Below, in pieces: positions 1 through 64,000 of a stretch of DNA of 64,000 nucleotides; within the stretch, counting starts at the first letter, position 1, and every line of letters begins with the position of its first letter. This DNA comes from Syntrophales bacterium (lineage in GTDB: Bacteria; Desulfobacterota; Syntrophia; Syntrophales; PHBD01). Made by a program: the position numbers and the translations under genes. The stretch lies in NCBI GenBank assembly GCA_963668175.1, contig OY764159.1:3168001-3232000 (forward strand). The letters run 5' to 3'. A model generated the notes under the pieces. It was not told the DNA's origin. It worked only from the letters and a program-made list of their open reading frames with translations, and ran no database searches.

Positions 1-184
1 GTTCGACATCGGCGTATATACCCGTAATGAGAGCATCTTTGCTATCGAAGTAACGGTAGATCGTCCCCGTCCCGACGCCCGCCTTCTCGGCAACCAGGGA
101 CATGGGTGTGCCATGGAAGCCGTGTTCGGCGATGAGGTCTAAGGCTGCATTCACGATATGGTCGCGCTTCTGCGATGATTTCAT
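1..184 (-). CDS. TetR/AcrR family transcriptional regulator (5' part; runs off window)
   Basis: Manual translation MKSSQKRDHIVNAALDLIAEHGFHGTPMSLVAEKAGVGTGTIYRYFDSKDAL is a TetR HTH; not in the ORF track. Confidence 0.92.
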   Translation of the reverse strand, partial: MKSSQKRDHIVNAALDLIAEHGFHGTPMSLVAEKAGVGTGTIYRYFDSKDALITGIYADVE

Positions 185-202
185 AGTCTATCGCCCCAAA
201 AG

Positions 203-220
203 GGAATGATCGTTCATTCC
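203..220. promoter_or_regulatory. Palindromic operator, probably TetR autoregulation
   Basis: GGAATGA-TCGT-TCATTCC, perfect 7-bp inverted repeat 19 nt upstream of the tetR start. Confidence 0.7.
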
Positions 221-315
221 TTTATACCTCCTGAGATGCGCTGTCAAGTAATTTATCGGAAGCATTACAAAAAAGTGATATGTGGATTGCGGCCGCGCTA
301 ACGCTGCCAAAGCCG

Positions 316-642
316 TTACCCGTGGATACGGGGATCGCGGTCATCCGTGGTGATCCAGAAAACATGCTCCACCAGGCCGAATCGTCTGAGTGTATCGGCA
401 AGAAAAAGGCCGGTGGCGCTTTTTCCCTCTACAGCGGCTTTTTCCTGCCAGTGCAGAACTACCGCCAGGTCTCCTGTGTCTGCGGCACCGATGTAGAGCC
501 CCGCCTTTGCCGGCAGCGAGACGGCGACATCACGGCAGAATATCTTCATATACGACCTCGCCTGTTCCGCAGCATTACCCGATGTCCGCAGTGAGATGAT
601 CTCCAGTCTGTTCATCCTGTCGTACCCGTCCATTTGTTCCAT
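316..642 (-). CDS. Hypothetical protein (start may be 615)
   Basis: 108-aa ORF with protein-like composition; sigma54-type promoter directly upstream. Confidence 0.6.
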   Translation of the reverse strand: MEQMDGYDRMNRLEIISLRTSGNAAEQARSYMKIFCRDVAVSLPAKAGLYIGAADTGDLAVVLHWQEKAAVEGKSATGLFLADTLRRFGLVEHVFWITTDDRDPRIHG

Positions 643-656
643 CCAGTTCGGATATT

Positions 657-672
657 TGCAGGAATCATGCCC
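657..672 (-). promoter_or_regulatory. Sigma54 (-24/-12) promoter
   Basis: Minus strand GGGCATGATTCCTGCA, GG-N10-GC spacing. Confidence 0.55.
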
Positions 673-1052
673 GATGAGGCGGCTGTCATTTCGACACTCC
701 TGAGAATCAGCTTGTATTTATCCATTATTCTTATGAATTTACGAGATTCGCTCCTCTACATTCAGGAAACGGCCTGACATACGATCTCTTCAGTATGTCG
801 TGTCCGGGCGGACAAACGAACCGTCCGTTTCCGGTTCGGTATCTTCGCATCAGACGCCGCTGCAAATCCGCCGAAGCCCCCCGCGGAGGATTCAGTCCGG
901 GAGCTATGGGCACTCCTGCCTTTTCGGCCGCGATCAAACTCCGACATAGTCGTTTGCAGCAACCCATAAATGTGATAGGGAATACGGAACGGCAACGCGG
1001 TCCGCAGATTTAATCGGGCGGCATCTTAAGACTTTACTGGGAGGGAAAAGTC

Positions 1053-1598
1053 ATGAAGAGAGCACTTTTGGTCATTGATGTTCAGAACGAGTACTTCACC
1101 GGCAAGATTCCCGTTACGCACCCGGCAGGCAGCCTGAACAATATCCTGTCCGCGATGGACTTTGCCAATACCCGCGGCATACCAACCATCGTCGTTCAGC
1201 ATTCGGCGCCGCCAGACAGCCCGGTCTTTGCGAAAGGATCGGAAGGATGGAACCTGCATCCGGAGGTTGCTTCCCGCCATCACGATCATCTCGTCGAAAA
1301 ACAACTTCCCGGAAGTTTCACCGGTACGGACCTGGAGCAATGGCTCAGGAACCGGCAAATCGACACGGTGGTTATAACGGGCTACATGACGCAGATGTGC
1401 TGCGACACAACGGCCCGCCAGGCATTCCACATGGGCATTGCCGTCGAATTCCTCTCCGACGCGACAGGGACGCTGTCCATCGCCAACGCCGCAGGAAGCG
1501 TCACCGCCGAGGAGCTTCACCGCGCCATCCTCGTCTCGCAGGCCATGCGTTTCAGCAAGGTCATGACCGCCGCAGAATGGATGGAGAATGCGGCGTAA
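1053..1598 (+). CDS. Isochorismatase-family cysteine hydrolase
   Basis: [27 protein letters not shown] motifs. Confidence 0.93.
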
Positions 1599-1652
1599 CC
1601 GCTCGCATTGCACGCCATGAATACCCAGGCAGGAAAAATGAGGACATAGCGC

Positions 1653-2153
1653 ATGGATGACATTACTGTCCGGTCCGCAGAAGCGTTCGATTATCACCCC
1701 ATCATAACCGTACTGAACGACTGGTGGGGAGGGCGGATGATGAGCGATATGCTGCCCAAGCTTTTCTTCATCCATTTTCGTGACACGAGCCTGGTAGCGG
1801 AAAGGGACGGAACAATCGTCGGATTTCTCGTCGGCTTCAAGTCGCAGACGCATCCCGAACAGGCCTATATCCACTTTATCGGCGTTCATCCCGATTATCG
1901 CGGGCGAGGGCTGGCAAGACAGCTATACGGGCAGTTTATGGATATTGTCCGGCAGCGCGGTTGCCGGACTGTTCACTCCGTAACCTCGCCTATCAACAGA
2001 ACATCCATCGCCTTTCATCAATGTATGGGCTTTACGATAGAATCGGGCAACAAGATCGTCGACGGCATCTCCGTCGCTGAAAATTACGACGGACATGGCG
2101 GCGACAGGGTTTTGTTTGTCAAGAATCTCGTCACGGTTCATTCCCGGCAATGA
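1653..2153 (+). CDS. GNAT family N-acetyltransferase
   Basis: IGVHPDYRGRGLA motif A; N..SIAFH..MGF motif B. Confidence 0.92.
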   Translation: MDDITVRSAEAFDYHPIITVLNDWWGGRMMSDMLPKLFFIHFRDTSLVAERDGTIVGFLVGFKSQTHPEQAYIHFIGVHPDYRGRGLARQLYGQFMDIVRQRGCRTVHSVTSPINRTSIAFHQCMGFTIESGNKIVDGISVAENYDGHGGDRVLFVKNLVTVHSRQ

Positions 2154-2323
2154 CGTCCGCTGACCGGCATGAATAGGCCTTCTGAGAATGGATAAGTCTT
2201 CGCTATTGTGCGGATGGGAGCAATGACACCCAGCCGGTCAAGACGGTTTATTGAAAATGGGAATCCCGGGGAGGGAAGGATTCTTTCCCCGCTGGTTTTG
2301 TTTGCTGCCGCGGCCAATCGGGT

Positions 2324-2364
2324 AGCCCGTTCCGGCTTCATTCGACGCCGGAACGGGCTTTTTT
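2324..2364 (+). terminator. Rho-independent terminator
   Basis: AGCCCGTTCCGGC...GCCGGAACGGGCT followed by a T run, between convergent operons. Confidence 0.75.
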
Positions 2365-2399
2365 AAATATCTTGAGACGCTAAAGTTCCCGGAGCGGTG

Positions 2400-3179
2400 C
2401 TACTTCTTCGCCGCCCTGGCCGCCGCAAGCTTTGCCTGGAGGGCATCGATGCGCTGGTGGTTGTCCTCGGAGCCGATATACGTCCTGAACAGCCATTCCT
2501 GGACCTTCATGGCACCGTCAAGGTCTTCGTCCAGAATGTGGTTCGCAAGCTGCTTCGTCTCCTTCAGGCACATACGGTCGTAGGAGGCCATCTCCTTCGC
2601 GATCGCCATGACAGACGTCAGCAACTGCCCTTCCGGGAACACCTTCGTCACGTAGCCCATCTTCTCCGCCTCGTACGCATCGTAGATACGGCCCGTCAGC
2701 GCCACTTCCTTCGCACGGCCCAGACCGATGATACGCCACAGCGGGTCCATGATCGGCGTCAGAGACAGAACGATCTCACGCTGACCGAACTTCGCCCGTT
2801 CGGACGCATACCGGATATCGCACATCAAGGTCAGGTCGAATCCGCCCGCGATCGCCGGCCCGCCAACGGCGCAGATCACCGGCTGCTCGCAGAACATGAT
2901 CGCACGGTACGCTCGGTGGAACAGCGCCGTGTAGTCCTCGTTCGAGACCTTCTCCAGCTTCCGGATGATCGTGAGATCGAAGCCCGCCGAGAAGTACTTC
3001 TCGCCGCCCGTGAACACGACCACGTTCACGTCCTGACGCTTCGCGATCTCCGTAAAGATATATTCCACTTCCTGAAGAACCTCGGGCGCCAGCGCATTCC
3101 CCTTGTCGGGACGATGGATCGTTACGGTCGCCACCTTGTCTTCCACATTCAACAGCAGATACTTCATGTCCATAAGCAT
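2400..3179 (-). CDS. Enoyl-CoA hydratase/isomerase family protein
   Basis: FSAGFDL, AIAGGFDLTLMCDIRYA, FGQRE crotonase motifs. Confidence 0.95.
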   Translation of the reverse strand: MLMDMKYLLLNVEDKVATVTIHRPDKGNALAPEVLQEVEYIFTEIAKRQDVNVVVFTGGEKYFSAGFDLTIIRKLEKVSNEDYTALFHRAYRAIMFCEQPVICAVGGPAIAGGFDLTLMCDIRYASERAKFGQREIVLSLTPIMDPLWRIIGLGRAKEVALTGRIYDAYEAEKMGYVTKVFPEGQLLTSVMAIAKEMASYDRMCLKETKQLANHILDEDLDGAMKVQEWLFRTYIGSEDNHQRIDALQAKLAAARAAKK

Positions 3180-3196
3180 ACTCCTCTATTCTATGA

Positions 3197-4336
3197 TTAG
3201 CGCAAATACTCCGCCGCAGCCATGATACGCTGGATCTCGTTTACGCCCTCGTAGATCTCCGCCAGCTTCATGTCGCGGAAGATCCGCTCCACGTTGAACT
3301 CCTTCGAATACGAAAACGCGCCCAACACCTGCATCGCGTTGCTCGCCACACGGTGGCAAGCCTGCGACACAAACAGCCGCGTCCGCGCAGACTTGAACAG
3401 GATATCCTGCTTCTGGGACTTGTGGTACGCCGTCGCATACGTATAGTAACGCGCCGCCTCCACGTCCGAAGACATCTCGCCCAGAAGCCACTGGATCGTC
3501 TGGAAACTCGTGATCGGCTTGCCACGCTGCACGCGCTCCTTCGCATACTTGATCGCTTCCTCGAACGCGCCCTGCGCCATGCCCACGCATTCCGCGGATA
3601 TGCCCAGCTTGCCGATCGCGATCTCCGTCGTCAGGATCTTGAAGCCCTTGCCCCGGTTCGCCTCGCCGCCCGTCGTGTTCTCGATCGGCACCCGAACGTC
3701 TTCAAGGACCACATCGGCCACTTCCATCCCGTTCATGCCCATCTTCTCCACCAGCTTCGGCGTCGAATAACCCTTCGCATCCTTCGGAACGATGATGTTC
3801 GTCACCTTACCGTCCTTCGCCACGTCCTTGCAGAATACAACGATGTAACCGGGAAGCGTCGAGTTCGTGATGAAGATCTTCTCGCCGTTGATCACCCATT
3901 CGTTGCCGTCCTGAACGCACGTCGTCTTGATGTTGTCCGGGTCCGATCCCGTCGACGGCTCCGTGAAGGCAAAACTCCCCACAGCCTCTCCCGCCACGAT
4001 CTGCGGCAGGTACTTCTTCTTCTGCTCCTCCGTCCCGAAGTCGTTGATCGTCCCCGCACAGAGGCAGTTCACCGAGATGTGGCCGCCGATCGAACAATAC
4101 ACCCGAGACAGCTCCTCGATCACCATCACATACTCCAGGTACGTGCTGCCAACCCCGCCGTACGCAGCAGGGTACTGTATCCCGTAAAAGCTCAGCTCCC
4201 GCATCTTCTTGATCAGCTCGCGGGGAGTACGCTTCTTCTCCTCCATCTCCGGGATCAAAGGGCGAATCTCCGTCTCCGCGAACTTCCGCGCGGTATCCCT
4301 GAACATCACTTGTTCTTCCGTCAAACCAAATTCCAT
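3197..4336 (-). CDS. Acyl-CoA dehydrogenase
   Basis: FAFTEPSTGSD, NGEKIFITN, IYEGVNEIQR. Confidence 0.96.
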   Translation of the reverse strand: MEFGLTEEQVMFRDTARKFAETEIRPLIPEMEEKKRTPRELIKKMRELSFYGIQYPAAYGGVGSTYLEYVMVIEELSRVYCSIGGHISVNCLCAGTINDFGTEEQKKKYLPQIVAGEAVGSFAFTEPSTGSDPDNIKTTCVQDGNEWVINGEKIFITNSTLPGYIVVFCKDVAKDGKVTNIIVPKDAKGYSTPKLVEKMGMNGMEVADVVLEDVRVPIENTTGGEANRGKGFKILTTEIAIGKLGISAECVGMAQGAFEEAIKYAKERVQRGKPITSFQTIQWLLGEMSSDVEAARYYTYATAYHKSQKQDILFKSARTRLFVSQACHRVASNAMQVLGAFSYSKEFNVERIFRDMKLAEIYEGVNEIQRIMAAAEYLR

Positions 4337-4381
4337 AGATTCCTCCAGTTATATGTTTAATCCAGATTCGATCCTTTTCTC

Positions 4382-5860
4382 TTAATACCAGGAACGCTTC
4401 GCACGGAAGATCCCCTTCGTCGATTCCTTCACCGGAATCCCCGCCAGCTTCTTCACCAGGTTCTTCGAATGCTCGATGTTGTGGTCGCGGTAGATAGCCA
4501 CCTTCTCGATCACGGGCGAACCCCCGCCGTGCAGCGCGTCGATCAGCTTGTGGCCGCCCCACGTCGACGTCATCATGTCCTGGAACAGACGGAACGCACG
4601 GTGCTGATCCTCGCCCGATACATCCGGATTCCTCATGATGTATTTCTCCAGGAACGGACCGATCTTCTTGTCCGCAAAATCCTCCTCCGCAGGCAGCGTA
4701 CAAGCCAAACCGCCAGCGATCGCCGCCAGGTGCTCGTACTCCTGGTAGATCGACTCGCCCGCCAGCATCCGGCCCGCGTTCACGTAGTTCGTATCCGGTA
4801 CGTACGTCCCCGAATCCGCACGCGTCGAATGGATCGCCGACGCAATCCCCGCCGCATAGATCAAATCCACGATCTGGATCATCTCCGCCAACGTATGACG
4901 AACATGGCCCGCATTGCCGATCCCGTTGTACTCCGCCGCCAGCGCCGTCGCTCCCAGAACAACCTCGGAAAGCGCCGCCTTGCAGCCCGTGTAGCTGTGT
5001 CGGTGGAACAACGCAAAATACAGCGCCGCCTTGCCCGCCTGCTCCGTCTCGCCGCACAAAAACACACGCTCCCACGGCACAAACACATGGTCCAATATCG
5101 TCAACGAATGCGAAAAACCGATGTTCGAATGCGGAGCCATCAGCTTTTGACGCTGAGGTGGATGGAACGGCGCATTCACCAGCGTCACGCCCTCCGCGTC
5201 CGCCGGAATCGCAAACGCCACCGCCCAGTCCGACTCGTCTTCCATCATGTTCCGGTAAGGCAAAAAGATGATCTCGTCCGCATACACCGACGCCGAGTTG
5301 TGCGCCTTCGCCCCGTTCACGATGATGCCGTCCGGCCTCTTCTCCACCACACGCACATACAAATCCGGGTCCTTCTGCTTCGCAGGACGCCACGCACGGT
5401 TACCCTTCGCGTCCGTCTGCGCACACACCAGACACAGGTCCTCTTTCTGCACCTTCTTCAGGTATTCCAGAAACCGCTTGTTGTACTCCGTCCCGTGCTT
5501 CTGGTCCGCATCGTACGTCGCAATCGACAGCGAGTTCAAGCCGTCCACGCCCATGCAGCGCTGGATGCAACCGCCCACTTCCTGGCAGTACAGACGCGTC
5601 ATCTTCTGCTTGTTCAAAAGGTCTTCCACGCTCTGATGGATATGCGTGTAGCGGTTGATCGTCTCGCCCGTCAGATGCGACTTCGTCACACCCACGCTCT
5701 CAAAATCCGGGTCCTTCACAAAATCGTACGTCGTCGTCATGACGTTGATGCCCCCGACGATCGACGGATCGAACCTGTCCACAAACTGCCCTCTCTGAAA
5801 TACATTCCGCCGCATCTTTGCAATGCGCTCCCTGTATTGCTTTCCCGTTATCATGTTCAT
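4382..5860 (-). CDS. abfD: 4-hydroxybutyryl-CoA dehydratase-like protein (HpaB/AbfD family, [4Fe-4S]/FAD)
   Basis: GGCIQRC and HRHSYTGCK (Fe-S ligand pattern of AbfD), QTDAKGNR, HGGGSP. Confidence 0.85.
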   Translation of the reverse strand: MNMITGKQYRERIAKMRRNVFQRGQFVDRFDPSIVGGINVMTTTYDFVKDPDFESVGVTKSHLTGETINRYTHIHQSVEDLLNKQKMTRLYCQEVGGCIQRCMGVDGLNSLSIATYDADQKHGTEYNKRFLEYLKKVQKEDLCLVCAQTDAKGNRAWRPAKQKDPDLYVRVVEKRPDGIIVNGAKAHNSASVYADEIIFLPYRNMMEDESDWAVAFAIPADAEGVTLVNAPFHPPQRQKLMAPHSNIGFSHSLTILDHVFVPWERVFLCGETEQAGKAALYFALFHRHSYTGCKAALSEVVLGATALAAEYNGIGNAGHVRHTLAEMIQIVDLIYAAGIASAIHSTRADSGTYVPDTNYVNAGRMLAGESIYQEYEHLAAIAGGLACTLPAEEDFADKKIGPFLEKYIMRNPDVSGEDQHRAFRLFQDMMTSTWGGHKLIDALHGGGSPVIEKVAIYRDHNIEHSKNLVKKLAGIPVKESTKGIFRAKRSWY

Positions 5861-6345
5861 TCCTCCTTAAAAGTTGATTTTAGGCCTATTTCCTCACGAA
5901 GGCATCGCCATCGATGCTGTTTCATGCTCCCGCCGTTTAAGCGGCTTCTTATTCTATGTATACGGCAATCTTCACAGCCTTGCGGATGACGGATGCCGGG
6001 TTTCTTTAAGTTTGAATAATGAGAAGACGGAAATGTTCCGCCTTCCATGCCCATATACGATGTCCAGTCTGTCAAAGACAGGCCGCGGTTCAAAGCCGTG
6101 TAACGGGAAGAGCGGATATTGCTCTGCCGCAACTTCAACGGCTTGATCTGCAGCGGCATGTCCTCGCATAACTTCATGGAAAAGATGCGGAGCTTTCCCT
6201 AAAGAGAAGAATGCTTGCGCAGGTGGTTACGAAAACATTTCAAAGACGCTTTTGTGCGGCCCCGGCGCCCGGCAGCGGCCGGGCTCATGCAGCGGCTCCC
6301 GGAACATGTGAAAGGCCGCGTCGTTCCGGGAAAGGCCGTTCTATC

Positions 6346-7380
6346 TTATTCGCTCTTAAAGATGACCTTGATGGCCTTCTCCTCGATACAGAGCTTGAAT
6401 CCCTTGTCCAGTTCGGCCAGCGGCAGGACATGGGTCACGACCTGACCGAAATTGATTCTTCCGTCCACGACCAACTCGGTCGCCCGGGTATAGTCGTCGA
6501 ACGTGTAGCAGAAAGAGCCTACGAGCGTATACTCGTTCCTCACGAGGGTCAGGAGATCGACATTTGCCGGTTCGTGGAAAATGCCCGCCACGACGACGGT
6601 CCCGTGAGGCAGAAGCATTTTGAAGCAGTCTTTGAAAACGACGGGGTTTCCCGTGGCCTCGACGATGACGTCGGCACCGCTCCTCCCCGTCAGCTTCCGG
6701 AAACGCTCCTGGACATCTTCCTTCCCGGCGTTGATCGTCAGGGCGCCGAGTTTCTTGGCCGCCTTAAGCCTGCTTTCCACCAGGCCGACCACCACGACGC
6801 TCCGGAACCCCATGAGTTTCAACAATTGCGCCGTGTAAAGACCGATGGGACCAGGCCCGTACACAAGAACCGTCCTGTCGATGCTGACCGCGCCTATTTT
6901 CTTTACGACGTTGTAGGCGACGGCGATGGGTTCGATCGATGCACCCTCGACGACGGAAAAACCCTTGGGCAGCGTATGGACGGTTGTCGCCTTGACCGCG
7001 ATATACTCGGCAAAGGCGCCGTCGACATGAATGCCGTATTCCGTCAGTTTTTCGCATTGGGCCTCGAAACCCCGGCGGCACGGCTCACAGAGGCCGCAAT
7101 TGATGATGATGCCGGGGGTGACCAGGTCGCCCATCGAGATATCCTGAACGCCGGGACCGACTTCTACGACCTCGCCGCAGAATTCGTGGCCGGGGACGAG
7201 CCCCTCCGGTACGTGCCTCTTACCGGCATAAATCCCGATATCCGTCCCGCAGATACCGACGGCCTTGACCTTGACCAGAACTTCACCGGGGCCTATTTTC
7301 GGCACCGGCAGAGTGGCGTGGGTAAAGCCGTATACGCCGTCCTTCTTAATCCAGGCGTCCATCTGGGTCTTCCGTTTCAT
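6346..7380 (-). CDS. Zn-dependent alcohol dehydrogenase (threonine/sorbitol dehydrogenase-like MDR)
   Basis: GICGTD, GHEFCG, CGLCEPC...C, GPGPIG. Confidence 0.94.
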   Translation of the reverse strand: MKRKTQMDAWIKKDGVYGFTHATLPVPKIGPGEVLVKVKAVGICGTDIGIYAGKRHVPEGLVPGHEFCGEVVEVGPGVQDISMGDLVTPGIIINCGLCEPCRRGFEAQCEKLTEYGIHVDGAFAEYIAVKATTVHTLPKGFSVVEGASIEPIAVAYNVVKKIGAVSIDRTVLVYGPGPIGLYTAQLLKLMGFRSVVVVGLVESRLKAAKKLGALTINAGKEDVQERFRKLTGRSGADVIVEATGNPVVFKDCFKMLLPHGTVVVAGIFHEPANVDLLTLVRNEYTLVGSFCYTFDDYTRATELVVDGRINFGQVVTHVLPLAELDKGFKLCIEEKAIKVIFKSE

Positions 7381-7423
7381 CTTTCTTCTCCCTCGCGCGA
7401 CATTGTAGATTGAGAACCCGGTT

Positions 7424-8134
7424 TTATATGCCCAGGTAAGCCTTCTTCAGGTATTCGTTGTTGAGAAGTTCCTCGCCGGTGCCCTTGATCACGATCTTGC
7501 CCGTCTCCAGAACGTTGCCGTGGTCCGCTATTCTCAGGGACTGTTTGACGTTCTGTTCGACCAGAAGGACCGTAATGCCCTGCTTCTTGATATCCTGGAT
7601 GATTTCAAAGACCTTTTCGACCATGACCGGCGACAGGCCCAGCGACGGCTCGTCGAACATCAGCACCTCCGGCTTCGCCATGAGTCCGCGGGCGATGGCG
7701 CACATCTGTTGCTCGCCTCCGGAAAGGGAACCTGCAAGCTGCTTTTCCCTCTCCTTGAGCTTGGGCAGGATCGTGTAGACCATTTCCAGCGTCTGCTTTC
7801 GCACTTTTCTGGCCTTGGACGTATAGGCGCCCAACTCCAGGTTCTCCAGGATGGTCATCTCCGGAAAGAGCTTCCGCCCTTCGGGGACCTGAATGACACC
7901 CAACTCTACGATCTTGTTGGGTTCCATGTTCTGGATGGCCTTGCCCTTGTATTCGATGGTCCCTTTACGGCACTTGTTGATCCCGGAGATCGTATTGATC
8001 GTCGTCGATTTTCCCGACGCATTCGATCCGACGAGAACGACGATCTCTCCCTGTTCGATGCTCATGGAAACCCCGTCCAGCACCTTGATGTCGCCATGGA
8101 AGACATCGATATCTTTTATGTTAAGCATTTCCAT
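7424..8134 (-). CDS. livF: Branched-chain amino acid-type ABC transporter ATPase
   Basis: GSNASGKST, LSGGEQQM, DEPSLGL. Confidence 0.93.
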   Translation of the reverse strand: MEMLNIKDIDVFHGDIKVLDGVSMSIEQGEIVVLVGSNASGKSTTINTISGINKCRKGTIEYKGKAIQNMEPNKIVELGVIQVPEGRKLFPEMTILENLELGAYTSKARKVRKQTLEMVYTILPKLKEREKQLAGSLSGGEQQMCAIARGLMAKPEVLMFDEPSLGLSPVMVEKVFEIIQDIKKQGITVLLVEQNVKQSLRIADHGNVLETGKIVIKGTGEELLNNEYLKKAYLGI

Positions 8135-8846
8135 GCTCCTTCCCTAGATAGGCCTCGATGACGACCGGGTTTCTGGAAATTTCCTCGGGCAATCCCTCGG
8201 AAATTTTTTCGCCGTGATCCAGGACAACGATCCGGTCCGACAGCGTCATGATGACCTTCATGATATGCTCGATCACGAATATCGTGATGCCGCGGTCCCT
8301 GATCTTGGAAATCACGATGAGGATTTCGTTGATCTCCGTCGGCGTGAGTCCGGCCATGACCTCGTCAAGCAGAAGGAGTTCCGGGTCCGTGGCCAGTGCC
8401 TTCGCCAGTTCCAGACGCTTGCGGTCGCCGATCGTCAAGTGCTTCCCGAGGCGCTTCTTCTTTTTCGCCAGATCGACGAACTCAAGCACTTCCTCCGCCT
8501 TCCGGGCCGCATCGCCCTTCTTGGGATGGCGGCAGAAAGCGGCGGCCATGACGTTGTCGAGAACGGTCATGTTCGCGAAGGGCTTCACCTTCTGAAACGT
8601 TCTTCCTATTCCCAGGTTGCAGGCATGATCGGGCAGGCAGCAGTTGCAGATTTCGCATCCATTGAACTGGATACTGCCGCTCGACGAGGGGAGCGAACCG
8701 GTAATGAGGTTGAAGACTGTCGTCTTTCCGGCGCCGTTCGGTCCGATAAGACCCAGAATTTCGCCGCGCTTTATATGGAAGTCCACGTTCTTCACGGCCG
8801 CGAGACCTCCAAAATATTTTGTCAATCCTTTGACTTCCAGAATCAT
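8121..8846 (-). CDS. livG: Branched-chain amino acid-type ABC transporter ATPase
   Basis: GPNGAGKTT, LLLLDEVMAGL, VIEAYLG. Confidence 0.93.
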   Translation of the reverse strand: MILEVKGLTKYFGGLAAVKNVDFHIKRGEILGLIGPNGAGKTTVFNLITGSLPSSSGSIQFNGCEICNCCLPDHACNLGIGRTFQKVKPFANMTVLDNVMAAAFCRHPKKGDAARKAEEVLEFVDLAKKKKRLGKHLTIGDRKRLELAKALATDPELLLLDEVMAGLTPTEINEILIVISKIRDRGITIFVIEHIMKVIMTLSDRIVVLDHGEKISEGLPEEISRNPVVIEAYLGKEHGNA

Positions 8847-9835
8847 TGTTTCACCTCTTGTCTCTTGGCGAACTTCGCCTTCAGGCGGCGAACCATGTCA
8901 TTGCCCCATACGACAACGCCTTCCGGCATCATAAGCACAACTACGATAAGGATCAGGCCGTAAATGGCAATGTGCAGACCCGAATAAGAGCCTCCCAGCC
9001 ATGCCCTCAGGAATTCTCCGAGGGGCGTCAGGATGAAGGCTCCAAGGATCGGGCCGACCACGGTCCCCAGGCCGCCGATGATGCTCATCAGGGCGAACTG
9101 CGTGGAAAGCTCCGCCGAGAACACGGTCCTTGGTTCGATGAACAGAATATATTGAGCGTAGAATACGCCTGCGACACCCGCGAAGAAGGCGCTGACCATG
9201 ACGGCATACAGTTTATACTTGGCTGTATTGATGCCGATGGCCCTTGCCGCTTCTTCGTCCTCCCGGAGGGAAAGCAGATAGTATCCCATTTTCGATGTCG
9301 CAATTTTATAGGTAATAAAAATCACGAGCAGAAGCAGAACCAGCATGATGTAGTAATACCAGATTTTTTCACGAAACATGAGATTCCAGAAGCCGGGTTT
9401 GAAGGGAATGAGGAGCCCGACCGCCCCTCCCGTCAATTCGCGGAAGTAGCTGGCCAGGATGGATACGACTTCGCCGAAGGCGATAGTCGCCAGGGTAAAG
9501 AAAGGCCCGCGCAGCCGGAAACAGGGATAACTGATACCGCTTGCAACGGCCATGGCCAGAAAGCCTCCGCAAAGAAGGCCTATCCAGGGACTGACGCCCA
9601 TCTTCAGATAGAGAATCGTCGACGTGTAAGCCCCGATTCCGAAAAAGGCGGCATGTCCCAGGGAAATCTGCCCGGCGATCCCGCCGATGATGTTCCAGGA
9701 CGCCGTCAGGGTCGCCCAGAAGAATATCATGATCAGGTTGTGGAGATAGAAATTGTTCCTGACGAACAGCGGTATCAGCATCAGGGCCGCGCCGAATAAC
9801 ACAAAATAAATAAGGTATTTTCTGTCTTTAGTCAT
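8843..9835 (-). CDS. livM: Branched-chain amino acid-type ABC transporter permease
   Basis: GQISLGHAAFFGIGAY, REDEEAARAIGIN. Confidence 0.93.
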   Translation of the reverse strand: MTKDRKYLIYFVLFGAALMLIPLFVRNNFYLHNLIMIFFWATLTASWNIIGGIAGQISLGHAAFFGIGAYTSTILYLKMGVSPWIGLLCGGFLAMAVASGISYPCFRLRGPFFTLATIAFGEVVSILASYFRELTGGAVGLLIPFKPGFWNLMFREKIWYYYIMLVLLLLVIFITYKIATSKMGYYLLSLREDEEAARAIGINTAKYKLYAVMVSAFFAGVAGVFYAQYILFIEPRTVFSAELSTQFALMSIIGGLGTVVGPILGAFILTPLGEFLRAWLGGSYSGLHIAIYGLILIVVVLMMPEGVVVWGNDMVRRLKAKFAKRQEVKQ

Positions 9836-9841
9836 AGTTGA

Positions 9842-10717
9842 TCACGTCGCCTCCGCTCCACGGACGCCGAAGAGACCGTTGGGTCTAAACAGCAGTACCA
9901 AGATGAAAAGAATAAAATAGATCGCTTCCTTGAGGGTCGGATCGACGTACGTGCCGCTGATGGATTCCACCAGTCCGATCAGGAGACCGCCAATGAAGGC
10001 TCCTTTCATATCCCCCATGCCGCCCAGGACGACCACGACGAAGGAGGTAATCCCGAAATACGTTCCCACCGACGGGAAAACATAGTAGACGGGCAGAAGG
10101 ACGCAGCCGGCAAAACCGAGGCAGGCCGTTCCCAGTCCGAAAGCCAGAAGGTAGATCCGTTTAACGTTGATGCCCATCAGGAGCGCCGCTTCGCGGTTCT
10201 GCGAAACGGAACGCAACGCCTTTCCTGCATACGTATATTTCAAGAAATAGAAGAAGCCGATACTGACCGCCATGGCGATGATGAATGTAACCAGGCGGGG
10301 ATAGCTGAAGACGATGGGACCGATATCGTAGTTGATGCTCTGATAGGCCGTCCGGACCGTCCGGTAATCCGCCTTCCACAAGAAGAGTGCCATATTCGAA
10401 AGTACGAGGCCAACGCCGACGGTGGCGAAGATCTGCATGGCATCAGGGGCTTTCAGGATTGGGTTAATGACGATTTTCTGGGTGGCTACGCCGAGGAAAA
10501 ACATGGCCGGAACGACAAGCACGACGGAGAGATACGGATCCAGGTGGAGGAGAGTAAAAGACCAGAAGGCCAGATACATCGCGATCATTAGGAACTCGCC
10601 GTGGGCAAAATTGATGACTTTGACGATACCGAATATCAGTGTCAATCCTATACTAATCAGAGAATAAATGCCGCCCAGTAAAATACCGGATACAACAACT
10701 TGCATGAATTGTACCAA
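9842..10717 (-). CDS. livH: Branched-chain amino acid-type ABC transporter permease
   Basis: GLTLIFG..VINFAHGEF, VVVLGGMG. Confidence 0.93.
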   Translation of the reverse strand: MVQFMQVVVSGILLGGIYSLISIGLTLIFGIVKVINFAHGEFLMIAMYLAFWSFTLLHLDPYLSVVLVVPAMFFLGVATQKIVINPILKAPDAMQIFATVGVGLVLSNMALFLWKADYRTVRTAYQSINYDIGPIVFSYPRLVTFIIAMAVSIGFFYFLKYTYAGKALRSVSQNREAALLMGINVKRIYLLAFGLGTACLGFAGCVLLPVYYVFPSVGTYFGITSFVVVVLGGMGDMKGAFIGGLLIGLVESISGTYVDPTLKEAIYFILFILVLLFRPNGLFGVRGAEAT

Positions 10718-10816
10718 TGGTTTTTACTCCTCTCTGCTGCAATAAATCGCCGTCAGGCCCCCCGCTGCATCCTACGCGGGAGGCCTAAGCGAAATGCGAT
10801 TTTTATGGCATTTTGG

Positions 10817-12082
10817 TTACTTGGTGGTTTTCCACGGTTTCTGGGGCAGCAGAATCTTGTCTGTCGCTGCGTACTTCTCGGGCCAGACGGTGATCTGCCT
10901 GTTGTTCTGCCACTGGGAAACGAGCGGGAACGCCGCTGTGTTCTGACCCATATTGGCCGGGTTGGAGGGCTCGAACTTCGCGCCGTAACCGGCTGCAGTC
11001 TCTCCATCCGGGATATTGATCTCAAGGGCGCCCTTCCTGATGGCGTCCGCATTCATCTGGCCGCCGCCCTTTTCTATAGCTTCCAGCAGGAGGAGGGTCC
11101 CCTGGTAGGCCACCAGCGAGTGGGCGGACTTGGGTTCGCTTCCGTAAGTCTCTTTGTAAAGCTTGTTGAATTCTTCGATGCCTTTGGCGAATTTCGGGTT
11201 AAGGTCGACCTGGGGATAATCGACATTGAAGATACCGTTTACCTCGTCACCCATGGCGTCGGCAAAATCTCTCAGGGCGTATCCGCCACCCTGGCCGATA
11301 TAGGCCTTGATCATGTTCAGGCCGAGTTCCTTTGCCTGACGGAAGAAGAGAATCGTATCGGTGATGTAGGAGGTGTGGATCAGGACATCGGGTTTGACGT
11401 CTTTCAGTTTCAAGACAACGGCGGAAAGGTCGTTGCTCTTCGCGCTGTAACGAATGCGGGCGGCAATCTTCATGCCCTGCGCCGCCGCTTCTTTCTCCGC
11501 CCAGTCGCCGCAGGTCGTACCGTACATCGAGTCTTCACCGATGACGGCAATCTTCAGATCTTCGGGTTTCTTACCCAGCTTCGGGGCGATGGCCTTGGCG
11601 AAACGAACGCCGTAGATGCCGTAGCTGGAAGCCGTGGGAACCGTCCGGAAAAGATACTTGTAGCTGCGGCTGGTGATCGGGTCGGAAATACCGCCTACTT
11701 CCCAGTAGATGACGCCGTTTCTTTCCGCGACTTCACTGGCGGCGAAGGAAAGGGAGCTGGAATACGTTCCAACGATCGCTTTGAGCCCTTCCTTACTGAT
11801 AAGACGGTCCGCTTCGGACACCGCGGCAGTCGCATCGGGTGCATCCGCCTTGACAAGCTCGATCTTTTTGCCGCCGATACCGCCGGCCGCATTCTTAACC
11901 TTCACGGCCAATTCGGCGCCGCGGAAGTTTTCCGTTCCTAATGCAGCCAGGTTGCCGCTGAACGGATACAATGCACCGATTCTCAGTGTGTCACCTTTCT
12001 TCCCCTGATCGCCGCCGGAACAACCGAGTATTAACCCAGCCGCAAGGCTTGCCATCAGCAATACCATCAATACTTTCTTCAT
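10817..12082 (-). CDS. livK: ABC transporter substrate-binding lipoprotein (LivK/LivJ family)
   Basis: Lipobox LILGC, IGALYPFSG, YLFRTVP. Confidence 0.9.
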   Translation of the reverse strand: MKKVLMVLLMASLAAGLILGCSGGDQGKKGDTLRIGALYPFSGNLAALGTENFRGAELAVKVKNAAGGIGGKKIELVKADAPDATAAVSEADRLISKEGLKAIVGTYSSSLSFAASEVAERNGVIYWEVGGISDPITSRSYKYLFRTVPTASSYGIYGVRFAKAIAPKLGKKPEDLKIAVIGEDSMYGTTCGDWAEKEAAAQGMKIAARIRYSAKSNDLSAVVLKLKDVKPDVLIHTSYITDTILFFRQAKELGLNMIKAYIGQGGGYALRDFADAMGDEVNGIFNVDYPQVDLNPKFAKGIEEFNKLYKETYGSEPKSAHSLVAYQGTLLLLEAIEKGGGQMNADAIRKGALEINIPDGETAAGYGAKFEPSNPANMGQNTAAFPLVSQWQNNRQITVWPEKYAATDKILLPQKPWKTTK

Positions 12083-12849
12083 TATCTTCCTCCGTTGGTT
12101 GAATTATTTGATCATACGCCGACTGCTCGTCGGCCATGCTTCCCTCGTTCCGTGATCGGCAATCCGTTTAGAAGCACCGGTCACGTTGCACGATCCATAC
12201 CATTTACGCCTGTTCGACCGCATTTTCATGTTCGGAGCCATCTGCGAAACGACGGCACCTTCAATGATATTCCTTTGCGGATTCGGAAGTTGTTTGAGAA
12301 ATGGATTTGCCAAAAAAACCACCATGGGTATTCCATGTGGGTTGTCGAATATCATCTATTGTCACGCTGAATTCAGCCGAATTACGAGAATAACCGGATC
12401 AACACCTCCCGCCCATCAGCAAGTAACCGTTCACACTTAACAATTGCGATAATCAGATTGCATAAAATCGTACACAATTAACCTATACGTTTTGGTAGAC
12501 AATCTTGTATAACATCGGACCTTCGTTGTCAATAAGATTTTATCTCGCATTTTTATAGGACAAAAAATGTCAATATTATAGGTATTTGTCTGAGACTACA
12601 CTTTCGACCATTTTCAGTTCGTCGAGGATGACGCGACGTCTTTGACCCGTCTCTATCCTTCTTAAGAGCTGCGTTTTATCGAATCGGGACGATCGGGTCT
12701 TGACAAGGAGACCGGATTTGTACCATTCTATCTTCCGATGATATGGTTTCCGCGGATATCACCGCCTACCTGCGAAATGCCGTTACAGCATTGAAAACAG
12801 CCGGTTTGCCGCTTTCATCCAGTAAATTCCCTGCATTAAAAGGATCGAC

Positions 12850-15147
12850 ATGAACGTGTTCTATTTTGAAAAAATCGCCCGTGAGCTCGACATCAGCCCC
12901 ACCCAGGTCCAGGCCACGGCCCAGTTGATCGGCGAGGCCGCCACCGTCCCGTTTATCGCACGCTACCGGAAGGAAATGACCGGCTCCCTCGACGAGGTGG
13001 CCGTAACCGCCATCCGGGATCGTCTCGTTCAACTGGAGGAACTCGACAGCCGCCGGGAGGCGATCGTCAAATCCCTCACGGAACGCAACCTCCTGACCGA
13101 CGAACTCAAGGTTAAAATCGAAGCGGCGGAAACCCTCGCCGTCCTGGAAGACATCTACCTGCCCTTCCGGCCGAAACGCCGGACCAGGGCGACCATTGCC
13201 CGGGAAAAAGGGTTGGAACCTCTGGCGGCTGCTCTGTTCGCCCAGAGTGACATGGACGTCCCAGCGGAAGCCGCCCGGTATGTGGATGCGGAAAAAGGCG
13301 TTGCCGACACCGAAGAGGCGCTGGCGGGCGCCAGGGATATCATGGCGGAATGGATCAACGAGAATCAGGACGCCAGGACGGCCGTCCGGGCGTTGTTTTT
13401 CGAAAAAGGCACCATCCGCGCCCGGGTGATCACGGGAAAGGAAGAGGAAGGCATCAAGTATAAAGACTACTACGATTGGGAAGAACCCATCGCCACAGCG
13501 CAGGCCCACCGGGTCCTCGCCATGCGCCGCGGCGAGCAGGAGGAATTCCTGATCCTGCGCATGTCGCCGCCGGAAGACGATGCCCTGAACATCCTGGAAG
13601 GCCTCTTCGTCCGCGGGGACGCCGAATCGTCCCGTCAGGTCCGCCTCGCCGCCCACGACGGCTACCGCCGCCTCCTGGCCTCCTCGATGGAGACGGAGGT
13701 CCGCCTTGCCACCAAGAAGGCGGCAGACGACACGTCCATCAAGGTCTTCGCTGAAAACCTGCGGCAGCTTCTCCTGGCTCCGCCCCTGGGACAGAAGGCT
13801 GTCCTGGCAATCGATCCGGGTTTCCGGACGGGCTGCAAGATCGTTTGCCTGGACCGGCAGGGCAAGCTCCTCCATAACGAAACGATCTATCCCCTGCTTT
13901 CCGACCGCAACCGACAGGAAGCGTCCCTGGCCGTCGCAGCGCTCCTCACCCGCTTCGCCGTCGAGGCCGTCGCCGTGGGCAACGGCACGGGCGGGCGTGA
14001 GACGGAGGCCTTCCTTCGCACACTGGATATACCCCAAACGGTCCCCATCGTCATGGTCAACGAAAGCGGGGCTTCCGTCTATTCGGCATCGCAGGCGGCC
14101 CGCGACGAATTCCCCGACCAGGATGTCACGGTCCGCGGGGCTGTTTCCATAGGCCGGCGCCTGATGGACCCGCTGGCCGAACTCGTCAAGATCGATCCCA
14201 AGGCGATCGGCGTCGGCCAATACCAGCACGACGTGGACCAAACGGCGCTGAAACAGTGCCTCGACGATATCGTCATAAGCTGCGTCAACGCCGTCGGCGT
14301 CGAAGTGAATACGGCGAGTGCCCAGCTTCTGTCCTATGTTTCCGGACTAGGTCCGGCCCTGGCGGACAATATCGTCAAGCACAGAAACGCCAACGGGCCG
14401 TTCGTATCCCGCACGGAGCTCCTCAAAGTCAACCGCCTGGGCCCGAAGGCCTTCGAACAGTCGGCGGGATTCATCCGGATCAGGGACGGCCTCCACCCCC
14501 TCGACGCCAGCGCCGTCCATCCGGAAAGTTACGGCATCGTCGAGCGGATGGCCGCCGACCAGGGCTGCTCCATTACCGACCTGATGCAGGACGAAGCGCG
14601 CAGGCAACAGATCCGGCTTTCCGATTACGTCTCCGATCAGGTCGGCCTGCCTACGCTGAAAGATATCATGAGCGAACTCGCCAAGCCGGGGCGAGACCCG
14701 CGTCAGCAGTTCCAGAATGTCGTCTTCGCGGAAGGAATCGAAAAGATCGGCGACCTGTCTCCAGGAATGAAGCTGCCGGGCATTGTGACGAACATTACCG
14801 CTTTCGGCGCCTTTGTCGATATCGGCGTCCATCAGGACGGTCTCGTACACTTGAGCGAAATGGCCGACCGGTACGTCAAGGCCCCGGGAGAAGTCGTGAA
14901 GGTCGGGCAGAAGGTCGATGTCACTGTTCTGACCGTCGATCTCGCCAGGAGCAGGATCGGCCTCTCTCTGAAAAAGTCGCCGGGACAGAAGAACAGGACT
15001 GATGCATCGAACGAAACGCTCTCGGCGACGCCGGCAACACAGGGAAAACGGCAGGAGAGGAAGGCGGAGAAGAAGCCGGCCAGAGAGGCCCCCAAACCTT
15101 TCAACAATCCCTTTGCCGATGCCTTCCGCAAGCAGGGAAAGCATTAA
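12850..15147 (+). CDS. tex: Tex family RNA-binding transcriptional accessory protein
   Basis: TVPFIARYRKE, IDPGFRTGCK, GVGQYQHDV, C-terminal S1 domain. Confidence 0.97.
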   Translation: MNVFYFEKIARELDISPTQVQATAQLIGEAATVPFIARYRKEMTGSLDEVAVTAIRDRLVQLEELDSRREAIVKSLTERNLLTDELKVKIEAAETLAVLEDIYLPFRPKRRTRATIAREKGLEPLAAALFAQSDMDVPAEAARYVDAEKGVADTEEALAGARDIMAEWINENQDARTAVRALFFEKGTIRARVITGKEEEGIKYKDYYDWEEPIATAQAHRVLAMRRGEQEEFLILRMSPPEDDALNILEGLFVRGDAESSRQVRLAAHDGYRRLLASSMETEVRLATKKAADDTSIKVFAENLRQLLLAPPLGQKAVLAIDPGFRTGCKIVCLDRQGKLLHNETIYPLLSDRNRQEASLAVAALLTRFAVEAVAVGNGTGGRETEAFLRTLDIPQTVPIVMVNESGASVYSASQAARDEFPDQDVTVRGAVSIGRRLMDPLAELVKIDPKAIGVGQYQHDVDQTALKQCLDDIVISCVNAVGVEVNTASAQLLSYVSGLGPALADNIVKHRNANGPFVSRTELLKVNRLGPKAFEQSAGFIRIRDGLHPLDASAVHPESYGIVERMAADQGCSITDLMQDEARRQQIRLSDYVSDQVGLPTLKDIMSELAKPGRDPRQQFQNVVFAEGIEKIGDLSPGMKLPGIVTNITAFGAFVDIGVHQDGLVHLSEMADRYVKAPGEVVKVGQKVDVTVLTVDLARSRIGLSLKKSPGQKNRTDASNETLSATPATQGKRQERKAEKKPAREAPKPFNNPFADAFRKQGKH

Positions 15148-15251
15148 CAGACAGTTGAAACGCGCCCGATATCGTCAACTGTTCCATCCGGCGCGTCAGG
15201 CTGCAAGCCTCGGCCATTGACATACTCCTATGGTTGCTTCAATCCAACCGC

Positions 15252-15392
15252 CCCCCTATATATAGGGGGTTGCGCCCTCCGCAAGGGGGCTTTTGCGCGT
15301 CCCTTAAAGGGGATAAACTTTACTTTCGGACATTTTTGAACCCCCTGAAGGGGGCAAGCAGCCTGCGCGCCCCCTTCATAGGGGGTTCAAAA
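15252..15392. repeat. Cluster of CCCCCT..AGGGGG hairpins (REP-like or structured RNA)
   Basis: CCCCCTATATATAGGGGG; GCCCTCCGCAAGGGGGC; TCCCTTAAAGGGGA; long inverted repeat TTTTGAACCCCCT...AGGGGGTTCAAAA. Confidence 0.65.
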
Positions 15393-15426
15393 TCGCGTGA
15401 TTCAACAAGCTGTCAGAAGGAGGAGG

Positions 15427-15669
15427 ATGGCCGACGACAGAAGAAAGGCCGGCCGGAACACCGTCGGCCCCGCCCGGACGGATGACGAAGCGATGGAGGG
15501 ACGGGTCAACTGTTTCATGTGCCGCCATTTCTACATTACTTACGACCCGAACTTCCCCTACGGATGCAGGGCCGCCGGATTCCGGTCGCGCGTCTTGCCG
15601 GCGGAAGAGGTCTTCATCAGCTCCGGTATGCAATGCCTCCTTTATACGGAGAAAGAGAAAATCCGTTGA
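15427..15669 (+). CDS. Small Cys-rich protein (CxxC...C...C)
   Basis: Strong RBS GGAGGAGG; NCFMCRHFYITYDPNFPYGC...C. Confidence 0.8.
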   Translation: MADDRRKAGRNTVGPARTDDEAMEGRVNCFMCRHFYITYDPNFPYGCRAAGFRSRVLPAEEVFISSGMQCLLYTEKEKIR

Positions 15670-15706
15670 TGTTTCGATGCGGAAATCGATAAAGAGCGAG
15701 GTCGTT

Positions 15707-15982
15707 ATGAACAAATCGGATCTGGTTGCGGCCCTGGTTGAAAAAGAGAAGATGACGGAGAAAATGGCGGCAGACGTCGTGAGCCTGATTTTCGACGACT
15801 TCGCCGCCGAGCTTGCCCGGGGCGGCCGCATCGAAATCCGGGGATTGGGGACCTTTACGGTACGTCAATACGGCTCCCATGGAGGACGGAACCCCAAGAC
15901 GGGGGAGAAGATCGTCGTAAAACCCAAGCGGCTGCCGTTTTTCAAACCGGGCAAGGGACTCAAAGAGAAGGTTGCGGGATGA
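15707..15982 (+). CDS. ihfB: Integration host factor beta / HU family DNA-binding protein
   Basis: MNKSDL, RIEIRGLGTF, GRNPKTGE, PFFKPGK. Confidence 0.88.
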   Translation: MNKSDLVAALVEKEKMTEKMAADVVSLIFDDFAAELARGGRIEIRGLGTFTVRQYGSHGGRNPKTGEKIVVKPKRLPFFKPGKGLKEKVAG

Positions 15983-16523
15983 CAGCAGCCGTCAGGCGAT
16001 TTTCCGCCGGCCGCAATCAGTTCAGCGTTTCGCGGCCTCCCGGCGACGGAAGGCGGCGAGGTTGAGACAGCGTCACCGTCCTGCCGATGGAGAGCGGACC
16101 CGCTCCCATTCTTTCTGCCGGTCCATCTGCGCCTGCACGGCCCAGGATGGACATGGCCGCGTCGGAGAATTGGATTTCCGCTTTCCCTGATATAAAGTTT
16201 ATATTGACAAAGGAATAAAATAGCGTATAGTAGTATTGTTCTTAATTGACATTCTTTTTACTATACATACATTCTTCTCTTTCGGCACGTATCTTAACGT
16301 CCCCGTTATCCTAGATACTGATTCTGAAAATATTTCGACCCCCGGCACCCTTTACAGATGGAGACGATGAAGTTCCGGCAATTGAGCGATTCAGTAGTCC
16401 GCGTATATGATCGTAACGACAACCCGTGTCCGTTTCCGCTGCCCGACCGGGTGGATTCCACCATGTCAACCTGAGCGGTCGCCGGGGTGATTCGCATCGC
16501 AGGACTCGGAAAGGATCATTTTC

Positions 16524-16904
16524 TTGACCAAGAGAAAGAGCCAGGCAGAACATGACGAAATGATCATCGCCCTGACGTCCCATCTGCGGCATAACGGCCA
16601 TAAGGATGTCCGGGCCGATATCGAGGGCTATATAAGGCCGGAGGCGATCCCAAGCGGAAAGACCAGCGACGGCCTTATCCCCGATGTGACCTCCTCCTGC
16701 GGGAAGGAGTTCATCTTCGAAATCGAAACAGCCGATTCGATCGACGAAACCCATACCGAGAACCAGTGGCGCAGTTTCGCCGCCTATTCGGCTGCACGCA
16801 ACAAGAATTTCATTGTCGTCGTCCCTAAAGGTGTGGACAAGCAGGCCAGGCTCCGGGCGGAAGCATTGGGCGTCGTCGTCAAAGACGTCTGGACGGTCCG
16901 TTGA
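16524..16904 (+). CDS. Hypothetical protein with PD-(D/E)xK-like signature
   Basis: H..MI..L helix, IPDV...FEIET; TTG start after AAGGA. Confidence 0.7.
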   Translation: MTKRKSQAEHDEMIIALTSHLRHNGHKDVRADIEGYIRPEAIPSGKTSDGLIPDVTSSCGKEFIFEIETADSIDETHTENQWRSFAAYSAARNKNFIVVVPKGVDKQARLRAEALGVVVKDVWTVR

Positions 16905-17054
16905 AAAGCTTTCCCGGCGGCATCATAATCCCTTCGCCACGCCTATTTGACGCGCCTTCCCGATTCCGACGTCACAGTTACGAAGGCTTAACCTTCCCCA
17001 TGGCCCATTTTCCGGGACCGCGGCCGTCAAAGGCCTCTTTTTTTTCCACCCCCC

Positions 17055-17083
17055 TTGACAATAAAAAAGTCCGTGATTAATTT
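17055..17083 (+). promoter_or_regulatory. Sigma70-type promoter of hsp20 pair
   Basis: TTGACA-N17-TAATTT. Confidence 0.55.
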
Positions 17084-17181
17084 TAAGTCAATGCGAATAT
17101 TGCCTTATGATATTAAAGGTATACGTATGCCGTTGTATGGCGTAAACCGTCTTTTTTGAAGATACGTTATAAAAAGGAGGT

Positions 17182-17628
17182 ATGAACATGTTCGGATTAA
17201 GAACGGGAAGATTCGGAGTCGATACGTTGAGGGAACTGCAGAATCTGCAGAGGGACATCAACCAGGCATTTTCGGGAATAAGTCCCCTGCCGGCGGTGCG
17301 CCAGTATCCGGCCCTCAATGTGTGGGAAAGCGGCGGAGAGCTGATCTTCACGGCCGAGTTGCCTGGCATTGACCCTGAGAAGCTGGACATCTCCGTCGTC
17401 AACGACACCCTGACCCTGAAGGGCACCAGGGATCATGTGGCACTCAAGGAAGGAGAAGCCTTTCACCGCCAGGAACGCAGCACGGGGCGATTCTCCCGAA
17501 CGGTCGGCCTGCCGTTTACGGCCGATGCCGCCAGGGTCAACGCCGTCTATAAGAAAGGCATCCTGACGATTACGGTGCCGAGGGCGGAGAAGGAAAAGCC
17601 CAAAAAGATAACGATCAGTACCGAATAG
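17182..17628 (+). CDS. Hsp20/alpha-crystallin small heat shock protein
   Basis: AELPGID, ERSTGRFSR, AVYKKGILTITVP; RBS AGGAGG. Confidence 0.95.
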   Translation: MNMFGLRTGRFGVDTLRELQNLQRDINQAFSGISPLPAVRQYPALNVWESGGELIFTAELPGIDPEKLDISVVNDTLTLKGTRDHVALKEGEAFHRQERSTGRFSRTVGLPFTADAARVNAVYKKGILTITVPRAEKEKPKKITISTE

Positions 17629-17644
17629 AGAGGAGGCATGAACC

Positions 17645-18049
17645 ATGGCACAGGAAGCGAAGGAAACCGCCAAACAGGAAGTGCAGCAACCGTCGGGCAC
17701 GGAGCGCACGAGGACAAAAAAGGTCTACGTGCCGGAGGTGGATATATACGAGACGAAGGACAGCATTGTCCTGATAGCGGATTTGCCGGGCGTGGACGAG
17801 AAATCCGTGGACATCGTCCTTGAGAAGAACGTCCTGACGATTACGGGTGCGGCCGGGCCGGTTGCGTATCCGGGCTATAGCGTGACGTACTCCGAATACG
17901 ATACGGGCGACTACCAGAGGGCGTTCACGATAAGCGATGAAGTCGACCGCGACAACATCGACGCCGCCGTCAAAAACGGCGTCCTTACGATAACGCTCCA
18001 CAAAGCGGAGAAGGCCAAGGTCAAGAAGATCTCCGTAACGACTCATTAG
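17645..18049 (+). CDS. Hsp20/alpha-crystallin small heat shock protein
   Basis: PEVDIYET, ADLPGVD, VKNGVLTITL. Confidence 0.95.
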   Translation: MAQEAKETAKQEVQQPSGTERTRTKKVYVPEVDIYETKDSIVLIADLPGVDEKSVDIVLEKNVLTITGAAGPVAYPGYSVTYSEYDTGDYQRAFTISDEVDRDNIDAAVKNGVLTITLHKAEKAKVKKISVTTH

Positions 18050-18072
18050 TATTGCAAATCATCTCTTCGTCA

Positions 18073-18125
18073 CGGCGGCGGGAAGAAGGGTATACGCCAT
18101 ACCTCCCTCTCTCCCGCCGCTTTCG
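18073..18125 (+). terminator. Probable terminator after hsp20 pair
   Basis: GCGGCGGGA...TCCCGCCGC followed by TTT. Confidence 0.5.
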
Positions 18126-18309
18126 TCTCTCAGGTTAATTGAAGCGAAAAATCAGGTTTTTCCCGATTGCACGGCAAGGGAATCATTTCTTATGGTTTAT
18201 TGTGTTATGCCTGTGAGAACAGACTTCCCCGGGCAACACGCCGTTCGAGGCAGGCAGGACATCTTCAAATCCCGCCCGCGCCGTCATCTCAGGTAAGGAG
18301 ACCTTCGCT

Positions 18310-19704
18310 ATGTCCGAGTTGATTGTCATCACGCCCGACGACGTTTATAACAGAGTCCGAACGGGGACAGCCCTCCTGGTCTGCGCCTACGACGAGGAAG
18401 AGAAGTTCCTGAAAATCCGCCTCGAAGGTGCGATTTCCCTCAAGGAGCTGGAAGCGCGCCTTCCCGATCTTCCGAAAGACCGGGAGATCGTTTTCTATTG
18501 CGCCTGACCGGAGCAGGCCACTTCCGTCCGTCGGGCGGAGCAATACCAAAAGCTCGGGTACACGGCCGTCAAGATATTGCGGGGCGGGGTGAAGGCATGG
18601 GAGGCGGCCGGACTTCCGCTGGTTCCCCAGGAGAAATCCGCTCCGAAAGCGCCCTCGAAGCAGGAACGGAAAGCGGCGGCACGCAGAAACGGAGAGAAAA
18701 AGAGCATCAATCTGGCCCTGCAGGGAGGCGGCACGCACGGCGCATTCACCTGGGGCGTCCTGGACCGCCTCCTGGAGGACGACCGCATCCATATCGAGGC
18801 CATCAGCGGCACCAGCGCCGGGGCGATAAATGCGACGATTATCGCGGACGGCCTCATGGAAAGCGGCAGGGAGGGCGCCCGCCGGGCCCTGGAAGGATTC
18901 TGGTGGTCCATCAGCCATGCGGCGCAGTTCAGCCCCATCAAGCGGACGCCCCTGGACGTCCTCACGGGCAACTGGAACCTGGACCGTTCGCCCAGCTATC
19001 TCTTCTTTGAAGTGATGGAACAGCTTGCCTCCCCCTACCTTCTGAATCCGCTCAACCTCAACCCCATAAAAACGCTGCTCGCCAGGCAGGTCAATTTCGA
19101 ACGGGTCCGCCAGTGCGACGTGATGAAGGTCTTTATCTCCGCGACCAATGTCCGCACAGGCCGGGTGAAGCTCTTCGAACGGACGCAATTGACCCTGGAC
19201 ATGGTCATGGCTTCCGCCAGCCTCCCCTATCTCTTCCAGGCGGTGGAAATCGACGGCGAGGCTTACTGGGACGGAGGCTACTCCGGAAACCCCGTTCTCT
19301 ACCCCTTTGCCTACCAGTGCACGTCCAAGGACGTCGTAATCGTCCAGATCAACCCCATGTGCAGGAATACCGTCCCCAAAACGGCCCATGAAATCCTGAA
19401 CCGGATCAACGAGATCACATTCAACGGTTCGCTCATGAAGGAACTCCGGGCCATCGAATTTGTCGGCCGGCTCCTCGATTCCGAGAGTGTGGATCCCGTC
19501 CGCTACAAGAAGATGCTCCTCCATGTGATCAACGCGGAAGAGGAACTCAAATACTTTAACGCTTCCAGTAAATTCAATGCGGAATGGGGTTTCCTGACCC
19601 ACCTGCGGACACTCGGCCGCCTGGCGGCGGAAAAATGGCTGGATGCGAACTACGACGCGATAGGCAAACGGTCGTCGGTGGATCTGCGCTCGCTTTTCGA
19701 ATAA
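18310..19704 (+). CDS. Putative selenoprotein: rhodanese-like domain (CxU, Sec66 at TGA 18505-18507) fused to patatin-like phospholipase
   Basis: Single frame: ...REIVFYCA-TGA-PEQATSVRRAEQYQKLGYTAVKILRGGVKAWEAAG completes the rhodanese fold, then patatin GGGTHG, GTSAG, DGG; hairpin follows the TGA. Confidence 0.85.
18505..18540 (+). promoter_or_regulatory. Bacterial SECIS-like element
   Basis: Stem TTCCGTCC/GGGCGGAG (18522-18540), apical loop GTC beginning with G, 22 nt after the UGA. Confidence 0.7.
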
Positions 19705-19708
19705 ACCG

Positions 19709-20686
19709 CTAGGAACGATCCTCTTTGAAGATGGCCGCCATCTTCTTTTCGTGCCAGCAGTTGAAGGGAATGGTCTTGAAAAAGCCGCAGTGCCCCCCGT
19801 ACTTCTGGATGGCAAGCGTCAGGTTTCTGCTTCTCCCGAGACCGCGGATATCTTCGATAGGAACAACCGGATCGTCCTCGGCGGCAATGATGGTCACCGG
19901 GACATCGAGGTCCCCGAAGACATCGCCCAAGAGCGTATACCGGCTGAAGTAATCCCGGAAATCATCGAACTCGGGATAATAGGCCATGACGGCCTCGGTC
20001 ATCCCCAGGCAGGTCTTCATCCGGAGGACCTCGTCGAATTGGTACCGCTCGGGGAAAAGTTCCTGCTTCGTCCGGAGGGAGCGTTTCCACTTCCACAGGA
20101 AATGATAGCGGTATCCCCTGAATCCGTTGTCGATAGCGACGGTGGCCTTGTACGGGTCCAGCGCCGGGCTTATGGCGACCACGTGTCGCAGGTTGTCTAT
20201 CTTCACATGGGAATGGCGAAGGGCGATGCGCAGCGCGAAGTTCGCCCCCAGGGAAAAACCCGCCAGATAAAAGGGACGGGACGGGGCGATGCCGGCCACG
20301 GCGCGCACGGCGGTGAAGGTTTCGTCAAGGAGGGCGCCGTGAAAAAGCCCGGCGTTCAAGTCGTGGCTCGGACCGTGGTCGCGCAGGTTCAGCCTGAAAA
20401 CGTCGTAACCCCTCCCGTAGAGATACTCGCCCGCCGAGACGACGTAGGCCGAATCGGCGCTGCCTTCCCAACCGTGAATAATGGCCACCGTTCCCGCCGG
20501 CTTGATGTGGCGATGCTTCGAATAGATCCCTAACAGGCGGACGCCGCCTCCGGCCTGGACGATCATCCCCCTGGCCGATTCCTGCATCCCGTTTCCCCGG
20601 AGCTTCCGGAGGCGGGAAGAGGCAAAAATGGTCTGCAGGTGGCGGTTCCGGGACCCGTGCCGGGGTGTCAGGTTTTCTTCCGTCAT
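19709..20686 (-). CDS. Alpha/beta hydrolase (YheT-like)
   Basis: HLQTI, HGWEGS, GFSLG nucleophile, DDPVV, GGHCGF. Confidence 0.92.
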   Translation of the reverse strand: MTEENLTPRHGSRNRHLQTIFASSRLRKLRGNGMQESARGMIVQAGGGVRLLGIYSKHRHIKPAGTVAIIHGWEGSADSAYVVSAGEYLYGRGYDVFRLNLRDHGPSHDLNAGLFHGALLDETFTAVRAVAGIAPSRPFYLAGFSLGANFALRIALRHSHVKIDNLRHVVAISPALDPYKATVAIDNGFRGYRYHFLWKWKRSLRTKQELFPERYQFDEVLRMKTCLGMTEAVMAYYPEFDDFRDYFSRYTLLGDVFGDLDVPVTIIAAEDDPVVPIEDIRGLGRSRNLTLAIQKYGGHCGFFKTIPFNCWHEKKMAAIFKEDRS

Positions 20687-21501
20687 GGCTTCACCGCATA
20701 TCCCAGGTAGGCAATGATTTTATGGCTTCCAACGCGCATATCGAGTTTCTCCGCCAGTTCGCGGTGGCGTATTTCTCCCCTCAGCCGCTTGCGGAGAAAC
20801 CGGAAAAGGGTGACGGGGTTGCCTCCGGGGAACCATCCCCGCAGTTCGGCAAGGTCGAATCCGTTTTCCGCCAGGGCCCGTTTCAACTCCTCCGGTTTGA
20901 TGAACTTCTTCCAGAAGTGAAGGTCGCGCTCCATGAAGGCCGTGTATTTCCATTCCTGGAGAAGCTTTATCATAAAAAGCCAGCTTAGAAAATTGCGATT
21001 TATCGTTTCGAAAAAGAAAAGCCCCCCCGGCCTCAGCACACGGGCGATTTCGGCCGTGACGCGGTAGTAATCGCTCACATGCTCGAGGACGTCGCAGCAT
21101 AAGACCGCATCGAACGATGCCGCGGCGAAGGGGAGCGCTTCACCCGCGCCCTGCAGATAACGGATCGCCAGGGAGGACCGCCGGGCATGCGCCAGGGCCG
21201 TTTCCAGGGATTTGTGGACGGGATCGAGTCCCGTAACGGAGAACCCCTCTTTGGCAAACTCCTCCGCGAGATAGCCGCCGCCGCACCCGATGTCCAGGAT
21301 TTCCCGGAAAGCCTGCGGCCTTCCGCCATATCGGCCGATGATGCCGCGATAATAGCGGAAGCGGGGCCGATTCACGCCGTAGCGCAGGGACGAGAGGGAA
21401 CCGGCTTCGTCATCGTCCCACCAGGCATCGCCGATGCGTTCGAAGACGTCGTTTTCGGATGGAGAAGGGCGGAGAGCCATATCACCCGGGAAACCGCGCA
21501 T
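20683..21501 (-). CDS. ubiG: UbiG-like SAM-dependent O-methyltransferase
   Basis: WWD, N.PR, LDIGCGGG, DVLEHV, ETINR, FIKPEEL. Confidence 0.8.
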   Translation of the reverse strand: MRGFPGDMALRPSPSENDVFERIGDAWWDDDEAGSLSSLRYGVNRPRFRYYRGIIGRYGGRPQAFREILDIGCGGGYLAEEFAKEGFSVTGLDPVHKSLETALAHARRSSLAIRYLQGAGEALPFAAASFDAVLCCDVLEHVSDYYRVTAEIARVLRPGGLFFFETINRNFLSWLFMIKLLQEWKYTAFMERDLHFWKKFIKPEELKRALAENGFDLAELRGWFPGGNPVTLFRFLRKRLRGEIRHRELAEKLDMRVGSHKIIAYLGYAVKP

Positions 21502-22045
21502 TAAGCAGGCTTGAGCCGTATACGCCCAGAAAAACTCCTGACAGGAGCCCCAAACCGCTGAAGCCGATCATGGCCGCGATATAAACGAGTCCCTCCGGCT
21601 CACGCGCTGCTTGCGTGAGAAACAGGAGGGCCAGCGAAGCACCGAAAAAGACTACCCCGAGCACGATCTTTTTCTTCAGAATCGGCGTCGTGTACCTCCG
21701 GAAGCGGATTTTGCCGTCGAGCAGTCCCGACAGAATGGCGGCAGCAAGCGTAAAGGGGAGGCAAAAAGCCATTACCCTGATCGTCGTGAAGAGGTCCCCC
21801 CGGAGCGTCCAGGGAACGAGGGGAAGACAGAGGGAGAAAAGGAACAGAAGCGCGCCGAGAGCCTGGGGAATATGGACGACGATCGGGTGGAGATGCCTGT
21901 CCAGAATCCATTTTCTCTTTTCCGAGATGTTGTCGGTGAATGCCTCGAACATCTTGCTCGGCACCCCGCAAGCAGGGCAGACGTCTTCGACTTTGTCGGC
22001 CTCCATAATAAAACCGCAGGCCTTACAGCGAACGAGGGATTTCAT
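21482..22045 (-). CDS. Rubredoxin-like domain fused to membrane domain
   Basis: CKACG...CPACG, then HPIVVHIP and about 4 TM helices. Confidence 0.85.
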   Translation of the reverse strand: MKSLVRCKACGFIMEADKVEDVCPACGVPSKMFEAFTDNISEKRKWILDRHLHPIVVHIPQALGALLFLFSLCLPLVPWTLRGDLFTTIRVMAFCLPFTLAAAILSGLLDGKIRFRRYTTPILKKKIVLGVVFFGASLALLFLTQAAREPEGLVYIAAMIGFSGLGLLSGVFLGVYGSSLLNARFPG

Positions 22046-22071
22046 AGTTCCTCCATAAATATAAAGGTTGT

Positions 22072-22941
22072 TTACTTCATGTTCATCACATAAAACAAGG
22101 CAAAAAAGATATTAAGACAGGTGGACGAGACGAGATTGAGCTTCATGGTCGAGCGGTAATTGGCCCGCGCTTCATTCCTTAATACCTTGAAAAACCAGAC
22201 ATTGAAATAGACGAGGACCGGTGCCTGGACGGCAAGGAAAAGCAGAGCGAACATCATCCGGAAATGGGTATGGTAGTAAAGGGCGAAACCGCCCATCACC
22301 ATCACGAAGAAGATGGCCGAAAAGGCGAAGGTGCCCCGGATGCCGAGAAGGATGCTCAGCGTGATATCCCCCCTGCGGCGGTCTTCTTCATGCTGATAGA
22401 CCTGGGTCATGGGATAGGCCGCCATAAGAAACGCCGAGGAGAGCAAGGCCGGAATCAGAACGCCTTTCCCGGCAAGATCGCCGACGGTCACATCGTTGAC
22501 GGCATAATAGCTTATGAGGAAGACGAACGCCCCCTGAAACGCAACGACCCCGATCCAACTTACGACAGGCAACTTCTTGATACGGATCTTCGTATAACTG
22601 TATGCCTTCGACCCTAAACCGAACACGAAGACGGCCAGGGCGACCCGCCAGTCGATGCACAGACCGAGCATGACGGCAAAGGAATCGAAGGCCAGCGACG
22701 CCCATAGCAGTTCGTCGCTTACGGGCGGCGGGTGTTCGATGCCGCCGATGCTGCCCGTATCGCGGTCGTAGTAGGAATTGAAGCCGTTGGTCGCCGGAAA
22801 GAGAAAAAGGTGGAGGATGACGAACATCAGCCAGACGCGCCACCAATCGGGACTGCTGCTCAAGCTGACGGCGAAAAAGAAGATCGGAGACAGATAGTAG
22901 GAGAAAGGGATTCGGAGATGAATCAGCGTCGATCTTTTCAT
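22072..22941 (-). CDS. UbiA family prenyltransferase
   Basis: Multi-TM; NSYYDRD and YQHEEDRRRGD acidic motifs. Confidence 0.87.
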   Translation of the reverse strand: MKRSTLIHLRIPFSYYLSPIFFFAVSLSSSPDWWRVWLMFVILHLFLFPATNGFNSYYDRDTGSIGGIEHPPPVSDELLWASLAFDSFAVMLGLCIDWRVALAVFVFGLGSKAYSYTKIRIKKLPVVSWIGVVAFQGAFVFLISYYAVNDVTVGDLAGKGVLIPALLSSAFLMAAYPMTQVYQHEEDRRRGDITLSILLGIRGTFAFSAIFFVMVMGGFALYYHTHFRMMFALLFLAVQAPVLVYFNVWFFKVLRNEARANYRSTMKLNLVSSTCLNIFFALFYVMNMK

Positions 22942-23075
22942 CGGCTTATCTTCTTACCTGCAATGTATTGACGGCCGTGAACCTCGCCCGGAAGACGGCT
23001 TCAGATTACACTGTTTTATTTTAACCGTATTTTGATATAGATGCAAGAAGGGTGATTTCTTTATCCGGAGTTTTC

Positions 23076-23750
23076 ATGATCCAGGACTATTTTGACTGCG
23101 ACGAAGTCGATCCCCGGGGCATGGACGTCCTTTGGGCTCTCGGTTTCCGGCATTTCGGCACGACCTTCTTCCGCTACGAACTTCAGCGGCATCGGGGTGA
23201 GATCGTTCATGTCCTGCCGCTCAGGATCGACCTCGGTTGCTTCCGGCCTTCGGGCAGCCAGAAAAGGGTCTTGCGGAGGAACAGGGACCTCGATGTCGTT
23301 TTTCGGGAGGCGTCCGTCGACGAAGAAAAGGAGAGGCTCTTTTCGATCCACAAGGAAAGGTTCAAAGAGAACGTACCCGAATCGATTTACAGCTTCATGT
23401 CGCAACGGCCCGCGCAGGTCCCCTGCCCTGCCCTTGAGTGCTGCCTGTTCCGGGAGAACACCCTCCTGGGCACCGGTTATTTCGACATCGGGGAAACAGC
23501 CGTCTCCAGTATCTACACCTTTTTCGATCCGGCCAAGGACTTGAGCCGGCGCAGTCTGGGCATTTACGTGCTCCTTCAGCAGATTGCGTATGCCCGGGAT
23601 GCCGGCAAGGCCTATCTCTATCACGGTTACGCCTTCCGGGAACCATCCTTTTACGATTACAAGAAGCTTTTCTCCGGACTGGAATATTTCGACTGGACCG
23701 GCAAGTGGCGGCCATGGGAAGAGTTGACGCTCACCGGTACGGGAAGATAA
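23076..23750 (+). CDS. Arginyl/leucyl-tRNA-protein transferase (ATE/Bpt family)
   Basis: GFRHFG, SQKRVLRRN, SSIYTFFDP, SLG, YLYHGY, YDYK. Confidence 0.88.
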   Translation: MIQDYFDCDEVDPRGMDVLWALGFRHFGTTFFRYELQRHRGEIVHVLPLRIDLGCFRPSGSQKRVLRRNRDLDVVFREASVDEEKERLFSIHKERFKENVPESIYSFMSQRPAQVPCPALECCLFRENTLLGTGYFDIGETAVSSIYTFFDPAKDLSRRSLGIYVLLQQIAYARDAGKAYLYHGYAFREPSFYDYKKLFSGLEYFDWTGKWRPWEELTLTGTGR

Positions 23751-23835
23751 GGATGCGGACCGTTCATTTTGAGGCATCTTGGCCGGGCCGAAGGAAGGAT
23801 CGGGGCGGTATCCCGCCGGCGAACGGCCCTGTCCG

Positions 23836-24861
23836 TCACGCGTCCGTTTTCAGCTTCTCCGCTTCCGGACACGCCGGTTTGTACTGATAAAGGCAGGCTT
23901 TCTCGAAATCGACCCGGGCCTGGGAACGGCTTCCTTTCTGCATATAACACCGGCCCCGCTGGTAGTAGGACCACCCGTAGTCGCCGCGCAGGCGGATCGA
24001 TTGGGAAAAATCGGCAATGGCGTCGTCGTACCTGCCGTTTTTATAATGAAGCCATCCCAGCCAGTTGAAGGCGCCGGCATGTCCCGGCACGATCTCGACG
24101 ACCTTCAGGAAATCGGCGGCGGCATTGCCGTCCTTATTCATCCTGGCATTGGCGATACCCCGCCAGTAATAGCCCTGGTAGACGGAAGGGTCGTCCTGGA
24201 TGGCCCGGCTGTATTCCGCCGCTGCTTTTGGAAAATCATTCGTTTTGAAAAAGGCATGTCCCCGGGCCAGGCTTTCCCTGTAGCCGGCCGCCGGCGAATC
24301 CGTTCCCGCACCGGCCCCCCGGCCCTCCGGCGCTCTCTTATCCGTCGAAAGCGGACGGATGACGCCGCCTGAATCCTGATACTGCGCCGAAGCCACCCGC
24401 CAGGGTCCCTGGCTCTTTGCCAGGACAAGGAAGACCTTTACGGAACCGCCGGAGCCTTCAACGTTGAAGGCGATGTTGGCCCTGGCCTCGCGTCCGCCGA
24501 TATCGAAACTGAACGGATACGTGGGCGTGACATCCTTGACCTGTCCCACGGCGGTCTGGATTTCGGAATTCCTGCGGATAAAGTCCTCGGATACCCTGAT
24601 CGGTTCGGATTCGGCGACGATCGTATAGAGAAAATACCCGGCGAGAATCACCGCGCCGACGACGAGGATGGGAACCATTCCGAAACCTCTGCCGCCCGGC
24701 GTTATGGGATTGTTTGCCGGCACCGTCTTGTCCTGCGGTTCCCTGGTTTCCTGCCGGGATTTGATCAGGTCGGCGAGACCCCGGCCTTTCTCCTGCCTAG
24801 CGGCCTCTTCCTTCATCATGGTCCACAGCTTGAATGGCATGGGATCAGTCCCCCTTTCCAT
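23836..24861 (-). CDS. Membrane-anchored tetratricopeptide repeat protein
   Basis: One TM segment, then C-terminal TPRs (YYWRG, FNWLG, YYQRG). Confidence 0.85.
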   Translation of the reverse strand: MERGTDPMPFKLWTMMKEEAARQEKGRGLADLIKSRQETREPQDKTVPANNPITPGGRGFGMVPILVVGAVILAGYFLYTIVAESEPIRVSEDFIRRNSEIQTAVGQVKDVTPTYPFSFDIGGREARANIAFNVEGSGGSVKVFLVLAKSQGPWRVASAQYQDSGGVIRPLSTDKRAPEGRGAGAGTDSPAAGYRESLARGHAFFKTNDFPKAAAEYSRAIQDDPSVYQGYYWRGIANARMNKDGNAAADFLKVVEIVPGHAGAFNWLGWLHYKNGRYDDAIADFSQSIRLRGDYGWSYYQRGRCYMQKGSRSQARVDFEKACLYQYKPACPEAEKLKTDA

Positions 24862-25126
24862 CCTTCAGGGCCAGATAATGCTGGCGGGTTTTCTCCAGAA
24901 GCACGACGAAATATTCGAAATCGGACCTGGCCGTTTGATACTGCCGGGGTGAAACGACTTCCCTGAAATCATCATAGAACATATCGACCAATTGCTCAAA
25001 TTGTTTCTGGACGGCAAGAACCGCTTCGGCATCCGTTCCCACCAGGCCGTCCTGAACGTAAAGGGCCGAAAGCTTCAGGTGATCGAGCTTCTCGATCATC
25101 TCATCCATGTGTTGTTCATCCTTCAT
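24845..25126 (-). CDS. Hypothetical protein
   Basis: Helical ORF packed between the pflX-like and TPR genes. Confidence 0.65.
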   Translation of the reverse strand: MKDEQHMDEMIEKLDHLKLSALYVQDGLVGTDAEAVLAVQKQFEQLVDMFYDDFREVVSPRQYQTARSDFEYFVVLLEKTRQHYLALKDGKGD

Positions 25127-25133
25127 CCTGATA

Positions 25134-26039
25134 TCACTCCTTGTCCAGACGATGCAGTCCCGCATTCAGGGCCGCCCTGCAGGCCGCCGACCACTCCGAC
25201 GGGGCAACCCTCCTCCCTATCTTCGCATCCTTTACGGCCGTACCGCAGGGCCGGTACTGCTCCATCATATTGATATACGTATCCGGGGAGAGATCGGCAA
25301 GAAACGCCGCAATCTCCTCCGCATCGGCCACTCGCCCGGGCATCACCAGATGACGGACCAAAAGCCCCCGTTCCGCAACGCCCTCCATATCGACCCGCAA
25401 ATCCCCCACCTGGCGGTGCATCTCCCTGACGGCTGCGACAGCCCGACGGCGATAGTCCGCGGCCCGGCAATAGGCCTCCCCGCCGTCGGGATACCAGAAC
25501 TTGAAATCGGGCATATAGATATCGACGATTCCCTCCAGGAGCCTGATCGTTTCGGGCTTTTCGTAGCCCCCGCAGTTGTAAACCAGGGGAATGCTGAGCC
25601 CCGCTTCGATCGCGGCGGGCAGGCTCTCCAGGATCTGGGCGGCGACGTGGGTCGGGGTGACGAAATTGATGTTATGGCACCCCCGCTGTTGCAAGCCGAG
25701 CATCATCCGCGCCAGGTCCTCCGGTCCGGTTTCTGCACCGTCCCCAAGATGGCTGATCTCGTAATTCTGGCAGAACGTACAAAAGAGGTTGCAGTAACTG
25801 AAAAAGATCGTGCCGGAACCGCCGGTCCCGACAAGGGGTCTTTCCTCGCCGAAATGGGCATGGATACTGGCTACCCGCGCTTTGCGGCCCGTCCTGCATA
25901 TGCCTCTTTCATCCGCTAGCCTGTCCACGCGGCATTCCCGCGGACAGAGGTCGCAGTCCCGCAATCTTTCGAGGGCCAGACCGATCTTCTCCTTCAATCT
26001 TCCTTCCCGGTGCGAACGGATATAGGACGGTTCGTTCAT
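25134..26039 (-). CDS. pflX: Radical SAM protein, PflX family
   Basis: CDLCPREC, HFGEE, CNLFCTFCQN, YMPDFKF, VRHLVMP. Confidence 0.9.
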   Translation of the reverse strand: MNEPSYIRSHREGRLKEKIGLALERLRDCDLCPRECRVDRLADERGICRTGRKARVASIHAHFGEERPLVGTGGSGTIFFSYCNLFCTFCQNYEISHLGDGAETGPEDLARMMLGLQQRGCHNINFVTPTHVAAQILESLPAAIEAGLSIPLVYNCGGYEKPETIRLLEGIVDIYMPDFKFWYPDGGEAYCRAADYRRRAVAAVREMHRQVGDLRVDMEGVAERGLLVRHLVMPGRVADAEEIAAFLADLSPDTYINMMEQYRPCGTAVKDAKIGRRVAPSEWSAACRAALNAGLHRLDKE

Positions 26040-26437
26040 CTTGACAACCTTCACGCGTTCACGGTCTAATCGATTCGGTCACGGGCCGCACGCAACCATC
26101 TTTTTATCCTTAGATATCACAAACGATCCCATGAAGGGAATATGCATTAGATGGAAACCCATACCGTCTTTTTACGGATATGGGACAGATCCGGCAGCGG
26201 TTCCGTTCAGGTTGGAGGATCGAATCCTGCAAGGGTCATCAAGGCGTTTGCGGCCGCCGCTTCGGAAAGGCCGTCTGCTGCGACGGAGCATCCGGCAGGG
26301 CATGCTCATGCAGATGACGGCGCGTGGCGCCTCCCCCGGAACCTGCGCCGCGCATGGCCGGAAAAGAATCCTTGCTTTTTCCGGTCCGATTGCATAAAGA
26401 TACCTGAATCCCTATACATGAAATTTACGGAATAACC

Positions 26438-26764
26438 ATGGCCCCGTTTCCGAAAACAGCGGCTAAGATCATTACCGTACTTGGCCTGTTCGCCTTTCTC
26501 GTCGTCGCGACGATGGACCCTGTCGACGATTTTACCAGCCTGTTCAATACGTCTGTCGCGACCTGTCTTGTCAATCAAGCCGGCGACGATGACGGCCATT
26601 ACCCGAAGGTTAAGAGTCCCAATGCCGACTATGCGTCATCAGCCGAAGCGGATGTCCTCGGCTATATGCCCCCCGCCCCTCTTCATAACGACCCGATTCT
26701 GAACAATCATCCTCAATATTTCGTCGCTTCCGGCACCGGCCGGGCACCGCCAACAAAATCCTGA
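26438..26764 (+). CDS. Small exported/membrane protein ending in RAPP motif
   Basis: N-terminal hydrophobic segment; C-terminal GRAPPTKS*. Confidence 0.6.
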   Translation: MAPFPKTAAKIITVLGLFAFLVVATMDPVDDFTSLFNTSVATCLVNQAGDDDGHYPKVKSPNADYASSAEADVLGYMPPAPLHNDPILNNHPQYFVASGTGRAPPTKS

Positions 26765-27158
26765 CAAACCGTCTGTCCCATGTATATCGGGGCAACATCC
26801 GGAACAGCCTCTGCGGACAGGCATATTCAGGTCTGTCGGATCATCCTGCCGCGGAGATTTGGATTATGCAGGAGGTTCCTGCTTCCCTCCTCCTCTGGCA
26901 AGTCTCCGCGGCTCTTTATCTCCAGGTTACAGAGAATAACCATGACGTCAGGCCCGAGTGCCGATCTCGGCGCGTTCCGCTTCCGCCCGCGACGAGATAA
27001 AGGGTACGGGTTGTCCATCTTGTACGGCAGCGGGCTGATCCTTCTGCGAGCAGCTGCGATCACATAAATCGCCACCTAAAAAGTCCAAATCTTTATTTTT
27101 ACTCAGAAATATTAAAAAACGCAATAAGCGGCAACGGTCGCACATTGGTATTGTTCGC

Positions 27159-27174
27159 TGGCACATTATCTGCA
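27159..27174 (+). promoter_or_regulatory. Sigma54 promoter
   Basis: TGGCACATTATCTGCA, GG-N10-GC. Confidence 0.6.
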
Positions 27175-27258
27175 TACTTTCTTACAGCGGCTTCACATCG
27201 CGACGCGCCGCAGAGAAAAATAATTATAATACATAATAACTTGCATTACTGTAAATTT

Positions 27259-27795
27259 ATGACGGCAAAGGACACATTCGTAGAATTAATCAGGAGGGAG
27301 ATGATCAACCGGGGATGGGTGAGTTCCAGCGGCCGGCTGATCAACAAGAAACTGGCCGACACGTCAGGGGTGAACGCCGGGACGGTTTCCCGGTTCCTCA
27401 ACAACAAATCGGTCAATATGAAGCTGGACAACCTCTATCAGATGCTTACGGCTCTGGACTTAATCAAGTTCCCGGGCAACACGTCCGGACCGGACGGCAC
27501 CGATGCCGCAAAGCAAGATGCGAACGCCGCGTCCGCAGAAAATCACCGATTCGACAAAGAGACGCAGGAAATGATCGACGACCTGATGACGGTTGTCCGG
27601 CATGGCAATACGGACATGAAGAATGCCGTCCGCATGGGGATCAAGGGTGTGATCGCCGCCATCGAGAAGGAAGCCGCCGCCAATAAGCAGGAACAGCTGA
27701 TCAGACAATTACAGGAGAATTATCGCTCCATCCTCGAAAGGCTCGACCACTTGTCAGACCCATCCGCCGCCAAATCTCACCGGCGCGGGGAATAA
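27259..27795 (+). CDS. XRE-family HTH protein with C-terminal coiled coil
   Basis: KKLADTSGVNAGTVSRFLN HTH. Confidence 0.8.
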   Translation: MTAKDTFVELIRREMINRGWVSSSGRLINKKLADTSGVNAGTVSRFLNNKSVNMKLDNLYQMLTALDLIKFPGNTSGPDGTDAAKQDANAASAENHRFDKETQEMIDDLMTVVRHGNTDMKNAVRMGIKGVIAAIEKEAAANKQEQLIRQLQENYRSILERLDHLSDPSAAKSHRRGE

Positions 27796-28142
27796 CACGT
27801 AACGGCACCATACCTGCCCCGGCCCGATTTTCCCCTCCGGACATTCAGCCAGACAATCATGCAGATTTCCTGAATATCATGCTTCACAGGAAACAACGGT
27901 CTCCCTGGAAGTTCCCCCTTTCTCCATTTCCGGCGGAATATGGACGGGACCTCCTATCGCTGAAATAGGCTTGCGCCGTCCGTGTTAAACGTATAGAAGA
28001 GGACTTATTCACAGAACCAATCCGGACCTTTCGACGGAAACCGTGAAAACGTGCGACATACCTCCATGAGACAGAGACGCCGACCGAGTCCGTTTTTCCG
28101 GACAACGAAAGGCAAGCTTTCTACCATAGACCGGGATGTGCT

Positions 28143-28892
28143 ATGGCATTCGATCCAACCGGCGGGTTGATTTATCACTGGCGGGCCGCCCGCTTCGCAA
28201 AGACGCTCTGGAATCCTTTTCGAGCGGCCCTGGAAACATGGCTCTCAAACTGGACGCCGCCGGAAAGGAAACTCATCGTCGTCGGAGCCGGCGGCGGCTA
28301 CATGCTGCCGCCGGCGTTTTTAAGCCGGTTTGACGCCGTCCTTGCCGTGGATATCGACCCCGTCGCCCGCCTGATATTCCGGAGACGTTTCCGCTCCATT
28401 GGAATTTCCATACAGTGCGACGGAAGGGATTATTTCCGATTCCCCGGGACATCGGCCGCGCCCTTCCAGGATCTTTTGAGAAGGGAGCCGGTAGCTGCCG
28501 TCCTGTTTTCGAACATCTGGGGACAAGTCGGCTTTCTTGCAGAGAATGACATCGAGAGAGATGCCATGTTCCGATTTTGGGAACAGGAACTCCCCCGCCT
28601 TCTCGCCGGGCGCAGTTGGGCCAGCTACCATGACCGCTATTCCGGACCGGGCGAGACAGCGGAAGATCGTCCGTTTGTCTCCGGCCGGAGACTTGCCGGC
28701 GAGGCATTGATTTTAAGATTCTGCAACGCCGGTACCGCGGGCGTCTGGACCGATCACCTCGCCGGGCGGCTCTTTCCGGAAGCGGCGACTTACGCCTATT
28801 TCCTCTGGCGGCTCACGCCCCGTTCCGTCCACATCATCGAGGGGGTGAACCGTCCCTGCGCCCGGCACGATATCTTCAGGGAAACCCTCTGA
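28143..28892 (+). CDS. Hypothetical protein (degenerate Rossmann/methyltransferase-like)
   Basis: LIVVGAGGG, LAVDIDP. Confidence 0.7.
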   Translation: MAFDPTGGLIYHWRAARFAKTLWNPFRAALETWLSNWTPPERKLIVVGAGGGYMLPPAFLSRFDAVLAVDIDPVARLIFRRRFRSIGISIQCDGRDYFRFPGTSAAPFQDLLRREPVAAVLFSNIWGQVGFLAENDIERDAMFRFWEQELPRLLAGRSWASYHDRYSGPGETAEDRPFVSGRRLAGEALILRFCNAGTAGVWTDHLAGRLFPEAATYAYFLWRLTPRSVHIIEGVNRPCARHDIFRETL

Positions 28893-29088
28893 TTCGATAC
28901 GGATCGTCTCCCTCCAGTCATGTACTGCGAAAGAAAACCCCGCGCAGTTCCCCGCGAAAAGCCGTGTCCAATCGTAAATGCAAAATCCGCATGCAAATCA
29001 ACGCGTGAAGCATCGCGATATCCACGGCGAAGGGCCCCGGATCCGCTACAGCCTAAAAAAACGGACACGGCCGGATACCATAATTTCG

Positions 29089-29117
29089 TTGACACCAAAT
29101 ACCGATCGTCTTATAAA
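29089..29117 (+). promoter_or_regulatory. Sigma70-type promoter
   Basis: TTGACA-N17-TATAAA. Confidence 0.6.
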
Positions 29118-29181
29118 TTATACAATTGGGAATAATTTATTTCCGTTCATGGACCCCTAACACGCGCAGGAGGCTGCCATC

Positions 29182-29553
29182 ATGAAGAACATGTCGCCGA
29201 AAATGAAGAAGGAAGTGTTGAAGGATCTGGAAATGTACTTTGGGAAACCCCCTTACGACAGCGAGTATGTCCGGCATCATTTGACCTCGGGACTTTTCGA
29301 GGAACAAGCCCTGATGAAGTACGGTTATACGCCCATCGAACTCATGAAAGGCCTTGAGCAGGTTCAGTTGAGCAAAAAACAGAAAGCGGAAGCCCTGAAG
29401 GACCTGAAGATGTACTTCGGCGAACCGCCTATCAAGAGAACAGCCCTGGACAAACGGTTGACCTCCGGTCTCCTGGAGGTGCAGATTCTGGCCAAATATC
29501 TCATGACGGTGAAAGAATTGATGAAAGAAGTGGGCTATAAGATCGCCGACTGA
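29182..29553 (+). CDS. Hypothetical protein composed of two internal repeats
   Basis: LKDL.MYFG.PP...LTSGL.E....KY..T..ELMK twice; RBS AGGAGG; own promoter and terminator. Confidence 0.85.
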   Translation: MKNMSPKMKKEVLKDLEMYFGKPPYDSEYVRHHLTSGLFEEQALMKYGYTPIELMKGLEQVQLSKKQKAEALKDLKMYFGEPPIKRTALDKRLTSGLLEVQILAKYLMTVKELMKEVGYKIAD

Positions 29554-29585
29554 AGATTCGCCGAACCTTTCTCCGCGCATTCATA

Positions 29586-29620
29586 AAAAGAGGCCGCTGG
29601 CACCCCGGCTGGCCTCTTTT
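29586..29620. terminator. Bidirectional rho-independent terminator
   Basis: AAAAGAGGCC...GGCCTCTTTT between convergent genes. Confidence 0.75.
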
Positions 29621-29720
29621 CTATTTTATCCGACGGCGCGATGTCCATATCCGGATTTCGGGAAGAGATCAGACTTTACCGAGATATTGTACCGCCGGAC
29701 CCCTTTTTCCTGTTGTCATC

Positions 29721-30503
29721 TCAGAATATCCTTTCGATCTCGTAGGCCAGTTCCGTCTTTCCCCCGTCGCCGTAGAAGCAGGTCGCATTGGGAAGAATCT
29801 CCCTGGCCCGACGCGCCAGGGCTTCCACGGCCGCAGGATCGGGGGCACGCCAGGGCAGGCCGTTGATCGGCAGGTAGGCGTCTATCCGGAGAGAAATAGA
29901 GCCGTCCACATCCGCGATGAAGGCGGCGATCCCCAGGATTTCCTCTTCGTCGACGTAGCCGGGAATGAAAACGGTTTCCGTCTTGAGGATCGGAGGATAT
30001 CGGGAGGCAATCGTCCTGAAGTTCGCCAGGATGTCCTCGTTGCCGCATCCCGTGTAATCCCTGTGAAGTGCAGGCGTAACCGCCTTGATGCTGAAGATGA
30101 CCTCGTCCAGAAGGGCCAGGGGCGGCAGCACCTTGCCGTTCGTCAAGAGAATAAAGGAAGAGCCCGAGGCCTTTTTCAGGGTCAGCAGGATATCCGGCAG
30201 AAGGGGATCGCAGACGGGCTCGGCCCCCATGAGGACGACCTGCTTAAGCGGCAGGGGGTCGAGATGTTGCCTGAGCTCGTTCATGGTCAGGAAGCGTACG
30301 GGGCGTCCGCTCCGGTAACCGCTTTCATAGATCCGGAAGCGATTCTCAGGCAGGTGGCAGTCGAAGGCCTCCTTCTTCAGGAGGCACAAACGGCAACGAA
30401 GATTGCAGCCCCAGAAGAAGAGACAGCAGACGCCGTACTCCCTGGAATAGGTGATATGGTAGACATGGGTAAGGGGCGACTGACCGCCCGGACGTGCGTT
30501 CAT
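29721..30503 (-). CDS. Radical SAM protein (PFL-activating enzyme-like)
   Basis: GCNLRCRLC, MGAEP, LTNG, HRDYTG. Confidence 0.88.
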   Translation of the reverse strand: MNARPGGQSPLTHVYHITYSREYGVCCLFFWGCNLRCRLCLLKKEAFDCHLPENRFRIYESGYRSGRPVRFLTMNELRQHLDPLPLKQVVLMGAEPVCDPLLPDILLTLKKASGSSFILLTNGKVLPPLALLDEVIFSIKAVTPALHRDYTGCGNEDILANFRTIASRYPPILKTETVFIPGYVDEEEILGIAAFIADVDGSISLRIDAYLPINGLPWRAPDPAAVEALARRAREILPNATCFYGDGGKTELAYEIERIF

Positions 30504-30763
30504 GGTATCCCCCGCAAATACCAGTCCTGGTAGCAGGCCGCGACCGACATCGACGCACTCCTTATAAGATGACACATGGGCCGTTGTCAATCTTCCCTTT
30601 TATTGCATCCGTCGGATGCGATAAGAAAAAGCCATAGCAAGGAATATTTTGATACGGAGTATGTTTCAGGGTATAATGCGTCTATCCGGATCGGGCCGTA
30701 CCGCGGCAGATTTTCTCCGTCCGCAAGGAGCCGAAACGGAAATCTTCGACAGGCAAATCGTTA

Positions 30764-31372
30764 TTGCAGATGAAAGTCATGCCCGGGAAGAATACTGTCC
30801 GCTGCCCGTGGGTCGACATGACCAAGGCCGATTACGTGGCCTATCACGACCGGGAATGGGGTGTCCCCGTTTACGACGACCGGCTGCTCTTCGAATTTAT
30901 CGTCCTCGAATCCGCCCAGGCGGGCCTGAGCTGGTACACGGTGTTGAGAAAGAGGGCCGAATACCGGAAGGCCTTCGCCCATTTCGACCCGGTGAAGGTA
31001 GCCGGGTTCGATGACGCCGGGATCGAAGCGCTCCTCAACAATCCGGGCATCATCAGAAACAGACAGAAGATCGAAGCCACGGTGAACAATGCCCGGAAAT
31101 TTCTGGAGGTCCAGGAGGCGTTCGGCCGCTTTTCCACCTATCTCTGGGACTTTGTCGGCGGCAAGCCCATCGTTCACACGATCAGGACGATCGCGGACTA
31201 CCGTCCCCGAAGCGCGGAATCGGACGCCATGGGCAAAGACCTCAAACGGAGGGGGTTCAGATTCCTCGGCTCCACGACGTGTTACGCCCTGATGCAGGCA
31301 ACAGGCATGGTCAACGACCATGCCGTGGACTGCTTCCGAAGGGCAGAGATTATGGCGGATTACGGACGCTGA
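30764..31372 (+). CDS. tag: DNA-3-methyladenine glycosylase I
   Basis: RCPW, YHDREWG, LESAQAGLSW, GMVNDHAVDC. Confidence 0.96.
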   Translation: MQMKVMPGKNTVRCPWVDMTKADYVAYHDREWGVPVYDDRLLFEFIVLESAQAGLSWYTVLRKRAEYRKAFAHFDPVKVAGFDDAGIEALLNNPGIIRNRQKIEATVNNARKFLEVQEAFGRFSTYLWDFVGGKPIVHTIRTIADYRPRSAESDAMGKDLKRRGFRFLGSTTCYALMQATGMVNDHAVDCFRRAEIMADYGR

Positions 31373-31472
31373 CCGTATCGAGTCCGTCCGCTCTGCCGGA
31401 TGATGTACCCGTATGCCCCGCTTCCACCCGGCGGCCCCTGAAACGGGTCCGCAAACCACCGGAGGTCGTCTC

Positions 31473-31895
31473 ATGCTTACACACGCCGGCTGTGTCGCCT
31501 ATCGTAAGACGGAGGACGAAACCCTCTTCGTCGTCGTTTCGTCGTCCGACGGCAGACACTGGGTCCTTCCCAAGGGTCATATCGCACCGGGCGAAAATCC
31601 GAAAGAGGCGGCGCTGCGCGAACTGGCGGAAGAGGCAGGGGTCACTGGCCGCATCGTCGCCAAAATCGGACGCGAAAAATATTCCACGGAAAAGGAGAAG
31701 GCGGTCGTGGATTATTTCCTCATCGAGGCGTCGGGATGCCGCCGTGCGGAAGAGGCGCGGACTGTCCGGTGGCTGAATGAGACGGCGGCGCGTACGACGC
31801 TGACATTCGACGGCCAGAAGAAGGCGCTCCGCCGGGGAGCCGCCATGATCGCCGACATCTCTCCCCCGGCCGGAGACGGACCGCAACAACCCTGA
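31473..31895 (+). CDS. NUDIX hydrolase
   Basis: PKGHIAPGENPKEAALRELAEEAG Nudix box. Confidence 0.92.
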   Translation: MLTHAGCVAYRKTEDETLFVVVSSSDGRHWVLPKGHIAPGENPKEAALRELAEEAGVTGRIVAKIGREKYSTEKEKAVVDYFLIEASGCRRAEEARTVRWLNETAARTTLTFDGQKKALRRGAAMIADISPPAGDGPQQP

Positions 31896-32121
31896 AAATC
31901 AAAACGTATGCCCCTGACGGCCGCTGAAAACGGCCCTGCCTCATACTTCCTCATCATGAGCGGACAACGGATAAACAAGGACATAAAGTCCTCGGCCCAC
32001 GGCGTCCGCCCCGGATCGTCGAATGCATGGCTGTCCGGACGATCAAGATATGCTCTCCTGGTTTGTTTCTTGCACAATATCCTGCTATTCATTGATCCAG
32101 GGGGGGGGGCATAAGGAAACG

Positions 32122-33516
32122 ATGAATAATATCAATCCCTTGTTTCCATCATCCCATTTTGATCCCTCCCGAGATCGTTACAATATTCGAACATCTGGAG
32201 ATAATATGCGCAATTTTGTTGCAAATGAAGGGCTTACAATCGACGCCGACGTGCTTTCTTCCATCATTGAAGACGAGATCCTCTCCACCCACTTTCAACC
32301 CATCCTTTCCGTCAAGAATCCTGCGTTTCTTGCCATGGAAGGATTGGCCCGGCCGAGAACCCCCGACGGCGCAAGTATCCCGCCGAACGTTTTCTTCGCC
32401 GCGGCAAGAACCTTTCGACGGGCGCTGGAGGCGGACCGCTTGTGCCGCGCCAGGGCCCTGGAGGCTTTTCGGGACATTCAGTCCGCCCTGCAACCGACCC
32501 GGGATCCCCTTCTTTTTCTCAACTTCGATACTTCGCTCCTGGATCAGGGGGTTGCCGGGTCCGGCGTGCTCCTTGCGCAAGCCGCCCGCTACGGCATTGC
32601 CCCCAGCCGCATCGTCATCGAGATCGTAGAGAATGCCGTGGAAGACACGGAAGCGCTGAAACAGTTCGTCGATTTCTACCGGCAGCAGGGCTTTATCATC
32701 GCTCTTGACGACGTGGGCGCAGGCCATTCCAACTTCGACCGCTTCCCCCTCATCAAGCCGGACATCATCAAGGTGGACCGTTCCATCACGAGCAACATCC
32801 AGGACGACTACTATAAACAGGAGGTATTCCGGGCCCTGGTCAAGCTGTCCCGGAAGATCGGCACGCTGATCCTGGCGGAAGGCGTGGAGACGGAAGAAGA
32901 GGTCCTCACCGTCCTCAACTGCGACGCCGATCTCCTTCAGGGCTTCTTTTTTGCCAAGCCCGCCGCATCGTGGGAAATCCTGCACAGGGATGTAGGAGAA
33001 AAGGTGCGGATCATGGCCGACAGGCTGCGGGAATCGAGGATCGGCCATATCACACGCCTGCGCAGCCAGTTTCGCCTCTACGATGAAACGATCGACCGGA
33101 TGACGTCCCTCCTTTCGACGGCCCGGCCCGACGAGTTTACGGAGCGGCTTGCGCCCTGCCTCGCCGATTTTCCCTTTATCGAGGCGGTTTATGTCCTGGA
33201 CGGGCAGGGCGTCATGGTGACCGATACGATGCTTCAGCCCGCCGCGGAAAAAAGACTGGAGAAATTGTTCCGAAAAGCGGTAAAAGGGGACGACTTGTCG
33301 CTCAAGGAATATTTTTACCTCCTCATGTTCTCGGGCCTCAAACATTATGTGACGGAGAGCTACACATCCTTAGCGACGGGGAACCTGACCCGCACGATAT
33401 CGAGCCATTTCATCGACAGCCTGGGAAGACTGTATGTCCTGTGCATCGACGTCCTGGGGGATTTATCGCCTTCCGCAGCAGGGAAGGGATTTGAGCGCTT
33501 GCAGTTCGGTTCGTGA
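32122..33516 (+). CDS. EAL domain protein with C-terminal sensor domain (YkuI-like)
   Basis: FQPI, EGLAR, LFLN, DDVGAG, KVD, EGVET, QGF; C-terminal PAS/Cache-like region. Confidence 0.9.
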   Translation: MNNINPLFPSSHFDPSRDRYNIRTSGDNMRNFVANEGLTIDADVLSSIIEDEILSTHFQPILSVKNPAFLAMEGLARPRTPDGASIPPNVFFAAARTFRRALEADRLCRARALEAFRDIQSALQPTRDPLLFLNFDTSLLDQGVAGSGVLLAQAARYGIAPSRIVIEIVENAVEDTEALKQFVDFYRQQGFIIALDDVGAGHSNFDRFPLIKPDIIKVDRSITSNIQDDYYKQEVFRALVKLSRKIGTLILAEGVETEEEVLTVLNCDADLLQGFFFAKPAASWEILHRDVGEKVRIMADRLRESRIGHITRLRSQFRLYDETIDRMTSLLSTARPDEFTERLAPCLADFPFIEAVYVLDGQGVMVTDTMLQPAAEKRLEKLFRKAVKGDDLSLKEYFYLLMFSGLKHYVTESYTSLATGNLTRTISSHFIDSLGRLYVLCIDVLGDLSPSAAGKGFERLQFGS

Positions 33517-33558
33517 AAACGCACGACAATATCCACAACAGCTGACCGAGGTATTACC

Positions 33559-34164
33559 ATGAACGTTTCCGTCCTCCTGGCACATCCCGATGCAGGGAGC
33601 TTCAATCACGCGATCGCCCGTACGGCCGTTGAGGAATTGACGCGTAACGGTCATCACGTTTTCTTCCACGACCTGTATGCCGAACGGTTCGACCCCATCC
33701 TGCCGGCATACGAAATTCCGAAAGACGCGCCGCTGCCGCCCGATATCGAGACCCATTGCCGCGAGATGGCCGAGGCGTCCGGAATCATCGTGGTCCACCC
33801 GAACTGGTGGGGACAGCCGCCGGCAATCATGAAGGGCTGGATCGATCGGGTCATCCGCGCCGGCCGGGCCTACCGGTTCGAGGAAAGCGACAAGGGCGAA
33901 GGCGTACCGGTCGGGCTGCTTGCCGGAAAGGCGGCAATGGTCTTTAACACGGCCAACACTCCGTCTGAGCGGGAACTGGAAGTCTTCGGCGATCCCCTGG
34001 AGACCCTATGGAAGAACGCCGTCTTCGGATTGTGCGGCATATCCAGGTTTCATCGCGAAATGTTTACCGTGGTCGTCACGAGCACGGGGGAAGAACGCCA
34101 AGCCTGGCTTGCGAAGGTCAGGAAAACCGTGAACGAATACTTCCCGTCGGAACGGCACCGGTAA
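33559..34164 (+). CDS. NAD(P)H-dependent oxidoreductase (flavodoxin-2 fold)
   Basis: AHPDAGSFNHA, PNWWGQPPAIMKGWIDRV. Confidence 0.93.
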   Translation: MNVSVLLAHPDAGSFNHAIARTAVEELTRNGHHVFFHDLYAERFDPILPAYEIPKDAPLPPDIETHCREMAEASGIIVVHPNWWGQPPAIMKGWIDRVIRAGRAYRFEESDKGEGVPVGLLAGKAAMVFNTANTPSERELEVFGDPLETLWKNAVFGLCGISRFHREMFTVVVTSTGEERQAWLAKVRKTVNEYFPSERHR

Positions 34165-34478
34165 CGGTTGCGTTCGGAAGTCGGCAGGTGCGGCGGGAAC
34201 GACCGGCGCCACCCTTCCGACTTATCGTGCCGGTGCGATCAACGCATCGAGGGCATCGCCATTCCGCAAATAACTTCACGTCACTATCATTATAATCTTT
34301 ATATATATTGACATTATTATAACATTGAATTATCAAGAGTTATCAAAGCATATTGACCGGGGGGGAATATGTCGTTTCATGCCGCGCCTAAACCAGCCTG
34401 CGGTCCCCTTATGATTCTCCAAGTGATCTTTGCCGTGCCTGCCGTCGCATCGCCGCCATAACCCGCAAGGAGTCCGCC

Positions 34479-35630
34479 ATGCTGAAAAAGTCCATACTGC
34501 CCTTCCTGATTATCCTGATACTCGCCGGAGCTGTTTCCTGCAGAAAACCCTACCTGCTGCCCCAGCCACTGGGAGAAATCAGCAGACAGAACGTCATTGA
34601 CAAACATTTAAGGGATAAAAGTCTTGATGACGTGGAAGGACTATGGGTCTGGGCTGATAACAATTATGAAGTAGCCATTATCAAGAATCCGTCATCGCAT
34701 AATCAACCGTGTGATTACGTGGCCATCGTTACCGACCGGAGAGATAAATACTGGTCTTTAGGCGAAACGAAAATGTTATTAAAAAAAACGGCTGCATCAA
34801 GACTGTTCTCAACAAAATACTATATGTGGGCAAAGTACGATGTCGGCACAACGTTAGTCCTTGTTCATGAAAACCTTATTGAAATGAGTCTTCCGACAGG
34901 ACGTTACGGCTTGTTGCGGAAAACACAGCTCATCAGAACGTATCCGCAAGGCAAGCCTCAGTCTGCCGCCCCGGGATCTGCTGCCACGGGAACCGGTTTC
35001 TTCATCTCCGAAGATGTCGTTGCAACGAATCACCACATCATTGAAGGGAGAAACGACATTACCGTCACCGTGAGCGGGACCAAGATACCGGCCAAGATAC
35101 TCGTCAAGGATATGATGAACGACTTGGCACTTCTAAAGGTCCTTTGGAAGACAAAAGATCAGCAGCAATCCCTGGGTTCATTTCCAGTCAACATCGGTGA
35201 TGTCCGGGAAACGAAAGAAGGCGATAAAGTCTTCTGTGTCGGCTACCCCCTGGAATCATTATTGGGAACACACGCCAAAATCAGTGAAGGCATCGTCAAC
35301 AGTGTCTTTGGCATCAAAGACGACCCGCGGGAGTTCCAGATCAGCATACCCATCCAACCGGGAAACAGCGGCAGCCCGCTGTTTAACGAGAAAGGCCAGG
35401 TCATCGGCGTCGTATCAGCCCGATTGAAGAATCTCTATTCAAATTCGAGCGAGCTCTTAGTACCCCAGAATGTCAATTTTGCAGTCAAAATAAACTATTT
35501 AGCCAACCTCACTTCCCTGGCCCCCGACAAAATCGCTCTTAAGTCCGGTATCAGCACACGGAATTATACCGCGGCCCAGATCATGTCATCCCATGGGAAA
35601 TCCGTCGTCTTCATTGAAGCAAAAAAGTGA
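34479..35630 (+). CDS. Trypsin-like serine protease lipoprotein
   Basis: Lipobox AVSC; TGTGF, TNHH, DLALL, PGNSGSP. Confidence 0.92.
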   Translation: MLKKSILPFLIILILAGAVSCRKPYLLPQPLGEISRQNVIDKHLRDKSLDDVEGLWVWADNNYEVAIIKNPSSHNQPCDYVAIVTDRRDKYWSLGETKMLLKKTAASRLFSTKYYMWAKYDVGTTLVLVHENLIEMSLPTGRYGLLRKTQLIRTYPQGKPQSAAPGSAATGTGFFISEDVVATNHHIIEGRNDITVTVSGTKIPAKILVKDMMNDLALLKVLWKTKDQQQSLGSFPVNIGDVRETKEGDKVFCVGYPLESLLGTHAKISEGIVNSVFGIKDDPREFQISIPIQPGNSGSPLFNEKGQVIGVVSARLKNLYSNSSELLVPQNVNFAVKINYLANLTSLAPDKIALKSGISTRNYTAAQIMSSHGKSVVFIEAKK

Positions 35631-35863
35631 TCTGCCTCACGGAAAAAAGCCGCCGTCTATGACAGGCTGGCCCCGTGGTTGTGGCAACGCCTATTGGGCG
35701 GGATGTCGTGGAGGCAACCGGCGATTTGCGACCTAGGGGGCGCCGTTGCCTTCACCTTCCTTCCATAGGGGTTCGCCGATTTCCCGCCCATCAGGCAACG
35801 GATCGGTGGAACCCTGAGAATATACCGGCAGCGGCATGCATGCGTTACAGGAAAGGAAAAATC

Positions 35864-36280
35864 ATGAAATCGCGATACAAACTGATCATGTACGTCATCT
35901 TTTGTATCCTTTTATTACAAGCGATTCCGGCAACGGCCGGCGACCGGGCCGACGATGCCGCTATCGCTCTCCTGCAGAGCTTTATGGCCGATCCGGCGGC
36001 CCGGGCGGATTACGCATCCCGGAATCCTCAGGCCCGGCAGGCGGAGTTGCAGCTTCAGCAATTCCCGCCGGCCGTTCAGAAAAGGATCGAACGGGTCGTG
36101 ATCATGATCATGGAGGAAAGCGGCTCCGGGGCGTCCCGGCATGTTGAGGCCGCGAAGGCATCGGGTCCGGAAGGCGCCTTCCTTTCCTTTTCGCCCGCCG
36201 TGCAACGGGAAATTGCAGCCATCGCAAGGGAGCTGGCAAAAGACCCGGAGTTCATGAAAAAAGCGGGGGCCGGGAAATAA
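35864..36280 (+). CDS. Hypothetical exported protein
   Basis: RBS GAAAGGA; signal peptide ending in ATA. Confidence 0.7.
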   Translation: MKSRYKLIMYVIFCILLLQAIPATAGDRADDAAIALLQSFMADPAARADYASRNPQARQAELQLQQFPPAVQKRIERVVIMIMEESGSGASRHVEAAKASGPEGAFLSFSPAVQREIAAIARELAKDPEFMKKAGAGK

Positions 36281-36457
36281 GCGCTAAAGTTTGAGTCATT
36301 CCTCTCTCGGCAGTCCTCACCCTCGGCGCCCGGCGGAACTGGTGCAAACCGGTCCTCCGGGCGCAACGGGGTATGGGGGCGCGACATAAGACCGGTTCTA
36401 CCCGCGGACACAGCTTTTTCTTCAGAAATTATTGCAATCGGGATGAATCAGAATAAT

Positions 36458-36490
36458 AAAAGGCAGATTCCGCTGGTATCTGCCTTTTTT
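36458..36490. terminator. Bidirectional terminator
   Basis: AAAAGGCAGAT...ATCTGCCTTTTTT. Confidence 0.75.
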
Positions 36491-36554
36491 GTCTTGTACG
36501 GGAAATGCCGGATTTTAGAGGACCCGGCTTACCCGATATGGATGGACAGTGATC

Positions 36555-36755
36555 TTACAGGGGCTTGACGTTTTCCGCCGCCGGACCCTTCTGGCCCTGG
36601 ACGATATCAAAGCTGACGCGCTGGCCTTCACTCAGCGTCTTGAAGCCGCTGGTCTGAATGGCACTGAAATGTACAAATACATCCCCGCCTTCATCTTTTT
36701 CGATGAATCCGAAACCTTTGCCTTCGTTGAACCACTTCACTTTACCTTCTGCCAT
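36555..36755 (-). CDS. cspA: Cold-shock protein
   Basis: [21 protein letters not shown]. Confidence 0.96.
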
Positions 36756-37027
36756 AATTTGCCTCCTCCTCTCTTCGAATTTCTCTTCAGTCGGATCTCC
36801 ACTATGACAGGGTAAAAAAAACCACCGATGCCTAGATAGGATGGTGGTCTGCCTGACTTCAAACGTATCAATCCAAACTTACTTAGCAATGGGCTCATTA
36901 TCAGCCCTTTCCGCCGCTGTCAAGGACTTTTTTTACGCACAGTCATTTTTTTTGCCGTGACCCAAGCCTTATTCGTCTCTGCAGGAGGGGCCGACACAAA
37001 CCGACTGAGAAAGGGCGGAGGAGGTGT

Positions 37028-38761
37028 TCAGGCGGCCTCCGCCTTACCCATAGCGGGCTGCCATTTTCCCGTCCGGGCCGGGCGGCCGGCGGGCTTTTTC
37101 TTTTCCAGAAGAAGGGCGGCCTCATTCTTTTCGCAGAAACATGCGGGTTCGTAAGTCCAGCCGGCGGCCATCCTCGCATCTTCCCGCTTCATCAAAAAAT
37201 AGGCGTACCGGCCCACAACGGGAGTAAGCACACGGGGCATCAGGCCGAATGCGGCATAAATGTCCTTAAGGAGGCGGTCGGCGCGGTCGGCTATACGGCG
37301 GTCATTGCGATACCACTTTCTGATGACCCAGACGGCGGCTGCATAGGTCGAGCGCAGCGGATAGACCTCCCAGGCGTAACGATCCCTGACGCGGGGCGGA
37401 TCGTTCCTGTGTTTGAGCCAGCCGTCCAGCATGACGCGGATCAACCGCAGCAGGCTGGGTCCGTTAACTTTGAAGTCGCGCCGGAAGGCTTCGAGGAGAT
37501 ATGTCTCTTCCGCACCGTCTTTGATATGGGGATGGCGATAATTGAAGCGGTACTGGCCGTGGGCGTCCGCATGGGAAAATTCCGATTCCGGGAGAAGATT
37601 TCCCGCGCGTTGATGCTCGGCATAAAGCGGTGTCCCGGGAACGGGCGTATAGAGCATGAACTGATGGAACACCGTTTCATGGCTGACCGCATAATCGATG
37701 ACTGCGTCCATGTTTTCCGGCCGGTGGTCTTCCAGGCCGATGATCGACGAACCGAGGACGCGGATGCCGTGCGACTGCAATTCGGACACCAGGGTGCGGG
37801 AGTCAACGCCTTTCAGCTTGTTGTAGGCGCTCTCCTCGCCTTCCAGCCCCATCCAGACCCAGCTGATTCCCAGCCTCACCAGTTGATCGATCGTGTAAGA
37901 TTTGAGAACCCGGGCCGAACTGAAGACGAAAATCGCCCACTTCTTGTTGTGGGCCTCCATCAGTTCGAGGAGCCTGAGCGCCCTCTTCCTGTGCAGGAGG
38001 AAATTCTCGTCCAGGGTGAAAAAGGAGCGAACCTTGAGCTTCTTTTCAATGTCGCACATGACGTCAAAGAGCTCGTCGCCCGTTTCAAAGAAATGGACGC
38101 AGTTTCCCTTGCCGCCGAAGAGGGCGGACGTCGCGCAGAAGTTGCAGCCTACGGGACAGCCGACGGATGGAATGAGGATGGCCGCCGTGCCGCCGGGTCT
38201 GCCGCCGAGATCGACGCCTATGATCCGGGAGCCGAATCCGGACACGGACGCTATATGGCGTATAGGCATCTTGTCGTCCTGTCCCAGGTATCGCTGAAAC
38301 CAGCGGATGCCTTCACCGCGGACGATGATGTCGGCGTCGATCATCTCCTCAAGCCCTTCCTTGCCGGCGATATGGCCTCCGATGACGATCGTGGCCGCGG
38401 GCTGATACTGCCGGATGAGCCGGCACATCTCTTTCACTTTACCCACATTGGGAAGGATTGCGCTGATGCCGATAATATCGTAGGCGTGTTCGCGGATCTC
38501 CGCAACAAAGCGTTCGTAATCGGGGAAATCAAGAAGTGTACAGGGGGCATCGAGATTGGCCTGGATCATCATGATGCCGAAGGAACGGTGAAACATGCGG
38601 AGCGAGAACCCTCCCTGAACGCGGGTCACCTGGTTCTGATAAAGCTCCATGGGGTTTATTTTTCGGCTGCCGAATTCGTCGTCCCGGGCGTAGGGTCCGA
38701 AAACACTGGTCAGAAGAATGCGGGCGTTGGCTCCAAGGGGATGTCGAGCGTGGGTGTTCAT
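37028..38761 (-). CDS. B12-binding domain radical SAM protein
   Basis: IVIGGH cobalamin-binding region; GCPVGCNFC; TPVPGTPLY. Confidence 0.9.
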   Translation of the reverse strand: MNTHARHPLGANARILLTSVFGPYARDDEFGSRKINPMELYQNQVTRVQGGFSLRMFHRSFGIMMIQANLDAPCTLLDFPDYERFVAEIREHAYDIIGISAILPNVGKVKEMCRLIRQYQPAATIVIGGHIAGKEGLEEMIDADIIVRGEGIRWFQRYLGQDDKMPIRHIASVSGFGSRIIGVDLGGRPGGTAAILIPSVGCPVGCNFCATSALFGGKGNCVHFFETGDELFDVMCDIEKKLKVRSFFTLDENFLLHRKRALRLLELMEAHNKKWAIFVFSSARVLKSYTIDQLVRLGISWVWMGLEGEESAYNKLKGVDSRTLVSELQSHGIRVLGSSIIGLEDHRPENMDAVIDYAVSHETVFHQFMLYTPVPGTPLYAEHQRAGNLLPESEFSHADAHGQYRFNYRHPHIKDGAEETYLLEAFRRDFKVNGPSLLRLIRVMLDGWLKHRNDPPRVRDRYAWEVYPLRSTYAAAVWVIRKWYRNDRRIADRADRLLKDIYAAFGLMPRVLTPVVGRYAYFLMKREDARMAAGWTYEPACFCEKNEAALLLEKKKPAGRPARTGKWQPAMGKAEAA

Positions 38762-39307
38762 GTTGTTCTACTCCTTAAGCGGCGATGCTGTTTTTTCGTT
38801 GCCGTATCGTTAATGCATCCCGCGCCGAATGAAAAGCCCCAAGTTGCCGTTTTACAATACTTTTACAAAGTGCATGGACCTCATCCCAGCGGACCCCGGG
38901 AATTCGTCTTCGCGATCCAGCGGCCGTTGGCCACCCGTCGGTAAGCACAACCCCTGACCGCTTGCTGCCGTTCCGTCTCCGGGCGACACGTCTCCCCCCC
39001 CTCCTCTTCTCTAAACTGGATACAAAATAACCATACGGATACCCTGATATGGATACATATGACCCATATTATTATATATCAGATCGTCGCCCCCGGAGAT
39101 CATTCAAGATTATTTCATGCAATATCATGAAGTTACGAATCTTTACTCTTTATGGTTTGCTTCTTGCTCCTCTCATCGAGCAATACGGCAAGGGAGGGAA
39201 AGACCGGATCGTGACACCGGTTCCGGTAACGCATTTCGCTCATCCCATCCCGGCCGTGCGGCAGCCGCGTCATCAACACCGAATGTTCGTAAAGGGGGTA
39301 TCGAACG

Positions 39308-40564
39308 ATGTATTTTCAGATCATCACGACGTATCTGCTTTCAGGCGTCGCCTGGATTTTATTGGTGGAGTGGGGGTTGAGGATCTATTTCGCGCATATC
39401 AGACAGAAAAACTATTTCGTTCATCTTCCCAGATTGCGCAAGACATACCGCGCCATGCTGGGAATAGTTTCAGGGACGGCGCCCGTGATCCGCTTCCGCA
39501 CAAACTCGGAGGGGATCAGGGGCGATGAATTCTCGCCGGAACAGCAATACCGCATTCTCGCGGTCGGCGGCAGTTCCACGGAATGCCAGTTTCTGGACCA
39601 GGAGAAGACATGGCCGGCCCTTCTGCAAAAGAAGCTGAACAGGCAACCATCGGCACGGGTTTGGGTGGGCAATATCGGCAAGTCCGGCCTCTGTTCGCGG
39701 GAATTTTACATGCACATGAAGTACCTGCTCCCCCAATACCCGAAGATCGATACGGTCATCGTCCTCGCCAGTATCAACAATTTCGTGAGGCCCCTGATCG
39801 AGGCCGAGCGTTACGATCCCTGTTTCCTGGAACATTACGACGACTGGGAAAAGCGCCTGATCCGCGGGGCGTTTGCAAAGACGCCGTATTTCAGGAAGAA
39901 ATTCCGGTTCCGTCCCGGTTATTACGACGAAACGGCCATCGGCTTCCTCGTGAAACAGTTCCACTACCGTTACATGCAGAAGACGCTTTATAAAGATAAG
40001 AAAGAGGGGCTTCTGACCCTCCGGCGCGACCGTCTCCGTGCGTCCGAAGTCATTAATGCCCTCCCGGATTTGACGCCGGGGATCCAGGAGTATATGCACA
40101 ATCTCCACGCCATGATCGACATGGCGGCGGAAAGGTCGGTCCGCCTCGTCTTCATAACGCAGCCCACCCTTTGGAAAAAGAATATGACCGAGCGGGAAAA
40201 GGGCCTCCTGTGGAACGGATGGGCCGGAAGCAGGAAGGACCGGCGTTACTATGACGCCGATGCGCTGGCGAGCGGGATGGAGCAATACAACGGCAAGCTG
40301 AAGAAAGTCTGCCAGGCCCGCAAGGTCGAGTGCATAGACCTTGCCGCCCTGATGCCCAAGGATGCATCCGTATTCTATGACGACTGCCACTTCACCGAAT
40401 ACGGCGCACAACTGGCCGCAGACATCATTTACAAGCACCTGGCCCGCAGGGAACCCTTTCTCCACAGGCAGCGGCCCATGACGCCTCTCAATGTCCATCG
40501 CCTTTTCCCTGACCCTGCGCATGGCCGGGATATGCCGCAGAAGAGGCGGTATTCCCTGGGTTGA
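39308..40564 (+). CDS. SGNH/GDSL hydrolase family protein
   Basis: GGSST, N.GKSG, INN, DDCH. Confidence 0.85.
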   Translation: MYFQIITTYLLSGVAWILLVEWGLRIYFAHIRQKNYFVHLPRLRKTYRAMLGIVSGTAPVIRFRTNSEGIRGDEFSPEQQYRILAVGGSSTECQFLDQEKTWPALLQKKLNRQPSARVWVGNIGKSGLCSREFYMHMKYLLPQYPKIDTVIVLASINNFVRPLIEAERYDPCFLEHYDDWEKRLIRGAFAKTPYFRKKFRFRPGYYDETAIGFLVKQFHYRYMQKTLYKDKKEGLLTLRRDRLRASEVINALPDLTPGIQEYMHNLHAMIDMAAERSVRLVFITQPTLWKKNMTEREKGLLWNGWAGSRKDRRYYDADALASGMEQYNGKLKKVCQARKVECIDLAALMPKDASVFYDDCHFTEYGAQLAADIIYKHLARREPFLHRQRPMTPLNVHRLFPDPAHGRDMPQKRRYSLG

Positions 40565-40611
40565 CATATGACCATCGATTATGTTTCAACAACGGCCGAG
40601 GAGTCTCCCTT

Positions 40612-41397
40612 ATGTCGAAAAGAACCGGCGTCTTTTTACTATGCTTTTTAATTACGGCCTTATTATCGGCGTGCAGTACGCCGCACCCAAAAGACACGTC
40701 TTTTAACGCCCGCCGCAGCGAGAGGACCGCCATGGCGAAATACGACATCATCATGATCGCCGCCGCGAAACAAACGGCTCCCGGAGGGCCGTCCGAAGCC
40801 CGGAGCGTGGAAACGCTCTTCGCAGAGGGAACGGCGCGGTACCGCAACGAGGACGACGCCGTGAGCATGGAATGGCAGCCGGGACCTATCGACGTGACGG
40901 TTGCCATCCGCAACAAAACGGCATCCCCGATGCAAATCATCTGGAATGAGGCGCGATTCATCGACGAAAAGGGCGTCAGCCGCCGTCTCATCCATGCCGG
41001 AATCGGTTACGACGAAAGGAACCTGCCCCAGCCGCCGACGGTTGTTGCCGCAGGGAACGTTATCAACGATTTTGTTCATCCCGTGGACTATTTTCAGTGG
41101 GAGGCTGTCCGGGGACCGGGATCGGATTCGACACAGGGATACTGGGACAGGACGCCGTTTCTGCCGACCCGGAACCAGGACGGAACGGTGGACGATTTAA
41201 GAGTGAAGGCCGCAGCCATGGTCGGCAAGACTTTTCAGGTCATGCTTCCGCTGACGATTGGACAGGTCAGGACCGGCTATCTGTGCACTTTCCGGATCAA
41301 CTACGCCGACGTCATTCTGACGGAGGAACCGAGGGGCAGGAATCAGGGCGACCGGGAGGGCGGCGGCGAAAGAACGGGCAGGAGACGTCCCCGGTAA
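40612..41397 (+). CDS. Hypothetical lipoprotein
   Basis: Lipobox LLSAC. Confidence 0.75.
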   Translation: MSKRTGVFLLCFLITALLSACSTPHPKDTSFNARRSERTAMAKYDIIMIAAAKQTAPGGPSEARSVETLFAEGTARYRNEDDAVSMEWQPGPIDVTVAIRNKTASPMQIIWNEARFIDEKGVSRRLIHAGIGYDERNLPQPPTVVAAGNVINDFVHPVDYFQWEAVRGPGSDSTQGYWDRTPFLPTRNQDGTVDDLRVKAAAMVGKTFQVMLPLTIGQVRTGYLCTFRINYADVILTEEPRGRNQGDREGGGERTGRRRPR

Positions 41398-41552
41398 CTC
41401 TTTCGTCCGGATACCGGGCCGGTCCTCCGGCAAACCGGCCAAATCTGAAACGCCTATCTTTTTATTAGCCAACCAACCGCCGATCATGTTATATTTGTAA
41501 GGTAAAAATACGTTTCACTCTATCCGGCAGGAGGGTATTCGGCTTCGCTCCC

Positions 41553-42425
41553 ATGATCTCCCTTACGGCAGAACTCAATCAGCTATCCCGTTATTGCGGA
41601 TCGCTGTCCCGGCCGCTCTTAAATGCGGCCGCGCTGATCCTTGTCGTCCTGATCGGTCTCGTCGATTACCTCACCGGCTATGAAATCGAACTGGCCATTT
41701 TCTATATCGCCCCAATTGCCGTCTCCAGCTGGTTTGCAGGCCGGAAAAGCGGTTTGTTCATCGCAATCGCGAGCACAGCCGTCATCTTAATCGCCAATAT
41801 AGGAGGAGGAAAGGCTTATTCCCTGCCCCTTATAGCGTTCTGGAACATCATGGCCGTCTTCGGTTTCTTTCTCGGCGCGGTCTTCTCCTTGTCGTCACTT
41901 AAGGATACGCTGGAGAAAGAGAGGCTGCACGCCCGGACCGACTCCCTCACCGGCGCCATCAACTCCGGGCATTTCAAATTCCTCGTCTACCTGGAGATCG
42001 AGCGTTGCCGCCGCTACCAGAGGCCCTTCACGTTCGCCTATATCGACTGCGACAATTTCAAACTGTTAAACGACCGCTTCGGGCATCACATCGGCGACGA
42101 GATGCTGATCCTGGTCGCCCGGATCATGCACGAAAACGTCAGGAAGACCGATATCGTGGCCCGTCTCGGCGGCGACGAATTCGGCATCCTGCTGCCGGAA
42201 ACGGGGGAACAACAGGGCATCGCCGCGATGCAGAAGCTCAGGACCGTGCTCCTTGAGGCCGTGCGGCAAAGGAATTGGCCGATCACCCTGAGCATCGGCA
42301 TCGTGACGTATCTCCGGGCGCCTTCGGTCATCGACGACGTCATCAGGGCCGCCGACAATCTCATGTACACGGTCAAAAAATCGGGAAAGGACAATCTGCT
42401 CCACGAAACGCATCATACCATCTAG
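41553..42425 (+). CDS. Membrane-bound diguanylate cyclase
   Basis: N-terminal TMs; DSLTG, D.DNFK..ND, RLGGDEF, RxxD I-site (RKTD). Confidence 0.94.
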   Translation: MISLTAELNQLSRYCGSLSRPLLNAAALILVVLIGLVDYLTGYEIELAIFYIAPIAVSSWFAGRKSGLFIAIASTAVILIANIGGGKAYSLPLIAFWNIMAVFGFFLGAVFSLSSLKDTLEKERLHARTDSLTGAINSGHFKFLVYLEIERCRRYQRPFTFAYIDCDNFKLLNDRFGHHIGDEMLILVARIMHENVRKTDIVARLGGDEFGILLPETGEQQGIAAMQKLRTVLLEAVRQRNWPITLSIGIVTYLRAPSVIDDVIRAADNLMYTVKKSGKDNLLHETHHTI

Positions 42426-42546
42426 CCAAAGACCGCCATATCGCTGAAAGGCCGGGCCAACGGTACCTGGTACCGATGATCCGGCCTTTCAGAACATGGT
42501 CTCTTCCTTTCGCCCGGGAAAGATATCCCGTAAGACGTCAGGTCAA

Positions 42547-42828
42547 CTACGCTTTTTTCTTCGGTTCTGTGAACGCATCGAATTTCTTGTAGTGCTCGTC
42601 CGCGGCTGCTTTGAAATCGACTGCACCCTTCTTGCAGGCATTGATCCAATCGTTGACGAACTTCTTGCTCTCTTCGGGTACCCAGGGTGACTTATCCATC
42701 GACTGGCTGATCAGTTTTTCCGTGCTTTCCTGGATCATAGCCATCGTCTGGAAGCTGTTGTCCATCGCGGTCTTGTAAGCGCCGCTCATCTGTTTCGCCA
42801 TGCTAGCATATTCCTTTGTGAAATCCAT
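42547..42828 (-). CDS. Phasin-like small helical protein
   Basis: 93-aa amphipathic helical protein; upstream TGCA-N-TGCA palindrome. Confidence 0.6.
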   Translation of the reverse strand: MDFTKEYASMAKQMSGAYKTAMDNSFQTMAMIQESTEKLISQSMDKSPWVPEESKKFVNDWINACKKGAVDFKAAADEHYKKFDAFTEPKKKA

Positions 42829-42860
42829 TTTTTGTATCCTTTCACGATTTATTTTAGCCT

Positions 42861-42914
42861 ATTTTAAGCATAGCCCTGCCCTTTGTCAAGCAAAAATGTT
42901 GCATTGCAATATTT
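42861..42914 (-). promoter_or_regulatory. Sigma70 promoter with adjacent palindromic (PhaR-like) operator
   Basis: Minus strand TTGACA-N17-TAAAAT; AAATGTTGCA-T-TGCAATATTT at 42894-42914. Confidence 0.6.
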
Positions 42915-43204
42915 ATTTTATTTCTAAGGGATCGAATATTCATTCCGCAACAATTCGTATTCTTTTAATTATTTTTTATACAGAGTCTTAATAAATATGT
43001 AACTGATAAGCAATAGACATGATTTGTCGCGTCGCATCATCGCTTGATCGTCAACGGGATACGGTACGAAGGAAATGGCGTGCAAGGCGGGTTAAAGCGC
43101 CCCGGCAACGCCTTCAGCCTGCGGAGCCGCCAATAAGACTCCGGTGCGGCATCCCGCAAACCCGGATCGTGCGTAAGCCGAGCCAGCAGAATATCTGTAA
43201 TGTC

Positions 43205-43594
43205 TCAGGATGATTTTGCTTTATTGAGGATTTGACGGCTCCGGCGGAAGGGAAGACCGACCGCGACGGTCTTTATCCGTCTAAAGATGGACCCCATCCG
43301 GATACGATCTGTCGGACCTTCGGTCAGGCTGCATCGAAAAGCGGCGTCCTCGACGGCCCAAAGGACAGGCGCTCCGCGCGCGGAGACGGTCCGCGACTCG
43401 CCCTTCTTCAGGATATGATCCCTGCCGCCCGTACCCTCGGTCAGCCAGATTGTCCCGGAAATACAAAAAACGCGGCATCCTGCGGCCGGAACGGCAAGAC
43501 GGACCGTCCGGCGGGCCCCGAGCACCCGGATGTCATCCGGCTGCAAAGGCCCGACGGATATGGCAATGGAGGTATAGTCGGATTTGGCTTTCAT
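43205..43594 (-). CDS. DUF2917-like protein
   Basis: CISGTIWLTEG...DHILKKGE; divergent from MocR regulator. Confidence 0.7.
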   Translation of the reverse strand: MKAKSDYTSIAISVGPLQPDDIRVLGARRTVRLAVPAAGCRVFCISGTIWLTEGTGGRDHILKKGESRTVSARGAPVLWAVEDAAFRCSLTEGPTDRIRMGSIFRRIKTVAVGLPFRRSRQILNKAKSS

Positions 43595-43656
43595 GATGCC
43601 ATCATGCCGAACCCGCCGGGTCCCGCCAAGAGGCAGGAGGGAAAAATTGTACTGTT

Positions 43657-43707
43657 TACAGTTTTCGATTTTAACAACTGTACCGGTCATGATATAGGGC
43701 AACTGTA
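43657..43707. promoter_or_regulatory. MocR-type operator array
   Basis: Direct repeats CAACTGTA (43675, 43700) plus inverted TACAGTT (43657). Confidence 0.6.
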
Positions 43708-43744
43708 TCTTTCATCTTTTCGGGACTGTGTTTATGGTTCTTTC

Positions 43745-45226
43745 ATGAACGAGGAAAAGAAGACACATCTCTACGAGTCCATCGCCGATCAGGTGTCCCA
43801 TCTGATCGCCCGCGGGACTTTTCGCCCCGGGGATCGCATTCCTTCCATCCGCGAGCTGAGCCGGCGGATGTCCGTCAGCATGACGACCGCCGCGACGGCC
43901 TACCGGCTGCTGGAAATCAGGGACGTCATCGAGGCCCGCCCCCAGTCGGGATACTATGTCCTTCCGCTTTCCCTGCACGGAAAAGGAAGAAGCTTGATCG
44001 CCCGGGAAATGCTTCCGGGCCGTGACAGCACGGCCGATCGTACTTCCGATACGGAGCGGCCCGCGGACATCAGCCCCACCGATGTGAGCATGGACAAACT
44101 CGTGACGATGATCCTGGAGGATGCCATGAACACGGATCTGGTGCAGTTGGGCACCACGATCCCCAATCCCGATCTTCTGCCGATAAAAAGAATCAGCCGG
44201 TGCCTGACATCGGCCGTCCGCAGGCGCAATTTCCAGAGCGTCTCCTACAGTTTCCCGGGGCTGGAGGCGCTCCGTATCCAGATTGCGAAGCGCGCCACCG
44301 TCGCCGGCTGCGCCCTGACGCCCGAAGACATCATCATCACCAACGGCTGCCAGGAAGCCGTCTTCCTGGCCCTGACGACCATCTGCAAGGCGGGCGACAA
44401 CGTCCTGATCGAGTCCCCTGCTTTCTTCAACCACCTGCAGGCCATGGAGGCGCTGGGTCTTAAAGTCGTCGAAATCCCGTCTCATCCGCAGCACGGCATC
44501 AGCATCGACACGCTCCGGTATGTCCTTGACAATACCCCCGTCAAGGCATGCCTCCTCGTATCCAATTACAGCAATCCGCTGGGAAGCTGCCTGCCGGACG
44601 ACAAGAAAAAAGAACTCGCAGGACTTCTCGCCGCCCGCGATATCCCGCTTATCGAAGACGACATTTACGGAGACATCTGCTTCTCTTCGCATCGTCCCCG
44701 GGTCGTGAAGGCCTTCGACGAGAAGGGACTCGTCATCCTCTGTTCCTCTTTCTCCAAGACGCTAGCGCCGGGTTTCCGCGTGGGCTGGACGGCGCCGGGC
44801 CGATTCGCGGCCCGCATCTCCTATACGAAAATGATACACAACCTGGCTACGGCGACGCCGCCGCAAATGGCCATTGCCGACTTCCTGGCCGGCGGCGGCT
44901 ACGACCGCTTTCTCCGCAGCATCAGGCGGATTTACGCCCGTCACGTCTTCCTCATGGGCCGCGCCGTCATTGAACAATTCCCCAAGGGCACCATCGTCTC
45001 CCGTCCGGCGGGAGGATTCTTCCTGTGGGTGGAGCTTCCCGGCGGGGCCGATGCCATTCTCCTTTACGAAAAGGCCAGAAAGGCAGGCATTACCATCGCG
45101 CCGGGGCCGATATTCACCGCCCGGCAGAAATTCCGCAACTGCATCCGCCTGAGCGCCTCCGTCTGGAACGAGAAAATCGCTCAAGCGGTCCGGACTCTCG
45201 GCGAACTCGCAAGGGATATGGTTTAA
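43745..45226 (+). CDS. MocR/GabR family regulator (GntR HTH + PLP aminotransferase-like domain)
   Basis: PGDRIPSIRELS, IEDDIY, SFSKTLAPGFRVGW. Confidence 0.95.
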   Translation: MNEEKKTHLYESIADQVSHLIARGTFRPGDRIPSIRELSRRMSVSMTTAATAYRLLEIRDVIEARPQSGYYVLPLSLHGKGRSLIAREMLPGRDSTADRTSDTERPADISPTDVSMDKLVTMILEDAMNTDLVQLGTTIPNPDLLPIKRISRCLTSAVRRRNFQSVSYSFPGLEALRIQIAKRATVAGCALTPEDIIITNGCQEAVFLALTTICKAGDNVLIESPAFFNHLQAMEALGLKVVEIPSHPQHGISIDTLRYVLDNTPVKACLLVSNYSNPLGSCLPDDKKKELAGLLAARDIPLIEDDIYGDICFSSHRPRVVKAFDEKGLVILCSSFSKTLAPGFRVGWTAPGRFAARISYTKMIHNLATATPPQMAIADFLAGGGYDRFLRSIRRIYARHVFLMGRAVIEQFPKGTIVSRPAGGFFLWVELPGGADAILLYEKARKAGITIAPGPIFTARQKFRNCIRLSASVWNEKIAQAVRTLGELARDMV

Positions 45227-45347
45227 TACCCCGCAGCGAATCGCCGCCCCGCAAGAATACGATCCTTTCAGGCGTCATCTCCCGCTACCTCCTGAACGCT
45301 GAAAATACTTGAACATTTTCCCATGCGGTATTTGCCGTTCATAATAC

Positions 45348-45360
45348 TTGACTTAGTCAA
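45348..45360. promoter_or_regulatory. Palindromic MarR operator candidate
   Basis: TTGACT-T-AGTCAA overlapping the putative -35 upstream of marR. Confidence 0.55.
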
Positions 45361-45385
45361 TGACTTATGCAATTATATTGTCCTT

Positions 45386-45856
45386 ATGACTCGAAAGAAG
45401 GCCCCGGCCCGTCCGGATATCCAGCGGCGTGCGGCCCCCGAACCGTTATTGCTGCGCGAGGTCATGAGGACCCACCAGGTCCTTATGAACGGTTTTTCCC
45501 GCGAAGTCGGCATGCCGGCATCGCGCGTCGCCCTCATGCGCCTTCTGGCTTCCGCGCTGCCGGACGATGTAGGCATCATGGACCTCGCCCGACGGCTGGG
45601 GATCAATGCCGCCGCCGTCACGCGGCAACTACAGGAGATGGAAAGCGAACGGCTCGTCCTGCGCCGCCCGGACGCCCGGGACGGCAGGCGCTGCAATGTC
45701 AAGCTGTCCGCTAAAGGGCTGAAGCTTTTTCAGACGATCCAGAATCGCAGTCACGAGTTGGAACGTTCACTCGCCTCGGCCATCGGTCCCGGCGAGATGA
45801 CAGCCGCCGCCGATGTCCTGGCCAGGCTGCGCCGATTCATCGAGGAACTGCGATAA
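45386..45856 (+). CDS. MarR family regulator
   Basis: LARRLGINAAAVTRQL, D.RDGRR wing. Confidence 0.92.
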   Translation: MTRKKAPARPDIQRRAAPEPLLLREVMRTHQVLMNGFSREVGMPASRVALMRLLASALPDDVGIMDLARRLGINAAAVTRQLQEMESERLVLRRPDARDGRRCNVKLSAKGLKLFQTIQNRSHELERSLASAIGPGEMTAAADVLARLRRFIEELR

Positions 45857-45876
45857 AATAATAAAAGGAGATTGCC

Positions 45877-46221
45877 ATGATAAGAACCAAGAAGAGATTC
45901 GACATGCGGGCATTTGTCACCCTGATGATCGCCTTTTGCGCCCTGGGCCTTCCCGTTACGGGCATTGCCGGCCATATCTGCGGGTTCTCGCCCTGGACCG
46001 CAGCGCGGCAAACCTGGATGGTCGCCCACAGCGCCCTGGGCCTGATCTTCATCGTCTTTTCGATCCGGCATGCCATCATGAATCGGCGCACCTTGTCGAA
46101 CTATATTCAGGGCGTCGCCACCCGGCTTCCATCATTGAGCCGCGAGGCGGCTCTGGCCGGCGCAGCCGTTGCCCTGATCCTCCTGCTCTTCACGGGACAC
46201 GCCATCCACGCAGGCGGGTGA
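45877..46221 (+). CDS. Small membrane protein with His in TM helices (DUF4405-like)
   Basis: 3 TMs, W...H, H...N. Confidence 0.7.
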   Translation: MIRTKKRFDMRAFVTLMIAFCALGLPVTGIAGHICGFSPWTAARQTWMVAHSALGLIFIVFSIRHAIMNRRTLSNYIQGVATRLPSLSREAALAGAAVALILLLFTGHAIHAGG

Positions 46222-46293
46222 TCCGGCCTCGGCAGTTTTCACGGGCGGCGGCAGACGCCGTGCGTGGGCCAACAACATTATCTTCCGGCGGTC

Positions 46294-46322
46294 TTGACAA
46301 GCGGAGGCGGGATATTCATAAT
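46294..46322 (+). promoter_or_regulatory. Sigma70-type promoter
   Basis: TTGACA-N17-CATAAT. Confidence 0.55.
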
Positions 46323-46379
46323 GGATTGCGGGCTTGCGCCTGTACCGTTTCCGAACCGTTTTAAGATGGAGGTAGAGTT

Positions 46380-47588
46380 ATGAGCACACCGAAGACCATT
46401 CAGACGGAAGACCGTTATTCGCCGCCGTTCTTCAAGAAAATACCCGTATCGATCGAGCGGGGCGCAGGCGTCTATGTCTGGGACGAGGAAGGCAACCGCT
46501 ACCTCGATTTCACGTCGGGCTGGGGCGTCACCTGCCTGGGCCATGCCCATCCGGCGATCACCGCCGCACTCCTGGAACAGGCCGGCAGGATCATGCAGAA
46601 CCCCGATTCGGGGCTGACGTACTCGCCTGTCCGCGCGAGGCTCCTTGAACTCCTGGGGGAGATCATCCCCCCTCCCCTGACAAGGATATTCTTCTCCAGC
46701 AGCGGCGCCGAGGCGAACGACGCCGCCATCAAACTGGCGCGGAAAGTGACCGGACGGCTCGACGTCATCTCCATGGAACAGAGCTTCCACGGCCGGACGA
46801 TCAGCACGGCTTCCGCGACGGGACAAGCCAAGCACCGCGAGAAGTTCAATCCCCTGATGCCCAACTACCGCTTTATCCCCTACAACGATCTCGGGGCCCT
46901 GAAGAAGGCCCTGGACGGCAAGGTGGCGGCCCTGATCACGGAGCCGATCCAGGGAGAGGGCGGCGTTGTCGTCCCGGCGGACGACTACCTCCGGGAGGCC
47001 GGACGCCTGTGCAAGGCCAACGGCACCCTTCTCATCGTCGACGAGATACAGACCGGGTTCTGCCGGACCGGCCCCATGTTCGCCAGCAGCCCTTCCGGGG
47101 CGGAGGCGGACTTCATGACGATGGCGAAAGGCATTGCCGGGGGCTTCCCGTTCGGCGCCTTTGCCATGACGGAGGCCGTGGCCGCTAAACTGGAACAGGG
47201 CGATCATGGGGGAACCTATTGCGGCAACCCCCTCGGCTGCGCCGTGGCCTGCGCGGTCATCCGGCATCTCATCGACAACGACATCCCGTCGTCCGTCGCC
47301 GCGACAGGGGCATTCGCCCTCGGGCGCCTGCGGCAGTGGATGGAGACTTACCCGGAGAGGATCGCCGACGTCCGGGGCAAAGGACTCCTTATGGTGATCG
47401 AGTTCCGGGACGAAAAGACCGCCGCCGACGTGGCCGCCGAATGTCTCGGCCGGCGTCTCTTCGTCAGGCAGACGCAGGGACGGATGATCAGGATTTTCCC
47501 CGCCCTGAACATCAAGCACGAAGAGATGGAGGAGGGACTGCTCCTTCTGGAAGAGGCCGTTTACCATACGATCCGCAAGAGCAGCTGA
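46380..47588 (+). CDS. argD: Class III aminotransferase (acetylornithine aminotransferase-like)
   Basis: SGAEAN, FHGRT, EPIQGEGG, DEIQTG, AKGIAGG, HGGTY. Confidence 0.85.
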   Translation: MSTPKTIQTEDRYSPPFFKKIPVSIERGAGVYVWDEEGNRYLDFTSGWGVTCLGHAHPAITAALLEQAGRIMQNPDSGLTYSPVRARLLELLGEIIPPPLTRIFFSSSGAEANDAAIKLARKVTGRLDVISMEQSFHGRTISTASATGQAKHREKFNPLMPNYRFIPYNDLGALKKALDGKVAALITEPIQGEGGVVVPADDYLREAGRLCKANGTLLIVDEIQTGFCRTGPMFASSPSGAEADFMTMAKGIAGGFPFGAFAMTEAVAAKLEQGDHGGTYCGNPLGCAVACAVIRHLIDNDIPSSVAATGAFALGRLRQWMETYPERIADVRGKGLLMVIEFRDEKTAADVAAECLGRRLFVRQTQGRMIRIFPALNIKHEEMEEGLLLLEEAVYHTIRKSS

Positions 47589-48099
47589 CGGGCCGGAATA
47601 CTTCCCGACCTGCGGCAAAGCGAACCCAGGGGAGCGGGGAGAAGGGCACCATGCCTGCCGCCCGCCTTGGGTCGTGGAATTTCTGTTCGCCCTTTTCGAG
47701 ACGGGGCGTTTATGCCGTCTATCGCTTCAAGGGCTTTATCCAGAGCCCGGTCGTCCATGAATTCTTTATCATTTCCGCTTAATAGGATTATCTGGTACGC
47801 ACCGGAAACATCACCCGCCGGCCCACTGAAACAGTAATCTGATCCTATTATTTCATTAAAACGTCATCATTCCGTCATAAATCTGTAGCAATTAATTGTC
47901 ATACTATGTATAACTTAATCGGGCGCCCGCATGTGCGTTTAACGGCCGCCGTCGTCGGTCGGTTGAACCGAATCGGGACAGCAGCGACGCAAACCGGGCG
48001 CGGAAGATCGACACCATGTTGCAGACACGGGAGGGAGCCCTGCGTATAGGAAAGCGGAAAGAGGAAACAGTTGTGAATGTGAACAAGGAAAATGGGAGA

Positions 48100-49932
48100 A
48101 TGATTATGAAGAGGAGATCGCTAGGTTTCAAGTTGGTTCTGGGAGGATTGCTCGTGTCGTTGTTGCCGCTTCTAATCGTCGGGTTGTTCGCCGTCATTCG
48201 ATCCGGAAATGTGCTGGAAAAGATGTCGGCCAGTGAGGAGACGTCCGTGGCCAAGAGCCTGGCATCCATGGCCCAGGTAGCCCTGGAGAATCAGTTGAAG
48301 ACGGTCCAGTCCCTCGCCGCCGAAGAGTCCGTCAGGGCCGCGGCGGAAAAGGCAAGGGGCGGGCAAGAGGAGGCCTTAGAGGCGTTGCAGAGAAGGCTTG
48401 AGCAGGCGCACAAGGCCATGGGCGAGGACTACGATCAGTTTGCCTTCATCAATGCCGACGGCGTGATGACGGCGGACACCCTGCACAAGGGGAAAGGCAC
48501 CAACCTTTCGGATCGCGCGTATTTTAAAGACGCAAAAGCGGGAAAGGCCGCCATCGGTCAGGTCGTCAAATCGAAGGTGACGGGCAACGTGGCCGTTGCG
48601 GCCGTTGCCCCCGTTATGTCGCCGTCCGGCCAGTTCGCGGGCGCCGTTCTCGGGATGATCAAGATGGATTACCTGGCCAGCAAGATTACGGCCGTCAAGA
48701 TGGGAGAGACGGGTTACGCCCTCGCCGTGGATGATAAAGGCGTCGTCGTCGCCCATCCAAAGAAAGACCTCGTGCTTTCCATGGACGCATCCCGTGAGAA
48801 AGGCATGGAACAATTCATCGCCAAGGCCGTGCGGCAGGAAACGGGAATGGAAGCCTACGTCTTCGGCGGCGTGAAAAAATCGGCCGCTTTCGCGCCCGTG
48901 CCCGTCGCCGCATGGTCCGTCATCGTGACGCAGAACGACGACGAACTGTATGCCCCGGCGCGGCAGATGAAATACATTATCATGGTCTTTTCCTTCGTCG
49001 CTGTCGCGGCGACCGTGTTGGCGGTCGTTCTCTTTGTCCGCGGAATCAACCGCCGTCTCAACCGTATCGCCTCCGACCTGAACGAAATGTCCGGCCAGGT
49101 GGCGGCCGCGGCGAGCCAGGTGTCGGCGGCGAGCGTCTCGCTGGCGGAAGGGACCTCCGAGCAGGCGGCAACGCTGGAAACCACATCGGCCGCCATCGAA
49201 GAGATGGCTTCCATGACACGGCGTAACGCCGAAAGCGCCGGCGAGGCCAAAACCCTCATGAACGCCACCCGGGACGCCGTCGAACGGGTGAACGGCCAGA
49301 TGGACGAAATGGCGACGGCCATCGTCGAAGTCACCAGGACGAGCGAAGAAACGGGCAAGATCATCAAAACCATCGACGAGATAGCCTTCCAGACAAATCT
49401 TCTGGCCCTCAACGCCGCCGTGGAGGCCGCCAGGGCCGGGGAGGCGGGGTCCGGATTCGCCGTCGTCGCCGAAGAAGTCCGCAACCTGGCGCAACGGGCT
49501 GCAACCGCGGCAAACACGACGGCCTCGCTTATCGACAACACGATCAAGGTCGTGGCGAAGAGCGCCGTCCTTACGGAACAGACCCATGAGGCCTTCAAGG
49601 ACAACAGGGACATGTCCCTGAAGATCGGCACGCTCATCGACGACATAGCCGTCGCATCGGATGAGCAGGCCCAGGGCATCAACCAGATCAATTCCTCCGT
49701 CCAGGAAATCGACAAGGTGACGCAGCAGGCGGCCGCCAACGCGGAAGAGTCGGCCTCGGCGTCGGAGGAAATGAGCGGCCAGGCGGAAAAACTCAGGGAA
49801 GTCACGGCGGAACTGCACGCCATGATCCGCGGGTCGAGCAACGGAACGGCGGACGCCGTCGGACGCCTGCCCGGTGTCGCATCGATTGCAAAAAAACTGG
49901 ATTGGAAACGTCCGCTGAGGATCGAAGGTTAG
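48100..49932 (+). CDS. Methyl-accepting chemotaxis protein with Cache domain
   Basis: 2 TMs; [34 protein letters not shown]. Confidence 0.96.
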
Positions 49933-50033
49933 CGCTCGTATCGTCCGGGCCGGCCGATTTGCGGGTGCAGCCGTCAGGCGATTGCCCCGGCCCTCTGCCC
50001 GGAGAGCGTGACAAGTCGGAGGGATATTGAAAG

Positions 50034-50073
50034 AAAGGCCCGGCCGTCCTCAGGACGTGCCGGGCCTCTTTTG
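50034..50073. terminator. Terminator between MCP and SDR genes
   Basis: AGGCCCGGC...GCCGGGCCT followed by CTTTT. Confidence 0.65.
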
Positions 50074-50149
50074 CCGAGATGTGCGTCGATCGTCCTTCAC
50101 GGCCCGGAAAAACCCGTCCGCCGGAGAAGGATCGCATCCATGGATACGC

Positions 50150-50908
50150 TCACGGATAGTTCTGACCCGTGGGACGGATCATGATCTCATTCACGTTGAC
50201 ATGCTGCGGCAGGCTGAGGAGCCAGACGATGCCGTCCGCGATGGATTGAGGCTCCAGCAGCTTGCCGAAATGGGCAATGCCCTTGCCGAAGTTCTCTTCG
50301 TCGTATCCCGCCACGGCCTGGAATCCGCTGACGACGATGCCGGGCATGACCAGCGAGACCCGTACGCCGCTGGAACAGACTTCCCGGCGAAGTCCCTCCG
50401 CAACCGCCGAGATGGCGAACTTGCTCGAACCGTAGAAATCGCTGAAGGGCGAAATGTTCCTCCCCACGACCGACCCGAGGGCGACGATGTCGCCCGTCTT
50501 CCGGCCGACCAGGTAGCGTCCGGCCATACGCATCAGGTGCGCGGCGCCGAGGACGTTCACATTATACAAGTCACGCCACTGCGCCTCGTCGCTGTCGAGG
50601 ATGCCGCCCGCCAGGCCGCGGCCGGCGTTCACGATGACGATGTCGTATTTTCCCCCGCCCCCGGCCCAGGCCAGGGTCCGTTCCAGAAGCAGGTCGATAT
50701 CGGCCGGAACGGCTGCGTCTCCCGCAACGGCCAGCGCTTTGCCTCCCCGGCCGACGATTTCCGCCGCCAGATCCCCCAGGGGGTCCTTGCGCCGGGCATG
50801 AACGACCACGGCCGCACCCGCCTGCGCCAGGCTCAGGGCAGTGGCCCGCCCTATTCCGGAACTGGCGCCCGTCACAATCGCCGTCTTGCCCGCTAAAAGT
50901 TGATTCAT
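50150..50908 (-). CDS. SDR family oxidoreductase
   Basis: TGASSGIG, NAG, YGSSK. Confidence 0.94.
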   Translation of the reverse strand: MNQLLAGKTAIVTGASSGIGRATALSLAQAGAAVVVHARRKDPLGDLAAEIVGRGGKALAVAGDAAVPADIDLLLERTLAWAGGGGKYDIVIVNAGRGLAGGILDSDEAQWRDLYNVNVLGAAHLMRMAGRYLVGRKTGDIVALGSVVGRNISPFSDFYGSSKFAISAVAEGLRREVCSSGVRVSLVMPGIVVSGFQAVAGYDEENFGKGIAHFGKLLEPQSIADGIVWLLSLPQHVNVNEIMIRPTGQNYP

Positions 50909-51413
50909 TTTTTTGTTCTCCTTTCCTATAGATGCCTCTACTCGCAATTACAGATGAATTCCGCGTTCCTGCTTTTCGCATGTATTTTCAGGAACGGTCC
51001 GTCTCGATCGTTCCCAAAGAACGTTTATGCATCGTTACTATTGTAGCCGTCCGGCCTTCCTTCGAGCAAGGAAAATTTAAAACCCATTCTTCCTTGACGT
51101 ATGTGATGAGGCCAATTATGATTTTTTGAAACGAAGATGTTTGCCGGGCAAGCATCGCCCCAAACGCTCAGGCCGATTATGGCCGAGGAAAAGCACCAGC
51201 CCGGCTGCATCCTGAGTCGATTCCGCAGGCGGCCGGCAGACGGAAGTGCCGCGGCATCAAGCTAATGGAGACGGAGAGGCGCAAAAAGGCGGCATTTTGG
51301 CTCCGAATGTGATACAAATCGGGGGACGCAGCGGGTGGCGGATCAGCCGCCGGACCGTCCCGGGTTACACGCAGGATACCGTTTGACGAAGTCGAAACAG
51401 GAAAGGCACCTCC

Positions 51414-52742
51414 ATGACGAACCAGGATCGGCATAATGCATCCCTCGAAATCCCCATCGACGCAGCGTACCTTCCCGTAGCCACGGCGTTCGTTGAAAAC
51501 GCCGCAACGGCCATGGGTCTGGATAAACCCGAGGCCCTGTCGCTGACGCTGGCCACGGAGGAGATCATCACTTATCTGTGCCGCAAATCGGCGGGTGGCC
51601 GGACCATCAGGCTCCAGTGCCGGGGCGGCGTCTATTACGTGGCGGAGGAACTGACCTTTGCCGCCGGAGACTTTGACATGCGGGCCTTCAACCTGACGGC
51701 GCCGGCGTCCTTCGAAGACGAATCCGACGAGGGCGAGATGGGGCTTCTGATCGCCTCCCGCGTCGTGGACGAGGTCGATCTCCATGAGGACAGTACCGGC
51801 ATCCGCCTCGTCCTGAAGAAGGAAAAGGCCTATCCGTCAGCATCCGGTGACGACACCGCAAAAGCGCCGCCCGGCCTTTACGACGTTATCGTGCCCGATC
51901 CGGAGTTGCTGAAATATTTCATCCGCCTTCTGAATGGCGGGGCGGACAAGTCGCATTTGCCGACGGACTTCATATACCCCGGAAAAGTGGCGGACATGGC
52001 GGCCTCAGGCGAATACGGCGCCGCCGTGGCCTGCGACAAGGGCGGTCGCATCGGCGGCGGCATCCTATGGGAAATCGGCACGGGAAAAGCGAAAATGTGC
52101 CAATGCTTCGGCCCTTATGTTTTTGTGGGAGGCGCTGAAAAGGACCTGGCGGAAGCGCTCATGGATTTCTGTATCGGCGCCGTGGCGAAAACCCAGGCCA
52201 TAGGTATCTTCAGCCGTTATCCCGCCCGGAATTTCCCCGTAGATTATTTCGAAATGATCGGCAGCCTCGAACTGCCTATCGGCAGCGGCGGTGCGATGGA
52301 ATCGGTCCCCATCCACTTCCGGCAGCTCGAAGAGGACCTGGGCAGCGTCGCCTGGACCCATCCTGCCCTCGAACCCTTTCTTCAATCGACGTACGAGCGC
52401 CTGAGCTTCGCCCGGGAAACGATCGCCGTCCATGAGGAAGGCGAAACGGCGGCGGCATCCTCCGTGCTGTCCGTCCGGTTCGAACGCACCTCCGGCTACG
52501 CTTCGTTACGGCCCCTTTGGCCCGGCAAGGATATGGCGGAAAACATCGCGGGCCATCTGCGGATACTCCGGGACGAGGGCATTCCTGCGGTCTTCTTCGA
52601 AATGGACATCGGCCGCTCCTGGCAGGTACGCTTTACGCCGGCCCTCCTCGAAAGCGGCTTTACGCCCAGCGTCCTGCTCCCCCACGGCGGCGAGGGGGAC
52701 GTGGTGATTTTCCAGCACCTGCCCGAGGACCGGCGCCCATGA
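51414..52742 (+). CDS. Protein with N-terminal anti-sigma/HATPase-like domain and C-terminal GNAT-like region
   Basis: LTLATEEII..., EMGLLIASRVVDEV (RsbW-like, degenerate). Confidence 0.7.
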   Translation: MTNQDRHNASLEIPIDAAYLPVATAFVENAATAMGLDKPEALSLTLATEEIITYLCRKSAGGRTIRLQCRGGVYYVAEELTFAAGDFDMRAFNLTAPASFEDESDEGEMGLLIASRVVDEVDLHEDSTGIRLVLKKEKAYPSASGDDTAKAPPGLYDVIVPDPELLKYFIRLLNGGADKSHLPTDFIYPGKVADMAASGEYGAAVACDKGGRIGGGILWEIGTGKAKMCQCFGPYVFVGGAEKDLAEALMDFCIGAVAKTQAIGIFSRYPARNFPVDYFEMIGSLELPIGSGGAMESVPIHFRQLEEDLGSVAWTHPALEPFLQSTYERLSFARETIAVHEEGETAAASSVLSVRFERTSGYASLRPLWPGKDMAENIAGHLRILRDEGIPAVFFEMDIGRSWQVRFTPALLESGFTPSVLLPHGGEGDVVIFQHLPEDRRP

Positions 52743-53863
52743 ACCGCCCGCCGCTGCATACGCTCCTGCCCGAATACATCAAGCAGTTCGAGCCCTATAT
52801 TCCGAGCAAACCCGACGCGGAGCTCATAAAGCTGTATCGCTGCAGCCGCCTCCATCGCCTCAACAACAACGAAAACGCCCTCGGTCCGCCGGAAGCGGCG
52901 CGGGAGATCATCCGGCGCTTTCCGCCGCCCGGGGCCGCCGTCTATCCCAGCGGGGACTCCTACTACCTGCGCCAGAAGCTCGCAGCGAGGTTCGGCAAGG
53001 ACCCCGACCGGTTCATCGTCGGCAACGGCGCGAACGAGGCGATCGCCTTCGTCATCAAGGCCTTCTGCGAGGCGGGGGACAACATCGTCACAGCCGACAA
53101 AACATTCGCCGTCTACGAATGGGTTGCCCGGTTTTCCGGTTTCGAGGCCAGGATCGTGCCCCTGAAAGACCAGACATTCGACGACGAAGGCATGCTAGCC
53201 GCCATCGACGGCAGGACCAAGGTCGTCTTCCTGTGCAACCCCAACAACCCCACCGGGACCTACTGGAGCACGGACCGCTTGACGCGCTTCCTCGACCGCG
53301 TCAATAACCGCCTGATCGTCGTCGTGGACGAGGCGTACTGCGAGTTCGTGGAAAAAGACGACTATCCGGACGGGATGGCGCTGATGGAACGCTACCCGAA
53401 CCTCGTCGTCTTCCGCACGTTTTCCAAGATGTACGGCCTCGCGGCGCTGCGGATCGGCTATCTGGCAGGGGACATGGACGTGGTGGACGCCGTCCGGAGG
53501 ACGTGCATCGTCTATTCGGTCAATGCGCTGGCCCAGGAGGCCGCCATGGCCGCTCTGGACGACGACGAGCACGTCCGGCGGAGCAGGGACCTTGTCCGGG
53601 AGGGCAAGGCGTACGTGAAGCGGGAACTGGAAAGGATGGGGCTTTCCTATGTTTGCGGCGAGGGGAATTACATGATGATCAAACTGCCTATGAGCGATAC
53701 GCTCGCGTACCGGAAACTGATGGCCCGGGGGATCATGGTGCGCACCATGACCACCTTCCGCTTTCCCAACTACATCCGCCTGACGATTTCCACCCCGGAT
53801 GTCATGGAGGCGTTCGTCGCCGCCCTGGAGACAACCGTCGGCCGGCACCGGAAGCAATCCTGA
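52739..53863 (+). CDS. Histidinol-phosphate aminotransferase-like PLP enzyme
   Basis: NENALG, CNPNNPTG, DEAY, RTFSKMYGLAALRIGY. Confidence 0.9.
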   Translation: MNRPPLHTLLPEYIKQFEPYIPSKPDAELIKLYRCSRLHRLNNNENALGPPEAAREIIRRFPPPGAAVYPSGDSYYLRQKLAARFGKDPDRFIVGNGANEAIAFVIKAFCEAGDNIVTADKTFAVYEWVARFSGFEARIVPLKDQTFDDEGMLAAIDGRTKVVFLCNPNNPTGTYWSTDRLTRFLDRVNNRLIVVVDEAYCEFVEKDDYPDGMALMERYPNLVVFRTFSKMYGLAALRIGYLAGDMDVVDAVRRTCIVYSVNALAQEAAMAALDDDEHVRRSRDLVREGKAYVKRELERMGLSYVCGEGNYMMIKLPMSDTLAYRKLMARGIMVRTMTTFRFPNYIRLTISTPDVMEAFVAALETTVGRHRKQS

Positions 53864-53875
53864 CGCGGTCCCGGT

Positions 53876-54715
53876 TCATACATGGACGGCAAGGCGCAGG
53901 AGCAGGTTTCCCGCAACGGCCCTGCGGTAATTTGCGTCGGCCCTGACGTCGCCGATGGGGGCGACGGCATCCCTCGCGGCCCCGGCCGCGGCTTCCAGCG
54001 TTTCCCTATCCGGTTTCCTGCCGATCATCGCCTTCTCGGCCGCCGGACACGTCACCACCGTCGGCCCCACGCTCCCCCAGGCGAGGGAGGCCGAATCGAC
54101 GGCGCCGTTGCTTGTCATGCCGATCACCGCGGCCATACTGACAAGCGAACAGGCCAGAGCGTTGCGGTGGCCCACCTTTTCGTAATGCTGGACGGCGGAA
54201 GAAGCGGGCTTGACGATCCGGACCGCGGCGATGATTTCCCCGTGTTCCAGCCTGGTCCGTCCCGGCCCGGCGATGAAGTCCCTGATCGCCATACGCCGCA
54301 GGCCCGACCGGGAGATCAGTTCCACCTCCGCGCCCAAGGCATAAAGGGGCGGCAGCGTGTCCCCCGCCGGCGATGCCCGGCCGATGTTGCCGCCGATCGT
54401 GCCCATGTTGCGGACGATGGGCGATCCCAGCACCCGGATCGCCTGCGCCAGGACGGGCAGGTCTTTCCGGACCGAGTCATCGTCGAGGATATGGGCCAGG
54501 GTCGTGGCGGCTCCGATCCGAACGGCTCCGCCGTCGGCGCTTATGCCCCGCAGGTCGGCGATACGTTCCAGGCAGACGAGAGCGGGGAGCCCCTCCCCTC
54601 TTGCGTCGTACCGGACAAGCAGATCCGTCCCGCCCGCGTACGGCAGGGCGTTCGGTTCGCCGTCCAGACACGACCACAGTTCGTCCAGGGTTTGCGGGAG
54701 CAGGACTTTCTTCAA
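53876..54715 (-). CDS. Xanthine dehydrogenase family FAD-binding subunit
   Basis: AGGTDL, RNMGTIGGN..ASPAGD. Confidence 0.94.
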   Translation of the reverse strand: MKKVLLPQTLDELWSCLDGEPNALPYAGGTDLLVRYDARGEGLPALVCLERIADLRGISADGGAVRIGAATTLAHILDDDSVRKDLPVLAQAIRVLGSPIVRNMGTIGGNIGRASPAGDTLPPLYALGAEVELISRSGLRRMAIRDFIAGPGRTRLEHGEIIAAVRIVKPASSAVQHYEKVGHRNALACSLVSMAAVIGMTSNGAVDSASLAWGSVGPTVVTCPAAEKAMIGRKPDRETLEAAAGAARDAVAPIGDVRADANYRRAVAGNLLLRLAVHV

Positions 54716-55188
54716 GGCGATTCTTCCTTATCCATATTTCCGGCCGCCGTCATGACGGCATCGACGATCTTGTGGTATCCCGTGCAGCGGCAGAGGTTGC
54801 CGCCGATGCCTTCCCGGACGGCCTGCCGGTCCGGGTGAGGATTCTTTTGCAGGAGATGGAGCGACGTCATGACCATGCCCGGCGTACAGAAGCCGCACTG
54901 GACGGCGCCGCAATCGACAAAGGCCTGCTGGAGGGGATGGAGAGCGCCGTCTCTCCCTACCCCTTCGATCGTCGTGATCTCCCTGCCCTGCATTTGGACG
55001 GCCAGCATCAGGCAGGACGCGCGGGCCTCGCCGTCCACCAGGATCGTGCAGGCCCCGCAATCGCCGGCCCCGCATCCTTCCTTGGTTCCGGTCAATCCCA
55101 GGTCCTCCCGCAGGACGTCCACGACCCGCCGTCCCGGGTCCAGTTCCATGGCCTCCCTGCGTCCGTTCAACGTGAATTCGATCTTCAC
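54712..55188 (-). CDS. Xanthine dehydrogenase family (2Fe-2S) subunit
   Basis: GCGAGDCGAC, QCGFCTPG, NLCRCTGY; GTG start overlapping upstream stop. Confidence 0.95.
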   Translation of the reverse strand: MKIEFTLNGRREAMELDPGRRVVDVLREDLGLTGTKEGCGAGDCGACTILVDGEARASCLMLAVQMQGREITTIEGVGRDGALHPLQQAFVDCGAVQCGFCTPGMVMTSLHLLQKNPHPDRQAVREGIGGNLCRCTGYHKIVDAVMTAAGNMDKEESP

Positions 55189-57485
55189 AGGGCCTCCCCC
55201 TTTCCGCTTTCGGATCTTCTTCCCAGGATGCACGGCGCCGTGAGCGGCGCGCAATCGACAGAGCAGCCCACAGCATCCTCGACGGCCGCGGCGACGGCCG
55301 GAAGCGGGGCGTTCACGCCGACCTCGCCGATGCCCTTCATGCCGAAGGGCCCGGAAGGCTCGTCCGACGGCACGATGGCGGTCGAGATGTCCGGAACGTC
55401 CATGGCGGTCGGGATCATGTACGTAAAAAAATCGGGGTTTTGGATCACGCCGTCGCGCACCTGGACGTCTTCCATGAGGGCATAGCCGAGGCCCTGGGCG
55501 ACAGCACCCTCGACCTGCTGCGCAAAGGTCCGGGGATTGATGACGCCGCCGCCTTCCGTCACGGCGTGATAAGCGAGGACATCCGCCTTGCCCGTCAGTT
55601 CGTCCACCTCGACGCAGGCCACATGGGCGCCGTAAGAGAAGATCGCGTGGGGAAAGCCCAGGCGGAAGGCCTTACCCGTGTCCGGAACTTCCTGGATGAC
55701 GGGCATGACGCAGCGGTTCGTACAGACCCGCTCCACCTCGGGCATGAAACGCGCCAGCAGCTCCAGGGGAATCGATTTTCCGGAGGGGCCGTGGCGGACG
55801 CAGCCGGCCTCAAGTTTGAAATCCTTCGTCTCGTCGATCAGGAGCGCCAGGGCCGCCCAGTGAAAGAGCCGCCGCTTCAGTTCGTCGCAGGCGCCGATGA
55901 GGGCGTTGCCGTAGGTGTAAGTCGTGCGGCTCGCCGACGACGATCCGGAAGGCAGCGTCCGGTCAGTGTCCGGCTGGACGAGTTCCATCCGCGAGGCGTC
56001 CTGCCTCAGGATGTCCCCCGCAATCTGGACGAAGGTGCTGGCGTTGCCCTGCCCCATATCCGACACGCCGTTCAGCACGCGTATTTTGCCCTCCGGCGTC
56101 AGTTCGATCCGGGCGATGGCGGCATCGGGAAGCCCCCTGCCGTAACCCATGGCGTTGAAGACGGCGGCGATCCCCACGCCGCGTTGCTTGAAGGGACCCG
56201 CGCCGCCCTTCCAGCGGCTGCGGTCCGTCCAGAGGGGATGCCCCTTGATCGCCTCCAGGCAGGGCACCATGCCCGTCGAATAGATCATTTTCACACCGGC
56301 GCAGTTCGTATCGCCCGGCCTGAGCGCATTCTTCAGCCTCAGATCCAGGGGGTCCATGCCGAGCTTCGCCGCCAGCCGGTCCATCATCCGCTCGAAGGCG
56401 AAGCTGACCTGGCACACGCCGAAACCGCGCATGGCGCCGGCGACGGGATGGTTGGTGTAGACGCACCATCCCTCGATGAGGGCGTTGGGTATCCGGTAAG
56501 GCCCGGCGGCATGCTCCATCCCCAGTTCCATGACCTCGCCGCCGAGATGGGCATACGCCCCCGTGTCGTAATAGAGCTTTGCCGACAGCGCACGAAGCGT
56601 ACCGTCCGCGTCCGCCGCCAGGCGGTAAACCATCCGGACCGCGTGGCGCTTGTACCCCGCCAGGAAGCTCTCTTCGCGGTCCCACCACATCTTGACGGGC
56701 CTGCCCCCCGCATGCATAGCGGCCAGGGCCAGCAGGCACTGGACGGTCGCGCCGTCCTTGCCGCCGAAGGCGCCGCCCAGAAAGGGGCTGATGATCCGAA
56801 TGCTGTTCACGTCGAGACCCAGGGCATGGGCGATCTCGAAGCGGTCCCGAAAGGGGGCCTGGGTGGAAACGGTCATGACGATCCTGCCGTCCGCTTCCCT
56901 CCGGGCCACACCGTTTTCCGTTTCCAGAAAAGCATGCTCCTGGAAGGGAACGGAAAATTCGCCCTCGACGACGACTGCGGCGCCGGCAAAACCCTTTTCC
57001 GGGTCTCCTTTTCTTATGTCCGCCGCCAGCAATGTGTTGCCCCCGTCGTGTACCAGGGGAGCATCGGGCTGCAGGGCCTCTTCGGGAGCAAAAACTGCGG
57101 GCAGGGGTTCGAAGTCCGCTTCGATGAGGGCGGCGGCCTGCGCGGCGGCCGATCTGGTTTCGGCAACCACGAGGGCGACGGCGTCACCGCAATGCCGGAC
57201 CTTGTCCCCGGCGATTACCGGCTGGTCCTTGTGGATGATCCCCTGGCGGTTCGTCCCCGGTACGTCCGCCGCCGTAAGGACGGCGACCACGCCGGGAAAG
57301 GCCTTCGCTCTCGATGTATCGACGCGCACGATCCGCCCGTGGGGGATGCCCGCCCGCCTCGCCTTCGCCCAGAGAAGGTTCTCCGGATACTCGTCCGCGG
57401 CGTACTTCTCCTTCCCCGTAACCTTGGCGGCGGCATCGAAACGCGGCTCCGGGCGTCCTACGGCCATGGCCTTCTCTTCCGTCAT
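55185..57485 (-). CDS. Xanthine dehydrogenase family molybdopterin-binding subunit
   Basis: GGAFGGK, AMRGFG, GQG, GPFGMKGIGE. Confidence 0.95.
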   Translation of the reverse strand: MTEEKAMAVGRPEPRFDAAAKVTGKEKYAADEYPENLLWAKARRAGIPHGRIVRVDTSRAKAFPGVVAVLTAADVPGTNRQGIIHKDQPVIAGDKVRHCGDAVALVVAETRSAAAQAAALIEADFEPLPAVFAPEEALQPDAPLVHDGGNTLLAADIRKGDPEKGFAGAAVVVEGEFSVPFQEHAFLETENGVARREADGRIVMTVSTQAPFRDRFEIAHALGLDVNSIRIISPFLGGAFGGKDGATVQCLLALAAMHAGGRPVKMWWDREESFLAGYKRHAVRMVYRLAADADGTLRALSAKLYYDTGAYAHLGGEVMELGMEHAAGPYRIPNALIEGWCVYTNHPVAGAMRGFGVCQVSFAFERMMDRLAAKLGMDPLDLRLKNALRPGDTNCAGVKMIYSTGMVPCLEAIKGHPLWTDRSRWKGGAGPFKQRGVGIAAVFNAMGYGRGLPDAAIARIELTPEGKIRVLNGVSDMGQGNASTFVQIAGDILRQDASRMELVQPDTDRTLPSGSSSASRTTYTYGNALIGACDELKRRLFHWAALALLIDETKDFKLEAGCVRHGPSGKSIPLELLARFMPEVERVCTNRCVMPVIQEVPDTGKAFRLGFPHAIFSYGAHVACVEVDELTGKADVLAYHAVTEGGGVINPRTFAQQVEGAVAQGLGYALMEDVQVRDGVIQNPDFFTYMIPTAMDVPDISTAIVPSDEPSGPFGMKGIGEVGVNAPLPAVAAAVEDAVGCSVDCAPLTAPCILGRRSESGKGEAL

Positions 57486-57592
57486 GCTGTCATTTATCCT
57501 TCCGTCGGCGGCATCCCGCCCTTCATCTTCCTTCCCTGTTTATACCATACCCGGGCATTTCTGTCGTCCCCAATCGGCGGACCGCCTCGCCC

Positions 57593-58792
57593 TTATTGCC
57601 GAGAACCCGCCCGGCCCGACGCCCGGCCTGCGGCCGCTACGGACAGGCCGCATCCGATCAGCACGAAGAAGACGCAGCTTATCATCGTAGCGGAGACGGA
57701 ACATCCGGCGGCGATCAGCGCCCCTCCCAGGTAGGGGCCGAGGAAAAATCCCCCGTCCATCATGAAGAGGGCAATGTTTGTGTTCAGCCCCCGGTGGCGC
57801 GGCGGCGAAATGTCGAAGAGCGCGGCGTTGAGCATCGGGATGCCGACGCCGACGCACAATCCGTAAACGGCGGCAAGGACAAAGAAGATAACCTCCGAAG
57901 AAACAAAACGGAGCGCAAGGAGGCAGACGGCGAGCGCCGCCATAGCCGCGGAAAGCGTCCGGAGTTTGTCGAGCCGGTCGAATATTCTGCTTCCCAGGAG
58001 GCGTACCGCTATCATCACGGCCGTGTAAATCGTGAAGAACGCGCCGACATTTTTCATTCCCGCCGCCAGGGCAAAATCCTTCATGAAGAAGAAGACCGTG
58101 GCGTGGCTGATATAAATGAAGAAATTGATCCCGAAGAGAAGGGCGATATCCCGGTTGCGGATATTCTCCCTGACGTCCGCAAAAGACGGGCGGGAGAATG
58201 CGGCGCCTCCGGCCTTCGCAGCCGCGATCATCCTTTTTCCGATACACAAAAGCAGGACCGCGGCCGGCAGCGCCAGAAAGGCTACGCCCGCATAGATATC
58301 GGCCTCGCTCTCCACGCGGCCGAGGAGATATTCCGTGACGGGCGGCATCACCGCATAGGGGATAAGCGTGGCAAGACTGATGACGCTGAATCCTTCGGCG
58401 CTCCTTTGCCGGGGAATGAAGTTCACGACGACCGTAAAAGCTGCGGAGACAAGGAGGACGAAGGCCGTCCCGTGAAGGATGCGAACGGCGGCGATACCCG
58501 GCACGGACAGGACGTACCGGTACGACATCAGGGCCAGGACCAGCATGACAAGCGATGCGGCCATCAAGCCGGGAGCGTTGCCGGCGTGCAGCCGGGATAT
58601 CACGAACGGCCGGAGGAGAAAGGCGGCCATCGGCTCCAGCCCGAGGAGGAAGCCTCTCCAGACGGGGGGAACGCCGATCCGTCCAAGATAGGTGTAAAAG
58701 CTGTAGAAGACGGCGATATTGAGAAACGCAAAGAGCATGATGACCGTGACGGCTATGAATTCGAGGCTGTACAGACGCCGGGGTTCTTCCAT
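57593..58792 (-). CDS. MFS transporter
   Basis: About 12 TM helices; GSRIFDRLDK motif A-like. Confidence 0.9.
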   Translation of the reverse strand: MEEPRRLYSLEFIAVTVIMLFAFLNIAVFYSFYTYLGRIGVPPVWRGFLLGLEPMAAFLLRPFVISRLHAGNAPGLMAASLVMLVLALMSYRYVLSVPGIAAVRILHGTAFVLLVSAAFTVVVNFIPRQRSAEGFSVISLATLIPYAVMPPVTEYLLGRVESEADIYAGVAFLALPAAVLLLCIGKRMIAAAKAGGAAFSRPSFADVRENIRNRDIALLFGINFFIYISHATVFFFMKDFALAAGMKNVGAFFTIYTAVMIAVRLLGSRIFDRLDKLRTLSAAMAALAVCLLALRFVSSEVIFFVLAAVYGLCVGVGIPMLNAALFDISPPRHRGLNTNIALFMMDGGFFLGPYLGGALIAAGCSVSATMISCVFFVLIGCGLSVAAAGRASGRAGSRQ

Positions 58793-59055
58793 GGTTTCCT
58801 CTTCCGGTTCGCGCAGCGTATCGCCGCAGGTGCAGGAGAACGGCCGGGGCTGTCCCCTTCCCTCACCGTCTTTACGGGACGACGGTAAGACCTTTTCTTT
58901 TGACAAAGCAGGGATGCTCCGTTATATCTGTCGAGCCTCCGGCGACGATCGTTCCATACCACGAAAGGCGGGAAAATGACACGTTCAATCGACCGGGAAA
59001 GACCGGACGGCCGATACATCCTGCCGCAAAGACGGGAAAGGAGCGGTGCCACAGC

Positions 59056-60081
59056 ATGAACGACAACGAGAGAACATCGTCCGAGGAATTCGAGGTCGGC
59101 TTCTTCCGCCCGGAGGATGCCGAAGGCATCGTTGCGCTCTTCCGTTCCGTGTATGGGGAAGGCTACCCGATCAGGATGTTTTACGATCCCGCGGCCATCG
59201 CCGCCGCCAATGCCGCGGGGGACTACTACTCCTTCGTGGCCCGAACGGCCGCAGGCAAAGTGGGCGGCGTGATGCATATCTTCCGCTCCGCACCGAATCC
59301 GGACATCTACGAATGGGGATCGGGCCTGGTCTTGAACGAATACCGACAACTGGGACTTTCCAGCCGTCTGATCCGGTTCCTGTTCGACGATTGGGTGCGC
59401 GAGCGGGAAAACATCCATGCGATCTACGGCGAGGCGGTCTGCAACCATCCCTACATGCAGAAGAGCGCTGTCGATCTCGCGTTTACCGCCACGTCGCTCG
59501 AAGTCGCCCTCATGCCCGCCGAGGCCTATTCGACGGAAAAGAACGCCCCGGGGCGCGTCGCCTCGCTCTTCATGGCGAAGACCTATCGCCCCCGGCCCCA
59601 TACGGTCCACATCCCGGCCGTTTACAAACGGGAGCTTAGGTCTATCTATGCCCGCCTCGACGACGAGAGGACGCTGACGCCCGCCGAAGCGACGACATAC
59701 GGAGAGCCGGCCTCCACTATCGACATGACCCTTTTCGATTTCGCCCAGGTGGCCCGGATAGCCGTTTCCGCCATCGGCGCCGATTTTCCGGAGCGCTTGC
59801 AGACCCTGGAGGAAGAGGCCCGCGGGAAGAACGCCCTTGTCATCCAGGTGTGGCTCCCCTTGCACACGGCGGCGATCGGCCCGGCCGTCGATTGTCTTCG
59901 CAGCCGGAGCTACTTCTTCGGCGGCCTCTTGCCCCAGTGGTTCGGCCACGACGCCCTCCTGATGCAGAAGCTCTACTGCCCCCCGGACTTCGAAAACATC
60001 CAGTTGTACGAAGAGAATGGCAAGCAGGTTTTCGACATGTTGAAGGAAGACTGGCAGCGGGTGACGGGCGGCGATTTCTGA
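59056..60081 (+). CDS. GNAT-like protein
   Basis: FRPEDAEGIVALFRSVYG, YRQLGLS. Confidence 0.75.
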   Translation: MNDNERTSSEEFEVGFFRPEDAEGIVALFRSVYGEGYPIRMFYDPAAIAAANAAGDYYSFVARTAAGKVGGVMHIFRSAPNPDIYEWGSGLVLNEYRQLGLSSRLIRFLFDDWVRERENIHAIYGEAVCNHPYMQKSAVDLAFTATSLEVALMPAEAYSTEKNAPGRVASLFMAKTYRPRPHTVHIPAVYKRELRSIYARLDDERTLTPAEATTYGEPASTIDMTLFDFAQVARIAVSAIGADFPERLQTLEEEARGKNALVIQVWLPLHTAAIGPAVDCLRSRSYFFGGLLPQWFGHDALLMQKLYCPPDFENIQLYEENGKQVFDMLKEDWQRVTGGDF

Positions 60082-60273
60082 TCCTGCCCCAGAGCGTGGG
60101 CTACACCCGCACATTGCCGGCCTGTCGGGGAAACGAGACGGCATCACCCGGTTGATAACACCGCTTGCCATATCTCCCCCGATTTTGCCAAAATTCGCTG
60201 GCTTCCGCGCCTCCCACCCGTTACAATCATCTTGACGTAATTCAATTCATGAATCTTTAAAGGAGGGAACATC

Positions 60274-60603
60274 ATGGACGATCATTTTTATGCGAAGGAC
60301 TCGAAGGGATTGAAGAAGCTGGCGGGACTGAAAAACGACATGTTCAAATCCTTTCTCGAATTCGACGGCAAGGTCTTCGCCGAGGGCAGCCTGTCGGTCA
60401 AGACCAAGGAGCTGATCGCCATCGGCGCGGCCCACATCACCCGGTGCCCCTATTGCATCGACGGCCACGTTAAACGGGCGAAGAAGGCGGGCGCCACCGA
60501 CGAGGAGATCGCCGAGGCGGTTTTCGTGGGCGTCGCCATGAGCGCCGGGGCCGCCGTCGCCCACTCGCGCGTCGCCATGGACGCCATCGAGCCGGATAAA
60601 TGA
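60274..60603 (+). CDS. Carboxymuconolactone decarboxylase / AhpD family protein
   Basis: KTKELIA, CPYCIDGH, GATDEEIAEA. Confidence 0.93.
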   Translation: MDDHFYAKDSKGLKKLAGLKNDMFKSFLEFDGKVFAEGSLSVKTKELIAIGAAHITRCPYCIDGHVKRAKKAGATDEEIAEAVFVGVAMSAGAAVAHSRVAMDAIEPDK

Positions 60604-60647
60604 CCGCACAGCCGGAAGCGATTTTTCGATCCTTCCGCCGTTCCGCC
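60508..60647 (+). repeat. Direct repeat, copy 1 (3' end of CMD gene plus downstream sequence)
   Basis: Matches 61428-61528; 42 bp identical (60595-60636 = 61476-61517). Confidence 0.9.
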
Positions 60648-60724
60648 ATCGGGACGCGCGGAAGGGTAGGAAGGTCCATGGATATTTCTTGCCTGCATGG
60701 GACACAAACCGGGCTGCCTATGCG

Positions 60725-61000
60725 CTATACAATATGGACAGCCAATCTCTTGCCTAAGGCTTTGGCAACCCTGTCCAGAGTCGAAAGCTTGATGTCCTCC
60801 GCATGGTTTTCAATCCTTGAAATCGCTGTTTTCTTCGTTTTGAGGCGCGTCGCAAGCTCCTCCTGGGTCAAACCTGCGGATTCCCTTGCGTGACGAAGAA
60901 GAACGCCTATCTTGAACTGCTCATACCCCTCATCGAACCCTTCCGCGAATTCACGGTCCGTCTTTTTCCGCTTGGCAATATAATTTTTCAGGTCGCTCAT
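60725..61000 (-). CDS. XRE HTH antitoxin (HigA-like)
   Basis: [13 protein letters not shown]...AISRIEN; 4-nt overlap with toxin. Confidence 0.9.
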
Positions 61001-61353
61001 ATTTTTGTCCTCTTGCTCAAATAATCTCTCTTGTACGATTCCGCCCTTGCTATTTCCTGTTTGGGCGTTTTCTGCGTCTTTTTGACGAAACCATGGGTTA
61101 GAACCAACACCGAATACCCCTCAAAGAAACAGAATATTCGATAGATATTCGCGCCGTACTGAATCCTGCACTCCCATATGTCCTCTGTTCCGATCAGTTT
61201 CTTGAAATAAGCGGCCGGCACGATCTCCAAATCTTCCACGAGACGCAACACCCAAACAACCTTTTGCGCTGCTTTTCCCGGCAGGGAATCGAGAAAATTC
61301 AGAACAGGACATTTCCCGTCCGACGTTCTGTAAAAGATGACAGTTCTTTTCAT
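60997..61353 (-). CDS. RelE/ParE superfamily toxin (Gp49/HigB-like)
   Basis: FY...[32 protein letters not shown]. Confidence 0.92.
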
Positions 61354-61359
61354 AACCAT

Positions 61360-61388
61360 ATGTTAACCTGCGTGTTAACATTTGTCAA
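61360..61388 (-). promoter_or_regulatory. TA promoter and operator
   Basis: TTGACA-N17-TAACAT overlapped by palindrome ATGTTAAC-N6-GTTAACAT. Confidence 0.7.
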
Positions 61389-61427
61389 GGCCATTTCCCG
61401 TAAGGTCATAGCCGCAGATGAAAATAA

Positions 61428-61528
61428 ATCGCCGAGGCGGTTTTTGTGGGCATCGCCATGGACGCCGTCGAGCCCGATAAATGACCGCACAGCCGGAAGC
61501 GATTTTTCGATCCTTCCCGCGTTCCGCC
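61428..61528 (+). pseudogene. Direct repeat, copy 2: degenerate fragment of CMD gene 3' end
   Basis: IAEAVFVGIAM/DAVEPDK*, with a 39-bp deletion relative to copy 1. Confidence 0.85.
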
Positions 61529-61580
61529 GCCGGGGCGCTTCGGGATCGCCGCGACATGCTTCCTGGCTTCCTGTCCTGTT

Positions 61581-61641
61581 TTGAGGTCACTTGAAGTCAG
61601 TTGACGACATTTGAAGTCAAGAAGATGCCATTTGAAGTCAT
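61581..61641. repeat. 10-bp-period direct repeat array TTGAAGTCAN
   Basis: Units at 61581, 61591, 61601, 61611 and 61632. Confidence 0.8.
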
Positions 61642-62146
61642 GACAAGCTCGCAGACCTTCTGGGGCAAAGTGAATTTCTCTCTTTTCCGCCCTTGACAAA
61701 TCCGCCTGAATCCCGGCCCCGAGCCGCCGGGCGGCATGTGCCTCCATCACGAAATGAACTATCTTATTAATGACTTGCACGATACCGGCGGCGGGCGTCT
61801 TCGCCCTTTGACGGGGCTGTTCACCGCGGGGGAGAGGCCGTTGTCCCGGCGGCCGCAGGCGAAATCACCGGGCTGTCCACGGCCGTGTCCACAACGCCTC
61901 TATACTCTATTTTTATTATTAATAGAGAGTGCGCCTGGAGGCGCACCCGGCATGCGCGGCCTAACTTTCGCCGCTTCCAGAACATTTTCCCGAATCCCGC
62001 TATTTTGCTCGCTGTTCGACGGACGAACATTTTCCGGCCGGTTTTTATTTGACAACAGAGCGGTTTTCAGATAGTCGATGGCCGGTAAAAATTGCATCTT
62101 ATTGCACCCATTAAAAAAACATTAACGAGACGAAGGAGGTAAGCTT

Positions 62147-63433
62147 ATGAACCACCGCGTGATGCGTTTTGTCGTTTTCCTGGCCGTCCTGGGCCTGCTT
62201 TTCGGGTTCGGTCCCGTAGCCGGCTCCGTCCAGGCCGCCGAAGGCGAAAAGATCATCAAGATCGGCACCATCTTCCCTCTCACGGGTCCGGTGGCTACGG
62301 CCGGCCAGCGCTGCCAGGCTGCGGTACAGACGGCCGTGGAGATCCTCAACAACAAGCACCCCGAAGTCAAGGTCCCTCTGGCCAATAAGGGCGGCATCTT
62401 GGGCGGCTACAAGATCGTCCTCGTCCATGCGGACAGCCAGGGCAAGGCCGACGTCGGCAAGGCCGAGGCCGAGCGCCTCATCAACCAGGAAAAGGTCTGG
62501 GGACTGATCGGCTCGTACAACAGCTCCGTGAGCATGCCCGCCAGCCTCGTGGCCGAGCGCGCCAAGAAGATCTTCATGTGCGGCTCCTCCAGCTCCGCGG
62601 CTCTGACCCAGCGTGAAAATATAAAATATTTCTTCCGCCTGGCCCCCACGGACGAGATCGAATCGGCCGAGTTTGTGGATGTCCTGAAGTGGATGAACAG
62701 TAAGAAGAAGGCCAATATCAAAACCCTCGGTCTTATTTATGAAAACAGCGTCTTCGGCAAGCATGCCGCCGAAGAAGCCAAGAAGGCAGCCGCCGCCGGC
62801 GGTTTCAAGGTCGTCGCCGATGTTCCCTTCACGCCGGGCGCCACGAACCTGAACAGCGAAATCCAGACCCTCAAGAAGGCCAACCCCGATGCACTCTTCG
62901 GAGCCGTCCTCGGCGCCGACTACTCTCTGATGGTCCGCACCGCGAAACAGATGGCCTGGCTGCCCAAGATCGCCATCAACTACTGCTCCGGTTATCAGGA
63001 CCCGGTCATCGCCAAACAGCTGGGCGGCGACGCCGACTTTTTCATGGGCTCCACGGCCTATTCGCCCCAGTTCGCGAGCCTAATGCCCGCCGTGGCCGCG
63101 GTCGAGAAGATATTCAAATCGAAGACCGGCGGCGTCCCCTATGACGGCGACAGCATCCAGGAGACGGTGGCTATGCTGGTCCTGGCTCAGGCCATCGAAA
63201 AGGCCGGCAACCTCGATCCCGACAAGGTCGCCCAGGTCCTCATGACCACCACGTTCGATTCGCCCATGTCCCTGGGAGGCAAAGTCAGCTTCGTGAAGGG
63301 CGGCCAGAACGCCAAGGCCCAGAGCATCATCACCCAGCTTCAGGGCGGCGAGTACAGACGGATCTATCCGGAAGCGTTGGCCGAAAAGAAGGCCAGCATC
63401 GTCTTCCCCATGAAAGCATGGGACAAGAGATAG
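62147..63433 (+). CDS. livK: ABC transporter substrate-binding protein (LivK/LivJ family)
   Basis: Signal peptide, IGTIFPLTG, YFFRLAP. Confidence 0.9.
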   Translation: MNHRVMRFVVFLAVLGLLFGFGPVAGSVQAAEGEKIIKIGTIFPLTGPVATAGQRCQAAVQTAVEILNNKHPEVKVPLANKGGILGGYKIVLVHADSQGKADVGKAEAERLINQEKVWGLIGSYNSSVSMPASLVAERAKKIFMCGSSSSAALTQRENIKYFFRLAPTDEIESAEFVDVLKWMNSKKKANIKTLGLIYENSVFGKHAAEEAKKAAAAGGFKVVADVPFTPGATNLNSEIQTLKKANPDALFGAVLGADYSLMVRTAKQMAWLPKIAINYCSGYQDPVIAKQLGGDADFFMGSTAYSPQFASLMPAVAAVEKIFKSKTGGVPYDGDSIQETVAMLVLAQAIEKAGNLDPDKVAQVLMTTTFDSPMSLGGKVSFVKGGQNAKAQSIITQLQGGEYRRIYPEALAEKKASIVFPMKAWDKR

Positions 63434-63708
63434 TTTATATTTAGCAGTCTTTCACATTGAGCAAAATTCCCGCCGGCGCAGGCAGACGTCCACACGGACT
63501 GTGCGTGCCCGGCGGGATTGCGGTTTGTTTGATCATTTGAATACGGCGCGCCGTAAGTGTGCTGCCGGTCATTGGAGACTAAAGCCCGGCCCTGGCGGCC
63601 GATGGCCCGCATGAAGATCTGCGGCGCGGAAAAGATTTATGCCGTACCTTGCGCAGGACAAAATCGGATCGACTGAAAACGGCCTGCCTTAAGGTAACAA
63701 AAGGTTCC

Positions 63709-64000
63709 ATGGAGACATTCGTACAAGTATTGATAGACGGCCTGCTTGCCGGCATGGTGTACGCCCTGGTGGCCGCCGGGCTCTGCCTCATCTGGGGCGT
63801 CATGGACGTCATCAACTTCGCCCACGGCGAATTCCTGATGATCGGCATGTACGTGAGCTACTGGCTGGGATTCCTGGCGAATGTCGACCCGGTCCTGTCC
63901 GTTTTCGCCTCTGCGGCCTTCGTCTTCATCCTGGGGGCGGTGACATACAAGCTCCTGATCCGCCATACGATCGGCAAGGCCGGTCTCGTGGCGCTCCTGG
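63709..64000 (+). CDS. livH: Branched-chain amino acid-type ABC permease (partial)
   Basis: Manual translation METFVQVLIDGLLAGMVYALVAAGLCLIWGVMDVINFAHGEF. Confidence 0.92.
   Translation, partial: METFVQVLIDGLLAGMVYALVAAGLCLIWGVMDVINFAHGEFLMIGMYVSYWLGFLANVDPVLSVFASAAFVFILGAVTYKLLIRHTIGKAGLVALL

Follow-up and report, generated by a model that had tools for sequence, protein, structure and literature searches.

A probable selenoprotein gene joining a rhodanese domain to a patatin-like esterase across an in-frame TGA codon

Within the window, by which we mean the whole 64-kb stretch of DNA that was analysed, positions 18310 (ATG) to 19704 (TAA) form a single reading frame whose sole interruption is a TGA codon at 18505-18507. 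We consider it very likely that this region is one recoded selenoprotein gene of 464 residues, and the TGA is very probably a selenocysteine (Sec) codon. A preliminary description of this DNA had proposed a 464-aa selenoprotein, and that proposal is supported by conservation of the TGA, by homologues with Cys, and by a SECIS-like hairpin with compensatory changes; every ground for rejection named there that could be checked at the sequence level turned out in favour of a selenoprotein. We infer that Sec rather than another residue is inserted at position 66 and that the product depends on selenium.

Organization of the gene

Standard ORF calling divides the region into a 65-aa ORF (18310-18507) and a 375-aa ORF (18577-19704), the latter initiated at a TTG codon. 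The two are offset by 267 nt and so share a frame; this agrees, in coordinates and offset, with the preliminary description, which had noted the single TGA between them. The full coding sequence (18310..19704, + strand; ATG, TGA as Sec66, TAA) would give a read-through product of 464 aa, ...EIVFYCA-U66-PEQATSVRRAEQYQKLGYTAVKILRGGVKAWEAAG..., and is collinear with two full-length relatives, at loci L001 and L002. The AlphaFold2 model of the read-through protein has a mean pLDDT of 90.7, with residues 61-70 at 94. A Shine-Dalgarno-like AAGGAG (18295..18300, + strand) is located 9 nt 5' of the ATG at 18310, and purine-rich boxes are also present 5' of the ATG in L001 and L002.

No ribosome-binding site with a start codon was found upstream of the patatin domain. 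The TTG called as a start (18577..18579, + strand) corresponds to residue L90 and lies within the rhodanese fold, as had been recognized earlier; a cluster at 93% identity (P0002) begins at the same point, and no Shine-Dalgarno-like box is seen before this codon. Met is absent from the read-through translation between residue 66 and M184, which bears out the earlier remark that no in-frame ATG precedes the patatin domain, and a scan of 17900-19900 for the sigma-70 consensus, which is weakly informative for this phylum, gave no internal promoter. A terminator-like hairpin followed by a T-run (19727..19745, + strand; consensus scan only) is positioned 23 nt past the stop codon. This hairpin falls within the end of a convergent alpha/beta-hydrolase ORF.

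The rhodanese domain occupies residues 1-105 (18310..18624, + strand) and is modelled at pLDDT 91-98 throughout, the Sec site included. It matches Pfam Rhodanese PF00581 over residues 8-99 (40.0 bits, against a cut-off of 22.2), and its fold matches include GlpE (1gmx; TM 0.75, target-normalised). The Pfam match spans the TGA, in keeping with the first placement of this codon in the active-site loop (IVFYCA-U), with the following codons completing the fold. The motif C64-A65-U66 (TGC GCC TGA; 18499..18507, + strand) is of the C-x-U type, the canonical rhodanese catalytic Cys preceding the predicted Sec codon. In an alignment to 6mxv, C64 coincides with the catalytic Cys and with the loop Cys in each of the two rhodanese domains of that structure; U66 falls at +2, and the loop here is two residues longer. 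On this alignment the canonical catalytic Cys is C64, and the putative Sec lies two residues further along the active-site loop.

A Lys/Ala/Pro-rich linker follows at residues 106-130 (18625..18699, + strand; pLDDT 59-70); it is basic and weakly conserved, with 12% amino-acid identity to L001. Residues 131-464 (18700..19701, + strand) constitute a patatin-like serine esterase domain and a C-terminal helical extension, assigned from fold matches and from a match to Pfam Patatin PF01734 at residues 135-329 (87.8 bits, against a cut-off of 27.7). Patatins are marked by an oxyanion motif GGGx(H/R/K)G, a nucleophile elbow GxSxG and a catalytic Asp in DG(G/A). The corresponding motifs here, GGGTHG (139-144), GTSAG (167-171, containing S169) and DGG (321-323, containing D321), are invariant across 15 relatives, the codons for Ser169 and Asp321 being 18814-18816 and 19270-19272, respectively. 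With this score and these motifs, the Lys/Ala linker and intact patatin domain of the preliminary description both stand.

The nearest solved folds to residues 131-464 are PlpD, CapV/CapE and patatin. PlpD and the CBASS effectors CapV and CapE (5fya, 8zr9, 9ioq; Foldseek E approximately 1e-9 to 1e-10) have the same Ser-Asp dyad architecture, but sequence identity is 16-21% and the protein described here is without a cyclic-nucleotide sensor or a secretion context. The CBASS lipase model NF041079 gives 31.3 bits against a 200-bit cut-off and covers only the N-terminal 50 residues.

Conservation of the TGA and recurrence of the fusion

Among the 80 reference-genome loci listed, the only full-length relatives are L001, from Smithella (68% identity), and L002, from the Desulfohalobiaceae (53%). 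An in-frame TGA is present at the same aligned codon in all three full-length DNA copies (window, L001, L002), and the sequences at the site in L001 and L002 read IIFYCAUPEQATS and IIFYCAUPQEATS. Comparison of the window with L001 gives pN 0.243 and pS 0.852 for codons 1-65, and pN 0.125 and pS 0.683 for codons 67-89, the stretch that separates the TGA from the called start; purifying selection thus acts both before and after the TGA. Synonymous sites are saturated between the copies, yet the TGA is invariant.

Homologues of the rhodanese domain were taken as the best 150 of 3164 phmmer matches, from 1.84 billion representatives. C-x-C-P is found at the site in 33 of these 150, and 12 are predicted proteins (representatives at 50% identity) that terminate precisely at ...FYC(A/S). 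With TGA in all three DNA copies, Cys in the 33 and termination in the 12, the residues at this position are as the selenoprotein reading anticipated. Ser is present in 10, Trp in three and other residues in a few, so Cys and Sec are not the only residues that occur here.

The split gene is seen again from the patatin side. Sixteen of the 118 scored top patatin cluster representatives begin in the C-terminal half of the rhodanese domain (for example MTSVRRAEQYQ...), and these, with the two full-length genomic copies, indicate that the fusion recurs, a point that the preliminary description had raised for checking. The called starts vary between relatives, and the Smithella copy is publicly annotated as a 384-aa patatin-like phospholipase family protein (P0011) without the N-terminal part. 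A read error at the TGA, which had been named as a ground for rejecting the selenoprotein, is excluded, since independent records show the same split.

No Cys-type rhodanese-patatin fusion was found in a region-restricted word search of proteins of 255-812 aa, which turned up nothing beyond a rhodanese-CBS protein and the relative at 93% identity, and a patatin domain is absent from all of the best 150 of the 3164 rhodanese matches. Distant Cys-type fusions could escape, because the word search needs shared 5-mers and the examination covered the best 150 of 3164.

A single origin of the fusion was considered and rejected, the tree placing the fused rows in two clades, one of 22 rows (16 fused) and one of three, with at least four changes forced by well-supported branches. 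In the 22-row clade, the six unlabelled rows may likewise represent fusions for which a start further downstream was called. Apparent N-terminal extensions at L019 and L040 (tblastn, query residue 47/48 onward) correspond to an upstream BdhA gene and not to a rhodanese; the check covered these two loci, with L034, L070 and L078 left out.

A SECIS-like hairpin 3' of the TGA

A candidate SECIS hairpin, UUCCGUCC-GUC-GGGCGGAG, is present at 18522..18540 (+ strand), with a stem formed by 18522-18529 and 18533-18540 and a GUC loop at 18530-18532. Bacterial SECIS elements are recognized, as in bSECISearch, by a stem-loop immediately following the UGA whose apical loop has a G approximately 16-37 nt from the codon. 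The hairpin in the window is of this kind, its stem beginning 14 nt after the UGA and its G-started loop 22 nt after; the preliminary description was thus right about a G-initiated loop at 22 nt, but the stem itself starts at 14 nt.

The hairpin common to the window, L001 and L002 spans +19 to +35, with the loop-initial G at +26. Stem lengths are 8 bp in the window, 8 bp in L001 and 7 bp in L002, the apical loops are GUC, GGC or GUA with G first, and the energies of the three are -10.1 (window), -8.6 and -10.5 kcal/mol. All 21 pair cells across the three sequences are paired, against at most 47.6% when the 3' partner is slid by 1-3 columns. Compensatory changes are present in two of the seven pairs, one from C-G to U-A and the other from C-G to A-U, and in L001 both fall at synonymous third positions; in L002 the residues encoded under the hairpin differ and the helix is preserved. 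A shuffle control on the covariation in these three DNA copies was not significant, 60 of 500 shuffles equalling or exceeding the observed score.

By itself the hairpin is only moderately unusual. Of the 1845 TGA triplets on both strands of the window, 25, or 1.4%, are followed by a perfect-stem hairpin that is no less stable (-10.1 kcal/mol), has a G among its first two loop bases and stands 16-37 nt from the codon, and the fold of the whole region 18505-18570 is not unusual (z = -0.56). The weight of the hairpin evidence lies in its conservation among relatives. An Rfam scan of the whole window returned no family at gathering score, which is uninformative because Rfam is not known to hold a general bacterial SECIS model.

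Decoding of the TGA

No selA, selB, selD or tRNA-Sec gene, and no tRNA gene of any kind, is found within the 64-kb window. We collected 101 in-frame TGA bridges flanked on either side by 45 or more open codons, and 30 of these were scanned against NCBIfam with TGA read as U; no family match spans the TGA among these 30, and the matching bridges are adjacent genes that share a frame by chance. With no further gene among those scanned matching a family across a TGA, the window itself offers no independent indication of Sec use. Its Tex protein has its nearest named relatives in Syntrophus, Syntrophales and Smithella, and Syntrophus aciditrophicus is listed with 19 selenoproteins in PMC1794560 (Table 3). 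By analogy, the lineage appears to be rich in Sec users.

The UGA could be recoded through the SECIS hairpin with Cys as the inserted residue, using a selC*-type tRNA(Cys) and a SelB paralogue, although we regard this as improbable. Mukai et al. (PMC5389517) describe selC* tRNA(Cys) genes in deltaproteobacteria and also in a Smithella composite genome, in some cases with both an opal anticodon and a second selB; Smithella supplies one of the three DNA copies, and Cys is the common residue at the site in homologues. However, the same paper has selC-bearing genomes carrying a complete Sec apparatus, and C-x-U rhodaneses are catalogued as selenoproteins, forming a recognised family that is predicted from genomes only (PMC13188914, PMC9312934).

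The selenoprotein reading must also be weighed against the synthesis of two products, a 65-residue peptide that stops at the UGA at 18505 and a patatin translated from an internal start at TTG 18577 or GTG 18589. Such an arrangement is what standard ORF calling gives in the window and in 16 related clusters, it corresponds to the public annotation of the Smithella copy, and stand-alone members of the patatin family are abundant and evidently function without a rhodanese. It is nonetheless decidedly improbable, in that it leaves two rhodanese half-folds, neither able to fold alone, and codons 67-89, which are in no called ORF, are under purifying selection at the pN and pS given above. Moreover, residues 66-184 contain no ATG, the TTG is without a Shine-Dalgarno-like box, the called starts vary among relatives as expected for arbitrary first start codons, and the TGA and the frame are kept at 53% identity.

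A third possibility is that a rhodanese-patatin fusion was inactivated by a nonsense mutation, or that the sequence contains an assembly error. A stop codon lying in frame within coding sequence is what usually marks a pseudogene, and Trp, whose TGG codon is one base off TGA, is the residue at the site in three homologues. We hold this to be extremely improbable and close to refuted: the identical TGA is present in three independent genomes of two orders at saturated synonymous divergence, the 12 representatives at 50% identity end at the same residue and the 16 downstream fragments start beyond it, purifying selection is indicated on either side, and a Cys-type rhodanese-patatin progenitor was not found among the searched proteins. 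Reading of TGA as sense (Trp or Gly), whether genome-wide and context-free or by near-cognate read-through without a SECIS, is barely credible even if the three Trp homologues are possibly gene calls made under a TGA=Trp code, given that TGA closes 23 of the 45 Pfam-supported ORFs of the window and is their commonest stop, that the window comes from a relative of the Syntrophales, in which we know of no TGA reassignment, and that the conserved hairpin argues for directed recoding.

Relationship to known proteins

The best NCBIfam match of the rhodanese domain is to NF041203 'rhodanese_LYCAU' (form 3; COG0607 form 2 of Zhang and colleagues), which has the same (F/L)YCAU-P active-site-loop context. 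Residues 39-104 align with positions 56-123 of the 126-position model and the YCAU (C-x-U) motif is present as FYCAU at residues 62-66, but the N-terminal half here is unmatched to the model, and the score of 55.1 bits is under the curated 115-bit cut-off of this equivalog model. Members of NF041203 are single-domain proteins of about 126 aa, whereas the present domain forms the N-terminal part of a 464-aa protein that also contains a patatin esterase. A rhodanese-patatin fusion selenoprotein is not mentioned in the selenoprotein reviews and literature searched, and there is no NCBIfam model for one. The initial statement that no described fusion of this type was known thus holds for the literature searched, but selenoproteins of the C-x-U rhodanese type are already catalogued as a family (NF041203), so that only the fusion is new.

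The closest full-length rhodanese homologues listed are Cys-type rhodanese-CBS fusions (P0122, P0133, P0149, P0196 and P0209; 43-47% identity), with FYCACP at the site (P0122, pairwise alignment) and a low-complexity linker after the domain. These show this rhodanese subtype in use as an N-terminal module on other domains, but at the site of the predicted Sec they have Cys, and they are joined to two CBS ligand-sensing domains and not to an esterase. TsoB, listed in a review table, offers an earlier case of a rhodanese domain with Sec in a fusion protein; it differs in its U-x4-U motif, in carrying two Sec residues and in its membrane thiol-disulfide partner, and the TsoB model matches here with 22 bits against a cut-off of 805.

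Stand-alone patatins of about 345 aa are very common in Alpha- and Gammaproteobacteria and are 62-65% identical to the patatin part of the fusion; those linked to bdhA (PatD type) have neither a rhodanese nor a UGA. In 37 of the 81 sources listed, a BdhA-like gene is located no more than 400 bp from the patatin gene (two confirmed as TIGR01963 above cut-off), and at L002 bdhA is 4 nt downstream of the fusion gene; no bdhA is near the gene in the window or at L001. The frequent location of the stand-alone relatives beside a 3-hydroxybutyrate dehydrogenase suggests a role in polyhydroxybutyrate mobilisation. In Legionella pneumophila, a double mutant with bdhA and patD deleted together over-accumulates PHB and fails to break it down (Aurass 2009, as cited in PMC4549902). 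The likeness to PatD noted here is one of patatin family and bdhA adjacency and not of a sequence comparison with the Legionella protein.

Discussion

For the proposed selenoprotein, we envisage that translation begins at ATG 18310 and that at UGA 18505 a SelB-type factor on the hairpin (18522-18540) would deliver Sec-tRNA(Sec), after which the ribosome would complete the rhodanese fold (C64-A-U66), a flexible basic linker and a Ser169/Asp321 patatin-type esterase. Failure of Sec insertion would yield the 65-residue fragment only, which would make the esterase dependent on UGA recoding and hence on the supply of selenium. The Sec-rhodanese would then most likely act as a redox or persulfide-sensing module that tunes the esterase via a reversible Cys64-Sec66 selenenylsulfide. 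We infer both this regulatory role and the nature of the esterase substrate; by analogy with the bdhA-linked relatives, its probable substrates are esters or oligomers derived from polyhydroxybutyrate, or else other lipid esters.

A more specific proposal, which we put forward tentatively and consider unlikely as it stands, is that toggling of C64-x-U66 between selenol/thiol and selenenylsulfide/persulfide states switches a PatD-like esterase, the rhodanese being a working partner and not a passenger. In a bolder and putative version the acyl group would pass from Ser169 to the Sec, forming a selenoester, and from there to a thiol acceptor. If the switch were real, mobilisation of storage polyester or lipid in these syntrophic anaerobes would track redox or sulfur state together with selenium supply. 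The fusion would, on the working-partner reading, also be the first selenoprotein in the patatin and lipid-hydrolase world, and the placement of a whole catalytic domain behind a Sec codon would constitute a translational gate.

The proposed combination of a Sec-rhodanese with a patatin esterase would represent a new architecture in the bacterial selenoproteome. It is one that current annotation misses, at least 16 public protein clusters being similarly cut, and the conserved TGA and hairpin could be used by annotation pipelines for mending such gene models. Variants with Sec, Cys or Ser could be compared by their esterase activity, so that the functionally obscure C-x-U rhodanese gains a partner that can be assayed. 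More broadly, the fusion may connect selenium with the turnover of lipids or stored carbon in syntrophic Thermodesulfobacteriota.

A candidate selenoprotein gene

The best supported reading of 18310..19704 (+) is a single selenoprotein gene. A 65-codon open reading frame (ORF) extends from an ATG at 18310 to a TGA at 18505-18507 (+), and a 375-codon ORF extends from a TTG at 18577 to a TAA at 19702-19704 (+); the ORF coordinates confirm the preliminary description in placing both in one frame, with this TGA the sole stop between them. If the TGA is read as selenocysteine (Sec), a protein of 464 residues results (...DREIVFYCA-U66-PEQATSVRRAEQYQKLGYTAVKILRGGVKAWEAAG...), in which a Lys/Ala/Pro-rich stretch leads into a patatin domain. 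The Pfam Rhodanese match (residues 8-99; 40.0 bits, cut-off 22.2) runs across the TGA, and an AAGGAG box lies 9 nt 5' of ATG 18310. Separate translation of the patatin ORF, one of four alternatives that we consider improbable even when taken jointly, would begin at the called TTG, which is residue 90 and lies within the rhodanese fold; no Met occurs between residues 66 and 184 of the read-through protein, and both the placement of the TTG and the lack of an in-frame ATG start before the patatin domain are thus as originally described. We note a 10-bp terminator-like hairpin followed by TTTTCTATT at 18465-18490 (+), which lies within the coding sequence, stops 15 nt short of the Sec codon and is probably a chance occurrence.

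Evidence for recoding of the TGA

Five lines of evidence argue that the TGA is indeed a recoded codon. One genome per species was scanned with the window protein, aligned to 14 relatives, as query; this yielded at least 602 matching stretches, from which the best 80 were retained. Among these 80, two cover the whole query, a Smithella metagenome-assembled genome (MAG) locus (L001, 68%) and an uncultured Desulfohalobiaceae MAG locus (L002, 53%), and this count is a lower bound. Each has an ATG-started frame with one in-frame TGA at the identical codon (IIFYCAUPEQATS in L001 and IIFYCAUPQEATS in L002) and remains open through the patatin domain.

When residues 1-110 were compared by phmmer with 1.84 billion representatives, 3164 hits were obtained at E <= 0.001. 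The preliminary description had looked to homologues for TGA or Cys at this site, and both are found: TGA in L001 and L002, and Cys, as C-x-C-P, in 33 of the best 150 of the 3164 hits. The same 150 include 12 predicted proteins that end exactly at ...FYC(A/S), of which seven have a length of 65 residues, and others with Ser (10) or Trp (3) at the Sec site. The Trp-bearing rhodanese homologues (proteins P0137, P0138 and P0272) may have a true TGG, or a TGA translated under a code in which TGA is Trp.

Insertion of Cys at the UGA by a selC*-type tRNA(Cys) is a second alternative covered by the same low joint probability; such tRNAs are reported from deltaproteobacteria and a composite Smithella genome (PMC5389517). 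A pseudogene or sequence error is a third. Synonymous sites are near saturation between the window and L001 (pS 0.68-0.85), non-synonymous change is low in codons 1-65 (pN 0.243) and in codons 67-89 (pN 0.125), which fall outside any ORF under standard reading, and both sides of the TGA are therefore translated in one frame. The last alternative is a sense reading of TGA; genome-wide reassignment is excluded because TGA terminates 23 of the 45 Pfam-supported ORFs in the window.

Within the 64-kb window we found no selA, selB, selD or any tRNA, and no second TGA-spanning family match. Indirect evidence comes from the lineage: the nearest named relatives of the window Tex protein are from Syntrophus, Syntrophales and Smithella (70-77%), and 19 selenoproteins are listed for Syntrophus aciditrophicus (PMC1794560, Table 3).

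A SECIS-like hairpin

The hairpin reported downstream of the UGA is present on the forward strand, with a stem of 18522-18529 paired with 18533-18540 and a GUC loop, and the 22 nt originally given is the distance to the loop and not to the stem. Of the 1845 TGA triplets in the window, 25 (1.4%) are followed by a hairpin of the same type and equal stability, so that on its own it is only moderately unusual, and folding of the full 66-nt stretch is no stronger than that of shuffled sequence (z = -0.56). In the window, L001 and L002 alike the hairpin spans +19 to +35, counting from the U of the UGA, and has G as its first loop base at +26. Standard pairs fill 21/21 pair cells in these sequences, compared with at most 47.6% after a shift of the 3' partner by 1-3 columns. 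Two of the seven hairpin pairs have compensatory double changes, although with three sequences only the shuffle control for covariation is not significant (60/500). The compensatory changes in L001 are two synonymous third positions (UCC to UCU paired with GCG to GCA); L002 has an altered peptide at the hairpin (ASM, not VRR) and keeps the helix.

The rhodanese domain

An AlphaFold2 model of the 464-residue protein, built from a 58-row alignment, has a mean pLDDT of 90.7 and a pTM of 0.76, with pLDDT of 91-98 for residues 1-100, including the Sec site, and 59-70 in most of the linker (residues 101-130). The predicted rhodanese part fits single-domain sulfurtransferases such as GlpE (1gmx; target-normalised TM 0.75, 2.5 A, 103 columns). 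When the sequence is aligned to 6mxv, a tandem rhodanese, C64 coincides with the loop Cys in each of its two domains and U66 is at +2, in an active-site loop two residues longer than in 6mxv; the canonical catalytic Cys is thus kept, with the predicted Sec added beside it, forming a C-x-U motif. The top NCBIfam match is NF041203, 'rhodanese_LYCAU, rhodanese-related (seleno)protein', at 55.1 bits, below its cut-off of 115 and covering the C-terminal half of the model. Sec-rhodaneses are already catalogued: a 2026 review describes five forms, including 'form 3, NF041203, CxU' and the rhodanese/DsbD fusion TsoB (PMC13188914), and a 2022 review has 'COG0607 form 2, CxU' (PMC9312934).

The patatin domain and its neighborhood

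The patatin domain is intact, as anticipated: the Pfam match spans residues 135-329 (87.8 bits, cut-off 27.7), and its motifs do not vary across 15 relatives (oxyanion GGGTHG; GTSAG with the nucleophile Ser169; DGG with Asp321). Among solved structures it is closest in fold to PlpD and to the CBASS lipases CapV and CapE (16-21% identity). Alpha- and Gammaproteobacteria very commonly have stand-alone proteins of ~345 residues that share 62-65% identity with the patatin part. In 37 of 81 sources (the window and 80 loci) the patatin gene has a short-chain dehydrogenase gene like that of L019, a bdhA-linked locus, no more than 400 bp away, mostly directly upstream on the same strand. Examples of the linkage are the neighborhoods at L019:5434-7329 and L002:6001-8960. 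The two dehydrogenases checked are 3-hydroxybutyrate dehydrogenases (NCBIfam TIGR01963; 366 and 384 bits, cut-off 307), and the related stand-alone patatin family is strongly linked to this enzyme. The L002 fusion gene has 3-hydroxybutyrate dehydrogenase 4 nt downstream and then an alpha/beta hydrolase; the arrangement is that of the Legionella pneumophila bdhA-patD operon, whose mutant fails in polyhydroxybutyrate breakdown (Aurass et al. 2009, as cited in PMC4549902).

No bdhA lies near the fusion gene in the window or L001. The window neighbors are tandem Hsp20/alpha-crystallin genes upstream (17182-18049, +; 148 and 134 aa), separated by a 260-nt spacer, and a convergent YheT-like alpha/beta hydrolase downstream. 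The Hsp20 neighborhood is absent from L001 and L002, a penicillin-binding protein (L001) or cytochrome P460 (L002) lying upstream of the fusion.

Recurrence of the fusion

The best 120 cluster representatives matching the read-through protein were taken, of which 118 were scorable. The fusion recurs, a point that had been left for checking: L001 and L002 are full-length cases, and 16 of these 118 start within the rhodanese C-terminal half (e.g. MTSVRRAEQYQDFGY..., MELGFNKVKILRGGFNAWEKAGFP... and MAEKFLQAGYTNVKALEGGVDAWKK...), the same mis-call as in the window, seen in sequences with as little as 56% identity. P0011, among these sixteen, is the ORF of the Smithella locus L001, where the fusion gene occupies L001:4285-5682; the public call, a 384-residue 'patatin-like phospholipase family protein', takes only the last 384 codons from TTG 4528 and omits the 65-codon N-terminal part and the TGA. 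Fused rows fall in two clades of a patatin-domain tree, 16 within a 22-row clade and three in a separate clade with L002, and either one or two fusion events may have occurred.

A Cys-type rhodanese-patatin fusion was not found, a region-restricted search returning only a rhodanese-CBS protein, and none of the best 150 of the 3164 rhodanese hits has a patatin domain. The rhodanese partners in 15 multi-domain relatives are CBS pairs, DUF2383, cupin, AhpC and further rhodanese domains.

Other features of the window

A three-subunit molybdenum hydroxylase cluster (FAD-binding, 2Fe-2S and molybdopterin subunits) lies at 53876-57485 (-). Its small subunit best matches glyceraldehyde dehydrogenase gamma and XdhC, scores 173 bits with the 4-hydroxybenzoyl-CoA reductase gamma model, below the 257.8 cut-off, and has weaker matches to selenium-dependent hydroxylase models. 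The cluster is within a ~16 kb segment (44001-60000) in which G+C rises from about 0.55-0.57 to 0.60-0.645 and which also encodes a MocR-type regulator, aminotransferases and a chemoreceptor; it may be an acquired block. Genes in a row at 2400-5860 (-) for an enoyl-CoA hydratase, an acyl-CoA dehydrogenase and a 4-hydroxyphenylacetate 3-hydroxylase/4-hydroxybutyryl-CoA dehydratase family protein are in keeping with a syntrophic degrader of fatty acids or aromatics, for which short-chain acyl-CoA metabolism is expected. At 60725-61359 (-) a 120-aa Gp49/HigB-like toxin-family ORF (Pfam PF05973) overlaps a downstream same-strand 91-aa ORF by 4 nt, likely a toxin-antitoxin pair.

A probable mechanism and its implications

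In the best supported mechanism for the selenoprotein gene, a SelB-type factor guided by the hairpin at 18522-18540 recodes the UGA at 18505, and this would be required both to complete the rhodanese fold and for any translation of the esterase, with failed Sec insertion yielding a 65-residue fragment. The C64-x-U66 pair might form a reversible selenenylsulfide or act as a persulfide carrier, modulating an esterase whose substrates may be hydroxybutyrate esters or other lipid esters. In the closest Cys-type relatives the same rhodanese precedes CBS sensor domains, consistent with a module for sensing or regulation, and the rhodanese may act on the esterase in this manner.

The words 'patatin' and 'phospholipase' are absent from the text of both selenoprotein reviews (PMC13188914, PMC9312934), full-text literature gave no bacterial fusion of patatin with a selenoprotein or rhodanese among the matches listed, and NCBIfam release 20.0 has no model for a rhodanese-patatin fusion. 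The C-x-U Sec-rhodanese itself is known, and we therefore rate the predicted protein as a new fusion variant, with patatin, of a known selenoprotein type. To selenoprotein specialists such a fusion would be plausible and in principle unsurprising; its value is that a recurrent mis-annotation is corrected and that the C-x-U rhodanese would gain an assayable partner.
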